From contig CAZWUZ010000001.1 of assembly GCA_964637655.1 (NCBI GenBank), positions 599 through 64,598 on the forward strand: a stretch of 64,000 bases of DNA, in the 5' to 3' direction. This document shows, piece after piece, positions 1 to 64,000 of the stretch. Every line of letters starts with the position of its first letter. The stretch's first letter is position 1. Below the pieces are notes generated by a model, which was not told the origin of the DNA, made no database searches, and was given only the letters and a program-made list of their open reading frames with translations. The position numbers and the translations under genes were made by a program. The DNA comes from an uncultured bacterium (lineage in GTDB: Bacteria > DAOPZR01).

Positions 1-1125
1 CAGTGATGCCAGGTGTCCGTGCGCCTCAGCGCAATTCTGATCAAGCGCCAGCACCCGCCTGAACATCGCTTCCGCCGCGGCAGTCTTGCCCCGCACCTCG
101 GAATCCATGGCTGCCCTGAGCAGCGCCGTAGCAGCCGGCGTTGCCGCTGTTGCCAGGCGCTGCCTGCACCCCTTGTCATACAGGTCCACCACCAGCTCGG
201 GCGCTGCCCCTGCCTTGACGGCTGCATCAAGCGCCTGCTCCGCAGGGGGAAACGTGCCGCGAACAAGGTAAATCTGCGCCAGCCCCAGATTCGTGAAACA
301 CGCAATGGTGTCGTCAGCAGCAGTCGCCTGCACCCGTTTCAGTTCAGCGACCAGTGTATCTGTCGGGTTGAGCCGGGCCTGGCTGTACAGCGCATGGGCA
401 AGCCCCCGGTTCGCTTCGACAGGGTCGGGCGCAACAGGTGCAGCCGCCGCGAACCGTGCCAACGCCTCCCTTGCCTCGCTGTTGTCGGGGTCATACCGCA
501 GGGCATTCCGATACGCCGCCGCCGCCGAATCCTTGTCCATGCAGTGTTCATGGACCTTGCCGAGCAGCAGGTGGAGCGACGTTTCATCCGGGTGACGGCG
601 CAGCGCCTTCTCACAGATGGCTATAGCACGAACCGGGAAATTTTCTTCGAATGCAACGGACGCCTTTTCCAGCGCAACAGCCACCTCGTCGGCCGCCGCC
701 GGCGGCGGAACGGCAGGCAGTGTATCCGCCGTGGCCACGGCAACAGAAGTGCGTTCCGCCCGGGTGTCTGACCGCCACCACCAGATACCGGCACCCGCCA
801 GCACCGCCAGCACGGCCGCAACCATGTACTGCCGTCCTCTCGCCCGTCCGCCCGGTGTCACAGACGGCAGCGCCTGCTCAGATTGCACCGGCAGTACGTT
901 CACCGGTGCCGGGGCAGGCGCAGGCGCGCTCTTCACCGGCGGTACGACCTCCGGCACGTCGTGCAGCTCCGCGCAATCGCCAAATGCGCTCCACTGTTCT
1001 TCACCTTCACGGCATACCTGCGTGGCAGGGGTGACACGCGCATCGCTGCGGAGCTGGTCCGCGCTGCACGGCCCCTGCACCGCGCTGCCGTCATACCAGT
1101 ACCATCGTATCCCGTTGTGCATCAT
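1..1125 (-). CDS. DUF4339 (GYF-like) / TPR-repeat protein, 5' portion; continues beyond window start
   Basis: Minus frame is open from the ATG at 1125 to position 1 (translated by hand). N-terminus MMHNGIRWYWYDGSAVQGPCSADQL resembles that of the next gene; a TM segment and TPR-like helices follow. The ATG overlaps the upstream stop (ATGA). Confidence 0.55.
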   Translation of the reverse strand, partial: MMHNGIRWYWYDGSAVQGPCSADQLRSDARVTPATQVCREGEEQWSAFGDCAELHDVPEVVPPVKSAPAPAPAPVNVLPVQSEQALPSVTPGGRARGRQYMVAAVLAVLAGAGIWWWRSDTRAERTSVAVATADTLPAVPPPAAADEVAVALEKASVAFEENFPVRAIAICEKALRRHPDETSLHLLLGKVHEHCMDKDSAAAAYRNALRYDPDNSEAREALARFAAAAPVAPDPVEANRGLAHALYSQARLNPTDTLVAELKRVQATAADDTIACFTNLGLAQIYLVRGTFPPAEQALDAAVKAGAAPELVVDLYDKGCRQRLATAATPAATALLRAAMDSEVRGKTAAAEAMFRRVLALDQNCAEAHGHLASL

Positions 1126-2585
1126 CGTCCTCCGAATATCTGCTGGTTACGCAGCAGCTGTTCTGCCCGGTTGTTCCACCGTTCGCGTGTTGGCTGATCG
1201 TTCGCAGCCCTGGCGGCGGCCCGACAGACAGTCACTGCCTGGGGTATCCTGGTCTGCTCCTCCAGGCAGTTGATATACAGTTCGATCACCTGCTGGTCAT
1301 CCGGGGTCGCGCGGTATTGCAGCTGCAGCCAGCGCTGCGCCTTCTCCTGGGCGCGGCGCCGTTCCTTGCGCTTCAACTGGTCGGACATTTCCCGGGCGCG
1401 TGACGACTCATCATACCGGCGCGCTTTGCTCGCCAGCTGGGACAGCAGTTCCCACGCCTCGGCACACTGACCGTTGCGCGAGATCACGCTGCGGCATTTA
1501 CTTTCCGCCTGCACCAGATTGTCACTCGTCATGAGCTCGCGCGCCTCCTGCAGCGTCTGGGCAAGGGCCGGAGTCAGGCCACTGCTGCGCGCACCGTAGC
1601 TGAGGTAATGCCCGAATATCTGCACTGCTGGAATACCCGCCTTGTGTGCTACGACAAATGCCTCAGCCGCCTCAGCCTCCCGGCCAAGCGCCAGGTACAG
1701 GTTGCCCAGTGCCTCGTTGCCTGAAGTTCTGATGTGTTCATCGTCGGTTGCAGCAAGCAGCGCCTTCAGCGCCGCCGCCGTGCTGTCGCCCGGCTGTTCC
1801 CGTGCCTGTGCGATAATCGCGTGCGCACGCGCCATCATGGCACTGTAGTCATCGACGGGTGCTTCCTGGTTTTCCGTGCTCGGTGCAAGTCGTTCGATCG
1901 CCTCCAGCACCTGTTCGTTATCAGGTTCGATGAGCAGCGCATTCCGGTAGTTCCTGAGAGCCGCCTCGCTGTTACCCAGCCGCTCGAGGCCACGCGCCAG
2001 CAGCACATGCGCCTCCGTCATGTGCGGATACTGTTTGATGAGCTGCCGGCATATCGCTGTCGTTTTCGTCGGATAGCGTTCGAGCGCATTCTCCGCCTGC
2101 AGCAGTTGCCGTTGTGCCGCCGCCCGGGTGTCGCCTGCGGCCGCCCCCCTGTCTGCCGCCTGTTCCGCCGGCGCCTCTGCCACGGCCGTTGCCGTCGCCT
2201 GCCGCGTGCTGTTCCAGTACCACCAGCCGCCACCGGCCGCAAACACCGCCAGCAGCGCCGCTCCGGCAGTTTTCCTGCCGATCTGCGCTGCCGCGGGCCG
2301 GGCTGCAGGAACAACCTCATTGCGAACCGTCACAACCCGCACCGGTTCGGGTTTCGTTACCGGCTGCGGCTCCGGTTCGGGCGCCGGTTGTGGCGGCGCT
2401 GGTGCGGGCTCCGGTGGCGCCTGCAGTTCGGCACACGCGCCAAATGCCGTCCACACCTCTTCCCCGGCCGCGCAAACCTGCGTCTCCACCGTCAGCAGCG
2501 GTTCCTGCCGCAGCTGTTCTGCCGTGCACGGCCCCTGCACCGCGCTGCCGTCATACCAGTACCAGAGTTTATCCGCTTCCGTCAT
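1122..2585 (-). CDS. DUF4339 (GYF-like) N-terminal domain, Pro-rich linker, TM segment, TPR repeats
   Basis: 487-aa ORF. WYWYDGSAVQGPCTAEQL motif, PEPAPAPPQPAPEPEP linker, hydrophobic segment, then repeated TPR-like helices. RBS GGAGGTGAGG sits upstream. Confidence 0.65.
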   Translation of the reverse strand: MTEADKLWYWYDGSAVQGPCTAEQLRQEPLLTVETQVCAAGEEVWTAFGACAELQAPPEPAPAPPQPAPEPEPQPVTKPEPVRVVTVRNEVVPAARPAAAQIGRKTAGAALLAVFAAGGGWWYWNSTRQATATAVAEAPAEQAADRGAAAGDTRAAAQRQLLQAENALERYPTKTTAICRQLIKQYPHMTEAHVLLARGLERLGNSEAALRNYRNALLIEPDNEQVLEAIERLAPSTENQEAPVDDYSAMMARAHAIIAQAREQPGDSTAAALKALLAATDDEHIRTSGNEALGNLYLALGREAEAAEAFVVAHKAGIPAVQIFGHYLSYGARSSGLTPALAQTLQEARELMTSDNLVQAESKCRSVISRNGQCAEAWELLSQLASKARRYDESSRAREMSDQLKRKERRRAQEKAQRWLQLQYRATPDDQQVIELYINCLEEQTRIPQAVTVCRAAARAANDQPTRERWNNRAEQLLRNQQIFGGR

Positions 2586-2625
2586 GATTCCTCACCTCCG
2601 CGTAGCGTTCGCGCATCGCTGTTTG

Positions 2626-2880
2626 CTACCTGAACAGAACATACATGCAGTCACCTGCTTCCTGCCACAAGGCAGGATGTGCTGTCATAATCAGCATGAG
2701 TATCAGCAGCAGAGCAATAACTGACAGCATGCTCCGCATGACAAATACATAGTCGCGCCTTTCCGCAGCGGACATCCTGAGATACCTGAACAGTGTATTG
2801 TTATCGATGTGCCGTATGCCGTATCCCATGAGCGGAACTATCACGAACACCGCCGCCCACGCCATGATTGTATCGCTCAT
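2626..2880 (-). CDS. small membrane protein (84 aa)
   Basis: Two hydrophobic helices; 4-nt overlap with the upstream gene. Confidence 0.4.
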   Translation of the reverse strand: MSDTIMAWAAVFVIVPLMGYGIRHIDNNTLFRYLRMSAAERRDYVFVMRSMLSVIALLLILMLIMTAHPALWQEAGDCMYVLFR

Positions 2881-3386
2881 GGTATTTCTACAATCCCCGC
2901 GCGATGCAGTACTGCCGCCGACAGCAGGGCCAGCATGACGGTCAGTACAAGCGTGGTCATCAGCACCCGCGTCCAGAAACGGAGTTCACCCGGCTCCCAG
3001 CCGCACAGATGGTACCAGTAATTCGCGCTGCGCGGCGGCCAATACTCCGCGCCGTACACCGTAAACAGCAGTACCACGGCACTGAAGCAAAACAGCAGGC
3101 ATGCCGGCCGATACTGCGGATAGAATCGTGCGATGCCCATAAATGCAAGCGCCAGCAGACAGCCCCCGAAGAACACCCGCCATGGCACCCCCCGTGTCTT
3201 CATACAATTGGCGAGCATGACCATATGCCAGGCCAGCGCATAGGCAAGCGGCAGCAGCACGGCGATGCCCAGCGCCTGCCACCATGCGGCGCGAATGATG
3301 AGCACCGTAATGCCGGCATACGCCAGCAGCATGCTGACAGCGATTCGTCGCGGCGGCAGTTCGGGGAGCAGTTCACGCCATCGCAT
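2877..3386 (-). CDS. polytopic membrane protein (ORF extends to 3476; likely start near 3386)
   Basis: Hydrophobic helices throughout. An internal Met at 3386 gives an ATGA overlap with the upstream stop at 3389. Confidence 0.45.
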   Translation of the reverse strand: MRWRELLPELPPRRIAVSMLLAYAGITVLIIRAAWWQALGIAVLLPLAYALAWHMVMLANCMKTRGVPWRVFFGGCLLALAFMGIARFYPQYRPACLLFCFSAVVLLFTVYGAEYWPPRSANYWYHLCGWEPGELRFWTRVLMTTLVLTVMLALLSAAVLHRAGIVEIP

Positions 3387-3388
3387 CG

Positions 3389-4138
3389 TCAGGTTTCCGT
3401 CCTGTCTGCCAGCATCCTCTTCTGCTGCCATCCCTGCCGGAACACAAACACGCCCACGATGAGTACAACTGTGCACACTGCCAGTGTCATCCAGGGGGAA
3501 TCCTTCTCATGCGGCGTGATGTCGCGGATCACCGATTCGTTACCGCGCACTGCCACCTCCACCGGTCGGCCAGGACGCAGCGTGGCTGTCCACTCGCTGG
3601 CACGCGTGGTCATCACTGCCACCTGCTGCCCTGCGGCATCAGGATACGAATACCATATCCGTGCGACAGAGTCCCGCGTGCGTTGCTCCGGCTGCTGGAT
3701 ATGCTCGATGCGACCGCTTACTGATGTTCCCTCACTGAGCAGCCGCTCATAATCGACCGGATGATAATTACGCAGCTGCGCGACGGCTATCGCCATGCCG
3801 AACAGCGCGAAAATAATGAAATAGACGCCTCCTGCCATCTGCAGACCCGGCCGCGGCCGTTGTGCATTTGCATGCAGCGTGCGAAACGGCTCGCGTTTCA
3901 GCAGGAAATCCTGAATGCGACGATGGAAGAGCAATGACAGCACGATAGCCGAGATCATTACTGCCGGAACCCCGTAATAGAGCCCGCAGAAAACCGCTTC
4001 CGGCCAGACAACAAAGGCAACAAACAGCAGCATCATGCCTGCCTGCAGCACGACAAAGCCGATTGCCATCCATTTGAGCAGGACCAGCCTCTGCCGCTTT
4101 ACTTCCGCCTTGTCCGGGCGTTCCGGTATGCTGTTCAT
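3389..4138 (-). CDS. membrane protein (ORF to 4228; probable start 4138)
   Basis: Three TM segments followed by a soluble C-terminal domain; Met start just after the upstream stop. Confidence 0.45.
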   Translation of the reverse strand: MNSIPERPDKAEVKRQRLVLLKWMAIGFVVLQAGMMLLFVAFVVWPEAVFCGLYYGVPAVMISAIVLSLLFHRRIQDFLLKREPFRTLHANAQRPRPGLQMAGGVYFIIFALFGMAIAVAQLRNYHPVDYERLLSEGTSVSGRIEHIQQPEQRTRDSVARIWYSYPDAAGQQVAVMTTRASEWTATLRPGRPVEVAVRGNESVIRDITPHEKDSPWMTLAVCTVVLIVGVFVFRQGWQQKRMLADRTET

Positions 4139-4160
4139 CTTTCCCCTTGCCTGCCGACCG

Positions 4161-5408
4161 TCATGACAGCCATATGCCGCTCTTCTCGAGATGCCACGTG
4201 CCGTTGCTGTACCAAACCTGAATAACATCTCCGTTGCCGTTGAGCGGCCCTCTGATTTCTCCAGTCATTACGTGAAACGATTGTTCGTATTCCAACCAAT
4301 TGTCCACTACCGAGAAGGTGAATATGCCTTCATTGTCATCTGGCAGGAAGTATCTCGTATGGCCGACTGAATGCGCTGCCTCTCTGGCAGGTTCCCTTTC
4401 AAGCGAAAGGATGCGATGATCGATATCCTGGCGACGCCAGAGCATCCCGCATATCATCGCCACGGTATCCTCATTGATACCGTCATATACCCGGATATGC
4501 ACTTCGTCATTGACCAGCATGGTAGTGCACAGGCGCTGCCGCTCAATAATCTTGCCATCCGTATCCTGCGTACCGATAGTTTCCATTTCAGTGCCGATAG
4601 TAACAACACTATCGACTTGCCTGCCAAGATAGATTGCCTGCGGGTGGTACGGTATCTCGACTCGCGGTCCGCTACTCTGCGACATTGGCGCCTGCCGCAT
4701 CAGCCAGTATGCGCCCAGCAGCGGAACCGCGACGGCTATGATGATGATCACTCGCGGCATGCGTGTTACTGCAGGCGCCTCTGTTGTCTCCGTCAGGTCA
4801 GCGCCGCACTGCTGACAGGCAATGGCCTCTGCTGCTACTGTCGCGCCGCAGGCATCACATTCATATTCGTTCGTCGTAATCGCGGATTCCGCTACCTGTA
4901 TCGCCACCGGTGCGTCGATCATTTCGGGTGGGGTGCGCCGCCACGGCAGTACGAGCAGGGCAAGTCCTGCCAAAGCCATGAAGATGCCTTGCCATCCCTG
5001 CCCGTACGCCATCCACCAGATACGCTGGATTCCCGGCGAGAAATACTGTGCCTGCATTGCCAGCGGTGCATACTGGTCAGCCATCAGGATGTAGGTCCAT
5101 GGTGTGCTGATAAGCGAAGGAAGAAAGACGATCAGCAGCGCCACGCCCAGCAGGCGCTGCATATTCTCGCGCAACGCCGCGGCGGGCGGCATCGTTGCCG
5201 GCGGGGCAAACCGCCCGAGGAAGCGCGTCAGCACCAGCAGCACCAGCGCATAGACAACAAGAATTCCCACCATGCCGAACATGGTAGCGTATACATCCCA
5301 CGTGGCGCCGCAGCCCAGCGGGACTGCGAGCGGCGGCAGTGAGAGTATCAGCATCGTGAGGACAAGAAACCGCCCCCCGAGCACCACCACCGGCACCCGC
5401 ACGCTCAT
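4161..5408 (-). CDS. polytopic membrane protein with internal zinc ribbon (CDACG...CQQCG)
   Basis: ORF 4161..5618. Internal start MSVRV at 5408 abuts the stop of the upstream gene. Four-cysteine ribbon ECDACGATVAAEAIACQQCGADL. Confidence 0.5.
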   Translation of the reverse strand: MSVRVPVVVLGGRFLVLTMLILSLPPLAVPLGCGATWDVYATMFGMVGILVVYALVLLVLTRFLGRFAPPATMPPAAALRENMQRLLGVALLIVFLPSLISTPWTYILMADQYAPLAMQAQYFSPGIQRIWWMAYGQGWQGIFMALAGLALLVLPWRRTPPEMIDAPVAIQVAESAITTNEYECDACGATVAAEAIACQQCGADLTETTEAPAVTRMPRVIIIIAVAVPLLGAYWLMRQAPMSQSSGPRVEIPYHPQAIYLGRQVDSVVTIGTEMETIGTQDTDGKIIERQRLCTTMLVNDEVHIRVYDGINEDTVAMICGMLWRRQDIDHRILSLEREPAREAAHSVGHTRYFLPDDNEGIFTFSVVDNWLEYEQSFHVMTGEIRGPLNGNGDVIQVWYSNGTWHLEKSGIWLS

Positions 5409-5935
5409 ACGGCTGCCGTGCGGCGGATGACGTTCTCCGCCAGGTAGCGCGCGCCTGCCAGCAGCAGCAGGCCCAGCACCGCATAGACAAGGATTTCCGG
5501 TTGTGACACCACAACCGCATTCACAATCGTTGTCCCGCTGCCGTTGAGGCGCCCTTCTTCCGCCATCTTCTGCCAGTGCTCGTATGCCGCAGGCGCCAGC
5601 AGCAGCATGCGCGCCCACATGACAATGCCGAGCAGTTTCAGCGCCGCCTCGCTCCAGGCAGTAAGCGTGTCGGCATTCCCCTGCAGCGGTTCATGCACCC
5701 CGCACCAGCGGACGATGGTCTTCACCTGCCAGAGTAGCAGTCCGCCAACCAGCAATTCTGCCAGCGCCTGCGCCAGCATGATGCTCACCGTGCTGCTCTG
5801 GGCGCCCACCGAATCGCAGGCGGGATGCAGCCATACGATGCCACTGGCAAGCAGTCGCGCCCCCCCGGAGAGCAGTGAATAGAGCGCCAGCAATCGCACC
5901 CCGATATGAAACAGCAGTTCACGTGTCATGGACAA
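5405..5935 (-). CDS. membrane protein (176 aa)
   Basis: Four or five hydrophobic helices; tightly packed in the operon. Confidence 0.45.
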   Translation of the reverse strand: MSMTRELLFHIGVRLLALYSLLSGGARLLASGIVWLHPACDSVGAQSSTVSIMLAQALAELLVGGLLLWQVKTIVRWCGVHEPLQGNADTLTAWSEAALKLLGIVMWARMLLLAPAAYEHWQKMAEEGRLNGSGTTIVNAVVVSQPEILVYAVLGLLLLAGARYLAENVIRRTAAV

Positions 5936-5939
5936 CTCC

Positions 5940-6833
5940 TTAGTGCCGCGTACGCTGGCGTCTCAGCCCGCGGATTATGATAACAACAGCAAGCATTCCG
6001 AAAACCAGCCCCGCGATGAAAGCGGGGTTCATCGTCTCGCTTTGCGCATTCCCGGCAGGCACATGGCTCGCCATGCCCATCCGTGCCCCGGAAGTATCCG
6101 TGCTCAGCCGCAGCGGCGTATCTGTCGGCGTGCTCATTGCTGCCGCCAGCCCTGCTTCGTCCATTCTGCCGTCAGCGGCTTCATTGCTCAGTTTCGCGTA
6201 GGTCATGAGGCGGTTGAAAAGCACATCGTCTGTCGGACGTTCGACCGGGGTGTCCTTCCCCGGTTCATGGTTGGACCAGTTGTAGTTCCCGTATCGCTGG
6301 CTGTTGAGTGCCTCTATCTGCGCGCTCGTGTAGTGCGCCTGCTCCATCAGCACGCCGCGAACAAACCGCATAAGCACAATGTCCGTATCAGTAACAAACA
6401 CCGACAATACGCCGCTGAACCAATCGGCGAATATCCGGCCATTCTGCATCTTATCCCGCAGCACTTCCGGGCAGTCGATTTCTTTCTGGTCCTGCCATGG
6501 GTTGTCGCTGTCGTAATCAGGCACCGCCAGTTTCACCAGATACAGTTCACCATTATCCACTACCCAGGTGGCAACATGCCCGCGATAGCACGCAGTGCTC
6601 CAGGTAATATTCCCATCATACTGCGGCCGCGGCACAGCAGGGTTGAGGCGGAAATAGAGTTGCAGCACCGCCTGCGAGTACCAGTCGGTCCCGATGGCAC
6701 ACTCCTTGCCCTGATAGATGAGTCGGTCCGGAATCTGGTCTGTTGCCTGTGCCGGAACTGCCAGCAGCAGGAGCATCGCCAGCAGCGCCGGGATGTAGCG
6801 TATGCTACGCCGTATCGTCATGTGCATGGCCAT
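5940..6833 (-). CDS. secreted protein with C-terminal TM anchor (ORF to 7013; signal-peptide start near 6833)
   Basis: Internal MAMHMTIRRSIRYIPALLAMLLLLAVPAQA looks like a signal peptide. C-terminal hydrophobic stretch followed by RGLRRQRTRH. Confidence 0.5.
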   Translation of the reverse strand: MAMHMTIRRSIRYIPALLAMLLLLAVPAQATDQIPDRLIYQGKECAIGTDWYSQAVLQLYFRLNPAVPRPQYDGNITWSTACYRGHVATWVVDNGELYLVKLAVPDYDSDNPWQDQKEIDCPEVLRDKMQNGRIFADWFSGVLSVFVTDTDIVLMRFVRGVLMEQAHYTSAQIEALNSQRYGNYNWSNHEPGKDTPVERPTDDVLFNRLMTYAKLSNEAADGRMDEAGLAAAMSTPTDTPLRLSTDTSGARMGMASHVPAGNAQSETMNPAFIAGLVFGMLAVVIIIRGLRRQRTRH

Positions 6834-6838
6834 GGCTT

Positions 6839-8113
6839 TCAGAATATCACCGCATCGGGTTCCACGAACGTCAGTACCGTCAGGCAGACCGCGCGCAACA
6901 GCAGATGCAGCGGGTAGAGCAGTTTCATGCTCAGCCGGGTCGCTGCCAGGTAACTTTCCGAGCGTGCCCGCACGATGTTCGAGCGCAGCAGCATCGTGTG
7001 CTTCGACGCGCACCCCTCGCCATGCTGCTCCGAGTCGCGATACAGCAGGAGCACGCGTCCATCCCGCAGCGGGAACATCCGGTCCGGTCGGTCACTCTGC
7101 AACTGGTAGCCAGCCACTTTACCAGTGCGGGCATCAACCAGGCCCAGCGCCGGGAAACCGCTGACATACGCATCGCCGAGTATGCCCATGCTCGCAATGA
7201 ACCGGTTTCCGCACGGCTCCGCCATATGCACCCGGTCGGCAATCGTGTCGAACGTTGCGTCAGCCCGGTGAAACACAAGATCCGCCCGCTCGCTCATATC
7301 CGCACCCGCATTGCGCATGACCAGATGTGTGTGTGTCGCGGTGATAATGCGCCAGTCAGGAATACGCCAGTCGCCGCTGTCCGGCACCTGCGTCAGCAGT
7401 ACATCCATACCGGCAGCACCGCGGTACTCGCCAATCGTCACCCGGTGCGACACTGTTTCCTGCGTCACCTGATACACAAACCGTTCCGTACCCGCTACTG
7501 GGCAGAGTTCATCAATCCTGCCGCTTTCCTGCACCAGCAGTTGCGGCATTGCCTGCCGCCACGGTCGTGTCAGCTGAAGTTGATAGATTGCAGTGCCATA
7601 GGCATAGCAGAGCGTATCCCCCGACCATACCGCCAGTGACGCATACCCAAGCCCTTTGCACGCCAACGGCAGGGAGAGCACGAGTGAATCGTTAGCCAGG
7701 TCGTACACCGCAAGAAAGCCCGTCTCGGAATGAACGCTGTTCACCCATCCGTACTCGCGGCCAATAGCCACAAGATAATCGTTATGCAGCATGGATTGCG
7801 TTTCTATCCGGTTCCCCGGTGCGCACTCTCGCAGGCGGCGGGCTTTGGTATAGGTCACATTCTCCTCGCCGCGCGCAAATACCTGTATCGTGCCATCAGT
7901 CATGGTGATGACAAAGCGATCTATCGCCTCGTCGTAGTTCGCCTCATCCATGTTTGCTTCGGGCTCATTGCTGAAACGCGTGCGGTATTCGCTCCCCACG
8001 GCGATGGTATTCCACGGAAGCGCCAACCCCACCGCCAGCATGCCCGCTGCCAGCAGACAGAGCAGCAGCAGTTGCGGCCAGTAGCGCCGGATGAACTGGC
8101 CGGCCCTGTTCAT
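6839..8113 (-). CDS. N-terminally anchored protein, possibly beta-propeller-like
   Basis: 442-aa ORF. TM segment after MNRAGQFIRRYWPQLLLLCLLAAG; ATGA overlap with the upstream gene. Confidence 0.45.
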   Translation of the reverse strand: MNRAGQFIRRYWPQLLLLCLLAAGMLAVGLALPWNTIAVGSEYRTRFSNEPEANMDEANYDEAIDRFVITMTDGTIQVFARGEENVTYTKARRLRECAPGNRIETQSMLHNDYLVAIGREYGWVNSVHSETGFLAVYDLANDSLVLSLPLACKGLGYASLAVWSGDTLCYAYGTAIYQLQLTRPWRQAMPQLLVQESGRIDELCPVAGTERFVYQVTQETVSHRVTIGEYRGAAGMDVLLTQVPDSGDWRIPDWRIITATHTHLVMRNAGADMSERADLVFHRADATFDTIADRVHMAEPCGNRFIASMGILGDAYVSGFPALGLVDARTGKVAGYQLQSDRPDRMFPLRDGRVLLLYRDSEQHGEGCASKHTMLLRSNIVRARSESYLAATRLSMKLLYPLHLLLRAVCLTVLTFVEPDAVIF

Positions 8114-8781
8114 ACCATTTTCCCAGTCCGCGCAAAGAGCAGCGACTTGAGCAGCCCGACGAGCCATTGCGCCTCGGCCTCTGACACGTACTCCGCCATC
8201 GTTGCCGTTTTCGCTCCATAACAGATAGTCACCACGCCGTCACCGGCATAGCCGGCATTTCCCGTCTGTCGGGCAACCTGCTGCAGTTTGATGGCGCTGA
8301 TCTCCGCTACGGGAATCTCCAGATGCCGGCGCCGCACTATACTCCGCCGGGTGAGGCGCAAACAGTCGCGTTCGATGCGAAGTTCCTGCCGCTCCGTTGC
8401 CTTCGTCAGTATGCCGTACCACATGCCAATGCCGACAAACCAGAAGATGGTTGAGAATGAGGCAAACAGGATACTCGCATGTGCTGCCATGAAGGTCCAG
8501 AAGGCGATAAAGACCGTCCACGTCGTGGCGAACAGAATCAGAAAGGTGTCACCCCAGCCCATGCCCTGCCGCGGCACGGTGATGACGCCGCCGCTCACGC
8601 CTTCCGGCGCAAAGCGCAAGGTGCTCCCCGCCGGCGGCGTGGTCCCGACCGGCTCGGCTGCCGCGACCAGCGCGCTCGCGCGGTGCAGTTCATTGCAGCG
8701 CGTGCATTTCGCCAGGTCGGTCGCCACGTTCACGTTGTCCGCCGTGATCGGTTCCCGGCATGCCGGGCAGAGCAGTTTCAT
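8110..8781 (-). CDS. zinc-ribbon (CPAC...CTRC), TM segments, C-terminal domain
   Basis: MKLLCPACREPITADNVNVATDLAKCTRCNELH, then 3 TM helices and a charged C-terminal domain. Confidence 0.5.
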   Translation of the reverse strand: MKLLCPACREPITADNVNVATDLAKCTRCNELHRASALVAAAEPVGTTPPAGSTLRFAPEGVSGGVITVPRQGMGWGDTFLILFATTWTVFIAFWTFMAAHASILFASFSTIFWFVGIGMWYGILTKATERQELRIERDCLRLTRRSIVRRRHLEIPVAEISAIKLQQVARQTGNAGYAGDGVVTICYGAKTATMAEYVSEAEAQWLVGLLKSLLFARTGKMV

Positions 8782-8797
8782 TGATATGCCTCCTGCT

Positions 8798-9730
8798 TCA
8801 CGGGACTACCTGCCCGGCCAGTTGTCCGGCCCGAAAACGGCGAACCTTGCGGGTCAGCCAGAAATCAAGTACGCCAAGCGCCACAACATTCAGTACCACC
8901 AGGCCAACACAGCCGAGCAATCCGGTCATCAGCAGTGAGATAAATCCTGTCAATCCTGCGCCCATAATGAAGAATCCGACTACAAAAGCAACAATTGCGA
9001 TGCCGCCAATGAAAATGATATTCGCCACAATCCAGCCACCAGCAAGATACAGGATGAATGCTCCCGAAAAACATCCGGAGCAGAGCGACCGGATAATCCT
9101 GATGAGCAGCACCAGTCCTGCCAGTGCGATGAGGCCGGCAACAGCGAACAGGGAATACCGTTTCCATGCCGGCCACGGCCGCGTGATTTCTGATTCTGCT
9201 GCCGGAATCGTCTCCGTCAGGGTCGGCGGGTCAATCACTGACGGTTTGCGCCGCTGCCGCTCCCATTCCTTCCGGAGTTGCTGATAGAACTGACGCGCAG
9301 CACCCTCCGTGCCGCCGATATAGACCACTTTCGTAACACTCAATGCGCACCTGACACGTATCTGATGCGCCTCACTCATCTCGGCGGCCGGGACGAAATC
9401 AAGCGCGTAGATCGCCGGATAGGAGGCGTACCATTTTTCCGGGTCACGCTCGCCGCGCCAGTAGGTGGCAAGTCGCTGGTCGGTGAAAAAGGTGCCGCCG
9501 ACTTCGAAACTCGCATTATTGGCTATCAGGATGACCTGCTCGTTATCGCCCAGCAACCCCTGCCCCTGCAGGAACGCGCGTTCATCCGTCGACAGTTCAC
9601 TCCCTGCCTGCGGTGTCCCGCAACCGGCCAGCAGCATGATGACAAGGCATCCGGCAACCAGCACATGCCATGCGGTTTTGGCCGTCCTCACACCAGCACC
9701 CGTTCTGCAAACCACCGTATGTGTCCTCAT
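8798..9730 (-). CDS. lipoprotein with C-terminal polytopic region
   Basis: Lipobox-like LLAGCG after the signal sequence; 4 C-terminal TM helices. Confidence 0.5.
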   Translation of the reverse strand: MRTHTVVCRTGAGVRTAKTAWHVLVAGCLVIMLLAGCGTPQAGSELSTDERAFLQGQGLLGDNEQVILIANNASFEVGGTFFTDQRLATYWRGERDPEKWYASYPAIYALDFVPAAEMSEAHQIRVRCALSVTKVVYIGGTEGAARQFYQQLRKEWERQRRKPSVIDPPTLTETIPAAESEITRPWPAWKRYSLFAVAGLIALAGLVLLIRIIRSLCSGCFSGAFILYLAGGWIVANIIFIGGIAIVAFVVGFFIMGAGLTGFISLLMTGLLGCVGLVVLNVVALGVLDFWLTRKVRRFRAGQLAGQVVP

Positions 9731-10266
9731 GGTGCATCATTGCTACGCCGACTGAAGAGTTTCCTGATGCCCAGTACAGCATAGATGCAAACTATCCACT
9801 GCCACAGCGAGAGAATGAGGTAGGTCAGCCCGGCAAGAATAATCGTTTTCATCCCGGCGCCGGAGTAGCCCTTGACCGTTCGCGGCATGATATCTGAGGG
9901 TGACGCCGATTCCGCAGCCGCTGCCAGTTGCACGTCTTCCGGCGCTACCTTGAGCAATGCGACTGCGCTCTCAGCGCGATCCTCGCGCACGCGCAGGATT
10001 TTGTTGCGCCCGCCCCAGGCATAATTGAGCGCATTATCCGGCGTGTCGGTCAGTATGCTCTCGATGCCCGCCTCCGCCAACAGTCCGCGCGCCAGTTCCG
10101 CTTCCGGCTGTATATTGTACTCCGCGATGGCTACCGTCTCGAGATACGTCTCGGGCGTTGGCGGCGGACTCCAGGCAAATACCGCCCCGCATTGCGGACA
10201 GGTCATGTCGTCCGGCGCAATGGGGGTCTCGCATACCGCGCAGGGCAGCGTCGTTGTTCGCCGCAT
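9727..10266 (-). CDS. zinc ribbon, DUF2007-like domain, C-terminal TM protein
   Basis: CAVCETPIAPDDMTCPQCG ribbon. The ETVAIAEYNIQPEAELARGLLAEAGIESILTD segment resembles DUF2007. ORF extends to 10341; likely start at 10266. Confidence 0.5.
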   Translation of the reverse strand: MRRTTTLPCAVCETPIAPDDMTCPQCGAVFAWSPPPTPETYLETVAIAEYNIQPEAELARGLLAEAGIESILTDTPDNALNYAWGGRNKILRVREDRAESAVALLKVAPEDVQLAAAAESASPSDIMPRTVKGYSGAGMKTIILAGLTYLILSLWQWIVCIYAVLGIRKLFSRRSNDAP

Positions 10267-10268
10267 GG

Positions 10269-12296
10269 TCAACTCCCCACCCGTGACAGCATCTGTCCGG
10301 CAGTATGTTGCGCGATTTCGCTGGTGGCGCTCACCGCCCATGCCTCCGCACGACTGCGGTAGTACCCGCTGCGGCGCATGTCGCCATACAGCGCCGCGGC
10401 CTGTGCGGCGCCGGCGAAACTCTGCACGAACGCCGAACGCAATTCCTCACTGCGGCGAATGTCTGCGTCGTTCACACCGGGACTGCGTTCACCGGCTCGC
10501 TGCGCGCGGCGGGACAACGACTGCATCCAGTCCTCCAGCGCCAACGCCGCATAACGCCGGTACTGTTCGGCGGACCTCCGGTCACCGCGCTCCAGCAGCA
10601 ACGCTCCGCACAGTTGCCGGTTGTGCGGATTATCCTCCAAACGCGCCGCCAGCAGGAATTGTTCAGTTGCCGCCAGGGTGTCGCCGCGCAGGTAGGCGGT
10701 CAGGCCCGCGTTGTAATGTACCTGCGCATAATGCGGAGCAACCCGCATCAACTGCCGGTAGTTGTCTGCCGCTTCTTCCACCCTGCCCAATTGCAGATTG
10801 ATATAGGCACGTTTGTACCATGCGCCCGGATCGTTGCGGTTGTCTGTCAGTGCTGCGGTAAGCATGGTATGTGCTTCCAGCCATACCGGCCGGTTGTCCT
10901 CGGTTACCGCCCCCCCGGCATTCTGCAGTAGCGCCTCACCGCGTTTGGCCAGCATGTGCGCAGAAAACATTCGCCACTCCAGCAAGCCGACCACAACAAA
11001 GATTCCTGCCAGACTGGCCATGGCAAGGTACTGCCGCGCCTTGACCGGAGTTGCCGTGGTTGTTTCTTCCTCTTCCCTCGCACCGCCCGCAAGGATAAGA
11101 ACAAGGCCAATGACCGTGCCTGCGACAATTTCCATCGGGGGACGTCGGCCGTGCGGCAGGTCAAAAGCCATGGTTGCCAGCAGCGCGGCGCTGCTGAGCA
11201 GGCCGATAAGCAGGTGCCGGCGGAACCCGTTGCGTTCATTGTGCAGTGCGCGCAGGCCGAGATGAAGCACCGCGCCAATACACCATACGGCGAGCACCAG
11301 TCCGACCATGCCCTGCTCCGCGGCAATGGTTGCATATTCGCTGCCGGGCGACTGCATGGTATGACTTACCCCGAGTCGGTGATACTGCGGCGTACGGAAG
11401 CGCGGGAAGTGCGTCGCGAACATACCAATCCCCTGCCCGAAGACCGGGCTATCCGCCCACATCCGCGCCGTCCCGCTCCAAATCACCTGCCGTACCGTGG
11501 TGGCGAATTCACTGGTATGTCTGCTGATCAGCCCGCTCGTACTGGCGATCAGCAGCACCGCGCCGGCTGCTGCGGCAACCAATGCATTTTTGTATCCCGT
11601 ACGAGCCGCGCCGGTCAGTGCCTGCAGGGCGACAAACACGAACAACGCCAGCAGCAGCGCTGTATTCACGTCGGGATTACTGATCTCATAGATGCACCAC
11701 GCAGCGCCAATACTGCACAGGCAGAGCAGCACCCTGAGAAGCCAGTGCCGGCAGGCGAGCAGCATTGCCAGCATCAGCGGTAGCACGCTGGCAATGAACA
11801 GCACCAGTTGGCATGGGCAGCACAAGCCCGCCAGCATCACCGGCATGCCCCATTCGATCACATCGTAGCCCGTATGCTGCAGCAGCGCGTAAACAATGTT
11901 GTAGACGGCCGCCGCCAGCAGCGCGCCGATCAGCAGCAGCAATTCCCGCCGCGTCCTGACATGTTCGTAGACCAGCCAGATGAACAGGATTCCGGTCGCA
12001 TAGTAGGCGGTAGCGGCCAGCGACGGTGCGGTCGGTGAAAATACCAGCGAAGCAACGCAACCGAGCAGCAGGCAGAGCAGCGGCAGCGCAGCCGGCATAA
12101 AACGGAAGCGGATGTTGCCCGCAAGCAGCAGTCGCGCGAACCAAAGACAGGTCATCCCTGCAACCATTACCTGTCCAATCACCGTCTTGATTATGCCGGT
12201 GTCCTCCGTGGACAGGGAGAACACGGTCGCTGTCAGCACAACACACAGCGCCAGACCATACACGACAGTCTGCCGCATGTATTCAGCCGCGTTCAT
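10269..12296 (-). CDS. O-antigen ligase / Wzy-like polytopic membrane protein with C-terminal TPR repeats
   Basis: 675 aa: about 10 TM helices with a large periplasmic loop, then a TPR-like C-terminal ~250 aa. Architecture matches O-antigen ligase family proteins fused to TPR. Confidence 0.45.
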   Translation of the reverse strand: MNAAEYMRQTVVYGLALCVVLTATVFSLSTEDTGIIKTVIGQVMVAGMTCLWFARLLLAGNIRFRFMPAALPLLCLLLGCVASLVFSPTAPSLAATAYYATGILFIWLVYEHVRTRRELLLLIGALLAAAVYNIVYALLQHTGYDVIEWGMPVMLAGLCCPCQLVLFIASVLPLMLAMLLACRHWLLRVLLCLCSIGAAWCIYEISNPDVNTALLLALFVFVALQALTGAARTGYKNALVAAAAGAVLLIASTSGLISRHTSEFATTVRQVIWSGTARMWADSPVFGQGIGMFATHFPRFRTPQYHRLGVSHTMQSPGSEYATIAAEQGMVGLVLAVWCIGAVLHLGLRALHNERNGFRRHLLIGLLSSAALLATMAFDLPHGRRPPMEIVAGTVIGLVLILAGGAREEEETTTATPVKARQYLAMASLAGIFVVVGLLEWRMFSAHMLAKRGEALLQNAGGAVTEDNRPVWLEAHTMLTAALTDNRNDPGAWYKRAYINLQLGRVEEAADNYRQLMRVAPHYAQVHYNAGLTAYLRGDTLAATEQFLLAARLEDNPHNRQLCGALLLERGDRRSAEQYRRYAALALEDWMQSLSRRAQRAGERSPGVNDADIRRSEELRSAFVQSFAGAAQAAALYGDMRRSGYYRSRAEAWAVSATSEIAQHTAGQMLSRVGS

Positions 12297-12326
12297 GCGC
12301 GCCCTTTCCGTTCAGACACACGCAGA

Positions 12327-12599
12327 TCAAGTGCCATACACCACGTTCACAATCAGCGCGTATTCGCCGCCCACCACCAGCGCGCAGGCGAGCACAAAGG
12401 CGAAGAGTTTCATCTCCGCCCACTTGTCATCCCAGAACCTGCCGCGCAACGCCGAGATGAAGTCAGGGGTCAGCATGTACATCAGCGACTCCTTGATCCC
12501 CTCGCTGTCCCCAAACATGCCGCGCAGCAGATACAGATAGCACGGCACATTCAGTATCACCAGCATCGTCAGCAGGAAGGGATGCTCAACCATGTCCAT
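12327..12599 (-). CDS. small membrane protein (90 aa)
   Basis: Two hydrophobic helices. Confidence 0.35.
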   Translation of the reverse strand: MDMVEHPFLLTMLVILNVPCYLYLLRGMFGDSEGIKESLMYMLTPDFISALRGRFWDDKWAEMKLFAFVLACALVVGGEYALIVNVVYGT

Positions 12600-12641
12600 G
12601 CGCTTCTCCTTTGCGCCAATGCCCTTCGCGGTTCACAGCAT

Positions 12642-13247
12642 CTACCCGGTAGTCCGCAGATAATAGCCCGTCCGTGCTGCCGGCTGATACAGCAGCAGCG
12701 CACAGCCGCCGGTCGCTTCGCCGGTCATGATCAGGTAGCCATCAGCACCACGCAGCGCCTCATGCGTCCACCAGTCGGGTTGTGACTCGTATTCCGTCAG
12801 GGCAAAGACAGCATGCGGGCGCGGCAGGGTATCGTTCCCCTCCTGCGTCGTCGCCTGCAGCACCAGATCACCCGGAGTAGCATCGATGTATTCTCCACCC
12901 GCGTACACTGCAATTTTTCCATGCTTCGTCACCCCGAGCGCAGGCACGAGCATAGCAATGTCCGCCTGCTCAGCCGCAAACCGGTACCAGTGGATACCAT
13001 TCGGGCCGACCGAGGTCCGCGTCGCCGCAACATCACGTATGCCGCCCGGCAGCGTGAATTGTTCAATTGCACTCTTCGCACCGCCAAAACGGCACCAGGC
13101 AGTCACCCCCATGTCATACCGCAATGACTCCAGCGCATCTTCACCCGACTGCGTGCAGGTCCATGGCATGAACGGGAGCAGCAGCAGGCAGAGAAACAGA
13201 ACAGCCCCGCCCAGCAGCATAAGCGAGATCCGGTTATCGCGGTTCAT
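12642..13247 (-). CDS. secreted protein, member of a 3-copy paralog family in this window
   Basis: Signal-anchor at the N-terminus. C-terminal PDWWTHEALRGADGYLIM resembles 55518..56078 and 56051..56581. Confidence 0.5.
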   Translation of the reverse strand: MNRDNRISLMLLGGAVLFLCLLLLPFMPWTCTQSGEDALESLRYDMGVTAWCRFGGAKSAIEQFTLPGGIRDVAATRTSVGPNGIHWYRFAAEQADIAMLVPALGVTKHGKIAVYAGGEYIDATPGDLVLQATTQEGNDTLPRPHAVFALTEYESQPDWWTHEALRGADGYLIMTGEATGGCALLLYQPAARTGYYLRTTG

Positions 13248-13268
13248 CGGTTTTCTCCGTTATCGTCA

Positions 13269-16200
13269 TCAGAATATCACCGTGTGGAACATGCCGGACA
13301 TGCTACCGACCGCGTTCCGCTGCCGTACGTACTCCAGCCATGACTTGAGCGCCTGCATGGTCGGAAGGCTGATGACCGCCATACGCGGCTGTACTGCCAG
13401 CCCTGAACTGACCGTACGCATGGTCATCCGCGCGCGCAGCATACGTACCGACTCATTCTCCGTCTCGTCCGGTTCCGGCTTCGGGGCTTGGCGCACCTGG
13501 AAACTGAAGGTATCACCGGCAAACTTGCCGGCCGCTTCCGCCATCTCCCAGATGCGGCGCGGATCGCCCGTCATCCGGTTCCTGGTCGCGCGGATGTGGC
13601 TGCCGGTCGGATTCAAGCGCATAAGTTGCAACAGTGCTTCCTGCCGTTCGCGTGCCGGCAACCATGCCGCCTCGCCCAGTTCATGTATCCGTTCCCAGGC
13701 ATGCAGGTAGTCAGGATCCAGCGCCACGGCAGCACGGAACAGTTCAGCCGCCTCGACGGGCCGTTGCTGCTCGATCCGCAGGTTGCCCAGCAGGTACGCG
13801 ACTCGCGGATTCTGCGGTTGCTCGCGCCGCAGACGTGTGAATACCGTATCCGCATAACCAAGTGCCGTTTCGCCGCCAAACGAATAGCCGCAGCCGAAGC
13901 ACAAATCTTCCATGCGCCCCACCTGTCCGGGGAGCAGTTCGAAGGCCTTGGTGAAATGCACTGCCGCCTCGTCATGCCTCCCCGCGCGCGCAAGTTGGAT
14001 GGCCAGTCGCGCCTGGATGCAGTACGCATCGGCAAACTGGTCGAGTCCCTTCTGGTACAACGGCAGCGCCCGCTTGAGCAGCATGGCACCCGCGTAGCGG
14101 TCTGCCAGTTCAGCCGTGCGCACGCCATCGACCAGCGACGCATAGACCGTGGCCGTGGAATCACCACGCAGTCGCAGTATATCGCGCAGCACTTCGTACG
14201 CCCGCACGCGGTTCCCCGGCTGCTGATCGCCATCCGTCGGATCAATGGCGATCGCTTCGCGCACTGCCGCCTCGGCCGCTGCCAATTCGCCCCGCTGCAT
14301 CAGTGCCACTGCCTTCCAGATCAGCGGGCGTTCCTCGAAGCGGTCGCGTGTCATCAGTTCATCGTAATACGCCAGCAGGTCGGGCGGATTGAGTTGCTGC
14401 AGCAGCACGTGCGCCGAGTCCGACCCCTGATTCTGCTGCAGCAGATAGCGCGTAAGTTGCAGTGCCTCGTCACGACGTCCCGCCTGACGGAGCGAGTCGG
14501 CGAGGTAGTAGAGCGTTGCTTCCCTTTCGTATTCATTGGTCAGCACCGCCGCAAGGTCGGTGTCCGGCCAGATGGCTGCCTGTTCGAACAGTGCGAGCAC
14601 CTGCTGCCACTGCCCGGCACGGTGATAGATTTGGACGAGTTGGCGCGCCTCATCTTCGTAGGTCAGTGCCGTTGACGGGTCACGCTCCGCTTTCGCTTTT
14701 TCCCGCATCGCAGTCATGATGACACGCTGCGCCTCAGCAAGATGTCCGTTATTCAACAGCGGTTCGATAATCTGGCGATACCAGTAATAATGCAGTTGAT
14801 GTTGGACATTTCCCGGCTGCATGAGCCGCAGCCCGTCATCCGCCATCGTCTTCCCCAGTTCCGCCTCCTGCGCTGTTCCGCCCTGCAGCAACTCTCCTGC
14901 TTTCAGCGCCATTTGGCCGAATCCGCTCATGGCATTATCACCGGAATACGGGTCGGGTCTGGCCACTCCGCTGTCGGCCGGCATTGGCCAGGCCGCCACC
15001 TGCCGTACCAGTGCTGCAGCCTCGACAATGCGATCCTCTGCCAGCAGCGCCTGCAGCAGATGTCGGGCGATCATGACGCGATTGGGCAATGCCGGTGAAT
15101 CTGCCAGTGTTTGCTGCGCCAGCAGGCGCAGTTCGTCCGGTTTCCCCTCTTCAAGCATGCGGCTGGCATAGACAGCCCACAGGCCCGACTGCGGCTTGCG
15201 GAGCAGCACCGTACGCAGGAACTGACGCATCGCCGGGCCATGGCCGCGCCGTGCCATCTGTGTGATCACGCCATGCAGGGAATACATCCGGTCCTCGCGT
15301 TCCAGCATCGCCATCGCTTCGTCGATCCGTCCGCGCACTACCAGCCCGAGACAATAATACGCCTGGGCCTCGCGGAACTGCCAGTCGTTCTCCGGCTTGC
15401 GGAACTGCTGCAGGCAGCGCTCGTACAGCGCGAAGCCGTCGGGCGATTCGGTCAGTTGCCACTGTGCGGCCCCGAGGGCGGGCGTGTCGACAGCCAACGC
15501 TAGTTCCCGCGCCAGGCGGCGCGTGGCGTTTTCCTTCTCCATGCTGAATTGCACCGGCAGGCGCAGTGCGCGCTTGAGCAGCACTGCCGCCCGCGCCGGT
15601 CCGATGGCCGTCACCAGGTCAGGGACGTTCAGTCCGCTCCTGCCGTACCGTCTGATTTCCTCGTGCGTGCGCAGGTACTCTTCCAGCACCTGCAGCTGCA
15701 GTTCGAATGCCGCCGCCAGCGAGTCGGGATTGTCACAGGTGGCGATATACGCGTCGAGCATGCCGCCGACCGCGCGCATCGCGCCCTCCGCATTGTAGCC
15801 GCGCTCTTCGTCCGGTAGTGTCGTGGCCGCGGTCTGCAATTCGCGCCAGAAGGTTTCCCGGTCATTGGTCAGCACCGCGCCTGTCAGGCGCAGCGACGCA
15901 TCCGTATCCGCAGCCAGCAGCGGCCACGCATCGGGACCCGGCAACACGTTCCACAGCAGATCGAGATCTGGCGGCATGATCGCCCGCCCCGGCCGCATGC
16001 GATACGCGTACTTCTGCTGCATAAATTCACGGAACAATACGCCCCAGCGCCTGCCTGACTCTGCTGCCGGCAGTTGCGGCTGCTCCTGTTCATACTGCTC
16101 GACGCGCTGCATGAAGAGTTCCTGCGGATCGCTGTCGGTCGCCTCTGCGGTATCCGCTGCCGTCGTGTCGGCAAGTTCCGCCAGTATCGCGCTCACCGGC

Positions 16201-16277
16201 AGCAGTTCGTCCGCCGCCGCCAACGCTGGCGCACCCGCAAGCATGGCGCATACCACTACGATAATCCTCAGGCACAT
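13269..16277 (-). CDS. large secreted TPR-repeat protein (1002 aa)
   Basis: Signal peptide MCLRIIVVVCAMLAGAPALAAA, then helical TPR-like repeats over about 950 aa. Confidence 0.65.
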   Translation of the reverse strand: MCLRIIVVVCAMLAGAPALAAADELLPVSAILAELADTTAADTAEATDSDPQELFMQRVEQYEQEQPQLPAAESGRRWGVLFREFMQQKYAYRMRPGRAIMPPDLDLLWNVLPGPDAWPLLAADTDASLRLTGAVLTNDRETFWRELQTAATTLPDEERGYNAEGAMRAVGGMLDAYIATCDNPDSLAAAFELQLQVLEEYLRTHEEIRRYGRSGLNVPDLVTAIGPARAAVLLKRALRLPVQFSMEKENATRRLARELALAVDTPALGAAQWQLTESPDGFALYERCLQQFRKPENDWQFREAQAYYCLGLVVRGRIDEAMAMLEREDRMYSLHGVITQMARRGHGPAMRQFLRTVLLRKPQSGLWAVYASRMLEEGKPDELRLLAQQTLADSPALPNRVMIARHLLQALLAEDRIVEAAALVRQVAAWPMPADSGVARPDPYSGDNAMSGFGQMALKAGELLQGGTAQEAELGKTMADDGLRLMQPGNVQHQLHYYWYRQIIEPLLNNGHLAEAQRVIMTAMREKAKAERDPSTALTYEDEARQLVQIYHRAGQWQQVLALFEQAAIWPDTDLAAVLTNEYEREATLYYLADSLRQAGRRDEALQLTRYLLQQNQGSDSAHVLLQQLNPPDLLAYYDELMTRDRFEERPLIWKAVALMQRGELAAAEAAVREAIAIDPTDGDQQPGNRVRAYEVLRDILRLRGDSTATVYASLVDGVRTAELADRYAGAMLLKRALPLYQKGLDQFADAYCIQARLAIQLARAGRHDEAAVHFTKAFELLPGQVGRMEDLCFGCGYSFGGETALGYADTVFTRLRREQPQNPRVAYLLGNLRIEQQRPVEAAELFRAAVALDPDYLHAWERIHELGEAAWLPARERQEALLQLMRLNPTGSHIRATRNRMTGDPRRIWEMAEAAGKFAGDTFSFQVRQAPKPEPDETENESVRMLRARMTMRTVSSGLAVQPRMAVISLPTMQALKSWLEYVRQRNAVGSMSGMFHTVIF

Positions 16278-16357
16278 GGTCGTTGCTCCTCCGTGGTCTC
16301 GTCGCTGCCAGTTCTCTGTGTTCCTTGTTCTATCGTAACTATTCAGCCAATCAGTCC

Positions 16358-16380
16358 CCTCTCCTTTGGGAGAGGGCGAC
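16358..16380. other. perfect 8-bp stem hairpin (CCCTCTCC-TTTGG-GGAGAGGG) in a 217-bp intergenic region
   Basis: Read directly from the sequence. No flanking U/A tract, so not a canonical intrinsic terminator. Confidence 0.25.
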
Positions 16381-16494
16381 GCGCAGCGTCGGGTGAGGGG
16401 ATATGTCCGCCGTGTCCGCCCTCACCTGCCGCTCCGCGGCTTCCTCTCCCGTCAGGAAAGGAAAACATGGAACCGGCTGAACTGATACGTTCCA

Positions 16495-17106
16495 TCACTC
16501 ATGTGCGGCCTCTGACAGTACTACGCCATCGGCGAAATACTGCGAAAGGTACAGTACCTCGCTGGTCCCGACACCCCAGTACAGTACAATTCGCATGCCG
16601 CCATTTTCGTAAAACGTTCTCACGCCGTCAGACTCACGACCCGTTCCCGTGAATCCTGATTTCGCCACCAGTACGCCCGGCAGTATCGGGACGCACCACC
16701 GCACAAAAGGATGCGGTCCGTCACTGCGCGGTTGTGGCACCTCCGGGGCGATGTCCGTCTCTGCGCGCTTCTCATTGCACCTCTGCACCCATTGCAGATA
16801 GTGCGCATAACCCTCTTCTGATTGTGCCTGCATATACCGCACATAGGTCTGCCATCCGCCAATCCCGGTAAGCACATAGAGCGCCACTACGCACAGCGAC
16901 AATTTCGGGTAACGTCTGACCAGGCACAGCGGCAAGTGTGCAGCAGCGTGTAGCATGTACATGCTGCTAACCGTGGCCCGCTTTACCATGATTGCCGCAT
17001 CCTTTCCGGCGACACTACCGCGCCACATAGCGCTGCAACTGCCGGTCATACCGCAGCGTTGCCCGATGCGCGGTGTACCACTCCCGCAGTTGTGCATCGT
17101 CACCAC
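16495..17106 (-). CDS. hypothetical membrane protein (true start probably near 16989)
   Basis: The ORF overlaps its upstream neighbour by 91 nt at the annotated start. An internal Met precedes a TM helix. Confidence 0.4.
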   Translation of the reverse strand: MVTMHNCGSGTPRIGQRCGMTGSCSAMWRGSVAGKDAAIMVKRATVSSMYMLHAAAHLPLCLVRRYPKLSLCVVALYVLTGIGGWQTYVRYMQAQSEEGYAHYLQWVQRCNEKRAETDIAPEVPQPRSDGPHPFVRWCVPILPGVLVAKSGFTGTGRESDGVRTFYENGGMRIVLYWGVGTSEVLYLSQYFADGVVLSEAAHE

Positions 17107-18337
17107 GGTAATCGAGAAACAGCTTCAGGATATCGCGCCCCTTCAAACGAACACCCACGTGGTTGATTATTTCAGTGTTTTCGTCCATGCTGCTAAGATA
17201 GTATTCGATTGCATCGACATTTCCTTCCTGAATCGCCAGCAGGGCAATATCCTGATAGAGAATGGCGTCTTCTGGCTGCGCCTGCCATTTTGCGCGAGCC
17301 AGGCGCCAGGCCGCTGACACAGCATTCTCAGTCGGGCATCCGGCACGACGCATGGCGCGATACGCAGTCGTCAAACGGTTACTGTATCCTACCGAACGAC
17401 CTTCGTCTGCTATCTCATACTCCGCAATCAGATACCGCTGCAGCAGGGGGAAGGTTGACGTATCCTGCAGCGTGGCGACAGCCAGCGCCCATTCCGGCGA
17501 CACATCATTCATGCGGCTGCGAAACACCCGGAGCACTACTGGCGCCGCTGCCCGTTCCCAATGCCGGGCACGAATCAGGTCGATGAGCTGGAAACAGCGG
17601 GGCAAGGCGGCAATGATCTGCTGCTGGTCGCTGTCCGTCGCCAGCGAATCAATGGCCAGGAGCAGATGCGTGTTTTCCTGAGCATAAGTGGTGACCAGCG
17701 CTTCCAGCAGCAGTCCGAGGCGCTCATGTCCCACCGCTACGAGCCAGCCGATTTCCGGGTCATCGCTGGAATAGTGACTGCGTTTGCGGCCGCGTTCGGT
17801 AATGTGCCTGATATAGCGACGATACTCTGCTGTGGTCGGAGCAGGCGGCAGCGAGATACCCGCCGAGCTATCCTCGGCAACTGTCGCAGCATATACATGC
17901 CTCTGCGAGAATATCGACCGTATTCTTTCGCTCCCGGTCAGTTCGTCGATGGCCGCATCAACTTCCATCGCGAATTCCGGATAGCGCTTTCTGGCATCTT
18001 CGAGTAGTGATACGTTCTCCCGGCCAACCCGAGCCAGTACGAAACTGATTGAACTCCTGTCATACGCGAGGAATCCCTGTACAGGCAGATAACACGCAAG
18101 CACGGCATCGATATACTCGCGATATGCTGCGGGTGATGGATTGGCCGGCAATCGCAGTTCTGCCGCCGCTGGATAGCCCGGACACGGAGCCGGACCCGAC
18201 AACTGCCGGTTGAATTCTTCTCTCGCCTGATAATCCGCATACTGATACACTGCCAGAATCAGCACCGCAACCACCGGCAGCAGCAGGATCTCTCTTTTCC
18301 AATCCCGCCGCACTGTATGCGCCCTACGCGTATTCAC
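17015..18337 (-). CDS. N-terminally anchored helical-repeat protein, paralog of 19580..21121
   Basis: Shares the motifs YRRYI, HWER and ALQDTSTFPLLQRY with the 520-aa ORF upstream. Confidence 0.55.
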   Translation of the reverse strand: MNTRRAHTVRRDWKREILLLPVVAVLILAVYQYADYQAREEFNRQLSGPAPCPGYPAAAELRLPANPSPAAYREYIDAVLACYLPVQGFLAYDRSSISFVLARVGRENVSLLEDARKRYPEFAMEVDAAIDELTGSERIRSIFSQRHVYAATVAEDSSAGISLPPAPTTAEYRRYIRHITERGRKRSHYSSDDPEIGWLVAVGHERLGLLLEALVTTYAQENTHLLLAIDSLATDSDQQQIIAALPRCFQLIDLIRARHWERAAAPVVLRVFRSRMNDVSPEWALAVATLQDTSTFPLLQRYLIAEYEIADEGRSVGYSNRLTTAYRAMRRAGCPTENAVSAAWRLARAKWQAQPEDAILYQDIALLAIQEGNVDAIEYYLSSMDENTEIINHVGVRLKGRDILKLFLDYRGDDAQLREWYTAHRATLRYDRQLQRYVAR

Positions 18338-19578
18338 GGTTGGCTCACTCGCAGGGATGAGGCGTATTCATCCGGTGTGATCTTGATAATGACATAACTG
18401 GGGCGCAATCCATTGGTGCGTAGTGCAGCACGTACAGCATCATCCCGGGCGAGCCCGCGGTCCTCGTACAAGTAAGTGACACCACGATAGGTACCACGGC
18501 GGTACCACTGCATGCCGGCATAGGGCGAAGCCAGATAGCGGTCAATTTCCTGCACCATGCCGGCAAGGTCAGCGCGTGACACGCTGGATGTGTCAATCAC
18601 TCCTGACGGACTGGCAAAAGCACTGCTGGCAAGCCTGATTTCCCAGCGCGGGCGTTCCCCCGCCGCCGCAGTAAGCGTGAATTGTCCCAGTTGCGCCACC
18701 GGAATATCCGTCTCGGTGTTGCGCTCAAGCCAGTTGCGCAAGGCACTGCGCATCTGCGCCAGATGCGGATAGGTCGTCCGGTCGAAGACAAGGTAGACGT
18801 TCCCGCTGCTCAACGTCATGCTGAAATCGGCTTCTGAGTTTACCGCCATGCCACCATCATCCAACCGGGACCAGGTTCCCTGAACGGTCACCCGGGGAGG
18901 GGGGATGTCCGCGTGTTCGATGCGCACGTAGCGGCCGTCGGCGGCAAATACGTGATAGGTACATATGAATCCGTCATTATCCATAAAGTAGAGCGAGGAC
19001 GAATCCGCTGCCGGGAGTGCTGCCGTCATTGCGGCTGGAATGTCGCGACGCGAGTTGTTCGTATCTGCTGCTGCTCCGGAGGTGGCCGCGCTCTGTATGC
19101 GGGTGAACCCGTTCCAGTAATCCGGGTCACCAAGCAGGCCGCCATACAGGTAGCGCTGTCCGGAGGCAGGGAGGTCAGCCATGAACCAGTCGACGTTGCG
19201 TGTACGCCAGTTATTCCCGATGTCGCACATCAGCACCGTATCAAGTTGGACCGTGGACCCGGACAAATTCCAGTTTCCGGTCTGTGTCTGGGGTACATTC
19301 GTTCCGGGCAGTGTGACAATCTGCCGGAAGCGGCCGTCAGCCGTAAACTCGATTGTCACCGTGTACTCCGCACGCTGCTGTTGCCATGTGCCCAACAGAT
19401 CAGCCGGTTGCACCGGCGTGCGCGACGGTTCCGGTGTCGTCAATCCCGATGACGCCCCGCAGGCCAGCAGCAGCGCTGCCACCACCACGGCAGCTGCTAT
19501 GCTCAATGCACTGTCCCTGTTGCGTGCGGTGTGTCGCGTGGAACAACACATGCTCGGGATACTGCCCTGGATTTTCAT
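18334..19578 (-). CDS. lipoprotein (ORF to 19704; lipobox LLLACG)
   Basis: Internal Met then AAAVVVAALLLACGASS. Soluble beta-rich body. Confidence 0.5.
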   Translation of the reverse strand: MKIQGSIPSMCCSTRHTARNRDSALSIAAAVVVAALLLACGASSGLTTPEPSRTPVQPADLLGTWQQQRAEYTVTIEFTADGRFRQIVTLPGTNVPQTQTGNWNLSGSTVQLDTVLMCDIGNNWRTRNVDWFMADLPASGQRYLYGGLLGDPDYWNGFTRIQSAATSGAAADTNNSRRDIPAAMTAALPAADSSSLYFMDNDGFICTYHVFAADGRYVRIEHADIPPPRVTVQGTWSRLDDGGMAVNSEADFSMTLSSGNVYLVFDRTTYPHLAQMRSALRNWLERNTETDIPVAQLGQFTLTAAAGERPRWEIRLASSAFASPSGVIDTSSVSRADLAGMVQEIDRYLASPYAGMQWYRRGTYRGVTYLYEDRGLARDDAVRAALRTNGLRPSYVIIKITPDEYASSLRVSQP

Positions 19579-19579
19579 C

Positions 19580-21121
19580 CTAATTGTCGCTCCCCTGCGA
19601 CACAACGAAGCGCCCAATAACCGGGTTGAAGACGAGCCGTTCGCGATTATTCTGATACCATGCCGCCATGGCGACACTGTCGCCCTCGATATCAACAAAT
19701 GCACGTACCAGCAGTGGCACCGCTGTGCCGTGCCCGTTTATCGATACGCTCGCTGCATCCCCCTCTTTACACCACGAGGCAATACATTCTCCCAGCGCCG
19801 CAATCATCCCGTTGCGCAATGTCAGCAGTTGCAGTTCTTCTGCGTTGCACCTGTCCTCGTGCGTCTGCTGCATGACTGCAGCAAGCATGTCATTGCGTAC
19901 ATCATGCGGCAGCAATTGCAGGGCTGCGTGCAGCATATTGTCATCTTTCCGGCTGGGGTCATACTCGAATATGGTGATTTCGTATATGCCTGTCCGATGA
20001 TTACATGGTAGTGAGCGATACCGCTGTTGCAGGCAGATCTTGAGCAGCGGATATACCGTGCTGTCCTGCAGTGCCGCTCCGGCATATAACCACTTCGGGT
20101 CGAGTTCCGGATCGTTGCGGCGCAGCATGGCGATGATTTGCGGTGTGGCATCACGTTCCCAATGGTGACCGAGTATCACATCAAGCAATTCTGGTGCACG
20201 CGGCAGGGCTGCTGCTATCCGCTCGCAATTCTGCTCGCACGCCAGCGCCGCAACCGCCTGAGTAAGTACATACCGTTTCCATGAGTTCCTTTCATTGTCT
20301 GGCCTCACAGGCAGTTTTGTCAGTTGCGCCAACAACAGGTCAACATGGACTGGCCCGACAGCATACAGCAGTTCAATAGCATGCTGCTGGCTCACACCGA
20401 ATTCATTTTCGCCATCTCCCTTGTGACTGGCTGCGATGCGGGCAACATACCGGCGATAGTCATCACGCGACGGTGTTTCCGGCAGGCCATAGGCTCTCGG
20501 CAGCGGGCGGGAAGCATCAGGGTAGAGCGTTGTATCGCTGTTGTACCATTTGAGAAACACTTCCCCGGTCATTTCATCCGCCGCTTCTCCCGCTTCGCTC
20601 GAGAGCACATACCGCCGCCCGTTTTTCACTCCCCCCAGTAATCCCACACGTTCACGCCCGATACGTTCCAGAAGCAATATGATCAGTTCATCGCCTCGAC
20701 CAAAGCGCATGCAACCACTCTGCGGCATGACGCAGTAGTTCATCGCCGTGATGTACTTCCGGTAATCGTCTGTATCCGGATGGTCGGGCAGGCGGACGCG
20801 CACAGCATCGGCATGGCGCTGTTCCTCGCTGCGCGTGTCGTACCACCAATCCGGCGCGCGAAAGGCCCAGGGATTATCAGGCTGCGTACGGTACAAATCA
20901 TCGGCATAGCCGCTCCGCACGGGCGGGATTGCCGGCTTGATTTGTGCTGAAAAGAGCGGCGCAAGTGAAACCAGAGCGATGGCGCCCAGCATAATCCCGC
21001 CAATCACCACGGCCGCTGCCAATCCGTTGCGCAGTCCGCCCGTCACCATGTCAGCCGGCGCGCTTTCCACAAGACACCGCCCGCTGCCGTCATCCGGCGG
21101 GATACTCACTTGCTCACTCAT
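19580..21121 (-). CDS. N-terminally anchored helical-repeat protein, paralog of 17015..18337
   Basis: TM helix near the N-terminus; motifs shared with the downstream paralog. Confidence 0.55.
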   Translation of the reverse strand: MSEQVSIPPDDGSGRCLVESAPADMVTGGLRNGLAAAVVIGGIMLGAIALVSLAPLFSAQIKPAIPPVRSGYADDLYRTQPDNPWAFRAPDWWYDTRSEEQRHADAVRVRLPDHPDTDDYRKYITAMNYCVMPQSGCMRFGRGDELIILLLERIGRERVGLLGGVKNGRRYVLSSEAGEAADEMTGEVFLKWYNSDTTLYPDASRPLPRAYGLPETPSRDDYRRYVARIAASHKGDGENEFGVSQQHAIELLYAVGPVHVDLLLAQLTKLPVRPDNERNSWKRYVLTQAVAALACEQNCERIAAALPRAPELLDVILGHHWERDATPQIIAMLRRNDPELDPKWLYAGAALQDSTVYPLLKICLQQRYRSLPCNHRTGIYEITIFEYDPSRKDDNMLHAALQLLPHDVRNDMLAAVMQQTHEDRCNAEELQLLTLRNGMIAALGECIASWCKEGDAASVSINGHGTAVPLLVRAFVDIEGDSVAMAAWYQNNRERLVFNPVIGRFVVSQGSDN

Positions 21122-21743
21122 TATCTGCCGTTCCTGTTGCACGACGCACGCGGTTGTTGACCTTCACCGTGCCGTTGTCGACCAGAATCTTGTCCGTCGC
21201 GCCGACCATGCCGTAGGCAGTACCGTTGACGGTCAGCGCGCCATTCTCAATGCTCACTTCGGTCGTTCCTATCGTCAGGGTATGGCAACCCATGATATGC
21301 GTGGTCATCTTCATGGCCGAGCCGGGGCGTACCGTCACGTTCCGCCTTTCGAGCGTCGCTGTCGTCTCGTAGTCCGGCTGCCGCCGCTGCTCGCTGCGCG
21401 ACAGGGCGCGCCCGCGGCGTACCTGCCCGTCAACCGAGACCACGCCGCTGTCGATGCTGATGGCCGCATTCGGCGCGAGCGTGCCGTACGACTTGTTGTT
21501 CACCGTCAGTTTGTCGTCGGCAATGCGCACGCTGATCGTGCCGCAGGTATACTCGAACGTCTTCCTGCCGTTGCTGGTTGTCTGCGCACTGCTCGTCATC
21601 GCGTTGCCGGGCGTCACCGACACAGCATGCGTCCCCATGGTGGTTGTCGAGGCCACGGGCGCGGTGTTGACGGAGCAGGTGCAGGCGGTCAGCGCCAGCA
21701 GCGACGCGAGCGCCAGCAGTATCACCGGCTTGTGCATGGTCAT
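21114..21743 (-). CDS. lipoprotein with two internal sequence repeats
   Basis: Signal peptide LLALASLLALTAC. The repeat LTVNNKSYG...VRRGRA resembles LTVNGTAYG...VRRATG. Confidence 0.5.
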   Translation of the reverse strand: MTMHKPVILLALASLLALTACTCSVNTAPVASTTTMGTHAVSVTPGNAMTSSAQTTSNGRKTFEYTCGTISVRIADDKLTVNNKSYGTLAPNAAISIDSGVVSVDGQVRRGRALSRSEQRRQPDYETTATLERRNVTVRPGSAMKMTTHIMGCHTLTIGTTEVSIENGALTVNGTAYGMVGATDKILVDNGTVKVNNRVRRATGTADNE

Positions 21744-21744
21744 G

Positions 21745-22167
21745 TCAGTTTCCTCCCGCTCGTATGAATGCCTGCAGCATGTGGTTGTACAGCCCCGCCG
21801 TCAGCCACACCAGCAGCAGGTGACCGGTAAAGTACCAGCGGTCATTGCCGCTACCGGCCCGCCACACCCTGACAACGAAATAGAGTACCGGTAGCAGCGA
21901 GTAGCAGAGCATCAGCACTACAGCCGCCAGCGCGAGTTGCGGCGAGAGCGCCGGCAGGTCCTGCGGATACGCGGCAGCAGCAACCAGCGCAAGATACGGG
22001 CCGCGCAACCCGATGTGCAAAGCCGTCAGGATATCCCCCGGCACAACCGGGTTTTCCTGCACTGCCAGCAACAGGGCACAGGCCGCAACAAACGCCGCCA
22101 GGTTGCCGATCTCGATGACAAATGCCGCACCGCCGCCAAGCCAGGCCGCCAGCCGTCGCATGGTCAC
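21745..22167 (-). CDS. membrane protein (140 aa)
   Basis: Four TM helices; 4-nt overlap at both ends. Confidence 0.45.
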   Translation of the reverse strand: MTMRRLAAWLGGGAAFVIEIGNLAAFVAACALLLAVQENPVVPGDILTALHIGLRGPYLALVAAAAYPQDLPALSPQLALAAVVLMLCYSLLPVLYFVVRVWRAGSGNDRWYFTGHLLLVWLTAGLYNHMLQAFIRAGGN

Positions 22168-24872
22168 AGCCCCTCCGTCAGTGCCGGGCTGAGTCGCGCC
22201 GCGGGATGGCGCCAGGTGCCCGGAAAGAGTTTGCTGCCGCGCACGTAGGCGGCGCGGGCATTCGTGCTGTCACCCATATGCTCGTAGGTCAGCCCGATAT
22301 TCATCCACGTGTAGACGATGCTCGGGTCGTAGCGCCAGGCCAGGTCGAACATCGCCAGTGCCTCCGCATGCCGCCCGAGCGTGTCGAGCGCGCTCCCGTA
22401 ATAGTTGTAGTCACGCCCGTTGCGGTCCATCAGCAGCATGCGGTCGAGCACCGGCAGCGCCTCGGCCGGTCGCCCGACGTTGTAGATGAGCAGGCGGGTG
22501 TAGTCGCGCAGGGCGACGATATCGTCAGGGTCATAGAGCAGCGCGCGGCTGCTGGTCGCCAGCGCCGCCTCGTCATCGCCCGACAATTCCTCCGCTTCGC
22601 GGCGCAGTCCGTGCATCCAGAGCATGAAGCCGGGATACGCTCCGCGCACCTGGCGGAACTGCAGGGCCGCGCGCACCGCCTCGCGCGTTTCGCGGCGTTC
22701 TTTGAGTCTGGCATGCGCCAGCGCCCGGTAGGCATGCACCAGCGCGACGTCGGGATTGACCACCAGCGCGTGCCGGTAATGCGTGAGCGACGCCCGATGG
22801 CGGCCGCGCTCCTTGGCGGCCAGTCCGAGCCCGAAATGCGCCAGCCAGCAGCCGCTATCGACTGCCAGCGCCTTGGCATACTCGTTCTCCGCCCGTTCGT
22901 AGTTGTGCTTGACGGTGCTGTAATAGTCGCCGAGCATGACGTAGGGATAGGGCGAGGCGGTCGTTTCCGCCAGGCATTCCTCGGCCAGTTGCTTCCGCTC
23001 GCCCGTGCGATGTTCCGCGTAGAGCCGGCAGAGGCGCAGTTTCGCCGCCAGCGAGCCGTGCGCACCGATGGCGGCGTCCAGGTACTCGCGGGCGGTGAAG
23101 TCATCGTCGCGGGCAATGCAGGCATCGGCGCGCGCGAGCAGTTCGGACTCGGGCAGCGCCGCCAACGCCGCCGCGCGCTCTGCCTCCACCCGCGCCACCG
23201 TTTCGCGCCCGACCAGCGACGCGATCATTTCGACAAACACGCCAGCCGTGTCCTGCATCGGCGTATGGTAGACGCTCATCGTTGACATCACCCTGCCGTC
23301 GCGACCGATGGCCAAATAGCATGGCGTCGTGGCGCTCGGCGAATAGAGGCGGTACTTCCGGTAGAACTCCGGTTCCCAACCGGTATAATCGGTGAGGAAC
23401 GGGTAGGGAAGCGGATTCTGCCCGAGGTACTCTTCCGTGATGCGCCGGTCGACTTCCGGTGCCATGACCACCACCCGCAGTCCCGCGTCGGCATAGCGGC
23501 GCTGCAGTTCCGCCAGCGCGCCGAGATACATGCGGTCCCACGCGATCCAGGTCGAGGCCATGACGAGCAGCGTCGGCGCCCCGTGGAATTCATCCGTGCT
23601 GTATGTGCGCCCGCTGCGCGGGTCACGCATACGGAATTCCGGCATCGGGCCGCCCACGAGATGATGCCCCTTCCACCCCCACGCCAGCCGCACGTCATAG
23701 CCGACCAGCCCGTTGTACGTTTCCGCGTCCGGCGCGAGCGGCATGGCCGTCGCCTCTTCGGTCAGCGGCAGGTCGGTGCGCTGGTTCTCCAGATGCTCCG
23801 TGTAGTACCGGCTCCGGTCAGGCGCGTAGGTGTCGAGCCGCCGCACGGTAAATCGCCGCAACTGCGTCAGGGCGCGGTCAGTGGTCACCGTATACTCGCC
23901 ATCACCATACCCGAAATAGGCGCCGGTGAAACGGAAGACGATCGTGCTGTCACCCACCGTAATGCGCTGCAGGTCGGCACGACGCACCCGGCACTGGTCA
24001 TCGCTGATTTTGCCGGTAAGCAGCCCGAGCACTAAACTCGGCCCGTAGGTCCCCCCCTCGACCGAGCGCGGCGGCAGCGATTCATACCAGCGCAGCGGCG
24101 CCGACCAGACGAGCGTCTGCGTGTCGCTGAAGCGCACGCTGAGCCCGTCGGAGAAATAGGGCACCAGGTGCGTCACGCCGTTATAATGGAAAACACGATG
24201 ACGGTTCTGGCAGTCACTCTCAAAGATGCGCGACTCGTACAGGAGTTTGCCAAAGAATTGCGGCGGCGTGCGGTAAGCCGCGCAGACCGCAGCCAGCCGG
24301 TCGAGGCAGTGCTGCTGCTGCTCCGCATCGGTGATGGTGTTGCGGTCGGACGGCACGCGCCGCTCCAGCGCGTAGCGCCCGGCCAGCGCCACGACAAGCA
24401 GGCCGATCCCCATGATCAGCGCCAGCAGGCGCGCGAGGCGCGGCTGCAGCCGCCCGCGCCGCGGCGGCGGCCCGACATAGCGCCGCGCCAGTTCCTCCGG
24501 CGTGCCGAGCGCCGTCAGCACCGCCGCGATCAGTTCCGGCGGGTACTCGCGCTCCGCCGGGAGCGGCAGCGCGCTCTCCGCCGCCCGTGCCGCCGCCTTC
24601 GCCGCGCGCACTGCGGCCAAATCGGTCACCTTCGCCGCTGCATCGGCTCGTGCCGCCGACTGCGCCGCCCGCGCCGCTGACGTTGCGGCATGCGCCGCCG
24701 CAGATGCCGCAAGGAGTTCCCCGCTCGGCGCCATCCCCTCGGCCAGCCGCGCGAGGATGTGGTCCTCGAGTTCGAGGACGAGGTCGTCCCGTTCCGTCTC
24801 GCTCAGCCCGTGCAGTTGCGCCCGGAATGCCGCGAGGTACTCGCGAACGAGTGGATTATGCCTGCTTGGCAT
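22164..24872 (-). CDS. PadR-associated membrane sensor: DUF1700/HAAS-like N-terminus, Ala-rich linker, TM, periplasmic domain, degenerate redoxin-like domain, C-terminal TPR
   Basis: N-terminus REYLAAFRAQLHGLSETERDDLVLELEDHI has the DUF1700 pattern. Segment LLVMASTWIAWDRMYL...PCYLAIGRDGRV resembles a TlpA/redoxin fold without the CxxC pair. About 350 aa of TPR follow. 17-nt overlap with the PadR stop. Confidence 0.65.
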   Translation of the reverse strand: MPSRHNPLVREYLAAFRAQLHGLSETERDDLVLELEDHILARLAEGMAPSGELLAASAAAHAATSAARAAQSAARADAAAKVTDLAAVRAAKAAARAAESALPLPAEREYPPELIAAVLTALGTPEELARRYVGPPPRRGRLQPRLARLLALIMGIGLLVVALAGRYALERRVPSDRNTITDAEQQQHCLDRLAAVCAAYRTPPQFFGKLLYESRIFESDCQNRHRVFHYNGVTHLVPYFSDGLSVRFSDTQTLVWSAPLRWYESLPPRSVEGGTYGPSLVLGLLTGKISDDQCRVRRADLQRITVGDSTIVFRFTGAYFGYGDGEYTVTTDRALTQLRRFTVRRLDTYAPDRSRYYTEHLENQRTDLPLTEEATAMPLAPDAETYNGLVGYDVRLAWGWKGHHLVGGPMPEFRMRDPRSGRTYSTDEFHGAPTLLVMASTWIAWDRMYLGALAELQRRYADAGLRVVVMAPEVDRRITEEYLGQNPLPYPFLTDYTGWEPEFYRKYRLYSPSATTPCYLAIGRDGRVMSTMSVYHTPMQDTAGVFVEMIASLVGRETVARVEAERAAALAALPESELLARADACIARDDDFTAREYLDAAIGAHGSLAAKLRLCRLYAEHRTGERKQLAEECLAETTASPYPYVMLGDYYSTVKHNYERAENEYAKALAVDSGCWLAHFGLGLAAKERGRHRASLTHYRHALVVNPDVALVHAYRALAHARLKERRETREAVRAALQFRQVRGAYPGFMLWMHGLRREAEELSGDDEAALATSSRALLYDPDDIVALRDYTRLLIYNVGRPAEALPVLDRMLLMDRNGRDYNYYGSALDTLGRHAEALAMFDLAWRYDPSIVYTWMNIGLTYEHMGDSTNARAAYVRGSKLFPGTWRHPAARLSPALTEGL

Positions 24873-25227
24873 TCGCCCGGGAGCCCTTCGCCCCGCGCTC
24901 GCTGATCACCGTGTCGATGGTCGACGCATAGTCGCGCCAGTGCTTGTGCATCCCCGCCACCAGTTCCCGCCCCTGCTTCGTCAGCGAGTAGTACTTGCGC
25001 GGATGCCCCGTGCCGGCGTTATGATCCCACTTGGCAATCACCGCGCCGTCCGTGCGCAGCCGGTTGAGCAGCGGGTAGAGCGTCCCTTCCGCCAGTTCGA
25101 TGCCGTACGCTTCCTTGAGCAGGTTGATCAGCTCGAGGCCGTACTTCTCCCCGTCCCGCAGCACGGAGAGCACCAGCATGTCCAGCGTCCCCTTCCGTAT
25201 CTGCGCCATCCAGTCATTCAGTTCCAT
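24856..25227 (-). CDS. padR: PadR family transcriptional regulator
   Basis: MELNDWMAQIRKGTLDMLVLSVL...YGLELIN...GTLYPLLNRL is a winged-helix PadR signature. RBS GAAGGAGG precedes the ATG. Confidence 0.9.
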   Translation of the reverse strand: MELNDWMAQIRKGTLDMLVLSVLRDGEKYGLELINLLKEAYGIELAEGTLYPLLNRLRTDGAVIAKWDHNAGTGHPRKYYSLTKQGRELVAGMHKHWRDYASTIDTVISERGAKGSRANAKQA

Positions 25228-25333
25228 CGTCGCCTCCTTCGCGTGTTTTTCATCATGTGCACGGTGCAGTCTGTCGTTTCTGCCTAAATCCTGCGACTAT
25301 TACGCTTCATTGCCTATGGCAACAGAAGATTGT

Positions 25334-25894
25334 TTACGGTACTCGCTCTCCGTCAGCATCCACCGAGAGTTCACTGGCATAGCGCCAGGCGGCGATGCCG
25401 ATATGCGCTGCTGCCAGCCCCGAGAGTCCCGCAGCCAGCAACAGCGGGAGTTCATTCAGGGCAAGCAGGGGGCGTTGAATATCGGGACCGACCGGATTGA
25501 AACGCATTATTGTGTCCGGCAGCGGCTTGGCGAATATCGTACCGAGCAACGCCATGAAGGCAACCAGCAGCAGTGCTGCGAGCATCCCACCAGCCGCATA
25601 GAAGCGCCATTTCGGCCAGTCGCAAGCAAGCCCGCGCCTGATTGCCGCGGTCAGCCAGGCCGAAACAATAAACGACGGAATGAACGAGATACATGCCGTG
25701 AGTATCGCGAATAGGAAGGGGTGCAGATTATCGCCCGGATAAAATACCAGCGTATGCCACGACAAATAGGCCGCCGTCAGTACGGCCATGCACCCCACAG
25801 CGGCAAAGTTGGTCAGCGACCATACATAGAGAAAGCCGCGCTTCCGTATGGTGCCGCAGCAGCCGCTCATTGCCCCGCTCCCGCGGCCCTGCAT
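25334..25894 (-). CDS. polytopic membrane protein (186 aa)
   Basis: Five hydrophobic helices. First gene downstream of the conserved promoter at about 26000-26028. Confidence 0.5.
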   Translation of the reverse strand: MQGRGSGAMSGCCGTIRKRGFLYVWSLTNFAAVGCMAVLTAAYLSWHTLVFYPGDNLHPFLFAILTACISFIPSFIVSAWLTAAIRRGLACDWPKWRFYAAGGMLAALLLVAFMALLGTIFAKPLPDTIMRFNPVGPDIQRPLLALNELPLLLAAGLSGLAAAHIGIAAWRYASELSVDADGERVP

Positions 25895-25999
25895 CCGGCA
25901 TCACGCATCGCGTCCATGCCCAGTGCGCTGCTCATGCCCCTCCCCTTTGTCCCGGCGCCGTCATGCCCGCCCTGCCGTCCCGCTGTGTATCGTTATGTC

Positions 26000-26028
26000 A
26001 TAGTACATTGTGACACTATGTATGTCAA
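26000..26028 (-). promoter_or_regulatory. sigma70-like promoter TTGACA-N17-TACTAT with conserved core TTGACATACATAG
   Basis: Read on the minus strand. The 13-bp core is identical to the sites at 31908, 41453 and 49656. This copy also carries TGACA-N7-TGTCA dyad symmetry. Confidence 0.45.
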
Positions 26029-26149
26029 TACGACGTGTTCCGCCGCTGAGGGCGTTATTGGGCTCGTTGATTGATTGTCATTTGGTATTGCTATACGCGA
26101 TTACAGTATCTTTTGGTAATCCCGGTAGGGTCCGCATTTGACTCTGTGA

Positions 26150-26632
26150 TTATTGTCGCTTCTTTCGACAGCGTAGCACTCGCGCCCGGCGGCGCCGGGG
26201 CATACGCGCCGGCTGTCCATGCTGCCCGGTTGCCTGCGTGAATATGGCGGGCGTGACGATGCGTATGCCCCGCCACGCCACCAGTTCCAGCAGATGCGCA
26301 TCACCGGATACTATGCAATCGGCATCGGCCGCGCCAGCACATTCAAGTATCTTATTGTCATCCGGATCGGCGTCGATTGCTTTGACGCACTGTGTCGCGT
26401 TGACCACGGTGAACACATCATGCAATTCCCGGACAAACATCTGCGCCTGCCGCGCGGACAACTTGAACTTCGGCCGCTGCAGCACGTCGCGGATTTCGTC
26501 AAGTATTTGCAACGAGATAAATCCCTGAACGGATCCGTCAATCACCCGTTCGAGCACACGCCGCGGCTCGCCGCCAAACAGCAATGCGGAAATAATGACA
26601 TTCGCATCGAGCACGACACGCCGCGCGCGCAT
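26150..26632 (-). CDS. PIN-domain toxin (VapC-like)
   Basis: VVLDANVIISAL and DADCIVSGDAHLL acidic motifs. The start overlaps the stop of the RHH gene. Confidence 0.7.
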   Translation of the reverse strand: MRARRVVLDANVIISALLFGGEPRRVLERVIDGSVQGFISLQILDEIRDVLQRPKFKLSARQAQMFVRELHDVFTVVNATQCVKAIDADPDDNKILECAGAADADCIVSGDAHLLELVAWRGIRIVTPAIFTQATGQHGQPARMPRRRRARVLRCRKKRQ

Positions 26633-26880
26633 CAGCGCGCGGCCTTGCGCCTGCGGTGCGCCGTGATTTCCCGGTCTACATCGATCGGCTGCAATTTCCC
26701 GCGCTGGGCGATATCCTGCCCCAGGGCGAACAGGTCGGACCAGCGTTCACGTCGCTGCAGGTAAGCCCGCGCCGCTTCGCGCAGGAACTCCGAGCGGCTG
26801 CGCGCCTCGCTCCGTGCCACCCGGTCGATGTCTTTGAGCAATCCGTCCTGAAACGCGATATTCACGGTAACCGTGCGCAT
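26632..26880 (-). CDS. ribbon-helix-helix (CopG-like) antitoxin
   Basis: 82 aa; N-terminal beta-strand plus helices (VTVNIAFQDGLLKDIDRVARSEARSRSEFLREAARAYL). Confidence 0.65.
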   Translation of the reverse strand: MRTVTVNIAFQDGLLKDIDRVARSEARSRSEFLREAARAYLQRRERWSDLFALGQDIAQRGKLQPIDVDREITAHRRRKAAR

Positions 26881-26897
26881 GTTCCACCTCGCCTGCG

Positions 26898-26929
26898 AAC
26901 AATATACAATTATTGTATATTGTTGTCAA
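26898..26929 (-). promoter_or_regulatory. perfect 13-bp inverted repeat AACAATATACAAT-t-ATTGTATATTGTT overlapping TTGACA-N17-TATATT promoter of the RHH/PIN operon
   Basis: Palindrome read directly from the sequence. -35 and -10 are on the minus strand 20-50 nt upstream of the RHH start. Confidence 0.5.
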
Positions 26930-27023
26930 CGCCCCCCCCTGTCGGCACTGTTCTACGCGCCGCGGCGGCGCGACGTTGGCCACCGTATCTCGTGGTATTG
27001 ATCCAAATGTGCAGTCCAGCTAT

Positions 27024-27548
27024 TTAGTCGACTGCGTGCCCAAAGTCATTCCAATATGACGGTTTTACCGTCACCAGTACTATTCTGAAATACTTATTCT
27101 GTTCGTCATACGGCCAGACTGCCAGCATCACACTCGACCGGTCATCGAGGTCATTCAGGTTTCGATATTCATAGCAGTTCCCGGTGAGAAAATAACTTTC
27201 TGGCAGAAATTCCGTACAGGTACTCGCGCGACGGGAAGTGTACCCCGCAGCGTTTATGGCTTTTTCGATATGACTGACAATCTCATCACAATCACGCCAT
27301 CCATCGACTGCCGTGTCTGCAGTTGCACATTTTCGCAATACATAATAGCAGCCAGACTCATCTTCCGCTGTAAGTGTCGTATGGCTGATATCCCACCAGG
27401 CTAATTCATGCGACAGCGGAACATGGACATCAATGTACGATGGTGATAGCGCCACCGACAATCCGCCATAAGCTACCATCAGCAATATTGTGGTAGCGAA
27501 TACTGCAACGCAACCATAAACATATACACGTTTCGTCGAGTTTGTCAT
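27024..27548 (-). CDS. secreted Cys-containing protein (174 aa) in the AT-richer island
   Basis: Signal-anchor VYVYGCVAVFATTILLMVAYG. Local GC is visibly lower than the flanks. Confidence 0.45.
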   Translation of the reverse strand: MTNSTKRVYVYGCVAVFATTILLMVAYGGLSVALSPSYIDVHVPLSHELAWWDISHTTLTAEDESGCYYVLRKCATADTAVDGWRDCDEIVSHIEKAINAAGYTSRRASTCTEFLPESYFLTGNCYEYRNLNDLDDRSSVMLAVWPYDEQNKYFRIVLVTVKPSYWNDFGHAVD

Positions 27549-27728
27549 GATTCATCCCGCCCATAATGGCGTATGAATGTCAGAGATGCAATTCCGGTTT
27601 GGTCACGCGTATTCATGCCATCACCTTTATGCCACCGATGAGCGTTCTTCGTTGAGCCGCACTGGCAGCGATGCGCAGTAGCGCGGCTGGTTTTCATCGG
27701 ATTTTCATCCTGACACCACTGCTAATTT

Positions 27729-28184
27729 TCACCCGCTTTGACACCAAGCGAGCAAATAATTAAGTAATATTACTGCAACAATCAGGCAACAGCAAATTGC
27801 CTGATAGACTTCTGTTTTTCGAGTGACCAGATACGGGGGTGATCCTTCCGAATATATCAACTCGTCGTTATGCTGTACCGTTAGAGACCGTATTGTAAGC
27901 CATGGCCACACCCTGACCTGAATCACGAATTTGTCATTATTGTGGACTAATTCGAACCGAGGGACGAACCACAGTCTAGAGCGTGTGACAATCTTGTCAT
28001 TTTCAACAGCAACTGTTTCTGTGCCACGACCGCGACCATTGTAAGTTACCAGCACCGGTCCGTTCGCGGTAGGAACCTCGATAACTCGTTTGAGCCAACT
28101 ACGGCTTTTCAGCATTGAATTCATTGTCGCTCCTTTGTCATCACCATCTAATTGCACCGAATGATTATCGCCCTGCGGGCGCAA
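27729..28184 (-). CDS. hypothetical protein with C-terminal TM (151 aa)
   Basis: ORF in the AT-richer island with a C-terminal hydrophobic helix. Confidence 0.4.
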   Translation of the reverse strand: MRPQGDNHSVQLDGDDKGATMNSMLKSRSWLKRVIEVPTANGPVLVTYNGRGRGTETVAVENDKIVTRSRLWFVPRFELVHNNDKFVIQVRVWPWLTIRSLTVQHNDELIYSEGSPPYLVTRKTEVYQAICCCLIVAVILLNYLLAWCQSG

Positions 28185-28230
28185 CTATTCGCGCCCGCAG
28201 CGGTGCGATGCTGGCCATTGTGTGCTCCAT

Positions 28231-28716
28231 TTACCTGACCTTGTGTAGATACTTCAGCAACGCAATAAGCAATAGTATTCCACCGGGCACTAACAGGCAG
28301 CCAAACGCTGCATACATCACCTCTCTGGCATTGCGCGGTCGATGCGGCTTTGTGGAAGGAATTCTCTTCAATACAACCTTCGGTTCTTCCCCTGAGTGTT
28401 CGGTCGGAAAGTCATCTGCACTCAATACCTGGCTCACACCAAATGCCCATACCTTCAATTGCAGCAGCATATGTCGCTGATTCTGGTCGAGACAGTCAAT
28501 CACGACGAGCGAGTATTCCGTCTTGATCCCATCTTCATCGAACAGCGGTCCAACCCGGCACCGTGAAACCACATACCCATGTTTCCGGCAATATCTCATG
28601 GCATACGCCACGTAACATCGTTCGAGCCAACCATGGGTAAAGACAAGGAGAGGTAATGCCAGAATCCCGACAACTATGGCAGTGATGATTTCGATGATGC
28701 TCTTGTCCGTCATCAT
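28231..28716 (-). CDS. membrane protein (161 aa)
   Basis: N- and C-terminal TM helices. 4-nt overlap with the stop of the sensor gene upstream. Confidence 0.45.
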   Translation of the reverse strand: MMTDKSIIEIITAIVVGILALPLLVFTHGWLERCYVAYAMRYCRKHGYVVSRCRVGPLFDEDGIKTEYSLVVIDCLDQNQRHMLLQLKVWAFGVSQVLSADDFPTEHSGEEPKVVLKRIPSTKPHRPRNAREVMYAAFGCLLVPGGILLLIALLKYLHKVR

Positions 28717-31463
28717 TGCATTCCAGACGTACTGGTCAACGCCCCGGACAACGCGCCAATTTCTTCGTCCGTCGCGCCGCCCCAGAACTCCGGGAAGCGC
28801 GCGCGCGCTGTCTGCCAGGCATTGCGGGCAGCGACGTGGTCGCCGCGGCGGGCGTGCAGCAGCCCGATGGCAACCTGCGCCGTGTGGTTGCCCGGATCGA
28901 GACGCAGCACCTCGTCGAATTTCGCCATCGCCTCATCCGTGCGCCCGAGCGCTGCCAATGCCCATGCATAGTGATACAGGTCGATATCGTTGTAATCATA
29001 GCGCAGCAACTGCTCGAGCACCGGCAGCGCCTCGGCCGGACGCCGCACCTGGTAGAGCAGCGTGCGGGCAAGCCCGCGCAATTTGCCGCGATTGCCCGGA
29101 TCGTAGCGGAGCGACAGGCGGTTCCGCTCCAGCGCGCGCTCATAATCACCGAGACGGTCGTACCGGTCGACTTCCTCGCCGTAGCCCTCCACCTGTAGCA
29201 GCGCGTCCGACGCCCCGCGCAGCCCCCGGAACAACGTCACCTGCCGCAGCGCCTCCTGCAGTTCCGCCTCGCGCCTGAGATCGCGCAGCGACACGGACAG
29301 CTGCTGCCAGACGAAACTGTTCTCCGGCACTATCTGCAGCGCCTGGCGGTATGCTTCCACCGCTTCGGTATACCGGCTGCGGGCGGCATAACTCTGCCCC
29401 TGCTTGAGGTACGCCTGCCAGCAGCGCGGATCGAGTTCGAGTGCCCGCGCGTACTCGCGCATGGCGCGCCCGTGGTTGCGCTTGTCCGTACGGTAGAAAT
29501 CGCCCAGCATCAGGTGGGGGTAGGGCGAGGTCGTCGTCTCCGCGAGGCACTCCTCCGCCAGCGCCTTCCCCTCCTCGTTGCGGTACTCGGTATAGAGCCG
29601 GCAGAGCCGCAGTTTCGCCGCCAGCGACCGGTGGCTGTCGATGGCCGCCTGCAGGTATTCCTTGCCGGTGAAGTCGTCCTCGCGCGCGAAGCAGGCCTCC
29701 GCCCGCGCCAGCAGTTCCGCCTCCGGCAGCGACGCCAGCGATTGTGCCCGCTCCCGCTCGATGCGCTGCACGGTCGCCTCGCCGAGCACGGGTACCAGCA
29801 GTGCCGCCAGGTCATTGACGCTGTCACTGATGGGCGAATAGTAGCGGCTCCCCGCCGCGGCCACCCGTCCGTCAGCCGCTACCGCGAGAAATACCGGGTC
29901 CATGTCGCATGGCGCGTAGAACCGCCCGGCGGCAAAGTGCGGCGCCTGCCAGCCCGTGAAATCGGAAAGCAGCGGGTAGGGGAGCGGATGCTTCGCGAGG
30001 AACGCGTCGGTAATGCGCCGTTCCACCTCCGGGGCGAGCACCACGATGCGCAGGCCGGTCGCCGCGTAGCGCTCCTGCAGCGCCGCAAAGGCGGCAAGAT
30101 AGAGTCGGTCCCACGGTATCCAGGTGGCCAGCACGGCCACCAGCGCCGGGCGGCCGCGCAGGTCGGCAGACGTATGAAGTATGCCGGTGCGCACCTCGGG
30201 CGCACTGAACGGCACCATCGGCCTGCCAACCAGGGCCTGCCCCTTCCAGCCCGACGGCTGGTGCAGGTTGTACCCGTCCTGCCCGCGGTGCAGGCGCGCG
30301 TCAGGCGGAAGCGGCAGCGCCAGTGCCTCCGCGGTCAGCGGCAGGTCGGTGCGTTCCCCGCTGATATGTTCGCAGGCGAGATGGCTGCGGGTATAGCCCG
30401 GCTCGTCAAGCCGGCGGACGGTGAACGAACGGAGGCGCGGCTGCTCCGCGTCGAGCACCACCTCGTACTCGCCGTCGCCGCAGCCGAAGTAGGCGCCGGT
30501 GAACGTGTAGGTGACGCTGTCATGACGGCGCACGATCTTCCGCACATCGCGGTCAAAGACCCGGCACTGGTCCTCGCTGATCTTCCCGGTGAGCAGGCCG
30601 AGGAGCAAACTCGGGCCGTAGGTGCTCCCCTCGATATCGCGCGGTGGCAGAACCGCGTACTCGCGCAGCACCGGCTGCCAGACCACGGTCTGCGTGTCGG
30701 TGTACCTGACGCTGACCGCATCGGCATAGAGCAGCGGCACAAGACGCGTGATGCCGTCGGCATGCAGCACCCGGTAGTACTGCCGGCATTCACGCCCGAA
30801 GATCCGCGACTGCCCGTGGAGTATTCCGTAGTACGGGCTGCGCTGCCGGTAGGCACCACAAACCGCAGCAAGCCGGTCGAGCAGTTTCTGCCGTTCTGCG
30901 TCTTCCGTCACGCTGATACCCTGCTGCAGCGCGCGCCATTCCTGCGTCGATCGCGCCGCCAGCGCCACGGCCAGCAACCCGGCACACATGAGCACGGTGA
31001 GCACGCGCGCCATACGCGGCGGCAGTTGCCAGTGCTGCTCTTCTTCAGGCGGTGCGCTCTCTTCCGGTGCCTCGTCATAGCGGCGCGCCAGCTCCTCCGG
31101 CGTGCCCAACGCGGCCAGCACCGCCTGCACCGCGGCAGCCGTGCGGGCGGCTGGTGCCGCCACCGCGCTTTCCGCCGCCAGCGCCGCGCGCTGCGCGCGC
31201 ACCGCCGCCAGGTCAGTCACCTTGGCCGCCGCATCGGCCTGCGCCGCCGACTGCGCCGCCCGCGCCGCCGAGGTTGCGGCATGCGCCGCCGCCGAGGCCG
31301 CCAGCACCTCGCCCGTCGGCACCCCGTCTTCCGCGAGCCGCGTCAGGATATGGTCCTCGAGTTCGAGAACGAGGTCGTTCTTCTCGTTCTCCGACATCCC
31401 GCGCAGTTGCGCGCGGAACGCCGCGAGGTACCCGGTGATTATTTCGCTATGCCTGTCTGGCAT
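28713..31463 (-). CDS. second PadR-associated membrane sensor (DUF1700/HAAS-like, TM, degenerate redoxin-like, TPR); paralog of 22164..24872
   Basis: 916 aa. Same architecture and about 80 % N-terminal identity to the first copy. The redoxin-like segment LVAVLATWIPWDRLYL also lacks cysteines. Confidence 0.65.
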   Translation of the reverse strand: MPDRHSEIITGYLAAFRAQLRGMSENEKNDLVLELEDHILTRLAEDGVPTGEVLAASAAAHAATSAARAAQSAAQADAAAKVTDLAAVRAQRAALAAESAVAAPAARTAAAVQAVLAALGTPEELARRYDEAPEESAPPEEEQHWQLPPRMARVLTVLMCAGLLAVALAARSTQEWRALQQGISVTEDAERQKLLDRLAAVCGAYRQRSPYYGILHGQSRIFGRECRQYYRVLHADGITRLVPLLYADAVSVRYTDTQTVVWQPVLREYAVLPPRDIEGSTYGPSLLLGLLTGKISEDQCRVFDRDVRKIVRRHDSVTYTFTGAYFGCGDGEYEVVLDAEQPRLRSFTVRRLDEPGYTRSHLACEHISGERTDLPLTAEALALPLPPDARLHRGQDGYNLHQPSGWKGQALVGRPMVPFSAPEVRTGILHTSADLRGRPALVAVLATWIPWDRLYLAAFAALQERYAATGLRIVVLAPEVERRITDAFLAKHPLPYPLLSDFTGWQAPHFAAGRFYAPCDMDPVFLAVAADGRVAAAGSRYYSPISDSVNDLAALLVPVLGEATVQRIERERAQSLASLPEAELLARAEACFAREDDFTGKEYLQAAIDSHRSLAAKLRLCRLYTEYRNEEGKALAEECLAETTTSPYPHLMLGDFYRTDKRNHGRAMREYARALELDPRCWQAYLKQGQSYAARSRYTEAVEAYRQALQIVPENSFVWQQLSVSLRDLRREAELQEALRQVTLFRGLRGASDALLQVEGYGEEVDRYDRLGDYERALERNRLSLRYDPGNRGKLRGLARTLLYQVRRPAEALPVLEQLLRYDYNDIDLYHYAWALAALGRTDEAMAKFDEVLRLDPGNHTAQVAIGLLHARRGDHVAARNAWQTARARFPEFWGGATDEEIGALSGALTSTSGMQ

Positions 31464-31818
31464 TCGCCCGGGCGCCCTTCGCCCCGCGTTCGCTGATCAC
31501 CGCATCGATCGTCGACACATAATCACGCCAGTGTTTGTGCATCCCCGCCACCAGTTCCCGCCCCTGCTTCGTCAGCGAGTAGTACTTGCGCGGATGCCCC
31601 GTGCCGGCGTTATGATCCCACTTGGCAATCACCGCGCCGTCCGTGCGCAGCCGGTTGAGCAGCGGGTAGAGCGTCCCTTCCGCCAGTTCGATGCCGTACG
31701 CTTCCTTGAGCAGGTTGATCAGCTCGAGGCCGTACTTCTCCCCGTCCCGCAGCACGGAGAGCACCAGCATGTCCAGCGTCCCCTTCCGTATCTGCGCCAT
31801 CCAGTCATTCAGTTCCAT
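31447..31818 (-). CDS. padR: PadR family transcriptional regulator (second copy; start at MELNDW)
   Basis: Protein almost identical to 24856..25227. RBS GAAGGAGG precedes the ATG at 31818. The listed ORF extends 5' to 31920 but the promoter lies inside that extension. Confidence 0.9.
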   Translation of the reverse strand: MELNDWMAQIRKGTLDMLVLSVLRDGEKYGLELINLLKEAYGIELAEGTLYPLLNRLRTDGAVIAKWDHNAGTGHPRKYYSLTKQGRELVAGMHKHWRDYVSTIDAVISERGAKGARANARQA

Positions 31819-31891
31819 TGTTGCCTCCTTCTCGTTTGGTTGTTTTACGGGCAGCGCAACCGCCGTTACGTTCGACAGAGAGTATGCAGCG

Positions 31892-31920
31892 ATATTACCT
31901 TGTGTCGCTATGTATGTCAA
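31892..31920 (-). promoter_or_regulatory. sigma70-like promoter TTGACA-N17-TAATAT with conserved core TTGACATACATAG
   Basis: About 75 nt upstream of the PadR2 ATG; flanked by the 8-bp inverted repeat GCGATATT/AATATCGC. Confidence 0.5.
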
Positions 31921-32039
31921 TATCGCATTGCACGACGGCCTTCAACTACTGGCATGAACAACATGTCCTTACCGTTCATCATCTTCGCCTCATCCAGCCG
32001 CCCCGAAGTTGCCATATTGCAATTGCATCGTCATGGGCA

Positions 32040-32648
32040 TCAGACTGCAACCAGCATCACTGGGACAAGGACAAACACCAGAAGCATCAGGAGCAGCAGC
32101 ACGACAGCCGCCGTCGCAGCCCAGAAGTAATGGCGCATACCTTCCGCATTCCTGAGTTTCCATGCGGTCAGGGCACCCAGGAGCAGCAGCACCACGGCAA
32201 CGGCGATGGCCACGATATTGTACCGCTCATACCTGCGTACCGGCGGGATATATTCCATTGCGCCGAGCGATGCTATGTAGCGGATGGTTTCCGCCTGATC
32301 GTTCTGCGCATCATGGACTGAGCAAATGGTATAATCGCTCCCGTTGCTGGTATAAGCATAGTCATTGCCCCAAGGATCGCGGGTGATCGTCGCGACGTAC
32401 GGCCCGCTCCACCCGGGCGCCGTATCAGTCAGCAGCTGGCCGAGCGTGCCGGGAAAAAGCGCGTCGGACACGTCAACCCGGTACAACGCCAGTGCGGAAT
32501 TGAATGCGCCAATATCGCCACTGGCAGCGCCGTTCTTTGATCTTTCAACGGAACAGGGGATCTTCGGCAGGGCAATTGCAGCAAATATCCCGATGAGAAT
32601 GACCGCAACACCCCAGCGCTCCCATCGATTCCTCCTGCACTTTGTCAT
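32040..32648 (-). CDS. GspG-like pilin-domain protein, single N-terminal helix and two C-terminal TM helices
   Basis: ALALYRVDVSDALFPGTLGQLLTDTAPGWSGPYVATITRDPWGNDYAYTSNGSDYTI matches the T2SS major pseudopilin globular-domain pattern. No G-F-T-L-I-E leader. ORF extends to 32723. Confidence 0.55.
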   Translation of the reverse strand: MTKCRRNRWERWGVAVILIGIFAAIALPKIPCSVERSKNGAASGDIGAFNSALALYRVDVSDALFPGTLGQLLTDTAPGWSGPYVATITRDPWGNDYAYTSNGSDYTICSVHDAQNDQAETIRYIASLGAMEYIPPVRRYERYNIVAIAVAVVLLLLGALTAWKLRNAEGMRHYFWAATAAVVLLLLMLLVFVLVPVMLVAV

Positions 32649-32664
32649 GCCGGAGTTACCCGCG

Positions 32665-33306
32665 TCAGCGCTCACCGGGATCACCGTTCGCAGCATCATG
32701 GTGGCTTCTTTGACGGCGCACATCCAATTCCGACAGCATCATCTGGCACGCGCTGCCGATATCGCGAGGGATTTCCAGAAACGACGAACCGGGATTGTGC
32801 GCCGGCACCGGCGGCGATCCCGCTCCCGCCTGTTCAAGGAACGGACGCACAATTTCTCCCATGGCAAGTATGCAACTGTATGCCCGGCCCTGGGTCTCCT
32901 GAACAACCAACCGGCTCAGCAACAGGGGCACGACCCGGGTATCCGGCTCGCACATGCTAAAGGTAAATACCTGTCCGCCATTGGCCAGGCGTGTCTTATA
33001 ATCCCTGTCGATTTCCACTCGCCAACCGTCAGGCAATTGCCCTGTATTGAGTTCGAGATCCGTAGTGGCGTCGAGGATAAAACGCGCCGACTTGGCAGTA
33101 TAGTCAGTGTCCGATAGTGAACAGCTGTACAGATACAGTTGCCCGATATCTGTGTCCGGCGGGATACAGTCGCGGACGACCGTAATCTGTGGCGGTGGCT
33201 CCGGCGTTGGGCCGCATGGGGACTCAAGGTACGAGAGAGTTGCGGCAAACACCACTGTCAGCAGCAGCAGCATGGACAGCACGGCAAGCCGTATTCGCGT
33301 ATCCAT
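32665..33306 (-). CDS. secreted protein (213 aa)
   Basis: Signal peptide LAVLSMLLLLTVVFAA; several Cys. Confidence 0.45.
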   Translation of the reverse strand: MDTRIRLAVLSMLLLLTVVFAATLSYLESPCGPTPEPPPQITVVRDCIPPDTDIGQLYLYSCSLSDTDYTAKSARFILDATTDLELNTGQLPDGWRVEIDRDYKTRLANGGQVFTFSMCEPDTRVVPLLLSRLVVQETQGRAYSCILAMGEIVRPFLEQAGAGSPPVPAHNPGSSFLEIPRDIGSACQMMLSELDVRRQRSHHDAANGDPGER

Positions 33307-33456
33307 TCAGGCTATTACCTCATCCACTGCTGTCATTGCATTTACATATACATAGCATAGCATCTCTTCTATCAATACGCAAGTGCCGAACCGGCGTGGT
33401 ATGCATCAGACACGCCCTTCATCCCGGCAGGAGGAGCAAGGCACGCCCCGCCCGGG

Positions 33457-34314
33457 TTACGCCTTGCGCGTCTGCTTGATACGGCCGGAATCCGACTTGA
33501 ACGGTCCCTCACCGGGACGGTACAGGCAGATCTCCGGGATCAGCGCCTGCAAATGTTCGTGCCACGCTTCACGGAAGTCGGCGTTGATCTCAACCAGATG
33601 TTTGAGAATGGCATCGGCGAAATGCTGGCGTATCGCTTCGTCTGGCTTCTCACTGATCGCAAAGTGGAAACACGGCCGCACCGTCCCGTCCGGTGATTCC
33701 GCCAGGGACTGGCAGAATGAGACGGTCAGCCGCGCCGTCTCCGGGTCGGCGTAGACGCAGTGTTCCAGATCCTCAGGATAGATATTGGCGCCCATGACAC
33801 TGATCGTAAAATCCCTCCGCCCGTAGATCCATAGGAACGGCAGGCGCAGCACCGGGTGGCCCGCCGCCAATGCGGATAGGGCATGCCCGGCCGCAGCCAG
33901 CCGGGCCTCGATTTCATCGTAGCGGGCAATCCCCCCTTCATCGTGCACGTTGTAACGGATCCGGGGGGACAACAACGAGGCACGCGTAATCGTAAACACG
34001 ACTTCCCGATTGTCGTTGGCCTCGATATGATGCATCCGGGGGTTGTACTGAAAGAGCATTGGGAGGCGCGAATCGTCGCCGAACAGGCTGGTGCGCACAA
34101 CTTCGTTATCGCGAGCCAGACGCCGGAGTGCGACCGCAAGCGGCGTCTCGCCCGCAATGCCGATTTCCAGGTCGGATGCCCCGTCCCCGCGGTAGACACT
34201 GCGGTAGCCGCCGAGAAGGTAGTCGCGCAGCCCTTCCGACATTCCCTCCCCGCCAGCCAACGCATCCAGCCGGTATTCGTGCCAAGGGAACCCCTGCTCT
34301 CGCGCCGCGTCCAT
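33457..34314 (-). CDS. adenylate-forming enzyme C-terminal region (GH3/PaaK-like); N-terminal core apparently missing
   Basis: RYNVHDEGGIARYDEI...LPFLWIYGRRDFTISVMGANIYPEDLEHCVY resembles GH3/phenylacetate-CoA-ligase C-terminal motifs. No P-loop region found. An 88-aa ORF lies in another frame upstream (34347..34613). Confidence 0.35.
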   Translation of the reverse strand: MDAAREQGFPWHEYRLDALAGGEGMSEGLRDYLLGGYRSVYRGDGASDLEIGIAGETPLAVALRRLARDNEVVRTSLFGDDSRLPMLFQYNPRMHHIEANDNREVVFTITRASLLSPRIRYNVHDEGGIARYDEIEARLAAAGHALSALAAGHPVLRLPFLWIYGRRDFTISVMGANIYPEDLEHCVYADPETARLTVSFCQSLAESPDGTVRPCFHFAISEKPDEAIRQHFADAILKHLVEINADFREAWHEHLQALIPEICLYRPGEGPFKSDSGRIKQTRKA

Positions 34315-34710
34315 TATGTGCTTGAGGAAAGGGGGATACCTGACTATCAGATAGCGATACCGTGGGCCGAAAAAGACAAGCGTGTTGAGAATTTTGGGGA
34401 GGTCCGGGCCGGTATTCTTGACAATGCTGTTCTTCTGCAGGGGCGGCGGGCGCGGGTCCTGCTTGCCCAGTCAAGATAGCGCGGCGGCAGCCGCTGGAAC
34501 CCCCAGAGAAACGTGCGATAGGTTTTGCAGACCAGATAGAGCAGCAGGTCACGGGGACCAAGCAGGATGAATTGCAGACGGTCTTTCATACCGGGTATGA
34601 TCCCCATATTCACTTACTCCGTTCAACAATAAGCGCCCCGGGATTCTGTTGTTTGCGCCCGTAGCGGCGCGAGGATGCGATTGAATTCCCTGTGCACTCC
34701 GGCATGCCCC

Positions 34711-35793
34711 TCATGCCTTGCGCCCCCCGACAAACTCGCTGTCATGCGCATGCAGCATGGCAGTATCGTAGGTGATTTCGCCCTTTTCGTATAATTCCTT
34801 CAGCGCATGATCGAGCGTCCACATGCCATGCCGACGCCCGGAAATAATGTCATTGACGATATTGTGGGTGGCCCCTTCGCGGATCTGCTTGCGGATAGCA
34901 GGGGTGTTGACCAGCACCTCAGTGGCCAGCACCAACCCGCTGCCATCCGCACGCGGCAGCAGCGTCTGGCAGATGATCAGGCTGAGCACCGACGCCAGCT
35001 GCGCCTGCACGGCGGGCTGCTGATGCGCGGGGTAGCTCGCGACGATACGTTCGAGCGCTGCCACGGTGTCATTGGTATGCAGCGTGCCAATGACGAGATG
35101 TCCGGTTTCCGCGGCGATGAGCGCGGTGCTGATGGTCTCCAGGTCGCGCATCTCACCGATCCCGATGATATCGGGGTCCTGGCGGAGGATATGCCGCAGG
35201 GCCGCGGAAAACGACGGGGTGTCCGACCCCACTTCCTGATGGATCACCAGCGAACGGATATGCGCATGCACATACTCGATGGGGTCCTCGACGAGAATGA
35301 TTTTACAGCGCTGCTCCTGGTTGATGCGATGCACGCAGGCGTTCAGCGTTGTAGTCTTTCCCGCACCCGTCTGCCCGGCGATGAGAATGAGCCCGTCGGG
35401 TTTCATGATGGCTTCTTCCAGCACCGCGGGCAGGCCCAGTTCGGCAAAACTGCGCATCAGCGGCGGGATGATACGGATGGCGGCACCGCGGATGCCACGT
35501 TCAAGGTAGGCGGTGACGCGGAAGCGGCCAAGTTCGGGCAGGTCGACGGTGATGCCCAGCGCGCCCTCACTGGCCAGGCGCTGCGCGCGCTGCTCACCCA
35601 CCAGCTCACCCACCAGGGCATTGCAGTCCTCCTCCGGTAATGCGTCGCAGTCAGTGAGAATCAGTTCGCCATTGATGCGCAGGACGGGTGCCAGTCCGCA
35701 GACCAGATGGATGTCAGACGCCTTCGCCGCCACCGCGCGCGCAAGAATATCGTGTACCGAGCTCATACAACCCTCCGGCGCGACCATGGCCAA
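34711..35793 (-). CDS. pilT: type IV pilus retraction ATPase PilT (start may be the Met at 35763)
   Basis: Walker A GQTGAGKTTT, Asp box DPDIIGIGEMRD, His box LVIGTLHTNDT, PilT-type AIRKQIREG. Confidence 0.85.
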   Translation of the reverse strand: MAMVAPEGCMSSVHDILARAVAAKASDIHLVCGLAPVLRINGELILTDCDALPEEDCNALVGELVGEQRAQRLASEGALGITVDLPELGRFRVTAYLERGIRGAAIRIIPPLMRSFAELGLPAVLEEAIMKPDGLILIAGQTGAGKTTTLNACVHRINQEQRCKIILVEDPIEYVHAHIRSLVIHQEVGSDTPSFSAALRHILRQDPDIIGIGEMRDLETISTALIAAETGHLVIGTLHTNDTVAALERIVASYPAHQQPAVQAQLASVLSLIICQTLLPRADGSGLVLATEVLVNTPAIRKQIREGATHNIVNDIISGRRHGMWTLDHALKELYEKGEITYDTAMLHAHDSEFVGGRKA

Positions 35794-36692
35794 ACGATAC
35801 GCGCAACCCGGCCGTCAACCGCGGTGATGGGTACGCTCAGTATCGTGCGCGTGGTGCGCAAGTTATTTTCCTGCCCGCCGCTGCCTACCCAGGCCAACAC
35901 CAGCATGCGGTCGCCGGGCACCGGCAGCCGCCCGGTAATTTCCCGCACCTGCGCGTCCGTAACCAGGAGCGGCGCCGCCGCCGGCAGCCGGTAGGGCGCC
36001 AGAGCCGCAACCACAGCAGCAGCATCGGCCGACCCGGGAGACGCCACTACCCTCCCGAAAGTCTGCCCGTAAAACACCAGATGTCCGCGCTCCAGTTCCA
36101 ATGATCTGCCCGGACTGAACATAACCAGCGCCCCGATCGGGCAATCGCCACCCGCGAGCATAACCCGGTCGTCAATTTTGATCAGCGGGGCGGGCAGCAG
36201 GTTGCGCATGGCATAGCGCACCTCATACACCGGCGCGCTGATATAGTTCCACCCGACCGCATACAGTGTCAGCAACATGGCGGCAACCACTGCATGTGTC
36301 AGGCGCGCGCTGCCGGGTGGAAACAGCACCCGGCGTGCTGCAACAAGATGCACCAGTATCGCGCCCGTCATGAACACAAATTCCAGAGGCGTCCCGCACA
36401 GCCACCAGCCGCATAATGCCAACAGCAACCAGACGGCAAAGAGGCGCACGGCGCGACCACGCTGTCCCGCCCGCCATGGCACGCTCCCCGGCAGCACAAT
36501 GGCCATAAGCAGGTCCCAATCGGGCGACCAATACGGCACCGCGGGCACCTGACTGCGGCAACGCTGCCACCAGCGGCGCAACCACGGAACTCCACCCTTC
36601 CGGCGCGGCGGCAGAAATTCGTCCGGACGCGGTGCGTTGCTCATGCCGAGAGCAGGACTATGCCTATTGCCGGCGCGTGGTGACGCCGGCAT
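35763..36692 (-). CDS. membrane protein (309 aa)
   Basis: Three or four TM helices then a soluble domain. Immediately upstream of pilT. Confidence 0.4.
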   Translation of the reverse strand: MPASPRAGNRHSPALGMSNAPRPDEFLPPRRKGGVPWLRRWWQRCRSQVPAVPYWSPDWDLLMAIVLPGSVPWRAGQRGRAVRLFAVWLLLALCGWWLCGTPLEFVFMTGAILVHLVAARRVLFPPGSARLTHAVVAAMLLTLYAVGWNYISAPVYEVRYAMRNLLPAPLIKIDDRVMLAGGDCPIGALVMFSPGRSLELERGHLVFYGQTFGRVVASPGSADAAAVVAALAPYRLPAAAPLLVTDAQVREITGRLPVPGDRMLVLAWVGSGGQENNLRTTRTILSVPITAVDGRVARIVWPWSRRRVV

Positions 36693-36867
36693 CGGTGGAT
36701 ACCGGCTGATAGTATTCCGGCTTTTTGTCCTCGCTGGTCACGACACCCAGCACCGCCTGCAGCGGTTCAACCAGCTTGCGGCAGGCGCTGCCCTTTGCCC
36801 CGACAACGTCGACCACAACCGAACCGTCGGGCTTGATAGTCACCATCAGCTCCTCGCGTTGCGCCAT
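36664..36867 (-). CDS. DUF2997-like small protein (67 aa)
   Basis: EELMVTIKPDGSVVVDVVGAKGSACRKLVEPLQAVLGVVTSED fits the DUF2997 pattern. Confidence 0.55.
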   Translation of the reverse strand: MAQREELMVTIKPDGSVVVDVVGAKGSACRKLVEPLQAVLGVVTSEDKKPEYYQPVSTDAGVTTRRQ

Positions 36868-37634
36868 CCCAGCACCTCCCTAAGCCAGTCGAATAGCGAC
36901 CGTGCAGGCGCGTCCAGGCTCTGCAGGGCGTCGTGCGCCCGGTCGTTCTGCGGATCGAGACGGAGCGCACGCCGGAACGCCGCCGCCGCGCCGCGCCGGT
37001 CGCCGGTCGCTGCACGCGCCTCGCCCTCGCATACCAGAAGGTACGGGCTGTCGGCGGCCAGCGTCGCGGCGCGCGCAAAATGCAGCAGCGCCTTCTCCGG
37101 GTTGCCCGCTGTCCGGTAGAGCAGGCCAAGATCGCACAACGCCTCATGCGGCGGGAGGCCGGCCTCGAGATACTTGACCAGCGCATAGTCGGCGTTGGAC
37201 GATTTGCCGAGCAGCAGCGCGTAGCCGCGTGCCAGCCAGGCGAGCGGCGGCGGCTCCGTACCTGCCAGCGCGCCGTCGGCAAACTCGCGCGCCTCGGGTA
37301 CGCGCCCGGCACGAGCCAGCGCCAGCGAACGGGCAGCCAGCAGGACCGGGTTCTCTGGCACCGCCAACAGGGCCTTGTCCGACCACAGCAGCGCCTCTTC
37401 CGCCTCGTTTTCCAGGAAGAGGATCCACAATTGCCCGGCCCAAGCCTCGACCCTGGACCGGTCCTGGGCCAGCGCCCGCGCATACAATTTCAGCGCTCCG
37501 GTGAAATCGCCCCGATACAATTGCCCGCGCGCCTGGCGCAGGTAATGATCAGCGTCAAACAGCACAGTTTCGACAGGCGAAGAGACAGTCGGTTCCTTGC
37601 CTGCATCAAGTTCCAGCCAGTTGAAGCGGCCCAC
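36846..37634 (-). CDS. TPR-repeat protein (262 aa)
   Basis: Repeated TPR-like helix pairs. Abuts the DUF1257 gene. Confidence 0.55.
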   Translation of the reverse strand: MGRFNWLELDAGKEPTVSSPVETVLFDADHYLRQARGQLYRGDFTGALKLYARALAQDRSRVEAWAGQLWILFLENEAEEALLWSDKALLAVPENPVLLAARSLALARAGRVPEAREFADGALAGTEPPPLAWLARGYALLLGKSSNADYALVKYLEAGLPPHEALCDLGLLYRTAGNPEKALLHFARAATLAADSPYLLVCEGEARAATGDRRGAAAAFRRALRLDPQNDRAHDALQSLDAPARSLFDWLREVLGWRNARS

Positions 37635-38084
37635 TTACGACCAGCGCCGCAAGGTCAGGCGGATAGTGCCGTCCGCCGCCTTTTCCTCATTGACCGTGCC
37701 GTAGCCCTTGTTGCCCATTTCCGCGGTAATGCGCTGGTAGGCATACTGCTGCACGATGCGGCCAACCATCTCGCGGCCCAGCGCCTCGAGTTCGCGCGCC
37801 GACTTGCCCTTACCATCGATGCGCAATGACAGGTTGCCGCGCCCGTCGCGCCGCAGCGCCACAGTCATATCGCCATTGACGAAGGTTTTACTCTCGCCGC
37901 GGCCGACCGCAGCCGCCAGCTCGGCATTCTTCTCAAGCGCCACTTCAACGCATGTCGTTTCAGCCAGTGGCGCACTTTCCGTCTCGCGATAGCCGTATTC
38001 ACTGAGTGCAGCCGCCGCCGCCGCGGCAACCAGCGGCCAGGCCGCACTGATGAGAATCGGGGTGATGGCAATGATGACGCTCAT
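37635..38084 (-). CDS. DUF1257 (Ycf35-like) protein (ORF to 38162)
   Basis: [38 protein letters not shown] overlap with the AAA+ gene stop. Confidence 0.5.
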   Translation of the reverse strand: MSVIIAITPILISAAWPLVAAAAAAALSEYGYRETESAPLAETTCVEVALEKNAELAAAVGRGESKTFVNGDMTVALRRDGRGNLSLRIDGKGKSARELEALGREMVGRIVQQYAYQRITAEMGNKGYGTVNEEKAADGTIRLTLRRWS

Positions 38085-39637
38085 AATTCCAGCCTCCGTC
38101 CACCCGCGCCGGCGGTCTGGGTCTCTCCGGTCGAGGCCGGACGCGCCCGGCCGGACGCCCATTGCCGGATGCCGTTGATGTCCTCGGCCATGGTCTTCGA
38201 CAGCGGCACCGTCTTGTGCAGCGCAGCAAGCAGCGCTTCGGTGTGCAGGTCGGTATTCTGGTCGTATACGTCATACAGCGCCGCGACAATGGCCTGTTCT
38301 ATTTCCGAACCGGAATAGCCTTCTGCCGCCGCGGCAAGGCGGGCGAGGTCGAATCTTCCCGGGTCCCGCCGACGTTTCGCGAGATGAATGGCGAAAATAT
38401 CCTGCCGCTCCGCACTGCCCGGCAGGTCGATGAAGAAAATTTCATCGAGCCGGCCCTTGCGCAACAGCTCGGGCGGCAGGGTGGTGACACTGTTCGCGGT
38501 CGCCACCACAAAGACCGGCGCGCTTTTTTCCTGCAACCAGGTGAGGAACGCACCCAGGACGCGCGCCGTGGTGCCGGCATCAGAAAACGACGACGATTGC
38601 GATCCGGCGAATGCCTTTTCAATTTCGTCCACCCACAACACCGCCGGCGCCACCGATTCTGCCACCGCGATAGCACGGCGAATATTAAGTTCCGTAGAAC
38701 CAACCAGCGACGAGAACATCTTGCCCATATCCCAGCGCAGCAGCGGCATCTGCCAATAGCCGGCAATGGCCTTGGCGCACAGCGACTTGCCGCAGCCCTG
38801 CACGCCCAGCAGCAGGATGCCGCGCGGGGCGGGCAGCCCGAATTCTCGCGCCTGCGCTGAATGTGCGGCCGTGCGCTTGCCCAGCCAGTGTTTCAACTCG
38901 TCGAGGCCACCCACCCCGTCGATACCGGCATCAGGGCACACGTATTCGAGCAGGCCCGATTTACGGATTACCTGTTCCTTTTCTGCGATGATCAGCCCGA
39001 CGCTGTCCGCGCCCAGGCGATGGTCGCGCACCAGCGTCTTGGCGAAGACATTCTCCGCCTCCTTGAGTGACAGGCCGAGCGCGGCATTAACCAGTTTTTC
39101 ACGGGCGGCGGCATCGAGTGACACCGTCACCTCGCCGCTCCCGCCCACTTCCGCGATGATGCGGTCGAGCAGTGCGGCCAGTTCTTCCGCGCGCGGCAGC
39201 CCGAATTCGACAATGGTGATGTCCTTGTCAAGCTCGCAGGGGATTTCCAGAACCGGTGAGACCAGCACCAGTGATTTGTACGAGGCTTTGAGGTGCGCCG
39301 CCGTCTCGCGCAATTTGCGCACGATACCCGGGTCGCGCAGGTAAGGATGGAAATCGAGGAACGCGAAGATGGCCGGTTCCTTGTGGTCAAGCACCGCGTC
39401 GAGTGCTGCCAGCGGATCGCGGGTATTCCCGCTGCCGCCGCGCGCTTGCACCGGGGCGTCCGCGGCAACGATGCCGCGGGTCACCGACCACAGAAGACAT
39501 TTCTTGCCGCGCGCCGACGCAATGCGCTGCAGCAAGGCAATAACCCGCTCCTCCTCCCACGACACCGCGTAGATAATGGGGTAGCGCGCCCGTAGCAGGA
39601 TGTCGAGTTCGCGCTCGATGTCGCCGATCGTGTTCAT
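38081..39637 (-). CDS. AAA+ ATPase, Ycf46-like
   Basis: N-terminus [15 protein letters not shown]; Walker [13 protein letters not shown]; Walker [12 protein letters not shown]. 518 aa. Confidence 0.75.
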
Positions 39638-40632
39638 CGCCTCGCCTCCGCCATGGGCTTGAGTATAGCAAATTCCGCCGCCGCCGACATCATCTCACCG
39701 CTAATGATCGGACAGACAATGCTGCCGTCGGCCCCGATCTGCAGCATGAGTTCGCCGCTCCTCCATGGCGGCGGGTTGGCCGCTGGCGGCTGCAATAGCG
39801 GCGGTTCCTCGCGCATGGCGACGCCCGGCAGCCCCGCGAACAGGGCACGCGCCGGACTGCCGCAGCAGTCTTCATGACCCGGCATGATAAGCAGACAGGC
39901 GATAACCGGCGCCTGCCCGGCCATCCAGCGCACATTCGTCATGAGCGTGGTCAGATAGTCGGGTGCGCCCGCGTGACGCAAGGCGCAATTGTCATTCCCG
40001 AACTTCACTGAGACCACGTAAGCATCCACCAGTCCCGTCAGCAGCGTCCGTGCGGCAGCATGCTCTTGCCCTTCGGTGTTCCAGACCAGCGGCAGCGTCG
40101 TCGGGACGGCGGCGAGGTAGGCAAGCGCGGCGGCCAGATTTACGGTCGGCGAGCCGCCAAGCAGGCCGATGCTGCGGGCGCCCGCAGCCGCAGCGGCAGC
40201 CGTGCGTCTGTTCAAGTCAACGGCGTCGCATAGGTCGCCACGCTCAGGGACGAGCACATGGTCGCGAGCCCAGCAGATTGCACAACGCAAACCACAACCG
40301 GTAAAAAACAGAGAGAATTGCGGAGCATAGGGCTCCTCGACCGCGTAGTTGAGCCCGGCATAAAACTGGCGTGCCACCGCGCCGGTGGCGCATCTGCCGC
40401 TTTCGCCTGTCAGCCGGTTGCAACCGCAGGCATGGCGGCACAACGTGCAGGCGGCGAGTTGCTGTTCCGCCGCGTCGGCGCGGCGGGCTAGTTCTCCGGG
40501 GGCGTCAGGCAGCGCGCTGCGCCGGGTCGGCACAGCAATGGCGGGCGGCATCCGGTCAGGCTCGCTGCAGGAGATACTGCCAGGCTTCGAGGTATTGTTC
40601 AATCGACGCATATCCTTTGCCGCAAGCCGCAC
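39634..40632 (-). CDS. radical SAM enzyme, PflX/activating-enzyme-like
   Basis: CTLCRHACGCNRLTGESGRCATG followed by GCGLRCAIC (CxxxCxxC). ATGA overlap with the AAA+ start. Confidence 0.6.
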   Translation of the reverse strand: MRLAAKDMRRLNNTSKPGSISCSEPDRMPPAIAVPTRRSALPDAPGELARRADAAEQQLAACTLCRHACGCNRLTGESGRCATGAVARQFYAGLNYAVEEPYAPQFSLFFTGCGLRCAICWARDHVLVPERGDLCDAVDLNRRTAAAAAAGARSIGLLGGSPTVNLAAALAYLAAVPTTLPLVWNTEGQEHAAARTLLTGLVDAYVVSVKFGNDNCALRHAGAPDYLTTLMTNVRWMAGQAPVIACLLIMPGHEDCCGSPARALFAGLPGVAMREEPPLLQPPAANPPPWRSGELMLQIGADGSIVCPIISGEMMSAAAEFAILKPMAEARR

Positions 40633-40794
40633 AGCCGGCGTATATCGGGATTGTCTTCTCGGTCTGCGATTTTCACCAGACCTTCTTTCCGCACTTTAGG
40701 AACGCGATATCACGCCAAGGATCCGACACGCAGCACCGCCAACACCGCGCACAGCGCATAGCGCTGATACGTTCTGCACCAGGACGAGCGCATC

Positions 40795-40863
40795 TTATTC
40801 CCTGTTCTCCTTCACGCGCACGATGTTCCGCTGTATCTGCGCCATCCAGTCATTCAGTTCCAT
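40795..40863 (-). pseudogene. PadR gene remnant (22-aa N-terminal fragment MELNDWMAQIQRNIVRVKENRE)
   Basis: About 30 nt including the RBS GGAGGCAATAATGGAACTGAATGACTGGATGGCGCAGAT match the two intact padR starts. The reading frame ends after 22 codons. Confidence 0.55.
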
Positions 40864-41398
40864 TATTGCCTCCACCCTGCCGGGGCTGTGCCCCTGTTGT
40901 CGTTCCGTGCTCCCCATTCCCGGCCGCCGGCATTGGCGACGTCGCGGGAGTATCATTTTCGCTGTAATAGAGCGTGAAAGCGAGCGCCGGGTCCACACCG
41001 AGCCGCCGGCGCTCACGGGTAAACTGCGCCTGGGTGAACGGCCCGTGCACCCTTTCGTCTGCCACGTTCACGAGGTTGTATTCCGTCACCGCATAGTTGA
41101 TATTGCTGCCGCCGTCCGACGGATGACGTTTGGCGATGACCCAGGTACTATCGCATCCGGCAGCATATATCGTGCTGCTGACGAGTATCCCCACCATGTT
41201 TTCACTCTCACGGCGGCCAATCGAGAGTTGGCGAACATCATCGGCGGCGCTCAGTTCGAGCCTGCCCGCCAGCGGGTAATCACTCGCCGGAAAGCCGCCG
41301 CAGGCGGTCAGCAACGCCAGTGCACACAGCGCCAGCAGCATAACTGCGACCGCTTCCGCCATCCGTTCACGCGCCATCTGTGCCATCTTCACCGCCAT
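40850..41398 (-). CDS. lipoprotein (likely start MAVKMAQ...LLTACGG)
   Basis: Lipobox ALLTACGG; beta-rich body; Gly/Asn/Thr-rich C-terminus. Confidence 0.5.
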   Translation of the reverse strand: MAVKMAQMARERMAEAVAVMLLALCALALLTACGGFPASDYPLAGRLELSAADDVRQLSIGRRESENMVGILVSSTIYAAGCDSTWVIAKRHPSDGGSNINYAVTEYNLVNVADERVHGPFTQAQFTRERRRLGVDPALAFTLYYSENDTPATSPMPAAGNGEHGTTTGAQPRQGGGNNGTE

Positions 41399-41436
41399 AT
41401 CCGCGCTGGATGCATGCCTCACGCCTCTACCGCACA

Positions 41437-41465
41437 TGTATACTATGTGTCGCTATGTATGTCAA
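41437..41465 (-). promoter_or_regulatory. sigma70-like promoter TTGACA-N17-TATACA with conserved core TTGACATACATAG
   Basis: Third copy of the 13-bp core, immediately upstream of the lipoprotein gene. Confidence 0.45.
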
Positions 41466-41526
41466 TCGGCGATGTTTGCCGCGGAACAGTCAGCCCCCGC
41501 AGGCACATACTATCGGCCGCTGCCGT

Positions 41527-43068
41527 TCAGCGGGTCAGGTAGGAGCGGGCGAGGTCGTTGGCCGGGTCGAGTTCGCGTGCGGTCCGGAATGCCGCCATGG
41601 CCTTCTGCCGCTGTCCCATGTGATAGAGACAGACCCCGTACCAGGCAAAGGCCTCAGCATCATGCGGCGTCACGCGCGTGAGCCGGGCGAACATCGCGGC
41701 TGCCCGATCAAGTTCGTCGGTCTGGTAATAGCAGGCGGCGAGATTGAACAGCGCCACCGCATGCTCCGGTTCGCGCTGCAAGGCCTCTTCGTAGGCGCGT
41801 GCAGCCAGACGCGACTGCCCGGCCTGGAAAAACGCATAGGCGGAACGCAGCAGTTCCACGGTCGGCGTCGCTGGCGGGGGTGCGGTTGCCGGTACCGGCG
41901 ATTCCGCCATTTTCGTATCCGCTGCCGGCGGCGGCAGGGTCAGCATGGTCGTGGTCGGGGCAACCACCGGGGTGAGCGCTTCCCAGGGCGCCGGTGCTGC
42001 TGTCGCTGTCAGCGCCGCATCCGGTGTCGAAGCGTCCGACTTGCCGGCCGCCGGCACAGGTGCAGGCACAGATGCTGCAACCGGAGTCGGCAGCGGCGCT
42101 GTCGCCGGTACCATCACGGCCGGTGTCGCAACCGCGGTTGACGCCGCCGGCCGTGCCTGCCCGAAACAATAGCGCAGCGAGAGGCGATGCGCATCACCCA
42201 GGTCGCCATACGGCACGAAGGCATAATCCACATGGAATTCATCGTCGAGATTGACCCCGAAACCGCAGGTCAGTCCGCTCCCCGCATCGTTCTCGCCCGT
42301 ATAGCCGACCCGCAGCGCCAGCATGCGCACGATCTGCCATTCCATGCCGGCATTGAGGAAGACACGGTCGTCGCGCGGCACCACCAGATCGGTTGTCAGC
42401 AGCAGCGGCAGTTCCGGCAGGCGATAGGCGCCGCCGGCCAGCAGGGTCAGCGGCAGATTTTCACGGCGCGTCCCCGCCTGCAGCCGCGTCCCGAGATTGA
42501 GCAATGACACGCCGAGCGCCAGTCCGGGCACGGCGACGTCTGTCGCCTGCCAGCCGAGATCGACGGCAAACGCGTCGGCCTCGTACGCCGCCAGTTCCTC
42601 GCGGATGTACTTGAGGTTGACGCCCCAGGCGCCGAACTCCTCCTCCCGCCCGTAGCCGACCGTCACTGCGAGATCGCCCGCCTCCGTCCGTCCCAATCCG
42701 GTCACCGGCGCCTGCCCGTTGATCCGCGTGATATCCATGTCGCCGTAATCGAGCATGGTGACTGCCGCGCCGGCACGACCGCCATACACCTGCCCGTCAT
42801 GCACATAGGCCAGGTGGTTGTAGGTAATGTCATCAAACCACGGGGCGTGCACAAAGAGCGCCTCACCCTGCCGCAGCCGGCCCAGGCCCGCAGGATTCCA
42901 GTGCAGCGCGCCGGCATCGCGCGCCAAAGCAGTGTACGCTCCACCCAGTGCCGCGCCACGCGCCCCCGGAGCAATGAGCAGGAACGGTGCGGCGCTGCTT
43001 CCCGCCTCGTCCGCGCGCGCGGGGAGCGCCGCCAGCAGCAGCAGGCCGCAAAGCAGGAGGCGGCGCAT
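41527..43068 (-). CDS. FadL/PorV-family outer-membrane beta-barrel with C-terminal Pro-rich/TPR extension
   Basis: Signal peptide LLLCGLLLLAALPARA. Hatch motif GARGAALGGAYTALARDAGALHWNPAGLG contains NPA. Alternating beta-strand pattern. Starts 1 nt from the stop of the giant CTD protein. Confidence 0.55.
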   Translation of the reverse strand: MRRLLLCGLLLLAALPARADEAGSSAAPFLLIAPGARGAALGGAYTALARDAGALHWNPAGLGRLRQGEALFVHAPWFDDITYNHLAYVHDGQVYGGRAGAAVTMLDYGDMDITRINGQAPVTGLGRTEAGDLAVTVGYGREEEFGAWGVNLKYIREELAAYEADAFAVDLGWQATDVAVPGLALGVSLLNLGTRLQAGTRRENLPLTLLAGGAYRLPELPLLLTTDLVVPRDDRVFLNAGMEWQIVRMLALRVGYTGENDAGSGLTCGFGVNLDDEFHVDYAFVPYGDLGDAHRLSLRYCFGQARPAASTAVATPAVMVPATAPLPTPVAASVPAPVPAAGKSDASTPDAALTATAAPAPWEALTPVVAPTTTMLTLPPPAADTKMAESPVPATAPPPATPTVELLRSAYAFFQAGQSRLAARAYEEALQREPEHAVALFNLAACYYQTDELDRAAAMFARLTRVTPHDAEAFAWYGVCLYHMGQRQKAMAAFRTARELDPANDLARSYLTR

Positions 43069-46000
43069 CAGCGCACCACGATCACTTTCCGCGTCGCGGT
43101 TTCCGACCCGCTGCGCAGGAGGATGATGTAGACGCCGCTCGCGACGTCCTCGCCTGCCGTGTTGCGCACATCCCACTGCACCGCACCGGTCCCCTCAGGC
43201 ACGCTGATCCTGTCGATCAGGCGGCCGCGCACATCGTAGATGTCAACCTGCGTGCCGGGCACCAGGCCGTTGAGATAAATCCCCGACCCGTCCCCGGGAC
43301 TGCCGTACGGTATGCCATTGCCGGGATCGCCGTCGTGAGGCACGTACGGGTTCGGATAGACCACGGCATTGCGCAGGTCGGCTGCCGGCGCAGCGAAGCC
43401 CGCGCCCGGGAAAAGCCCGTAGATCGACAGGTGCGGCAATTGCACGATCAGCGTGCGTGCGTCCCAGTCGAACGTTGTCGTTCCCGCTTCCTGCCACGAG
43501 ACGCTCGTCTCGTCATAGGTATAAAAGCGCAGTTGTTCCGCCTGCGCGCGCGTCAGGCGGCCCGGGGCAAAGGTGTAGGTCAGCGTGAGCGTGCGGAAAC
43601 TCGCGGGCCTGCTCCCCAAATCGCGTCCCGCGCTGTCGCTCACTTCCAGGCCAAACACCGTGCTGAGGTACGCGGCATACTCACGCAGGCCGCGCCGTGT
43701 GAACGAGTCCGGATCGACGCGCCGGATACCGATACGCTGCCCCGTGTCAGCGCCGGCGAGTTCGATCTGCAGGCGCAACGTGTCGCCGTAATCGCCCGCC
43801 AACTGGCTGTAGACCGGGATATCAACCGCCATGCTCCCCCCCGAATCGGTGACCAGCAGAAACGTTGCCGTATCGTCGCGGGTTGTGCGCGCCAGCACGA
43901 CAAGCGTATCGGCAACTACCTGCGGCGCGTCGATGGGCGCGGTTTCGTCCACCGTGCCGTCCCCGGCCAGGTCGGTGGCGACCTGCAGGTCGACAGTCGG
44001 CAGTGCCTGCCAGCCGATCCCCGACAACGTCACCGCCGCTTGCGCCGGGAGCAGCAGCGGGTCGAGCCGCCGCACCACGCTCCCGGCCGGCGTGCTGCGT
44101 TCCAGTTCGAGCGTCAGCGTGTGCGTCTCGCCGGTACTGGCCAGCGCCAGCGCGGACGAATCGCCGAAGCCGACCGCCAGTTCCGACCCCGCCGGCGCGG
44201 CCGGATCGGTCAGACGGAACACCTGTTCCTCGTCGCCAAGCACCTGCCCGATCTGCCAGCGCACAACGCTGACACGTTCCGGGCGGAAGCGACACTCGGT
44301 TTCCGCGAAGACCAGCGTGTCGGCGCCCCCGCTGCTGGTCGCCGACAGCACGATAAACCGGTCCTGCCTGAACACCCGCCAGGTCGCCGGCTGCGTCGCC
44401 TCGAGCCGCGTCGTTCCACTGATACTGAACGGCTGCCGCCCGAAGACCAGCATCCCCGCCAGCACGGTATCGCCAGGTGCTGACGGCACATACAGCGGAA
44501 ACACGCTGTCGGATGCCGTCTGCAGCCGCGAATCGGCGTAGGTGGCCGCCACCTGCCCGTCGAGCAGCAGCGTGAAGGACGCCACATTCGTGAACTGCAC
44601 ATAATCGACGTCGGGCCAGGCATCGAGGTAGGCGGTCGGGATGCGCGGTCGCGTGTCGGCCAGCCGGATGGGCGGCAGGAGCAGCGAACTGCTGCCGCCT
44701 GACAGCGTCCCCCACGGACTGTTGAGGTAACTCCACGTGCCGCCGGTCAGATTGAAATTGAAAACCCGCGCCTCGTCGCCCGGCAGGTTGTTCTCGTAGA
44801 CATAAACGAGGTAGTTTTCCGCCGCGGTATCCGCCGCGCGACAGACCTTGTACGGCACCACGGAATGGTTGACCCCGCTGAAGAACTCGAGTTCCGGATA
44901 GGCACTGCTGTCCGTGCCGCTCAGCGCCGCGCACAAACGCGTGAAGGTCGTGCGCAGCGGCGGCGGCGACGCCCAGTGCGCATAGCGGTAGGCGACGAAT
45001 TCGCTCGTCCCGTACTGGAAGAGATGGAATGCGTTGATGAGGTTGAGCGACGCGGTGGTGCGGCCCGCCGCCCCGGTGAATGCTGCGCCTCCCGGCACGG
45101 GCGTATCGCCGTTGAACAGGCGCAGCGCGCTCAGCGAGAAGCCGAAACACGAGCCGGCAAAACTGTGCGGCAGCGCGCCATAGAACGCATCGGCGGACGG
45201 CCGGTGCCGCCCGTCCGGATATTCCACCTGGTCGGCACCGAACGCCATGCGGTAAACCGTCCAGTCGACCACGCCGCCGCTGTAGTTGGCGAATGCCCAG
45301 CCGTCAACGGGAGGCGTGAATCCGTGCGCATACGCAGTTGTTACCATCTCCGCGGAAACACCCACATTGTTGCCCGGGACCGAGTCCGCCGCCGTCAACA
45401 CCGCCAGTATGCGATAGGGAACGCCAAAAGCCCAGGTGTGCGGCACGCTGACCGTTGCGCTCAGGGCAACCTCGCCTTCCGCCGCCACTGCCAGCACCGG
45501 CTGCATGACGGTCGTAATCACCGTATCACCGGCATCCGGCTGCGTGTCAGCAGAGAGCGAGAAGGTGACTGTCACCGGTCCAGTGAACGGCTGGCTGCCG
45601 ACATTGCGGAGCGTCGCGGTAAACGTCGCGTCCATGCCGAAGGCCAGCAGTGCGGGTGTTGCCGTCACTGCTGCCACGATCAGGTCTGTGCGCGCGTAGC
45701 CATCGTAGCGGTTGTAACCGTTGACACAGAGCGTTTCGCTCAGCCACGACTCGTTTTCCCAGACGCGCCCGTCAGCACTGTGCGTGTCGAACGCTGTCAC
45801 CCGGTAATAGTACGTCGTCAGCCGGTTGATCCCGGTATCCACATAGGTCGTGCCATCGGTCGTCAGCACCTGATGCTGGTGCCAGCCGGTATCGTCGCTG
45901 ATGCCCGTGCGGTACACCCGGTAGGTGGCACGACTGAACGTCCCGCCCGCCTCTTCGTCCGTGGTGACTGCCGCCCAGGAAATAGTGCAACTCGAGTCAG

Positions 46001-49000
46001 AGACGACAACCGCCAGGCCGGCAGGTGCCGCGGGCGCGATGCTGTCGGCCGCAGCCGCGGTATCGACCGTTGCGCCGCGGAACGGCACCAGCCGGTAACT
46101 TTCGCTGCCCGGGCCATGGATCAGCGCGGCGATAGCACCGGCATGATCGGTACCCCAGTAATTCCGGCTGATATCGAGTTGCGGCTGCAGTGCCACCCAG
46201 GCACCGGAATCGGGATGCAGCGTGCCCGGGCGGAGATTATTACGGCGCACTGTCGCCGGCGACAGCAGCCGCAGGGCGTAGCCGGCGCATGCATCGACGT
46301 CGTTGCCGGTGATGACCGCGTTGTTCGACCCGGAAACCGAAATGCCGTCACCGCTGCTGCCGCGGACCAGGTTGCGCGTGATGCGGGCATCGTGCGCATT
46401 GGTCCTGATTTCGATGCCGGTGCTGTCGTTGCCATTGATGCGGTTGTCGGCAAGGTTGCAGCCAGTCGCATATTCGCACCGTATTCCTGCCTGCCCGTTG
46501 TCCACCAGCCGGTTGTCACTGATCTCGCTCCGGTGGGCATACGCCCCAACCCAGATGCCGCACTCCTGATTGTCCGCGGCATAATTGCCGCGCAGCACAT
46601 TATCCTCTGCACTGCTCAGCACATACCCCGAACGGTTGGTGGCATAACTGGCGTTGCCGGTGAGCAGGTTGCGATGCGATCCTTCGTACAGCGCAAAACT
46701 CCCGGCATTGAGCGTATGCGAGCAACTGATGTTGTCGCGCAGGATATTGTCACAGGCCCCGCTCAGGTAGAAGCCGCCTTCGCCGTTCTGCCAGCAGTAA
46801 TTGCGTTCCGCCGTGTTGCCGTGCGAATTGTGGAAGCAGATCGCCAGCATCGTGTTCTGCCGCACCTCGTTGCCGCGCAGCAGGTTGCTGTCCGACCCCG
46901 CTTCGAGATACAGTGCCGACTGGTTGTTGCTGAACAGCGTGCTGTCGATGCTGTTGCCGCAGGCGGCAGTCAGGCGCGCGCCCCAGAGCGTGTTTCCTGT
47001 GAGCCGGGCGCTCTCGATACGGCTGTTGCGTACGCGCGTAAAACGCACCCCTGTCACGCAGCCGTCAACCTGCACCTCGCGCAGACAGATGCCGTCAAGA
47101 TCGGTCGCGGTGATGCCCTCGCTGTTCCCGGCCCCGCGCACCGCGATGCCGTGCACGGTCACCCCGCCGGCAAGGCCGAGCACCGTGCCGGAACCTGACG
47201 CCAGCGCCGCCCACGTGTCCGGCCCGCCACCGGTGTCGGCACCGGCCTGCGCCCGGTACGAACGCAGCGTCATGCCGGTAGCAAGCGTGATCCCGCCGGC
47301 ATACGCGCCACCGTCACTCCGGCTGTAGACGATCACCGTGTCGTAGCCGTTGCCCGGGTTCAGCGCTGCAATGGCCGCGGCGGGCGACCCGAACGCCGTC
47401 AGCGGATCACCACCGCCCGGCACGCTGCTGTCGCCGCGGTCGCTGACATAGACCGTCATCGCGCCGGTATCCGCAAATACCGCCACCGAGAATCTGCGCG
47501 CCGCCGCGGTCAGCGTATCGCCCTGCAGGTTTTCCGCGATGACCCGCCAGTAGTATGTGCCGGGGAGCAGCGTCGATGCCGCCGTCGCCTGCTGCGCCGT
47601 CACCGTGCGGCTGTCGAGCAGGAGCGCGAAGGACGCTGCCTCGCTCACCTGCAGGGTGTACGTGTCACCCTGCCCGTTCCAGCGATAGACCGGCTGCGAC
47701 GGGGCAATGGTCATTTCCGCCGCCGGATACACGAGCGTCAGCGTCAGCGTCGTATCGAGCGTCAGCGTCTGCACCGGTGTCGTCTCGACTGCATTGCCCC
47801 GGGTGCTGATGACGCGCCAGTAGCAGGTGCCGGACGCGTAGTTCGCGACCGGCGTGTATGTCATGGCGGCGGTCTGCACGCTGTCCGTCAGCAGCGCGAA
47901 CGATGGCGTCGTGCTGACTTCCAGCCGGCTGCTGTCGCCGTTGGTTGTCCAGCGGAACGCCGGGGTCAGATCGCTCGAACGCATGCCGTCAGCCGGACTG
48001 ACTGCGGTCACGGTCAGTGCCGCCCCGGCCACGACCGAATACCACGACTCGTTCGGCCATGGCGCATGCGCATCGACTGCCGTCACCCGGTAGTACCAGT
48101 TGCCGCCGGGCCGAACGTCGAGATACGATGTTTCGCCCGACCCGGGCGTCGCTATCGGCTCACCCCAGTAATCCGTATCAGCCGTCGACGCGCAATAGAG
48201 CCGGTAGCCGGCAAGCCCGGTGAGCGCGCCACCGCCTTCCTCGTCGGTGGCAGTTGCAAGCCAGTTGATGACATACGTATCATCCTGCTGCCGCACCGTG
48301 ATGCCGTCCGGAACCGCAGGCGCTATCGTATCCGCGCCGGCGGACGTGTCGACGGGACCGAGGCGGAACGGCAGGACAGGCACGCGACTGTCAGCGCCCG
48401 CGCCCATGGCGGCGATGCTGCCTGAGTCCGTCGTCCCCCACCAGTTGCGCTGCAACGACAGCAGGGCGGTATCGGTCAGTCCGGTCACCGCGACTGCGGT
48501 CGCCGCCCCGCTGACCGCGATATTGTTTTTGGCGAAGGTGCAGGAGGCAACCGAGTCGGCACTGAATGCCGTTCCCTGGCTCATCTGCACTTCGTTCGCC
48601 GTCAGCAGATTGCCTGCGGTCAGCAGTTTGAATCCGAAAACCGTGTTGCCGGCAAGCCGGTTGCGCTGCAGGCGGTTCTCGCCGCCATCCTGCTCGACCC
48701 GTATGCCGGTATACTGGCCGGAACAGTCATTCCCCTCAATCCGGTTGCGCCGTGCATCCCACAAGTAGATGCCGTCGCCTGTACCGAGACCGTCCAGGTT
48801 GCTGTTGCACTGACAGTTGCTGACAACGTTGTCCGCCGAGGAACTGAGATTGATCCCGTAATACAGGTTCCCGTTCGCGCACGTCCGTTCGACCAGGCAA
48901 TGCGTCGCTGACAGGAGATACAGGCCGAACACGTTGCCGCTGAAATCACAGGCCCGGACCGTCACGCTGTCCGCCGTGCTGAGCATCATCCCCCAGTAAC

Positions 49001-49628
49001 TCTGCTGCACGCGCACATTGTCGAACAGGCAGTTGCTCACCATCTCCATGAACAGGCCACGCCAGATGTTCCGCACCGTGAGGTTGCGCACGGTGAGCCC
49101 GCTCCGGTTGCTCGCGGCAATACCCGGGGTCCACACCGGTAATCCGGTGAAATTGAACTTGCTCACGAAATCGATGATTGTGGTGGCGGAGTCGGCGCCG
49201 ATCAGCCAGACATTGTTGTCGGTAATCGTGATAGTGCTGGTTTCGGTATACGTGCCGGCATCGACGTACAGCGTGTCGCCCGGATTGAGCAGCGGGACAA
49301 CGCTCAGCAGCGTGCGTTTCGGGGTGGCGGGGGTAATGCCATTGTTGGCGCTGCTGCCGATTGCCGTGCACCAGACGTCACCCGCCGTCGCGGCGTCGTT
49401 GACGTACCAGACCTGCGCCTGCAGGAGCGTGGGTATCAGCACCAGCGACAGGACAAGGCCCAGCCGCACGACGCTCCTGACCTGCGGCAACATGCCCGGC
49501 CATGCCCTCGTTCGCACCGGCGTCTCCCCCGCCTGTTCCTTCAGTTCAGTTCCGCTGACCCGTTGGCCGCGGATGCCGCGCCTGCCGACCCGCGGACTGC
49601 AATCACCCGCGTTCCCGCCCGCTGCCAT
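43068..49628 (-). CDS. giant secreted parallel beta-helix repeat protein with T9SS-type (FlgD-Ig-like) C-terminal sorting domain; likely start at the signal-peptide Met near 49496
   Basis: 2186-aa ORF with many PbH1-like repeats (NxxxxNxxxGIxL). C-terminus VYPNPYVP...SGVYIILLRSGSETATRKVIVVR is CTD-like. Confidence 0.7.
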   Translation of the reverse strand: MAAGGNAGDCSPRVGRRGIRGQRVSGTELKEQAGETPVRTRAWPGMLPQVRSVVRLGLVLSLVLIPTLLQAQVWYVNDAATAGDVWCTAIGSSANNGITPATPKRTLLSVVPLLNPGDTLYVDAGTYTETSTITITDNNVWLIGADSATTIIDFVSKFNFTGLPVWTPGIAASNRSGLTVRNLTVRNIWRGLFMEMVSNCLFDNVRVQQSYWGMMLSTADSVTVRACDFSGNVFGLYLLSATHCLVERTCANGNLYYGINLSSSADNVVSNCQCNSNLDGLGTGDGIYLWDARRNRIEGNDCSGQYTGIRVEQDGGENRLQRNRLAGNTVFGFKLLTAGNLLTANEVQMSQGTAFSADSVASCTFAKNNIAVSGAATAVAVTGLTDTALLSLQRNWWGTTDSGSIAAMGAGADSRVPVLPFRLGPVDTSAGADTIAPAVPDGITVRQQDDTYVINWLATATDEEGGGALTGLAGYRLYCASTADTDYWGEPIATPGSGETSYLDVRPGGNWYYRVTAVDAHAPWPNESWYSVVAGAALTVTAVSPADGMRSSDLTPAFRWTTNGDSSRLEVSTTPSFALLTDSVQTAAMTYTPVANYASGTCYWRVISTRGNAVETTPVQTLTLDTTLTLTLVYPAAEMTIAPSQPVYRWNGQGDTYTLQVSEAASFALLLDSRTVTAQQATAASTLLPGTYYWRVIAENLQGDTLTAAARRFSVAVFADTGAMTVYVSDRGDSSVPGGGDPLTAFGSPAAAIAALNPGNGYDTVIVYSRSDGGAYAGGITLATGMTLRSYRAQAGADTGGGPDTWAALASGSGTVLGLAGGVTVHGIAVRGAGNSEGITATDLDGICLREVQVDGCVTGVRFTRVRNSRIESARLTGNTLWGARLTAACGNSIDSTLFSNNQSALYLEAGSDSNLLRGNEVRQNTMLAICFHNSHGNTAERNYCWQNGEGGFYLSGACDNILRDNISCSHTLNAGSFALYEGSHRNLLTGNASYATNRSGYVLSSAEDNVLRGNYAADNQECGIWVGAYAHRSEISDNRLVDNGQAGIRCEYATGCNLADNRINGNDSTGIEIRTNAHDARITRNLVRGSSGDGISVSGSNNAVITGNDVDACAGYALRLLSPATVRRNNLRPGTLHPDSGAWVALQPQLDISRNYWGTDHAGAIAALIHGPGSESYRLVPFRGATVDTAAAADSIAPAAPAGLAVVVSDSSCTISWAAVTTDEEAGGTFSRATYRVYRTGISDDTGWHQHQVLTTDGTTYVDTGINRLTTYYYRVTAFDTHSADGRVWENESWLSETLCVNGYNRYDGYARTDLIVAAVTATPALLAFGMDATFTATLRNVGSQPFTGPVTVTFSLSADTQPDAGDTVITTVMQPVLAVAAEGEVALSATVSVPHTWAFGVPYRILAVLTAADSVPGNNVGVSAEMVTTAYAHGFTPPVDGWAFANYSGGVVDWTVYRMAFGADQVEYPDGRHRPSADAFYGALPHSFAGSCFGFSLSALRLFNGDTPVPGGAAFTGAAGRTTASLNLINAFHLFQYGTSEFVAYRYAHWASPPPLRTTFTRLCAALSGTDSSAYPELEFFSGVNHSVVPYKVCRAADTAAENYLVYVYENNLPGDEARVFNFNLTGGTWSYLNSPWGTLSGGSSSLLLPPIRLADTRPRIPTAYLDAWPDVDYVQFTNVASFTLLLDGQVAATYADSRLQTASDSVFPLYVPSAPGDTVLAGMLVFGRQPFSISGTTRLEATQPATWRVFRQDRFIVLSATSSGGADTLVFAETECRFRPERVSVVRWQIGQVLGDEEQVFRLTDPAAPAGSELAVGFGDSSALALASTGETHTLTLELERSTPAGSVVRRLDPLLLPAQAAVTLSGIGWQALPTVDLQVATDLAGDGTVDETAPIDAPQVVADTLVVLARTTRDDTATFLLVTDSGGSMAVDIPVYSQLAGDYGDTLRLQIELAGADTGQRIGIRRVDPDSFTRRGLREYAAYLSTVFGLEVSDSAGRDLGSRPASFRTLTLTYTFAPGRLTRAQAEQLRFYTYDETSVSWQEAGTTTFDWDARTLIVQLPHLSIYGLFPGAGFAAPAADLRNAVVYPNPYVPHDGDPGNGIPYGSPGDGSGIYLNGLVPGTQVDIYDVRGRLIDRISVPEGTGAVQWDVRNTAGEDVASGVYIILLRSGSETATRKVIVVR

Positions 49629-49639
49629 CCACTACGTTG

Positions 49640-49668
49640 AATATACCACGTTTTCCTATGTATGTCAA
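49640..49668 (-). promoter_or_regulatory. sigma70-like promoter TTGACA-N17-TATATT with conserved core TTGACATACATAG
   Basis: Fourth copy of the 13-bp core, directly upstream of the giant gene. Confidence 0.45.
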
Positions 49669-49676
49669 GGTATTAT

Positions 49677-51326
49677 TCACCAGGTGACGCGCCACGGCTC
49701 GGCATAGCAGCGCGGTGGGAACAGTTTGGGCATATCGGGATAGGCGAGTTGCACTTCGCGACGCGCCATATCGACCGTAAGCGGCGTGCCGGTCAGCGGA
49801 TTGCGGTATTCCGGTTGCCCGGCCAGCGTCGCGGGCGCGCCATCGCGCAGGGCGAGGGCCAACAGCAGCGCCCGCGCCTTCCCCCGCAGCAGTTCACGCG
49901 CACGCACCGGGAGAAAGGAATACCTTATCCTGTGTGTGCGCATCAGGTTGAACAGCATGTTTGTCGGCATATCCCAGAACCCGGCCGTGAACACCCTGTC
50001 TCCGCGCTCCTCCTCCTGGCGTTCCAGCCGCTGGTACTCGGCAACCGCTTCCGGGAAGGGGAGCGCCAGCAACCTGCGGATGGCATGCAACTGCCGCTCA
50101 TGCTCGATTTCCACACGTACCGGGTCAAAGAGCAGCAACTGCGTGGCCTTCGCGCTTATGTCCAGCGCCCCTTCTTCTGCCCATTCCGCCGAACTGTCGG
50201 TAAGGTATGCGTATTGGAAATAGTCATCACGGTCATGCAAGAGTGCCGCATGATCGGCAACGCTGTCGCTTTTCGCCATCAACCGTTCCAGCACCTCACG
50301 CAGGCGCGTCTGATCGCCATGCCGTGCCGCCGCCAGCCAGCGGCGCGCTGCTTCCATCCCCAACTCATCGATTGAATGAGCGTAAAGCATCTGATTGTAT
50401 TTGTCAGCCCCGACACGCATGGCATCTGCCAGCGCGAAACACTGCATCGCCTGTTCGTACGCCGCAACGTTGCGGCCGTCCGCGATCAGCACACGCGCTT
50501 TCGTCGTCAGCAGGTGGCGCACATAATTGAAACCGTACCATTCCGACCGGCGGGCGCCCCACTCGGGCAGTACGTATCCCGGCACCGTCATCCGTTGCAT
50601 GATGTCAGCGTACGTATCCTGCCAGTCGGCATGACGGGCGCGCAGTACCGCCAGCGGAATGCTCTCTGCTTCGCATTCCTTGAACACGGTATCGTTGCGC
50701 ACCTGATACCCGATATCCGCAAGACGCGCGTGCAGTTCACTGGTGCGTGCCTGCGCCTCGACTGTCGGCGGAGCGATCGTGCGGAACAACCCCTCGGGCT
50801 GCGGCTGCGGGCCAAGCGCCTGATATGCCCACCAGCCGAAGCCAACGATGCCAACCGGAATCATGCTGACCGTGCATCCGTAGAACAGCGCGTTGAACAC
50901 ACGAGCGCGCGGCCCGCTTTTCGCAAACCATGCTGCCCGATGGCGCAGGTAGAGCGGAACCGTGATGATGCCCGCGGCAACCGTCACACCGGCAGTCCAG
51001 TACGAGCCCGCCATCAGGTCAAGCATGGTAATCAGCATACCCGGCATATAGAATATAAACAGTCCCCCGGGCGGTATGATCTGCCTGCGGCTGTTCCATA
51101 GTCGCGGCAGCACCCGATCGATCACGCTCATAGTGAGTATCCCGGTGAACACAATCCAGAGCAGCACCTGCCGGTCTTCAACCAGCGCGAACGCCAGCAG
51201 AAAGACACCTATGACCGCCAGCATCGACGCTGCATCCGCATACTCGCGCCAATGCTTCACCATATGCTGTTTTGCCCCGGTTAGCATGCCCATCTTCCTG
51301 CGCAGGTCATTCCCGCCGCCTCCCAT
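49677..51326 (-). CDS. membrane protein with large helical cytoplasmic or periplasmic domain (ORF to 51419)
   Basis: N-terminal 5-6 TM helices followed by an alpha-helical region. Confidence 0.45.
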   Translation of the reverse strand: MGGGGNDLRRKMGMLTGAKQHMVKHWREYADAASMLAVIGVFLLAFALVEDRQVLLWIVFTGILTMSVIDRVLPRLWNSRRQIIPPGGLFIFYMPGMLITMLDLMAGSYWTAGVTVAAGIITVPLYLRHRAAWFAKSGPRARVFNALFYGCTVSMIPVGIVGFGWWAYQALGPQPQPEGLFRTIAPPTVEAQARTSELHARLADIGYQVRNDTVFKECEAESIPLAVLRARHADWQDTYADIMQRMTVPGYVLPEWGARRSEWYGFNYVRHLLTTKARVLIADGRNVAAYEQAMQCFALADAMRVGADKYNQMLYAHSIDELGMEAARRWLAAARHGDQTRLREVLERLMAKSDSVADHAALLHDRDDYFQYAYLTDSSAEWAEEGALDISAKATQLLLFDPVRVEIEHERQLHAIRRLLALPFPEAVAEYQRLERQEEERGDRVFTAGFWDMPTNMLFNLMRTHRIRYSFLPVRARELLRGKARALLLALALRDGAPATLAGQPEYRNPLTGTPLTVDMARREVQLAYPDMPKLFPPRCYAEPWRVTW

Positions 51327-51328
51327 CA

Positions 51329-52045
51329 TCAGACGATATAGTGATACAGGTAGATGCGGCCTGTCCGCTTGTTGACGTATACGCGAACTCCTCGCGATTC
51401 GCGAACAGTGCAGCACCACACGTTATAATCCTCCGCTGGCCCGGGCAAAAACCATGGCAGCGATGTGTTATTTTCAAACCGCCAGTTCGATGTTGTGGTT
51501 TCAGCGCGGTTGTCCGACAGAAATTGTGCGGTCCATTCCGGCGGCGCCTGAATTTCAAAATGATATATATGCTCTTCCGTCCAGTGCGCTGACCCCCAGT
51601 AGCGCGAATGGCATACCGTTATCTCCGGCGGCTGTTCCTCCTGGAATGCACGATACCAGTTGCGCGGGTCATCATCCCAGGTGCCCGCACCAATATAGAA
51701 ACTCTCAGTGAATAGAACGATAGTAAGCAGCAGTATTCCCAGCGCAATTCCGGGCAGCGCTACGAGGTTCAGCACGAGCGCAACGCGCGCACTGCACCTG
51801 CGGTCCTTGGCCACAATCAGGAACATGGTGAGTGCCGCCATAATCACCCAGAACAGCCAGGGCGAGGCATACGCCACTCGTCCAAAATACGTGAGTTCGC
51901 CACCTGCCTTTTCGTGGAGCGCCTGCATCGGCAGCACAATGTAAAGCGTCCATGCCAGTCCGCCCCCCATGGCGAGTATGTTGATAGTGCTCAGTATCCT
52001 GTTCACCATGTGCAACCTGCCGCGCACACCGCCGGCCTCGCTCAC
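51329..52045 (-). CDS. polytopic membrane protein (238 aa)
   Basis: Six TM helices; 4-nt overlap with the upstream gene. Confidence 0.45.
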   Translation of the reverse strand: MSEAGGVRGRLHMVNRILSTINILAMGGGLAWTLYIVLPMQALHEKAGGELTYFGRVAYASPWLFWVIMAALTMFLIVAKDRRCSARVALVLNLVALPGIALGILLLTIVLFTESFYIGAGTWDDDPRNWYRAFQEEQPPEITVCHSRYWGSAHWTEEHIYHFEIQAPPEWTAQFLSDNRAETTTSNWRFENNTSLPWFLPGPAEDYNVWCCTVRESRGVRVYVNKRTGRIYLYHYIV

Positions 52046-54165
52046 GGAATGCGCTCCGGCGTGTCGCTGCTCGAACCGAAACGGATGGGCGCGGACGAGT
52101 AGCTGAACTGTAATGCAAAAGGATTGCTGCTGTCACTCTCTGCGGCAAACGAGATGCCCGCACCGCGCAGAGCCAGGACACGTTGCCGGGCGCCACCCGC
52201 GACGCTGACTTGATACTCGCCTTCTTTCGGAAAGTGTATCCGCACAAATTCGTCATCACCCCGCAACACATAACGCCCCCGTTCCTGCCGGCCGCTGCTG
52301 CCGGTTATCGCCAATCCGGTCCCGACATACCTTTCGGTCGCGGTCACGACCATTCCCGCGGGAAAGTCCCCCTGTCCCGAGTAAACTTTCCCCGCGTAAA
52401 CGGCATCCGCCACCGGCGTCAGCGTGCCATCCCCGCCGGCGATAGTTTTGCTTACGATGACCGCACCGGGAACCATGAATTCATTGCTGTCCGACTCAGC
52501 GGGACTGTTCCCGAACGCGAATCCGCCAAGCACAACAATCACCGCCAGCGTGAGCGCAAATCTCCGCCACTGTTGCCGGGCGGAATCAACAGCCGCAGCG
52601 GCAGGGGCACTCTCCGCTGCCGGGGGCGCGCTCTCCGGTACTGCCGGCGCGCGCATGGCCATCACCGTATCCACCAGCACCGGGGAGATGCTCCACAATT
52701 GCACAAGGCACAGAAGCCAAAGCGCGATGAGTATCACTACCGCCAGCGACATAAACAACAGTGACTGCGGATAGCCGAAGCCAAAAAGCAATACCGTACC
52801 GGCAATGCCAAGCCACAGCGGAGCACGGTGCCAGTCGGGCACCGGCAATGCCCGCCGCCCGTGCCGATACTGCGCGGTCAGCAGCAACACAAAGGCGGCG
52901 GCGAGAAATACCGCCGCATCAACAGTAACGTTTCGCAGGCCCGTTCCCTGCTCAGCCGCCCTGCCCACAGTTTCGTAGTGCCTGTGCAACAGCGCGACAA
53001 GGATTGCGCCGTGCACCACCAGAGAACCAGCCGCCCACAACGTCAGCCGGCGCAGCAGGGCAATGCGCTCGTTGCGCCGCGCGGCCGACTCACGTCCGTC
53101 CGTCGGCTCTTCCTTTTCGCGCTGCCGTATGCGTTCTGCCGCGGCACGCCAATGACCGATGGCGGATATCTGGCTGATGACCGCACAATAGACCGCCGCC
53201 TGCAACATGAGCGATGCTGCGTCCGTCGCCAGCAACACCCCGGCAAGAAACAGCATGCCGCTTATCGCAATGAACGCCGCGCACCACGCGTCCAGCAGGC
53301 GCCCTTTGCTGTGCCGCTGCGCTGCGTGCGGCTGCAGCCGGCGCTGCATGTTCCGATATGCCCAGGTGCCGCCCAGGGTCAGCAGCCATGCCCCGATGAG
53401 CCACAGTTCTTCGCCAGCATACGCAAGGAAGGAAGTCGTCGGCTGCATGGCCCTGAGGCAGTTGAGCATCATGGCGCCAGCCGCTACGCTGCAGAGCATC
53501 AGGTGCAACGTGGTATGCTCGCAGGGAAGTTGCTGTTCAGGCGGCACCGCCCGCTGCAACCTGCCGGCCGGCTTGCTGCCAGCGGAATCGGTACGCGTCG
53601 CAGCAAATGCTTCAACCACACCGCTGATGACCAGCACAAACCCCGCAATGCCACACGCCAGAGCAAGCAGGCCGCCGATAACGGTTCCACAAAAGTACAG
53701 GAAGCCACGTCCGAATACTGAGTGCTCCGGCGCTGTGTCGAGCGAGAAGATCCGTGCTTCCATATCACCCTGCACACGCAGCGTGTACGTGCCCGGCTGA
53801 ATCACCTCAAAGTAGCCGACACTAGTCTTGTCCCGACCGTTGATGGAGAATGTCGTGCCGGTTTTCCCGACCAGCGGAACGCTGCTGTTCGTGTCCTGCC
53901 CGGTCAGCGTGAATTCCAGTCCGTGCGGCAGTTCGCTGCCAAGCGCGTAGACGCGCCCGTCATGCACCGTGCGATAGTTGTACCAGAGGAAATACCGGCC
54001 TGCCTCGCTCGCAACGAGCGAGGCTTCGCCCGGCGCGCGCATGACAATTTCGTTTTCCCCCGTCAGTTCCGGCATAAGTACTGGAGTAATTACCGCGATG
54101 GGCAGCACTACTGTTGCCGCCATCAGCAGCAGCCCTATGCCGATTTTTTTCATTCCCTTCTTCAT
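52042..54165 (-). CDS. large envelope protein: signal peptide, beta domain, about 10 TM helices, C-terminal beta domain; paralog of 60073..61701
   Basis: MKKGMKKIGIGLLLMAATVVL signal. C-terminal TLTPVADAVYAGKVYSGQGDFPAGMVVTATERYVGTGLAITGSSGRQERGRYVL is conserved in the paralog. Ends SDTPERIP. Confidence 0.55.
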   Translation of the reverse strand: MKKGMKKIGIGLLLMAATVVLPIAVITPVLMPELTGENEIVMRAPGEASLVASEAGRYFLWYNYRTVHDGRVYALGSELPHGLEFTLTGQDTNSSVPLVGKTGTTFSINGRDKTSVGYFEVIQPGTYTLRVQGDMEARIFSLDTAPEHSVFGRGFLYFCGTVIGGLLALACGIAGFVLVISGVVEAFAATRTDSAGSKPAGRLQRAVPPEQQLPCEHTTLHLMLCSVAAGAMMLNCLRAMQPTTSFLAYAGEELWLIGAWLLTLGGTWAYRNMQRRLQPHAAQRHSKGRLLDAWCAAFIAISGMLFLAGVLLATDAASLMLQAAVYCAVISQISAIGHWRAAAERIRQREKEEPTDGRESAARRNERIALLRRLTLWAAGSLVVHGAILVALLHRHYETVGRAAEQGTGLRNVTVDAAVFLAAAFVLLLTAQYRHGRRALPVPDWHRAPLWLGIAGTVLLFGFGYPQSLLFMSLAVVILIALWLLCLVQLWSISPVLVDTVMAMRAPAVPESAPPAAESAPAAAAVDSARQQWRRFALTLAVIVVLGGFAFGNSPAESDSNEFMVPGAVIVSKTIAGGDGTLTPVADAVYAGKVYSGQGDFPAGMVVTATERYVGTGLAITGSSGRQERGRYVLRGDDEFVRIHFPKEGEYQVSVAGGARQRVLALRGAGISFAAESDSSNPFALQFSYSSAPIRFGSSSDTPERIP

Positions 54166-54217
54166 TGCCTGGCCTCACGGTGGTCATTTTCGACAGTAGC
54201 ATAGTGTTGTCTGCGAC

Positions 54218-54829
54218 TCACGGGATGCGCTCCGGCGTGTCGCTGCCTGACACCAGGCGAATGGTCCCCGGCGTGTAGTCGCGGTAGAGTTTACCACGGC
54301 CATGCACCGTTTGCAGTGTGTAGGCAGCACCATCAGTCGTGTACGTGTACTGATTGTCCCACGGATCGGGAGTAATGGTGGCCAGATAGGGGCCGGACCA
54401 GCCGGGGGCATTGTCGGAATAGAGTTGCAGCAGCGTGGCTGGATACGTGCCTGTCGAAACATCGGTGCGGTACTGTTGCAGTTCTTTTGCGTAGTTGGTC
54501 AGGTCAGCCTCCGCGCCAATACATTTCATACTGTCGATGGTGATGAACAACTGTTGGAAAAAGAATGCCAGCCCGTACCATGCCACCACAACTGCCAGCG
54601 CGGCAAACAGCACACCCCTTCTTTTCTGCCGTTCGCGCCATGCCGAATATCCCGTGGTCAGCAACAGCACGAACATGAGGGGTGGCAGTCCCATGGCGCC
54701 CAGAAACCAGATGTGGCGCAATTGCACCGGAATGGCTTGCTGGATTCCGTACGAAGTTGTGCAGACCGCCAGCGTCACAGCCACTGCCGCGAGCCATAGC
54801 CATATGCCGTATGCTTTGCCGTCGCGCAC
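54218..54829 (-). CDS. GspG-like pilin-domain membrane protein (polytopic N-terminus)
   Basis: LQQYRTDVSTGTYPATLLQLYSDNAPGWSGPYLATITPDPWDNQYTYTTDGAAYTL. Three N-terminal TM helices; ends SDTPERIP. Confidence 0.6.
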   Translation of the reverse strand: MRDGKAYGIWLWLAAVAVTLAVCTTSYGIQQAIPVQLRHIWFLGAMGLPPLMFVLLLTTGYSAWRERQKRRGVLFAALAVVVAWYGLAFFFQQLFITIDSMKCIGAEADLTNYAKELQQYRTDVSTGTYPATLLQLYSDNAPGWSGPYLATITPDPWDNQYTYTTDGAAYTLQTVHGRGKLYRDYTPGTIRLVSGSDTPERIP

Positions 54830-54898
54830 TATCTTCTCCTTACCAGCGGACGATCAGGCAGTTGCCAAGCCGCAAGTCGATAAGGCCGATGGCCACTT

Positions 54899-55501
54899 TC
54901 AATCATCGTATTCCTGCCAGGTCGTAGTGTCACTGCTGTGGCGGGTGATAACCTCAGTCGTCTGTGTCCGCCAATATTGCCTGGGCGTGCGATGGACCGT
55001 ACTGATAGTGAACGAACTGCCGTCTGATTGATAACTGTACTGATTGTCCCACGGGTCGGTGGTAATGACGGCTGTGTAGGGGCCGGACCAGCCGGGCACA
55101 TTGTCGGCAACAAGCTGCTGCAGCGTAGCGGGATACCTGCTGTCCGTAACATCGGTTCGGTACAGATTCAATGCCTCAGCATGCGCAGCCAGGGTGCCGC
55201 GGGCGGCATCGCATCGCCGCGCTTCTTGCGTCTTGACTAGTTGATCCACAAAGACCATGCCGATGCCGTACAGTACCAGCAAAGCGATGCCCAGACGAAA
55301 CATAAAACGCTTGAGCCACGGCCAATCTTTGCACCGTATACGAACAACCACGCCAGCGATCTCCCGATACGCAATGGCTGCCAGCAATAATGGAAATGCT
55401 ATCATGCACAGCCATACGCCAACATTTTGTATTATGTCCACTCCTTCTCCTCCTGCCATCCGCTTGCACAGCCGCAACGTATCCCCGGGTGCAATCGGCA
55501 C
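54899..55501 (-). CDS. GspG-like pilin-domain membrane protein
   Basis: ALNLYRTDVTDSRYPATLQQLVADNVPGWSGPYTAVITTDPWDNQYSYQSDGSSFTI. Confidence 0.6.
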   Translation of the reverse strand: MPIAPGDTLRLCKRMAGGEGVDIIQNVGVWLCMIAFPLLLAAIAYREIAGVVVRIRCKDWPWLKRFMFRLGIALLVLYGIGMVFVDQLVKTQEARRCDAARGTLAAHAEALNLYRTDVTDSRYPATLQQLVADNVPGWSGPYTAVITTDPWDNQYSYQSDGSSFTISTVHRTPRQYWRTQTTEVITRHSSDTTTWQEYDD

Positions 55502-55517
55502 ATTGCTGTATGGCTCC

Positions 55518-56078
55518 TTACCAGCAGACGATCAGATAGCCGCGTCTGGTCGCGGCTTGATACATGATATAGGTCTTCATGTTGTTATCCGTTTTGGCAA
55601 TATAGGCATCGGCGCCAGCCAGCGTCGCCGGTTGCCACCAGCCCGGCACGCGTCCGCTGCTCCCCGGCAACGGTACGACATATTGCCAGTCGTCTGCCCG
55701 GTACACCGCTATCACCATGCGTCCGCCATGCGCCATGACACGATACGGTCCGGCCGCACGTCTGGCCGCCACCAGGCCGGCAATATCCTCGCTGTCTGCC
55801 GTGAATGAGAACCATTCCGAGGTCCTTCTGCCTGATACCGTCACGCTCTGCACATCGCGAATCGACGTATAGTCCCGGAATTCTCCGAATTCGCGCAACC
55901 TGCCGTACGCAGCAGGCCCTTCCTTCGCACTGAGGTATTCCGCATGCCTTTGCGCCCGGCCTGTTGCGTATTTCTGCAGCAGATACTGGCTGCCGGCGCC
56001 CAGAACCGCCATTGCCAGCAGATAGAGACAGATTCGCCGTGCATTATTCTTCATGTGTTCACCGACTCCAGCCAGCAC
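55518..56078 (-). CDS. secreted protein, WW-LxGAD paralog family
   Basis: Signal peptide. C-terminal RVPGWWQPATLAGADAYIAK is similar to 12642..13247 and 56051..56581. Confidence 0.5.
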   Translation of the reverse strand: MLAGVGEHMKNNARRICLYLLAMAVLGAGSQYLLQKYATGRAQRHAEYLSAKEGPAAYGRLREFGEFRDYTSIRDVQSVTVSGRRTSEWFSFTADSEDIAGLVAARRAAGPYRVMAHGGRMVIAVYRADDWQYVVPLPGSSGRVPGWWQPATLAGADAYIAKTDNNMKTYIMYQAATRRGYLIVCW

Positions 56079-56581
56079 TGGTTTTTAGCCGGCAGCCAAA
56101 GCAGGTTGCAGGATGACGTCCGGTACAATATCGCCCCCTCGAGTTCTTCCGGGCGCCACCAGGGCGGTACATGTCCGCCGAATTCCATCGACAGTGTATC
56201 GGTAATTCCCCAGTTCTGCGGCACCCCGTTGAACACTGTCTGATAGCCGTAGGTGACCGGCTGACCGTTTACCAATGATACGTTCGCCGTATCAGAAAGT
56301 TGCAGCACGGTGACAATCGCCGCGAAATCGTTGCGCGCACAGTTGAACCTGTACCACTCCACCCCGTCCTGAAACTGGAATACCCTGTACGACTCGACCC
56401 CCTCCAGAGTGCGGAAGTTGTCGATCAGCACGATGTGTTTCAGGTCGTCGGCTGCTTCCGCCCCGCTCGCCTGGGACACGTGTGCCATGAACAGCCCCGT
56501 CACCATCGTGTACATCGAGAATCCGATAAGACCGGCGAAAAACGCCAGGCCACCGAGTACAAATCTGGCAGTCCGGCTCAT
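56051..56581 (-). CDS. N-terminally anchored protein, WW-LxGA paralog family (ORF to 56614)
   Basis: TM helix FVLGGLAFFAGLIGF. C-terminal HVPPWWRPEELEGAILY. Confidence 0.5.
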   Translation of the reverse strand: MSRTARFVLGGLAFFAGLIGFSMYTMVTGLFMAHVSQASGAEAADDLKHIVLIDNFRTLEGVESYRVFQFQDGVEWYRFNCARNDFAAIVTVLQLSDTANVSLVNGQPVTYGYQTVFNGVPQNWGITDTLSMEFGGHVPPWWRPEELEGAILYRTSSCNLLWLPAKNQCWLESVNT

Positions 56582-57189
56582 TCGCGCACCGCCCGCGCGA
56601 ATTCGTCGTAGCATTCCCGCAGCGCCTGCCGCGTAAAGACCCGCGATTCGTCACGTGCCTGCTCGAAGATTTCCAGCGTGACGTCGCTCCCCCCCTGCAC
56701 GATCAGGTACGACTGCAGGCCCGGCTGGTCCATGTACTTCTCCAGCACCAGTTGCGTCTCGCCCGGACCGGCCGCAGCGCGCGTGATCTGCCCGCGCTCA
56801 TGTCCGAACCCGTATTCGCTCCCCAGCCCGACCAGCACGCGCGTTTGCGTGATATTGGGCGCGCTGAAATCGCTGAAAAAGCCGTTGGACGGAATGCGGA
56901 ACTGCCCCGCCGGCGGCTCGCCCGGCTCCCCGTTGCTGACCTCCAGCCGTATGGCGAAGGTCTTTCCGCCTTCCGACTGGATAACCCAGCGCGGCGTCTG
57001 CGCGAGATACTGTTCGAGCCGGGCGCGCTGTGCGGTTGTGAGCCCGGCGAACAACGGGTTGCCGACCGCGAAACGCGCCGCGGGCGGAGTTGTTTTCGGA
57101 TAGTCCGGCCCGAGCACCCCGCAGGCCGTCAGCAGCATCAATGCGGCAGTTCCGCCCAGCAGCGTCAGGCCCGCCCGCCAACCCGTCAT
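56578..57189 (-). CDS. lipoprotein (203 aa)
   Basis: MTGWRAGLTLLGGTAALMLLTACG lipobox. Confidence 0.5.
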   Translation of the reverse strand: MTGWRAGLTLLGGTAALMLLTACGVLGPDYPKTTPPAARFAVGNPLFAGLTTAQRARLEQYLAQTPRWVIQSEGGKTFAIRLEVSNGEPGEPPAGQFRIPSNGFFSDFSAPNITQTRVLVGLGSEYGFGHERGQITRAAAGPGETQLVLEKYMDQPGLQSYLIVQGGSDVTLEIFEQARDESRVFTRQALRECYDEFARAVRE

Positions 57190-57220
57190 GGTTGCCTCCC
57201 GTTCATCCGGATTATGTACC

Positions 57221-58237
57221 TCATTGCCTGCGTGCCGCCGCTTGCGTGCCCGTATTCTCCACGACCGGCGTTATCTCCATCACTGCCACCGGGCTATAGC
57301 CATGTGCGAGCAGCGTCAGCCGGTTCGACGGTATGTCATACAAACATACCTGCAGTTCTCCCAGTTGGAACAGCACCTTGTCTTCCGGAAGATGTGTCAC
57401 ATTACGCACCCGCCAGAAACCCAGCGGCGTTTCCATCGTTATCTCGAATGTCTGCCGGTTTCCGTCCTGCCGGCCAGTCAGTCCCGCACCCCAAAAACCG
57501 GACGAAACCTCCCATCTACTTTGCTCCGCCGTTCCCAGTTTCGCTGCCGGACCGAAGCGGCCCCACCAGCGAAGCGTAGCAAGATCGTCCCCGTACACGC
57601 GTTGCGTGCCGCCGTTGTTGCGTACCGGCACCGCCCGCGTCGCGAATGTATCCCGCACCGTATCGGTTTGCAAAATCTGATTGTCTTCGAGGCGCGTTGC
57701 CAGCAGCGAGCATCCGGTGCTGTCAGAAGCGGACAACGCCAGACTGCTGCTTTGTCTGGCATTGTTCAAATCGTAGATACGTCGGGCGGTCATATGCCGG
57801 TCAAGCGTATAGACATAGCCGTTTTCCGCAATATAGTAGACTGTCACTCCGTCAGGAAGCGGCAGGGCAGCGGCGGGAACAATTGCCGGTCCGGTCAGCA
57901 GCGATGTGCCGCTGACCAGCCAGAACCAGCCGGCCAGCAGCAGATATGAAGCACTCTGCACCATCAGTGACGCGCGCCAGGACCGACGCAGCCACTGTGC
58001 CTCCCCGCGAAACAGGAACGCCACAAACGGGAATTCAACGAGCTGCGTTATGGCATAGGCCAACACCACCAGAAGCAGAAACAGCGGCCGCACCGTCATG
58101 ACATCTGCGTCAACCACTTCGAGACCTGTAACGAACAACACTCCAAGCCAGGCCGATACCAGATTGGCAAGTACCATCACTCCGATGGCCAGGTTTTTCC
58201 GCCGGCCGCAATAGCGGGCAAGGAGCCCCCCCCTCAA
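57221..58237 (-). CDS. membrane-anchored protein with extracytoplasmic domain (338 aa)
   Basis: Four N-terminal TM helices; beta-rich C-terminal domain. Confidence 0.45.
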   Translation of the reverse strand: MRGGLLARYCGRRKNLAIGVMVLANLVSAWLGVLFVTGLEVVDADVMTVRPLFLLLVVLAYAITQLVEFPFVAFLFRGEAQWLRRSWRASLMVQSASYLLLAGWFWLVSGTSLLTGPAIVPAAALPLPDGVTVYYIAENGYVYTLDRHMTARRIYDLNNARQSSSLALSASDSTGCSLLATRLEDNQILQTDTVRDTFATRAVPVRNNGGTQRVYGDDLATLRWWGRFGPAAKLGTAEQSRWEVSSGFWGAGLTGRQDGNRQTFEITMETPLGFWRVRNVTHLPEDKVLFQLGELQVCLYDIPSNRLTLLAHGYSPVAVMEITPVVENTGTQAAARRQ

Positions 58238-58385
58238 ACCAGGCGACGAGCAGGTTGCCGAAAAACAGGTGGAACGCTCCCGCCCAAATCAGCGGCGTTC
58301 CGGCATTCGCTGCAGCAGCCGTCGGCAGCAGCAACAGCGCGGCTGTCCCGCCCAGCAGCGTCAGGCCCGCCCGCCAACCCGTCAT
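58110..58385 (-). pseudogene. duplicated 5' fragment of lipoprotein gene 56578..57189
   Basis: The first about 39 nt (MTGWRAGLTLLGGTAAL) are identical to the start of the 203-aa lipoprotein gene. The remainder overlaps the start of 57221..58237 and has no lipobox. Confidence 0.3.
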
Positions 58386-58436
58386 CGCAGCCCCCCGGTC
58401 TTCTGTGTCATTGGTATTTTGCCCGACCGTTTCATA

Positions 58437-58976
58437 TCAGTGCATGCCAATTATGCATCCGATATTGTAGGCCAGCCCTGTTGCCAGGTGGTACGTCACT
58501 ACTGCTACAATCAAGACACATGGAACGGCAATAACGGACAATACTACTGTGCAGAATGCGTACATCCATAGTCCGTTCTGCACTTGCCTTGCAGCAGCAA
58601 TCACTGAACCGATGAACATAATTCCCAGCGAAGCATAGAATACATAGACATGAGGCGGGTCGCCAAATCTCGTGTCGCTTCCCCAGAGCACCAGATATGC
58701 CACGACCTTGTACACATCAAATGGTATCAGTGCGAGGAACATGCAGGCAGCCGGGATGACGGGATTCGCACAGTATGTCCCACAATACCTGCGTGATTCG
58801 TTCCCGGATTGTCGCGTGACACTTTGTCCTATGGTCGGCGGGGGGACGTAGGATTGCTTCATCGATTTCGACGGAAAGTCATAACCGCAATCACAGCGCC
58901 GTGCCGTATCCGGATTCAGCATTCCGCAATTCGGACACTTCATCGCCGCCTCAGCACCGGCACGGTCCTGATTCAC
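58437..58976 (-). CDS. zinc-ribbon (CPNCG...CDCG) N-terminus with polytopic membrane domain
   Basis: MKCPNCGMLNPDTARRCDCGYDF then 4 TM helices. Confidence 0.5.
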   Translation of the reverse strand: MNQDRAGAEAAMKCPNCGMLNPDTARRCDCGYDFPSKSMKQSYVPPPTIGQSVTRQSGNESRRYCGTYCANPVIPAACMFLALIPFDVYKVVAYLVLWGSDTRFGDPPHVYVFYASLGIMFIGSVIAAARQVQNGLWMYAFCTVVLSVIAVPCVLIVAVVTYHLATGLAYNIGCIIGMH

Positions 58977-59596
58977 GGAATCTGCTCCGTCTTGCCGTTG
59001 CTGAACACATACCTGATGGTTTCGGCAACACCGTACCAGGTCGCATGCACGCTCTGAATCGTGTAGTTGCTGCCATCGCAGGTGTAGGCGTATCGGTTAT
59101 CCCATGGATCAGTGGTGATGGTTGCCAGGTACGGGCCGCTCCAGCCGGCCACGCCGTCGCTGTAAAGTTGATGCAGCGAGGTCAGCGGAAAGCGTTGGTC
59201 GCGCACATCCTCGCGGTACAGAGCCAGCGCCGGGTTGAATGCTTTCTCGATGTCGCCGGTTGCGCCTTGACGTTTCGACACATCGATCGCGTCTTCCAGG
59301 TGGAACCCGGCAACTCTGCACCAGACCAGCGCCAGCAGGACGGTGTAGGCCGTAAGGCGGACAGCACGCCCTTTGTCCCCGCCATGCCAGGCAAAACGCG
59401 CTGCGATGACCAGCGCAATGAGTGCCAGCGGCGCACACAGGTAGAGCAGAACGCTGAAATGCGTCCCGCACAGCAACCACGCCCAATGGCGTACCGGTTT
59501 CACCGTGCCGAACAACAGCAGGAACAGCAGTATCGCGCATGCCGCACTCCAGCCGAGCAGCTGCAGCCTTCGCCACAGTATCTGTCGGTCTTTCAC
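58973..59596 (-). CDS. GspG-like pilin-domain membrane protein
   Basis: ALALYREDVRDQRFPLTSLHQLYSDGVAGWSGPYLATITTDPWDNRYAYTCDGSNYTIQSVH...ETIRYV. Confidence 0.6.
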   Translation of the reverse strand: MKDRQILWRRLQLLGWSAACAILLFLLLFGTVKPVRHWAWLLCGTHFSVLLYLCAPLALIALVIAARFAWHGGDKGRAVRLTAYTVLLALVWCRVAGFHLEDAIDVSKRQGATGDIEKAFNPALALYREDVRDQRFPLTSLHQLYSDGVAGWSGPYLATITTDPWDNRYAYTCDGSNYTIQSVHATWYGVAETIRYVFSNGKTEQIP

Positions 59597-59659
59597 TGTT
59601 CTATCACCCGCATCAATCCACGTTGCATAGTGAGTTTATCTCCGCCGCCGTTGCGCATC

Positions 59660-60076
59660 TTACTGGTATTTTGCCCGGTATAGTTCCTGCGCGCGCATGC
59701 GCACCGCAGTGTCGGCTGCAACTTCGGTGATGGCGGTCGGCGACGGCACGAAGGCCATGTCGCCGACATCGGAGCTTTGCAGCACGATGGTGTCGCCGCT
59801 CTGCATCCAGCCCAGCGCCCACTTGTTCGCGTCGCCCGCGCGCGTCAGCAGGGTGGCGCACTCCTGCCCGGTGGTATCGGTCAGATGCAGCACAACATGC
59901 GCGTAGTCGGCGCGACTGGTATCGGTGGCATTGACCGACGCGAACACGCCATACGTGCCTGATGGCGACGGGTACGGCCCATCAGTATAATCCGACCTGC
60001 CGCAGGCGACGAGCAGGGCGAAGCAGGCTAGTCCGACGGCCAAGGTCAGGCATGGCATACGTCGCATGATCGTCAT
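59660..60076 (-). CDS. lipoprotein (138 aa)
   Basis: LAVGLACFALLVACG lipobox. Confidence 0.5.
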   Translation of the reverse strand: MTIMRRMPCLTLAVGLACFALLVACGRSDYTDGPYPSPSGTYGVFASVNATDTSRADYAHVVLHLTDTTGQECATLLTRAGDANKWALGWMQSGDTIVLQSSDVGDMAFVPSPTAITEVAADTAVRMRAQELYRAKYQ

Positions 60077-61701
60077 TCGACTGCACCGCAGTCTACGGGC
60101 GTGAGCGATATGCCCATGCCATACAGTTTGAATACCCGCTCCCGGTCGCCACCGGTGACGCTGACACGGTAATCACCCTGTGCAGGAAATTGTATGTCCA
60201 CGGAACTGTCCTCCCCCTGCAGCAGATAACGCCCCCGTTCCTGCCGCCCGCTGCTGCCGGTTATCAGCAGCCCGGTGCCGGAAACCGAATCGGTTGCGGT
60301 CACGATCATCCCTGTCGGATTATCTCCCTGCCCCGGGTAGAACCTGCCGGCATAGACAGCATCTGGCACCGGCGTGAGTGTGCCTTCATGCCCTGCCATT
60401 CCTACCTCCACCAGCACCGTTCCCGGCGCCATGAAACGGTGATTATCGGCGTCAGCATCGCTGCGCCGCGGCGCAAAGCATGTTGCCCCGACAAGAGCGA
60501 GAAACACCAGCAGGAGAACCATATGCACCCAGATACGCCAAGTGGGCACTGCCTTTGCCGGGGGCGCCGCCGGAGCACTCTCCACTTCTGGCAGCACGCT
60601 CTCGCCGGCAGCCGGGGCGCTTTCCGGTGCGGCCGGCTTGCTCATGGCCACGGTCGCATCGACCAGCAGCGGCGCAAGCCACCACAACTGCATCAGGAGC
60701 AGGAGCCAGACCGCGATGAGCATTACCGCCGCGAGTGACATGATGAACGATGAGTGCGTAAATCCGTAGCCAAACAGCAACACAGCAACAGCCAGCGCAA
60801 TCCAGAGCGACACCGTTTGCCAGCGGGGAACGGGCAGCATGCGCCTGTAATAGACATACTGTGACGTAAAAAACAGGATGTACAGGGTGGCGAGGTACGC
60901 CGGCGCCTCCACAACGAACACCCGTACTCCTTCGCCTGCCGCCATTGCCCGGGCAAGTACGCCCGCATGCCGGCTGATCAGCAGGACAAGGGCAATTCCA
61001 TTCAGCACCGCGTTGGCCAGCATCCACAGCGTCAGCCGGCGCAACAGGGTGATGCGTTCCCCGCGGCGTCTGACGGCTTCCGCCTCATCCGCCGATGGGG
61101 CTTGAGTTGCACGCTTGCGTATCGTTTCGGCTGCCTGACGCCAGTTGGCGGCAAGATTGAGTGCCATGACGGCACCAAGACAGGTTGCCGCCGCGGCCAT
61201 CAACTGCCCCCATTCGCCGGGCAGCAGGAGCGAGGCACTGTAAAGGGCGCCGCACACTGACAGCAGCAACATGAACCACACCATTACTGCGCGGTTGTTG
61301 CGGCGTCGCGTCGCGTCATCGAATGCCTCCGGCCATGGCCGGCGCCGGCGGGTAACCTGATAGATGCCGGTCCATGCCAGCACGCAGGCCGCGATAATCC
61401 ACAGTTCAGCAGAGAAGTACGCGGCAAACGTTTCCGGCGGCCGCCGGACGTTGAGGCAGTTGAGCAGCATCAGCCCGGCGGCGACGCTGCAGAGCATCAG
61501 TTGCAGCGTGGCATTCTCGTACGGCAGTAGCGGGCCGGCAGAACGTGTTGGTTGCAGGGCGGCGAGCCGTTTCTCCCGGCGGTGCAGCAGAAACACGATG
61601 AACCATACCGGCAGCACGAAGCCCAGGGCAAGCAGCAGGACCGGCACCACCAGCATCATGAATATCAGTACGGCATCCAGCATCCCCGCGCCCCCCTCCA
61701 C
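60073..61701 (-). CDS. polytopic envelope protein with C-terminal beta domain; paralog of 52042..54165 (annotated start is GTG; ATG at 61683 is possible)
   Basis: Shared TM core (LMLCSVAAG.MLLNCL) and C-terminal GTLTPVPDAVYAGRFYPGQGDNPTGMIVTATDSVSGTGLLITGSSGRQERGRYLL. Confidence 0.55.
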   Translation of the reverse strand: MEGGAGMLDAVLIFMMLVVPVLLLALGFVLPVWFIVFLLHRREKRLAALQPTRSAGPLLPYENATLQLMLCSVAAGLMLLNCLNVRRPPETFAAYFSAELWIIAACVLAWTGIYQVTRRRRPWPEAFDDATRRRNNRAVMVWFMLLLSVCGALYSASLLLPGEWGQLMAAAATCLGAVMALNLAANWRQAAETIRKRATQAPSADEAEAVRRRGERITLLRRLTLWMLANAVLNGIALVLLISRHAGVLARAMAAGEGVRVFVVEAPAYLATLYILFFTSQYVYYRRMLPVPRWQTVSLWIALAVAVLLFGYGFTHSSFIMSLAAVMLIAVWLLLLMQLWWLAPLLVDATVAMSKPAAPESAPAAGESVLPEVESAPAAPPAKAVPTWRIWVHMVLLLVFLALVGATCFAPRRSDADADNHRFMAPGTVLVEVGMAGHEGTLTPVPDAVYAGRFYPGQGDNPTGMIVTATDSVSGTGLLITGSSGRQERGRYLLQGEDSSVDIQFPAQGDYRVSVTGGDRERVFKLYGMGISLTPVDCGAVE

Positions 61702-61717
61702 TGCAACCTATGCAGGA

Positions 61718-61746
61718 TTATTACATAGTGTTGCTATGCTCGTCAA
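61718..61746 (-). promoter_or_regulatory. diverged copy of the conserved promoter (TTGACG-AGCATAGCAACACTATG-TAATAA)
   Basis: Same -35/spacer architecture and CATAGC..ACAC core as the four identical sites. About 10 nt upstream of the 542-aa gene. Confidence 0.3.
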
Positions 61747-61854
61747 CAGTGAGGTGGCACACCGGGTGCCGCAGCGGGGGGGGATTACCTGAAGAATGTC
61801 CTCATGTTCAGTGGTGACGATGTTCGGAGAGGATGCCGGTCAGCCGGAGTCCGG

Positions 61855-62079
61855 TCAGGCCGCGTAGCGCAGGATTTCGACTTCCGCTCCCTTACTGGCC
61901 GCAACTTCCGCCTGCGCCAGCACTGCATGGGTAATGGCTTCCGAAAGGAAATACTCCCCGCAATTGTCACACACTTCCGCCGGCACATCCTTGATAACCA
62001 CGGTTGTTTCGCCGCGTTGCAGCGTAACCGTGACCTTCCCGACAGCGGTTTCCCCGGTGCGGCAAATTGAGCATTTCAT
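61855..62079 (-). CDS. YgiT-type zinc-finger protein (MqsA-like antitoxin candidate); start at MKCSICRTGE
   Basis: CSIC...VPAEVCDNCGE is the YgiT zf pattern. ATGA overlap with the DUF4258 stop. Confidence 0.55.
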   Translation of the reverse strand: MKCSICRTGETAVGKVTVTLQRGETTVVIKDVPAEVCDNCGEYFLSEAITHAVLAQAEVAASKGAEVEILRYAA

Positions 62080-62387
62080 TTCGGCCTCCTCGTACGATAA
62101 TCGCTCATCCAAATCAGTGGATCCGGTACATACGCTGTGATCACATGGCACTGCATCACCGTCCAGTCAAGTGCATACACAACGTGAATTGCCGTTGTCC
62201 CGACGGTTCCCAACACCAGATAACTTGGAAACGGTGTATCGTCAGGATATTTCGCAATAGTATCGCCCTTGCAAATCACCTGAATTACTTCTGTCTCCGA
62301 GATCCCACGAGAAAACATACGTTGCACTGCATGGCCGCTAAATTGAAACGACATGGCAGTATCAGGTTTGTCCTTGCCGTTTACCAT
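62076..62387 (-). CDS. DUF4258-like protein (toxin candidate)
   Basis: FSGHAVQRMFSRGISETEVIQVI...LVLGTVGTTAIHVV fits the DUF4258 pattern. Confidence 0.5.
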   Translation of the reverse strand: MVNGKDKPDTAMSFQFSGHAVQRMFSRGISETEVIQVICKGDTIAKYPDDTPFPSYLVLGTVGTTAIHVVYALDWTVMQCHVITAYVPDPLIWMSDYRTRRPK

Positions 62388-62491
62388 GCTGTGATTATAC
62401 CATATCCTAATGCGGAAGTAATTACCCTTGCGCTATTGCCGCGTTGCATCGCCCGCGGGTCCTTGCCGCACTGTCGGCACGACGGTGCTGG

Positions 62492-63238
62492 TCATGGCAG
62501 CCACACCGCCTCGCTGTCGGTCGAAACGTAGCGGATGGTCTCGCGCACGTCGGCCCCGAAATGGTCGTGAACCGACATCAGCGTGTAGGTAGTACCATCC
62601 GTCTGATACTGGTATTCGTTGTTCCACGGATCGCTGGTGATGGTCGCCATATACGGCCCGCTCCAGCCGGCCGCGTTATCACGCAGCAGTTGCGTCAGCG
62701 TCGACGGATAGCGGTGGGGCGACACATCAGCGTAATACAGTTGCAGCGCGTCCCGACAGGCCATGATATCGCTGTGCGCCGCTCCGGCCTTGGAGGCACT
62801 GAGCGCATCATATATCCGGAGGCTGCCCGCAACGCTCGCGACGATGGCCACTGCCACCAGCGGCCATGCCAGCCACGGTGACATGGGCAGGAACCCGACC
62901 CGGTTTTCATCATTTCTGCACCGTGACAGGAATGCCAGAAACAGGACGGCAGTCACCAACGAGGCCAGCATAAAAAGCTTTGGCAGGTGTCCTGCCACTC
63001 CGTTGCTATTCAGCATGAACAGTTTTTCACCTATCGTATAGGCATGAAGCGTCATGCTCGACCGCCACCCCCAACTCCGGTCAAGTTCCAGGCCGGCAGC
63101 CGCGACGATGTACATGATACCCACGGCAATCGTCCAAAGCATAAACCCCGGCACAGCATCGTAGATGACGAACATGAAAATGCTGTAGCACCCCAGCAGT
63201 CCCTGTATTACAGCCACCTCCGGCAACCATCTACGCAT
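62492..63238 (-). CDS. GspG-like pilin-domain membrane protein
   Basis: ALQLYYADVSPHRYPSTLTQLLRDNAAGWSGPYMATITSDPWNNEYQYQTDGTTYTLMSVH...ETIRYV. Four N-terminal TM helices. Confidence 0.6.
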   Translation of the reverse strand: MRRWLPEVAVIQGLLGCYSIFMFVIYDAVPGFMLWTIAVGIMYIVAAAGLELDRSWGWRSSMTLHAYTIGEKLFMLNSNGVAGHLPKLFMLASLVTAVLFLAFLSRCRNDENRVGFLPMSPWLAWPLVAVAIVASVAGSLRIYDALSASKAGAAHSDIMACRDALQLYYADVSPHRYPSTLTQLLRDNAAGWSGPYMATITSDPWNNEYQYQTDGTTYTLMSVHDHFGADVRETIRYVSTDSEAVWLP

Positions 63239-63313
63239 AGTTGTCCTCCTTGCTTACACAAGCCAGACAGCGGCATCTGCAGCCATGCCGTATGAGATTG
63301 ACCGGGGTTCGCA

Positions 63314-63631
63314 TCATCGCGCCCCGGCCATCGCGGGCTTGCGCAATTGCCTGACCACGTAGATACCGATAATCAGCAGCAGTCCGCTCCAGCCGAACCC
63401 GATGCCGAAGCAGATGCCGTAGTGGTACGCGGTTTCGGCCTCCAGCAGGTACGCGACGAGCATAAGCAGCAGGCCTGCCAGCGTCGCCAGCGGCAGTACC
63501 AACAGCCCCTCCCAGCGGGTTGACGGTTCGCACAGGCGCCAGATTTCCCAGCAGATCACCGCGCCCGCCACAAACAGTGACACCACAATCAGCAGCCAGA
63601 AAAGTATCATGCCGGCAAAAGCAAAGAGCAT
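63314..63631 (-). CDS. small membrane protein (105 aa)
   Basis: Three hydrophobic helices. Confidence 0.4.
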   Translation of the reverse strand: MLFAFAGMILFWLLIVVSLFVAGAVICWEIWRLCEPSTRWEGLLVLPLATLAGLLLMLVAYLLEAETAYHYGICFGIGFGWSGLLLIIGIYVVRQLRKPAMAGAR

Positions 63632-63669
63632 GTTCTCCTCCCTTCACCCGTGGCCTTGCCGATGCGCAC

Positions 63670-64000
63670 TCATGCCACGAGTGCCGGCTTGCGGGTCTTC
63701 CAGAAGACGATGCCGAAGACCACCGCGTTGATTATGCCGAAAAGGGCGGGCATGAACGCCAGCCCCCAAACACTGATGAACGAGTCGATCTTTGCATTCT
63801 CCGGATCGCGCGGGTCGTAAAGCACCGGAACGCGGTCGCCGACCGCGTAAGCCGGCGGGCTGCTCGAATGGGACGAAATCACCTCGTGTTCTTCTCCCTG
63901 CGGATCGATATACGTGAACACCGGCGTGTAGAGCCGCTGCGCCTTATTCCCCTGATGCTCATCCATGCGGGTGATTGTGCCCGTGGCGGTGACTGCCTTG
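63670..64000 (-). CDS. DUF3592-like protein, 3' portion (frame is open upstream to the window end)
   Basis: YTPVFTYIDPQGEEHEV...VGDRVPVLYDPRDPENA fits DUF3592, followed by a C-terminal TM helix. The minus frame has no stop between 63966 and 64000. Confidence 0.45.
   Translation of the reverse strand, partial: KAVTATGTITRMDEHQGNKAQRLYTPVFTYIDPQGEEHEVISSHSSSPPAYAVGDRVPVLYDPRDPENAKIDSFISVWGLAFMPALFGIINAVVFGIVFWKTRKPALVA

What the first reader, a model, noticed from the sequence alone, without database searches (positions are those of the whole stretch)
41527..49668. 2186-aa parallel beta-helix surface protein with T9SS-type C-terminal domain followed by a FadL/PorV-like barrel that carries a TPR tail
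The giant ORF is built of PbH1-type repeats and ends in a ~80-aa domain (VYPNP...KVIVVR). That domain matches the Por-secretion/FlgD-Ig-like sorting pattern. The next gene starts 1 nt after its stop and encodes an NPA-hatch FadL/PorV-family barrel. Unusually, this barrel carries a ~150-aa Pro-rich plus TPR C-terminal extension. Cargo and shuttle may be co-expressed from the conserved promoter. Together with the high GC, this hints at an FCB-group-like organism such as Gemmatimonadota or Rhodothermota, though I cannot determine the taxon.
Basis: partly seen in the sequence, partly recalled or inferred. Interest (0 to 1): 0.55.

Follow-up and report, generated by a model that had tools for sequence, protein, structure and literature searches.

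The report
Giant surface protein with its own PorV-like anchor
A 2,100-residue secreted beta-helix protein carries a type IX-style C-terminal tag. The next gene encodes a PorV/PorQ-like outer-membrane barrel with a periplasmic TPR tail. The same tag-plus-barrel gene pair recurs in many little-studied phyla, mostly Elusimicrobia, for which type IX secretion has not been described.

Summary
The 2186-codon ORF (43068-49628, minus strand; likely start at 49493) has two PbH1/NosD beta-helix blocks. It ends in a ~100-aa domain that passes TIGR04183 and is most like the uncleaved C-terminal domains (CTDs) of PorZ and PorU.

The next gene (41527-43068) overlaps the giant's stop codon by one base (TGATG). 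It encodes a 14-stranded barrel with an NPAG hatch. The barrel passes the PorV/PorQ family model, and its nearest solved relative by sequence and by fold is PorV, not FadL/TodX. It fails the PorV and PorQ equivalog cut-offs.

The TPR tail is not unusual. About a fifth of the fetched relatives have one, and Treponema pallidum FadL-like proteins do too.

The main result is comparative. In 56 of 81 related loci the barrel directly follows a large gene ending in the same CTD. Half of the loci are labelled Elusimicrobia. The passenger domains are unrelated between loci.

I read this as a dedicated cargo/anchor pair that works like PorZ-PorQ, PorU-PorV or SprB-SprF.

No T9SS core gene lies in the 64 kb, and the rest of the genome could not be checked. 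The taxon is undetermined, and the guess of Gemmatimonadota or Rhodothermota is not supported.

The parts
49640..49668 (-). Sigma-70-type promoter-like site, TTGACA-17 nt-(TG)TATATT. It lies just after the stop of the upstream gene and about 150 nt before the likely start of the giant gene.
   Evidence: 11 of 12 positions, extended -10 TG. (2 such sites in 64 kb, 0.01 expected). Function is inferred, not shown.
43068..49628 (-). Giant cargo gene. The ORF is 2186 aa. The likely start is M46 at 49493, giving a 2141-aa precursor with a Sec-type signal peptide.
   Evidence: (NCBI's call for the identical sequence starts at 49493). GC3 is 0.81.
48339..49331 (-). Right-handed parallel beta-helix block 1 (about residues 100-430). 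It is followed by an fn3-like module and two ~100-aa repeats (residues about 440-760).
   Evidence: NosD best stretch 167-329; TIGR03805 111-300; TIGR03804 repeats. The repeat architecture was read from the translation.
46059..47231 (-). Right-handed parallel beta-helix block 2 (about residues 800-1190). A weak fn3 match follows it at about residues 1200-1290.
   Evidence: Beta_helix best stretch 976-1111; TIGR04247 812-1044 at 109.7 bits, below the cut-off of 300, so it is not NosD itself. fn3 at E 0.0067.
43389..45641 (-). Orphan passenger region (residues 1330-2080). No family, no detectable homologue and no confident fold.
   Evidence: no Pfam hit passing its cut-off; no homologue at E <= 0.001; single-sequence AF2, mean pLDDT 39.
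43071..43430 (-). C-terminal domain (CTD, last ~100-120 aa, ...VVYPNP...ASGVYIILL...KVIVVR). It is T9SS type A-like and closest to the retained CTDs of PorZ and PorU.
   Evidence: TIGR04183 36.2 bits (cut-off 23); NF052228 PorZ C-terminus 49.6 bits. The family profile scores 4.9e-17 against PorZ 5m11 and 1.3e-8 against PorU 6za2. It is the only CTD in the window.
41527..43068 (-). Barrel gene (513 aa). Its ATG overlaps the cargo's TGA by one base.
   Evidence: The identical protein is in NCBI (P0001). It is the only such barrel in the window.
42163..43011 (-). N-terminal hatch with the NPAG motif, plus a 14-stranded beta-barrel (residues 20-302) of the PorV/PorQ family.
   Evidence: NF033709 165.4 bits (cut-off 90). 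AF2 pLDDT above 90 with 14 long strands. Best fold matches are PorV 8gl6_F and 6h3i_F. Invariant N58 and G61.
41869..42162 (-). Pro/Ala/Thr-rich low-complexity linker (residues 303-400), predicted disordered and presumably periplasmic.
   Evidence: sequence. (pLDDT below 50 for residues 340-396).
41530..41868 (-). Three tetratricopeptide repeats (residues 401-513, seven helices) forming the periplasmic tail.
   Evidence: TPR_2, TPR_19 and TPR_16 at E 1e-13 to 1e-12. AF2 pLDDT above 90. TM 0.86-0.93 (normalised to the target) to designed three-repeat TPR proteins.

Best explanation
The locus is a two-gene surface-display module made of a cargo and its own outer-membrane partner.

**Proposed mechanism.**
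1. The giant protein is exported by Sec. This is inferred from its signal-peptide-like N-terminus.
2. Its passenger part consists of two beta-helix/fn3 units plus an orphan region. It probably binds or cleaves a polysaccharide or another surface.
3. Its C-terminal Ig-like domain (CTD) is not a generic secretion tag. It is the handle by which the protein is captured and held on the cell surface by the 14-stranded PorV/PorQ-like barrel encoded immediately downstream. The two genes are translationally coupled.
4. This is the way PorQ holds PorZ, PorV holds PorU and SprF holds SprB.
5. A flexible Pro-rich linker and three TPRs hang from the barrel into the periplasm. There they tether the barrel to another envelope component. 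Relatives put OmpA-type or LysM-like peptidoglycan-binding domains in the same position, and in Bacteroidota the separate TPR/OmpA protein PorE does this for PorP.

**Shown here.** Domain homologies, the fold of the barrel and tail, the gene overlap, conservation of the CTD-gene/barrel-gene pair across many lineages with unrelated passengers, and co-diversification of CTD and barrel.

**Inferred.** Physical CTD-barrel binding, surface exposure, retention of the CTD, and the partner of the TPR tail.

**Unknown.** How the passenger crosses the outer membrane: through a SprA/Sov-type translocon encoded elsewhere, or by another route.
For: **Domain and fold evidence.**
- The CTD passes TIGR04183. 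All 51 aligned CTDs of the family hit the PorZ C-terminus, 48 hit TIGR04183 and 33 hit PorU.
- The profile's best PDB matches are PorZ (4.9e-17) and PorU (1.3e-8), ahead of two cleavable cargo CTDs (3e-4 and 6e-4).
- PorU and PorZ keep their CTDs and are anchored by PorV and PorQ (PMC10947112, PMC5562754).
- The barrel passes NF033709. Its nearest solved protein is PorV, by sequence profile and by predicted fold.

**Gene-pair evidence.**
- The start of the barrel gene overlaps the cargo's stop by one base.
- In 56 of 81 related loci a CTD-bearing ORF ends directly upstream of the barrel on the same strand. The median distance from that ORF's stop to the start of the barrel match is 40 nt. The CTD lies at the extreme C-terminus in 51 of 59 pairs. 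28 of the 59 upstream ORFs are at least 1000 aa.
- Two metagenome relatives show the same layout: a 3582-aa Kelch protein, and an ORF with a weak FlgD_ig hit. A third follows an 8954-aa protein.
- Only the CTD is shared between the cargos. No other neighbour is conserved with the pair.
- Several genomes carry two or three pairs.

**Co-diversification.** CTD identity and barrel identity are correlated (Spearman 0.22; 0 of 999 permutations reach it). The nearest barrel is among the top three CTD neighbours in 26 of 51 loci.

**Tails.** 30 of 81 barrels carry periplasmic tails. With the window's own tail added, 18 of these 31 are TPR, 2 are OmpA and 2 are fn3. One more reads as LysM-like by eye.
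Against: - No binding, localisation or expression data exist for any member of this module.
- The barrel-CTD correlation is confounded by shared ancestry.
- 24 of the 81 relatives have no adjacent CTD gene, so the barrel family is not always paired. These are the rumen Endomicrobia, the Gemmatimonadota, the Latescibacterota and the Poribacteria.
- A 14-stranded plugged barrel cannot itself pass a folded 2,000-residue beta-helix, so the model lacks a translocation step.
- The better score of the PorZ model over TIGR04183 may partly reflect its longer C-terminal coverage.
- The 80 genome loci were found with two peptide patterns taken from this clade, so the sample is biased towards close relatives.
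Confidence: 0.6

Rival explanations
1. This is a canonical type IX secretion cargo next to the organism's general PorV shuttle. The organism would have a full T9SS (PorK/L/M/N, SprA/Sov, PorU). This barrel would serve all type A cargos, and the CTD would be cleaved by PorU.
For: - The CTD passes TIGR04183 and the barrel passes the PorV/PorQ family model.
- PorV is the best PDB match.
- In Bacteroidota porU, itself a CTD protein, sits next to porV (my own knowledge; PG0026 and PG27/LptO are named in PMC5562754).
Against: - The barrel fails the PorV equivalog cut-off (61.5 bits against 250).
- No T9SS core family was hit by the ~36 window ORFs scanned (28 with NCBIfam, 8 more with Pfam only).
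- Relatives are one barrel per cargo gene, with several pairs per genome. They lie mostly in phyla for which T9SS is not described. Reviews place T9SS in Bacteroidota or the FCB group (PMC11205867, PMC11611037).
- The CTDs resemble the retained CTDs of PorZ and PorU more than cleaved cargo CTDs.
- Only one CTD protein occurs in 64 kb.
Confidence: 0.15
2. The module is a cognate pair, but the barrel acts mainly as a specialised shuttle that collects its cargo from a SprA-like translocon, as PorP/SprF-like proteins do for type B CTDs. On this reading the module is an accessory of a T9SS-like machine that is more widely distributed than currently recognised.
For: - It rests on the same pairing evidence as the best explanation.
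- In F. johnsoniae, type B substrates are often genetically linked to their PorP/SprF-like shuttles and need them for secretion (PMC12618676, PMC9143113).
- PorQ has been proposed to collect PorZ from Sov (PMC10947112).
Against: No translocon gene is seen in the window or as a conserved neighbour in 81 loci. T9SS core genes have not been reported for Elusimicrobia in the searched literature.
Confidence: 0.2
3. The barrel is a FadL-type importer of hydrophobic compounds with a TPR tail, as proposed for the Treponema pallidum FadL-like proteins. Its position after the giant gene would be incidental.
For: - An NPA-type hatch motif is present.
- Pfam UPF0164, the treponemal family, is passed at 32.4 bits against a cut-off of 21.4.
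- Toluene_X gives a weak hit.
- TPR tails are described for TP0548, TP0859 and TP0865 (PMC8407342).
Against: - Toluene_X is below its threshold (20.9 bits against 29.7).
- The profile and the fold favour PorV by many orders of magnitude.
- The pairing with CTD genes in 56 of 81 loci, together with co-diversification, is not expected for a nutrient channel.
Confidence: 0.05

Closest known systems
PorZ-PorQ and PorU-PorV sub-complexes of the Porphyromonas gingivalis T9SS attachment complex
   Same: - A surface protein with an uncleaved C-terminal Ig-like CTD is held on the cell by a FadL-fold barrel of the PorV/PorQ family (PMC5562754, PMC10947112).
- The CTD family here is closest to the PorZ and PorU CTDs.
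- The barrel is closest to PorQ and PorV.
   Different: - The barrel fails both equivalog cut-offs.
- The passenger is a beta-helix protein, not a sortase or an A-LPS carrier.
- The pair is encoded as adjacent, overlapping genes and recurs with many different passengers.
- The barrel carries a periplasmic TPR tail.
- The relatives lie mostly outside Bacteroidota.
SprB-SprF and other type B CTD / PorP-like cognate pairs of Flavobacterium johnsoniae, and the PorP-PorE complex
   Same: - A giant adhesin-like cargo gene sits next to the gene for its own outer-membrane barrel, which is needed for secretion and anchoring (PMC9143113, PMC12618676).
- PorP-like barrels are further tied to the cell wall by PorE, which I recall from my own knowledge as a TPR/OmpA protein. 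That is the role I infer for the fused tails here.
   Different: - The CTD here is type A/PorZ-like, not type B. TIGR04131 was hit by only 2 of 51 CTDs.
- The barrel is of the PorV/PorQ family, not PorP/SprF.
- The tether is fused to the barrel rather than being a separate protein.
Treponema pallidum FadL-like outer-membrane proteins TP0548, TP0859 and TP0865 (Pfam UPF0164)
   Same: - They are 14-stranded barrels with an NPA or NAA hatch and a C-terminal, presumably periplasmic, alpha-helical TPR-containing extension (PMC8407342).
- The window barrel passes the UPF0164 threshold.
   Different: - The Pfam match covers only the hatch region (profile positions 44-111 of 325).
- The treponemal proteins are interpreted as nutrient importers, and no paired CTD cargo is described for them.
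- Sequence relatedness to the window protein beyond the hatch was not tested.
PorV of Flavobacterium johnsoniae in the SprA translocon complex (PDB 6h3i, 8gl6)
   Same: It is the best solved match by sequence profile (3.8e-36) and by fold (E 1e-15, TM 0.64-0.68 normalised to the target).
   Different: - Sequence identity is only 18-19%.
- PorV is a general shuttle for all type A CTDs (PMC12618676) and has no TPR tail.

Membership tests
T9SS type A sorting domain (TIGR04183 / Pfam Por_Secre_tail) | HMM score at or above the curated cut-off, with the domain at the extreme C-terminus | tested here: met
   TIGR04183 scores 32.1 bits in the whole protein and 36.2 bits as an isolated piece, against a cut-off of 23. 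The match covers residues 2115-2184 of 2186. Pfam Por_Secre_tail is below its cut-off (18.3 and 24.7 bits against 27).
T9SS type A sorting domain (TIGR04183 / Pfam Por_Secre_tail) | N-terminal Sec signal peptide on the same protein | tested here: inconclusive
   No signal-peptide predictor was available. M46-Q72 (MLPQVRSVVRLGLVLSLVLIPTLLQAQ) reads as n-, h- and c-regions. NCBI's gene call starts there.
Type IX secretion system (as a system) | Genome encodes the core machine: PorK/GldK, PorL/GldL, PorM/GldM, PorN/GldN, SprA/Sov and PorU | not testable with these tools
   Only 64 kb are available. The window ORFs scanned (about 36 of 51) hit no T9SS core family.
PorV/PorQ family (NF033709) | Score at or above the subfamily cut-off over the whole barrel | tested here: met
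   165.4 bits against a cut-off of 90, covering residues 25-300 on profile positions 2-324 of 326.
PorV/PorQ family (NF033709) | 14-stranded FadL-fold barrel with an N-terminal hatch, structurally closest to PorV | tested here: met
   The AF2 model has barrel pLDDT above 90 and 14 long strands. The Foldseek top hits are PorV 8gl6_F and 6h3i_F at E 1e-15, ahead of TodX and FadL at 4e-8 to 9e-8.
PorV ortholog (NF033710 equivalog) | Score at or above 250 bits | tested here: not met
   61.5 bits.
PorQ ortholog (NF033711 equivalog) | Score at or above 220 bits | tested here: not met
   98.3 bits. This is the best of the T9SS equivalogs but is below the cut-off.
FadL/TodX transporters (Pfam Toluene_X PF03349) | Score at or above the gathering threshold of 29.7 | tested here: not met
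   20.9 bits, covering the hatch only. The family profile scores 3.8e-4 against TodX and 3.8e-36 against PorV.
UPF0164 (PF03687, treponemal FadL-like OMPs) | Score at or above the gathering threshold of 21.4 | tested here: met
   32.4 bits, but only residues 30-97 on profile positions 44-111 of 325, so coverage is partial. Many homologues carry the same precomputed hit.
Right-handed parallel beta-helix proteins (PF13229, TIGR03804) | Repeated PbH1-type coils above the cut-off | tested here: met
   Beta_helix scores 162.6 bits in 6 stretches. TIGR03804 scores 90.5 bits in 5 stretches.
NosD (TIGR04247) | Score at or above 300 bits | tested here: not met
   109.7 bits. It shares the fold with NosD but is not NosD.
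Cognate CTD-cargo / PorV-like barrel gene pair (the module proposed here) | A CTD-bearing gene ends directly upstream of the barrel gene on the same strand | tested here: met
   In the window the genes overlap by one base. The same layout occurs in 56 of 81 related loci and in the metagenome loci L001, L082 and L083.

The most novel reading that the evidence does not exclude
The CTD-cargo/PorV-like-barrel pair is a self-contained, widespread surface-anchoring system of Elusimicrobiota, Aerophobetes, Desantisbacteria, Firestonebacteria and allied lineages. It would work without the PorKLMN/SprA machine. It may represent the ancestral core from which the T9SS attachment complex (PorU-V, PorZ-Q) evolved. 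By extension, the 'FadL-like' UPF0164 outer-membrane proteins of Treponema pallidum, some with the same TPR tail, may be protein anchors or shuttles rather than fatty-acid channels.
Probability: 0.25. Interest if true: 0.8.

Novelty: new variant of a known kind. Interest (0 to 1): 0.6.

Why it matters
Type IX secretion and its CTD/PorV logic are treated as a speciality of Bacteroidota and the FCB group (PMC11205867, PMC11611037).

- **Reach of the module.** A type A/PorZ-like CTD and a PorV/PorQ-like barrel appear here as a portable two-gene unit with many unrelated giant passengers. Half of the fetched relatives carry Elusimicrobia labels. The barrel family has about 10,900 clusters at E <= 1e-30 in a 1.8-billion-protein library.
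- **Consequence if T9SS core genes are absent from those genomes.** There would then be an undescribed route for displaying very large proteins on diderm surfaces. If the core genes are present, the known range of T9SS is much too narrow.
- **Practical uses.** The pairing predicts which barrel serves which cargo. It offers an explanation for barrel-TPR/OmpA fusions as envelope tethers. It also suggests re-examining the assumed nutrient-import role of the syphilis-vaccine candidates of the UPF0164 family.

I found no paper describing this module. That search covers only the open-access library.

Tried and rejected
1. **Genome scan with the 25-sequence barrel alignment.** I repeated it with the 3 closest sequences, which biases the sample towards this clade.
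2. **Contig look-ups for the window's own barrel (P0001) and for P0003.** Neither is on record.
3. **Names for window proteins by exact look-up.** None came back, but the look-up fixed the giant's called start.
4. **Taxon from a PilT-like marker.** The best hits are 52-54% identical and spread over Planctomycetes, Armatimonadetes and Desulfobacterales, so the result is uninformative.
5. **Function of the giant's residues 1330-2080.**
   - No Pfam hit passes its cut-off.
   - No homologue was found. The full-length self protein is not a cluster representative, so even self was not found.
   - Single-sequence AF2 gave a mean pLDDT of 39, which is unusable. I ran no fold search on it.
6. **AF2 of the CTD with the 51-sequence alignment.** A CTD-barrel complex prediction was therefore not possible.
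7. **The afdb50 fold library.** It was not available.
8. **Conserved neighbours of the pair.**
   - The window's neighbours have no counterpart in the 81 loci.
   - Recurrent neighbours among the loci are clade-specific housekeeping genes or two-component system genes, not secretion genes.
9. **RNA features.** Rfam and tRNA scans of the window found nothing.
10. **NosD (copper/N2O reductase maturation) reading of the giant.** I considered it and rejected it because the score is far below the equivalog cut-off.
11. **Two-partner or autotransporter-like self-export through the barrel.** I considered it and rejected it because a plugged 14-stranded barrel is too narrow. This rests on inference from the model.

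Full report
**1.

- *Giant gene.* The minus strand carries a 2186-codon ORF at 43068-49628. NCBI's own call for the identical sequence starts at M46 (49493, 2141 aa), where a signal-peptide-like segment begins.
- *Beta-helix content.* The protein scores 7.4e-48 on Pfam Beta_helix and 3e-46 on NosD, and 90.5 bits on the TIGR03804 parallel beta-helix repeat.
- *Architecture.* Read from the translation, it is a duplicated unit of beta-helix, a short 'NWWGT/NYWGT' linker and an fn3-like domain. The beta-helix blocks lie at about residues 100-430 and 800-1190. After them comes a ~750-residue region with no family, no homologue and no confident fold. A C-terminal domain follows.
- *Not NosD.* TIGR04247 scores 109.7 bits against a cut-off of 300.
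- *Promoter-like site.* A near-consensus sigma-70-type site (TTGACA-17-TG-TATATT) sits at 49668-49640, right after the upstream gene's stop. It is one of only two such sites in the window.

**2. The C-terminal domain**

- The last ~100 residues (…VVYPNP…ASGVYIILL…KVIVVR) pass TIGR04183, the T9SS type A sorting domain. The score is 32.1 bits in context and 36.2 bits alone, against a cut-off of 23.
- In Pfam the isolated piece just reaches FlgD_ig (27.4 bits, cut-off 27) and misses Por_Secre_tail (24.7 bits, cut-off 27).
- The strongest match is to the C-terminal ~90 positions of the PorZ model (49.6 bits).
- A profile of 51 homologous CTDs finds PorZ (5m11, residues 659-758, E 4.9e-17) and PorU (6za2, E 1.3e-8) first in the PDB. 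Two cleavable cargo CTDs solved in the SprA-PorV complex follow at 3e-4 and 6e-4.
- PorZ and PorU are the two T9SS proteins whose CTDs are not cleaved. They are held on the surface by PorQ and PorV (PMC10947112, PMC5562754).

**3. The barrel**

- *Gene junction.* The next gene (41527-43068, 513 aa) starts with an ATG that shares its A with the giant's TGA. The genes therefore overlap by one base and are probably translationally coupled.
- *Family scores.* It scores 165.4 bits on NF033709 (PorV/PorQ family, cut-off 90). It falls below the equivalog cut-offs of PorQ (98.3 against 220) and PorV (61.5 against 250), and below Pfam Toluene_X/FadL (20.9 against 29.7).
- *Predicted structure.* With a 25-sequence alignment, AlphaFold2 gives a confident model (mean pLDDT 82.6; barrel and TPR above 90). 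It shows an N-terminal hatch with the invariant NPAG motif and 14 long strands (residues 68-302). A disordered Pro/Ala/Thr-rich linker (about 303-400) and seven helices forming three TPRs (403-512) follow.
- *Nearest solved proteins.* Foldseek ranks PorV first (8gl6_F and 6h3i_F, E 1e-15, target TM 0.64-0.68). TodX and FadL follow at 4e-8 to 9e-8. The family profile scores 3.8e-36 on PorV and 3.8e-4 on TodX.

**4. The pair is a conserved module**

- *Homologues.* They reach 41-54% identity at best and are mostly unnamed. The named ones are 'PorV/PorQ family protein' from Elusimicrobia, Firestonebacteria and Eisenbacteria.
- *Genome scan.* A scan of one genome per species returned 393 relatives, of which I hold the best 80.
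  - 40 are labelled Elusimicrobia or Endomicrobia and 8 Aerophobetes.
  - 3 each are labelled Desantisbacteria and Firestonebacteria.
  - A few are labelled Poribacteria, Lindowbacteria, Margulisiibacteriota or Goldiibacteriota, and 14 are unclassified.
  - Only 5 carry FCB-group labels.
- *Adjacency.* In 56 of 81 loci (the 80 plus L001), an ORF ending in a domain homologous to the window's CTD stops directly upstream of the barrel on the same strand.
  - Counting every barrel gives 59 pairs, since three loci hold two barrels. Across these the median distance from the CTD ORF's stop to the barrel match is 40 nt.
  - The CTD lies at the very C-terminus in 51 of 59 pairs.
  - 28 upstream ORFs are at least 1000 aa and 10 are at least 2000 aa. 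Twenty are cut by the locus edge, at up to 3316 aa.
- *Metagenome relatives.* They agree: an 8954-aa protein plus a tiny CTD-only ORF before a PorV-TPR barrel (L001), a 3582-aa Kelch protein overlapping its barrel by 4 nt (L083), and an upstream ORF with a weak FlgD_ig hit (L082).
- *What is shared.* Only the CTD is shared between these cargos and the window's giant. No other neighbour travels with the pair.
- *Copies per genome.* Several assemblies contribute two or three pairs.
- *Co-diversification.* CTD and barrel identities are correlated (Spearman 0.22; 0 of 999 permutations reach it). The nearest barrel is among the three nearest CTDs in 26 of 51 loci, where about 3 are expected at random. 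Shared ancestry contributes to this, so it shows inheritance as a unit, not binding.
- *Window copy number.* The window holds exactly one CTD and one barrel.

**5. The TPR tail is ordinary for this family**

- Thirty of 81 barrels have at least 90 residues after the last strand. Adding the window's own tail gives 31, and 18 of those score as TPR, 2 as OmpA and 2 as fn3. One more reads as LysM-like by eye.
- In an exhaustive search of 1.84 billion cluster representatives, the family profile finds 10,941 proteins at E <= 1e-30. The profile included some tail columns, so the weaker tiers are inflated by TPR proteins. Of the 146 newly listed proteins among the best 150, 35 match the window's TPR tail directly.
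- Three Treponema pallidum FadL-like proteins (TP0548, TP0859, TP0865) were already described with a C-terminal periplasmic helical TPR extension (PMC8407342). The window barrel passes the threshold of the Pfam family UPF0164 (32.4 bits against 21.4, hatch region only). Proteome papers returned by a search for 'UPF0164' are all on T. pallidum, but the link between UPF0164 and those five proteins rests on my own knowledge.
- Peptidoglycan-binding domains occupy the same position in relatives. This suggests the tail is an envelope tether.

**6. Organism and T9SS**

- I scanned about 36 of the 51 ORFs I called in the window, which covers all of the larger ones. Twenty-eight went through NCBIfam, which holds the T9SS models, and eight more through Pfam only. 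None hit a T9SS core family.
- The window is otherwise rich in TPR proteins. It also has a PilT-like ATPase and GspG-like pseudopilins.
- The genome is not among the species representatives, since the best barrel identity is 40%. A PilT marker reaches only 52-54% identity, spread over unrelated phyla. The taxon is therefore undetermined.
- The ten closest modules are from Elusimicrobia-labelled MAGs, several of them high-GC groundwater bins, and one unclassified MAG.
- The Gemmatimonadota and Latescibacterota relatives lack the adjacent CTD gene. Two of the three (L012, L038) follow an ORF that reads as TPR-like.
- Whether the genome encodes SprA and PorKLMN could not be tested.

**7. Mechanism**

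- I propose a dedicated cargo/anchor pair. The Sec-exported giant is captured through its retained CTD by the co-translated barrel and displayed on the surface. The barrel's linker and TPR tail reach into the periplasm to bind a further envelope component.
- This works like PorZ-PorQ and PorU-PorV (PMC5562754). It also works like the genetically linked type B CTD/PorP-like pairs such as SprB-SprF, whose barrels can be tied to the wall through PorE (PMC9143113, PMC12618676).
- Homology, fold, gene coupling, conserved pairing and co-diversification are shown. Binding, surface exposure, CTD retention and the tail's partner are inferred.
- The outer-membrane translocation step is open.

**8. Novelty**

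- The components are known kinds. The new points are their arrangement as a type A/PorZ-like CTD with a private PorV/PorQ-like barrel, often tailed, and its distribution mostly outside the phyla credited with T9SS.
- I found no description of this arrangement in the searchable literature.
- I rate it a new variant of a known kind. The locus in this window is one typical member.

Noticed in passing
window 26150-26929 (minus strand): A probable toxin-antitoxin pair. A PIN-like ORF (26150-26632) overlaps an RHH/CopG-like ORF (26632-26880) by one base. Both were identified by eye from the translations. They lie directly behind the only other perfect TTGACA-N17-TATATT site in the window (26929-26901).
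   Followed up: partly
window 26000-28700: A low-GC island (GC 0.53, against about 0.62 elsewhere). It holds only small ORFs, which I did not scan against any family library. It may be recently acquired DNA.
   Followed up: no
window 22164-24872 and 28713-31463 (minus strand): Two ~900-aa proteins with the same architecture, probably paralogues: an N-terminal HAAS domain, a redoxin/AhpC-TSA-like thioredoxin fold and a long TPR array.
   Followed up: no
window 1-2585, 10269-12296 and 13269-16277 (minus strand): The window is unusually rich in TPR proteins. It holds two adjacent GYF_2+TPR proteins, a protein with a weak Wzy_C (O-antigen ligase) match (29.2 bits, below the 31.7 cut-off) plus TPR, and a 1002-aa TPR protein.
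   Followed up: no
window 34711-35793, 54218-54829, 58973-59596 and 62492-63238 (minus strand): A PilT-like ATPase (T2SSE, 4.8e-45) and three GspG/T2SSG-like pseudopilin ORFs. One of the pseudopilins lies just upstream of the block of orphan genes that precedes the giant.
   Followed up: partly
window 49677-54165 (minus strand): Three orphan ORFs (580, 238 and 707 aa) lie upstream of the giant on the same strand. They have no family hits passing a cut-off and no counterpart in any related locus. The promoter-like site separates them from the giant.
   Followed up: partly
window 38081-40632 (minus strand): A ~330-aa ORF with weak radical-SAM-type matches (Fer4_12 26.1 bits, above its cut-off; Radical_SAM 25.8 bits, below its cut-off) overlaps a CDC48/FtsH-like AAA ATPase (518 aa) by 4 nt. 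The pair lies downstream of the barrel and has weak similarity to the anti-phage ATPase IteA (76.8 bits, cut-off 510).
   Followed up: no
L001 1-12013: An 8954-aa CTD-bearing protein is followed by a 95-117-aa ORF that is almost only a CTD. A 670-aa PorV-TPR barrel, a TPR protein and an RND efflux set come next.
   Followed up: partly
L015, L017, L018, L024, L039, L079 (barrel C-termini): Related barrels carry other periplasmic tails. OmpA-type domains occur in L015 and L017 by my reading of the tails (Pfam confirms OmpA in 2 of the 31 tails) and a LysM-like segment in L018. L024, L039 and L079 share an unassigned ~150-aa domain.
   Followed up: partly
L022, L034, L040, L047, L049, L052, L057, L060, L062, L066, L070, L073, L074: A gut/rumen-type Endomicrobia/Elusimicrobia subgroup of the barrel family has no adjacent CTD gene. 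It sits in conserved housekeeping synteny with a KsgA-like methyltransferase, an HI0933-like flavoprotein and a kinase. Several members carry Lys/Gln/Thr-rich tails.
   Followed up: partly
window 1-64000: There is no tRNA gene and no Rfam family above threshold in 64 kb.
   Followed up: yes

Follow-up and report, generated by a model that had tools for sequence, protein, structure and literature searches.

Two paralogous polytopic membrane proteins with beta-sandwich domains, probable members of a very rare family in an uncultured bacterium

Two paralogous genes and their neighbourhood

The window considered here, a stretch of 64,000 nucleotides from an uncultured bacterium, carries two genes, hereafter A and B, which a first-pass annotation had described as paralogous envelope proteins of about ten transmembrane (TM) helices with a conserved C-terminal beta domain. 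Both are real open reading frames of the minus strand, on which all the features described below lie, at the coordinates originally assigned to them. Gene A (52042..54165) encodes a protein of 707 aa, composed of an N-terminal TM-beta-TM module, an 8-TM core, a linker, a TM helix, a C-terminal beta domain and a tail, and its ATG is preceded at 9-12 nt by GAGG. The open reading frame of gene B, as mechanically called, spans 60073-61701 and starts at GTG 61701 (542 aa); this frame exists, but its start is most likely ATG 61683, since GGAGG is located 11 nt upstream of that codon and is absent before GTG 61701. Gene B is consequently given as 60073..61683, with a 536-aa product consisting of a TM segment, the 8-TM core, the linker, a TM helix and the C-terminal beta domain, which is also the form of B found in NCBI (P0003).

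The paralogy of 52042..54165 and 60073..61701, which had been left open to refutation by a pairwise alignment, is borne out by a significant similarity, far beyond chance: in BLASTP, A (707 aa) and B (542 aa) align over 476 residues with 46% identity, 16 gaps and an E of 3e-116. The sequence motifs quoted for the pair are present in both proteins, LQLMLCSVAAGLMLLNCL being found in B with the counterpart LHLMLCSVAAGAMMLNCL in A, and GTLTPV.DAVYAG..Y.GQGD.P.GM.VTAT....GTGL.ITGSSGRQERGRY being common to the two. No third copy was detected in the window by tblastn.

The gene 3' of A (51329..52045) encodes three TM helices and a domain of ~110 aa belonging to no known family; its GTG start overlaps the stop codon of A by 4 nt, and it is possibly translationally coupled to A. 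Similarly, the ATG of a lipoprotein gene 3' of B (59660..60076), also of no known family, overlaps the stop codon of B by 4 nt, and the two downstream genes are unrelated to each other. Gene A lies 52 nt 3' of two T2SSG-domain genes, and two further genes of this kind flank B. At the DNA level, apart from genes A and B, only the T2SSG domains and two short tails are repeated in the region, which rules out a segmental (block) duplication. Upstream of B, a sigma-70-like promoter match (61717..61746; TTGACG-18-AATAAT with TG) is a consensus match only, and sites of this type are no more numerous in the region than expected from shuffling. The surroundings are those of a diderm bacterium, with lipoprotein signal peptides, a PorV/UPF0164-like protein and a beta-helix protein whose T9SS-type tail falls below the Pfam cut-off. 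No rRNA, tRNA or Rfam matches were found in the window.

Membrane topology and beta-sandwich domains

The shared multi-TM core was confirmed by the BLASTP alignment together with hydropathy, the approximate count of ten helices becoming 11 predicted TM helices in A and 10, possibly 11, in B. Common to the two proteins are an 8-helix core, an Arg-rich cytoplasmic helix, a Pro/Ala-rich 'PESAP' linker, one more TM helix and the C-terminal beta domain. The N-terminus of A (MKKGMKK) is predicted to lie in the cytoplasm and is followed by a hydrophobic helix at residues 8-30 (54076..54144; hydropathy 2.63; AF2 helix 2-30). An N-terminal export signal is present, as had been noted for the longer copy, but rather than a cleaved signal peptide it is more likely a putative uncleaved signal-anchor, given the length of the stretch and the lack of an obvious cleavage site. 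P0005 and P0006, two stand-alone modules, show the same anchor feature. Residues 38-145 (53731..54054) form a periplasmic beta-sandwich (N-type), whose strands are predicted by AF2 at pLDDT 70-85, and TM2 (residues 157-185; 53611..53697; hydropathy 2.65; AF2 helix 146-195) would bring the chain back to the cytoplasm. Signal-anchor, beta domain and TM helix constitute the extra N-terminal module of A. B has an N-terminal hydrophobic segment (61603..61671; hydropathy 3.03), predicted as one long TM helix or possibly a hairpin, which aligns with TM2 of A.

The core of A (TM3-TM10, residues 216-492; 52690..53520) is 44% identical to its counterpart in B (60679..61518) and 31% identical to P0004, a relative made of the core only. 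It includes the Arg-rich cytoplasmic helix (residues 338-373), with the conserved pattern RRxERIxLLRxxT. A Pro/Ala-rich cytoplasmic linker follows at residues 493-532 (52570..52689; AF2 pLDDT <50), whose P..PESAP motif does not vary among A, B and P0004, and TM11 (residues 533-553; 52507..52569; AF2 helix 528-550), identified by hydropathy, tethers the C-terminal domain; the linker, also cytoplasmic, and final TM helix of B were placed at 60469..60678 by hydropathy and alignment. The charge distribution of A shows 31 K+R in the predicted cytoplasmic loops versus three in the short periplasmic ones. On the cytoplasmic side, A offers just the ~36-aa helix and the linker, and no further domain. 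The AF2 model of the membrane core is of low confidence (pLDDT 55-72, pTM 0.36), and it places the beta domains only tentatively with respect to the core. This model has no PDB fold match, and no similarity to a GPCR-like 7TM fold is detectable in it. An internal structural repeat was rejected, as hhalign of TM3-6 against TM7-10 gave a probability of 1.4%.

The C-terminal domain had been described as a conserved beta domain of ~170 aa. Conserved and all-beta it is, with a confident predicted fold; the folded part, however, measures ~115-125 aa, the remainder being the preceding TM helix and a disordered tail of A. In A this periplasmic beta-sandwich (C-type) comprises residues 556-670 (52156..52500), and its 62% identity to the B domain (60100..60456) makes it the best-conserved part of the two proteins; at the DNA level it corresponds to repeat D1 (71%). 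The additional N-terminal beta domain recognised in the longer copy also holds, and its alignment with the C-type domain (hhalign 95.9%, E 5.7e-9, 107 columns; BLASTP sub-hit E 0.005) identifies it as a diverged copy of the latter. The tail of A (residues 671-707, 37 aa; 52045..52155) has a pLDDT of 26-36 and is missing from B. Its last ~20 residues (..SSSDTPERIP) and stop codon are common to a pseudopilin-like gene at 54218-54829, visible as DNA repeat D7 (52041-52102 vs 54217-54278, 77%) and as a tblastn match of the tail with E 0.006. Taken together, the predicted topology is best explained if A and B are polytopic proteins in the inner membrane of a diderm bacterium, with one (B) or two (A) homologous jelly-roll beta-sandwiches in the periplasm, each on a TM tether of its own; this designation replaces the term 'envelope protein'.

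Relatives and selective constraint

The inability of the first-pass annotation to recognise the family was justified. Scans of A and B against Pfam and NCBIfam returned nothing significant, with no enzyme or transporter family at E<=1, and PADLOC models matched neither A, B nor eight neighbouring proteins. Searches of PDB sequences with A, the core profile and the beta-domain profile gave no significant match, the latter reaching only a filamin repeat (E 1.2), which aligned through the 'EPGDYxVSV' strand. On these searches, assignment to a known family was rejected. The PPC model (PF04151) scores 17.6 bits on A (E 0.007), a weak hit to the N-type domain that is below the gathering score of 25.9 and has no stretch passing on its own, and it matches only one of five beta-domain sequences (E 0.027).

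Only four proteins match A at E<=1e-3 among 1.84 billion cluster representatives (phmmer), and two of them are A and B themselves, while a word-indexed search recovered A alone. For the core, about 1.8 to 5.8 billion proteins contain one further relative (P0004, from groundwater), the core profile retrieving P0003 and P0004 alone even at E<=10. Beta-domain profile searches led to P0005 and P0006, the N-type domain of A being 30% identical to P0005 (E 5e-23), and the module exists as stand-alone proteins of ~190 aa in a few metagenomes (P0005, P0006, L008-L010). Two scans of genome contigs found no relatives, two scans of viral contigs no match, and the metagenome scan no match to the core; exact look-ups of A and B in an assembly index returned no record. 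Billions of sequences contain three lineages with the core and about six with the module, and on the strength of these searches A and B appear to represent a very rare family not described before. Sequence comparison further indicates that in A a TM-beta-TM module of the stand-alone type is fused to a B-like protein. This fusion, together with the core-only P0004 and the free modules, suggests by Rosetta-stone logic that module and core are separable and work together.

An orthologue of A in SRR22388008 is full-length and collinear over 707 aa without any indel, with 92% protein and 93.8% nucleotide identity. Comparison with this 92%-identical sequence indicates that gene A is under selection, dN/dS being 0.32 overall and 0.39 in the core. 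Constraint is strongest in the beta domains, at 0.21-0.22, with the lowest value (0.21) in the C-terminal one. The core pattern of the family is made up of AGxMxLN (TM3), FxAYxxExW (TM4), the cytoplasmic RRxxRIxxLRxxT helix, xRH after TM7 and P..PESAP after TM10; it is found in A, its orthologue, B and P0004, across which 83 alignment columns are invariant, and the Cys of LMLCSVAAG is not kept in P0004. N235, Y249, E253, W255, R395, H396 and R411 (A numbering) lie near the predicted periplasmic face and are invariant, in the sense of three to four sequences from three core-containing lineages.

It is extremely improbable that the two frames are chance ORFs or decaying pseudogenes. GC-rich DNA such as this does give many long spurious ORFs on both strands, and homologues are almost absent from public data; however, the paralogues retain 46% identity with frames intact, distant relatives exist in unrelated metagenomes, and a confidently folding beta domain is accompanied by a coherent topology. 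The dN/dS and the indel-free orthologue rule this explanation out.

Possible functions and comparison with known systems

The reading we tentatively prefer, at less than even chances, is that ligand recognition by the beta-sandwich is coupled to a membrane core whose role would be that of a receptor or a device for handling cargo. The beta-sandwich domains would be recognition modules for an envelope glycan or protein; positioned over the periplasmic face of the core, they might present or hand the ligand to a polar site there (N235, E253, R395-H396 and R411, A numbering), and the core would then serve as receptor or cargo handler. A signalling role is weakened by the lack of a recognisable cytoplasmic output domain. 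Conserved synteny in the family was rejected, as the neighbourhood differs among members: the neighbours of P0004, P0005, P0006 and L008-L010 share nothing informative, and there is consequently no guilt-by-association support.

Alternatively, the 8-TM core could be a membrane-embedded enzyme, either intramembrane or facing the periplasm, such as a transferase, ligase, polymerase or hydrolase whose substrate would be an envelope polymer or a lipid-linked molecule, with the sandwich as a CBM-like substrate binder and a layout parallel to AT3-SGNH and Wzy/WaaL-type enzymes. The invariant cluster of Asn, Glu, Arg-His and Arg at the periplasmic leaflet, kept also in the core-only P0004, would suit an active site of this kind, as would the resemblance of the beta domain to carbohydrate- and collagen-binding modules and an architecture recalling OafA/OafB. 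We nevertheless consider an enzyme rather unlikely: besides the empty searches of enzyme families, PDB sequences and folds, no HMM of known intramembrane enzymes (exosortase, rhomboid, CPBP, Wzy/WaaL, Acyl_transf_3) matched at E<=1, no HExxH, GxSG-in-TM or EExxxR motif was seen on reading the sequences, no polysaccharide or lipid biosynthesis genes adjoin A and B, and the dN/dS of the core is rather relaxed for a catalytic one.

A little less probable still is a transporter or channel, in which the core would be the permeation pathway and the sandwiches a gate, a cap or a device for substrate capture, by analogy with SID1 and TMEM87-like proteins. A multi-helix core with conserved polar residues in TM3 and TM4 agrees with this, as does the fold-level similarity of the beta domain to SID1 and pLGIC ectodomain sandwiches, yet the internal repeat typical of transporters was not found, no transporter family matched in Pfam, NCBIfam or PDB sequences, and the conserved polar residues are all on one membrane face instead of across the bilayer. 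Ranking about level with the transporter, and thus also unlikely, is an envelope scaffold, in which A and B would anchor or organise the membrane-anchored pseudopilin-like proteins with GspG domains that are encoded nearby, as part of a surface apparatus specific to the lineage. T2SSG-domain genes stand next to both A and B, A carries a 3' tail gained from one pseudopilin-like gene, and module P0006 adjoins a prepilin-type N_methyl gene. On the other hand, pilin-like genes are absent next to P0004 and at the four remaining module loci, adjacency may be a coincidence in an island rich in lineage-specific paralogues, and the shared tail may just record a recombination event.

Ligand recognition coupled to a membrane core, if true, would represent a new modular coupling of this kind in the bacterial periplasm, with beta-sandwich units either fused at one or the other end of the core or free-standing as membrane proteins. 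As the core has no detectable relative in known families, it may be a new fold, and it offers a clear example of the 'dark' membrane-protein space of uncultivated bacteria. A bolder version, which we hold to be distinctly improbable, is that this new fold and its tethered jelly-roll modules form an unknown bacterial receptor or cargo system, a functional counterpart of GOST/Wntless, possibly cooperating with the unusual membrane-anchored leaderless GspG-like proteins encoded nearby. The immediate gain is that an orphan family has been catalogued and that a Rosetta-stone link now joins two kinds of hypothetical proteins; no standing question is settled by it.

Among known systems, AT3-SGNH O-acyltransferases of the OafA/OafB type combine a core of ~10 TM helices, a cytoplasmic linker, one additional TM helix and a periplasmic globular domain. 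A and B share this layout, but their periplasmic domain is a beta-sandwich instead of an SGNH hydrolase, and neither Acyl_transf_3 nor SGNH matched them in Pfam or NCBIfam. The beta domain itself has a jelly-roll fold like that of the ColG/ColH collagen-binding domain, with 8-12% identity to PPC/ColG/ColH CBD structures (PDB 1nqj, 3jqw, 5iku) and to the C-terminal jelly-roll of Tk-SP (3afg, 9ues); in the PPC and Tk-SP cases the jelly-roll is appended to a secreted protease, whereas in A and B it is tethered to a polytopic membrane protein. In eukaryotes, the GOST (GOLD-domain seven-TM) proteins comprise TMEM87A, GPR180 and Wntless (PMC9711517, PMC11605061). A and B differ from these in being bacterial, in their 8-TM core and in a main beta domain located C-terminally with its own tether helix, and have no sequence relationship to them. 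In 7TMR-DISM receptors such as RgsP, a 7TMR-DISMED2 sandwich, thought to be a ligand sensor, is joined to a 7TM domain (PMC6107284). The order of signal sequence, periplasmic CBM-like beta-sandwich and multi-TM domain is shared with these receptors, whereas A and B lack a kinase, GGDEF or phosphatase output, have eight helices and not seven, differ in the position of the sandwich, and gave no match to the 7TMR-DISMED2 and 7TMR-DISM_7TM Pfam models at E<=1. Without being members of either family, A and B would have an arrangement working like that of 7TMR-DISM receptors and of the eukaryotic GOLD-domain 7TM fusions.

Two paralogous membrane proteins

Gene A (52042-54165, minus strand) is an ORF of 707 aa, starting at ATG 54165 with a GAGG upstream, and gene B (60073-61701, minus strand) is an ORF of 542 aa as listed. 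The true start of B is probably the ATG at 61683, where the database copy of the protein (P0003, 536 aa, source NCBI) begins; a GGAGG is located 11 nt 5' of it, and a putative promoter, with the sigma-70-like match TTGACG-18-AATAAT, lies ahead of the gene at 61746-61717. An 8-nt G/C homopolymer (61776-61783), one of only three runs of eight in the whole window (with 26932-26939 and 58226-58233), precedes the -35-like box by ~30 nt.

BLASTP aligned residues 213-673 of A with 59-533 of B at 46% identity (220/476, 16 gaps, E 3e-116), and thus the paralogy is real and far beyond chance. The first-pass annotation, which had described paralogous ~10-TM envelope proteins with a C-terminal beta domain, was correct as stated, and the motifs it quoted were recovered in A as well as in B. 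A tblastn search with four sub-domains returned no third copy in the window.

On the basis of hydropathy, AF2 secondary structure and alignments, A was divided into a cytoplasmic N-terminus (MKKGMKK, residues 1-7), TM1 (8-30), an N-terminal beta domain (38-145), TM2 (157-185) with a cytoplasmic loop after it, eight core helices (216-492), a Pro/Ala-rich linker enclosing an invariant P..PESAP motif (493-532), TM11 (533-553), a C-terminal beta domain (556-670) and a C-terminal tail of 37 aa with predicted disorder. Between TM6 and TM7 runs a conserved Arg-rich helix (338-373) on the cytoplasmic side. B features a single N-terminal hydrophobic segment, which aligns with TM2 of A, followed by core, linker, TM and beta domain as in A, and is devoid of the N-terminal module and of the tail. 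Lysine and arginine residues number 31 in the predicted cytoplasmic loops versus 3 in the short periplasmic loops, which sets the orientation as N-in and places both beta domains outside the cytoplasm; these counts, together with hydropathy and AF2, support the multi-TM topology originally suggested. A four-sequence alignment showed invariant polar residues on both sides of the membrane: N235 (TM3), Y249, E253 and W255 (TM4), R395-H396 (after TM7) and R411 towards the periplasm, and D499, the glutamate of PESAP and several arginines within the RRxERIxLLRxxT helix towards the cytoplasm.

The host looks like a diderm, and 'outside' would thus be the periplasm, given the presence in the window of lipoprotein signal peptides, a PorV/UPF0164-like protein and a beta-helix protein with a T9SS-type C-terminal tail scoring only below the Pfam cut-off. 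This 2186-aa right-handed beta-helix (NosD/Beta_helix) protein (43068-49628, minus), with a weak FlgD_ig/Por_Secre_tail C-terminus, adjoins a UPF0164/PorV-like protein fused to TPR repeats (41527-43176, minus), and the two hint at a T9SS-like export route.

Beta domains, relatives and selection

The N-terminal domain of A and the C-terminal domain of B gave a weak BLASTP sub-alignment (E 0.005), and profiles of the N-terminal type (A and the database relatives P0005 and P0006) and the C-terminal type (A, B) matched over 107 columns (95.9% probability, E 5.7e-9), which indicates that A holds two diverged copies of one beta domain. Run on the full model, Foldseek picked out the collagen-binding domain (CBD) of ColG/ColH (probability 1.0). 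Fold likenesses included the subtilisin Tk-SP C-terminal jelly-roll, C-CPE (the C-terminal domain of Clostridium perfringens enterotoxin), XepA/YomS, GOLD domains (TMED1, p24, GPR180), ColH/ColG collagen-binding (PPC) domains, SID1 ectodomain sandwiches and several CBMs, all at 4-18% identity, and Pfam returned no named family beyond a sub-threshold PPC match (17.6 versus a cut-off of 25.9 bits). The domain is therefore a generic jelly-roll sandwich, of the kind used for ligand binding, and no named-family assignment is possible.

Exhaustive phmmer of B against 1.84 billion cluster representatives retrieved four proteins at E<=1e-3: B, A, P0004 (411 aa, 37% identity, E 1.7e-30) and P0005 (190 aa, E 4.6e-4). 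P0004, from groundwater metagenomes (one of its two records names BioProject PRJNA268031, a project cited by several papers), is core-only and ends directly past the last TM. Stand-alone 'TM-beta-TM' proteins, namely P0005 (E 5e-23 versus A), P0006 and three metagenomic loci (L008-L010), match residues 1-190 of A and occur in high-GC and low-GC contigs alike. Profile searches added no further relatives, and none was found among one genome per GTDB species, in a metagenome scan with the core profile or in viral contig scans. With both parts existing separately, A is a fusion that unites two types of protein otherwise encoded on their own and, by Rosetta-stone logic, the tethered sandwich and core would work together. 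The family is genuine and near-orphan, combining a beta domain of common fold with a core without detectable relatives; very small as it is, it merits cataloguing.

At two metagenomic loci (L001, 3389-3775; L008, 12096-15284), the gene after the stand-alone module gene is convergent with it and encodes a large exported repeat protein. The two repeat proteins have their C-terminal region in common (WAVRNQ...WMRITLS.RPW...GWGGSGP..GYW.GE.EDY), apparently a case of local synteny between two related uncultivated organisms.

A 707-aa orthologue of A, collinear with it and flanked in the same way, is encoded on a Logan contig (L007, SRR22388008; 92% protein and 93.8% nucleotide identity). The overall dN/dS was 0.32 (Nei-Gojobori), and A is under purifying selection. 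By region, the ratio was lowest in TM11 plus C-domain (0.21) and in the N-module (0.22), higher in the core (0.39) and the tail (0.47), and highest in the linker (0.77); as the C-terminal domain is also the best conserved between A and B (62% versus 44% for the core), selection is strongest on the beta domains. Spurious ORFs are excluded.

Genomic neighbourhood

All genes around A and B are on the minus strand. Upstream of A, at a distance of 52 nt, are two genes whose products are membrane-anchored GspG-like (T2SSG) proteins; B has a toxin-antitoxin pair and a third T2SSG-domain gene on its upstream side, with a lipoprotein gene and the fourth T2SSG-domain gene on its downstream side. A and B are each followed by a gene with a 4-nt overlap at the stop codon, and these two genes are mutually unrelated. 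No neighbour matched a defence system, and no tRNA or Rfam match was found in the window. The loci of relatives elsewhere have nothing informative in common, except that P0006 adjoins a prepilin-type gene.

The four T2SSG paralogues (54218-54829, 54899-55501, 58973-59596 and 62492-63238, minus) are 42-62% identical in their shared part; in each, a GspG-like globular domain (PF08334, E 1e-7 to 6e-13) comes after 2-4 TM helices at the N-terminus. The prepilin G|FTLIE leader is absent, and they look like membrane-anchored, non-processable pseudopilin-like proteins of unusual architecture. A 62-nt direct repeat (52041-52102 and 54217-54278, 77% identical) spans the 3' ends of A and of the adjacent T2SSG gene, from the last ~20 codons (..DTPERIP) through the stop codon to one base beyond it; the disordered tail of A, kept in the L007 orthologue, appears to have been acquired from a neighbour through recombination. 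The toxin-antitoxin-like pair directly upstream of B (61855-62387) comprises overlapping genes for a DUF4258 protein (62076-62387, minus, E 7e-21) and a zinc-ribbon MqsA/YokU-like antitoxin (61855-62151, minus; best Pfam E 1.5e-5, 25.6 bits, family cut-off 30).

ORF 58110-58385 (minus) starts with a signal peptide, MTGWRAGLTLLGGTAAL, in a stretch that repeats the beginning of gene 56578-57189 with 85% DNA identity, and overlaps ORF 57221-58237 in another frame at the eight-G run 58226-58233 (minus strand). The ORFs across 57221-58385 probably belong to a single membrane protein of ~390 aa interrupted by a frameshift, whether from a sequencing error, in a pseudogene or at a phase-variable tract. 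Two adjacent, weakly related ~186-aa proteins (55518-56078 and 56051-56614, minus; 25% identity, E 5e-6) have a single N-terminal TM helix, and neither matched a family. Going by their domain string, two ~900-aa proteins (22164-24872 and 28713-31463, minus) look like another lineage-specific pair: both show the same unusual arrangement, with a HAAS domain at the N-terminus, a region that resembles Redoxin or AhpC/TSA and scores just short of the Pfam cut-offs, and TPR repeats at the C-terminus.

Proposed function

Paralogy and topology are regarded as established, as are the homology of the domains and their beta-sandwich fold, the modular fusion, the purifying selection and the extreme rarity. 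As to function, we tentatively propose that the sandwiches may recognise a ligand in the periplasm, carried on a membrane core which would offer a polar site facing the same compartment. An intramembrane enzyme with a CBM-like domain is an unlikely reading of A and B, and it is more doubtful still that they are a transporter or channel, or, to a like degree, a scaffold for the neighbouring pseudopilin-like proteins. On the ligand-recognition reading, the assembly as a whole would operate in the manner of two known systems to which A and B do not belong, the 7TMR-DISM receptors (PMC6107284) and the GOLD-domain 7TM proteins (PMC9711517, PMC11605061), both of which likewise join a beta-sandwich to a multi-TM core.
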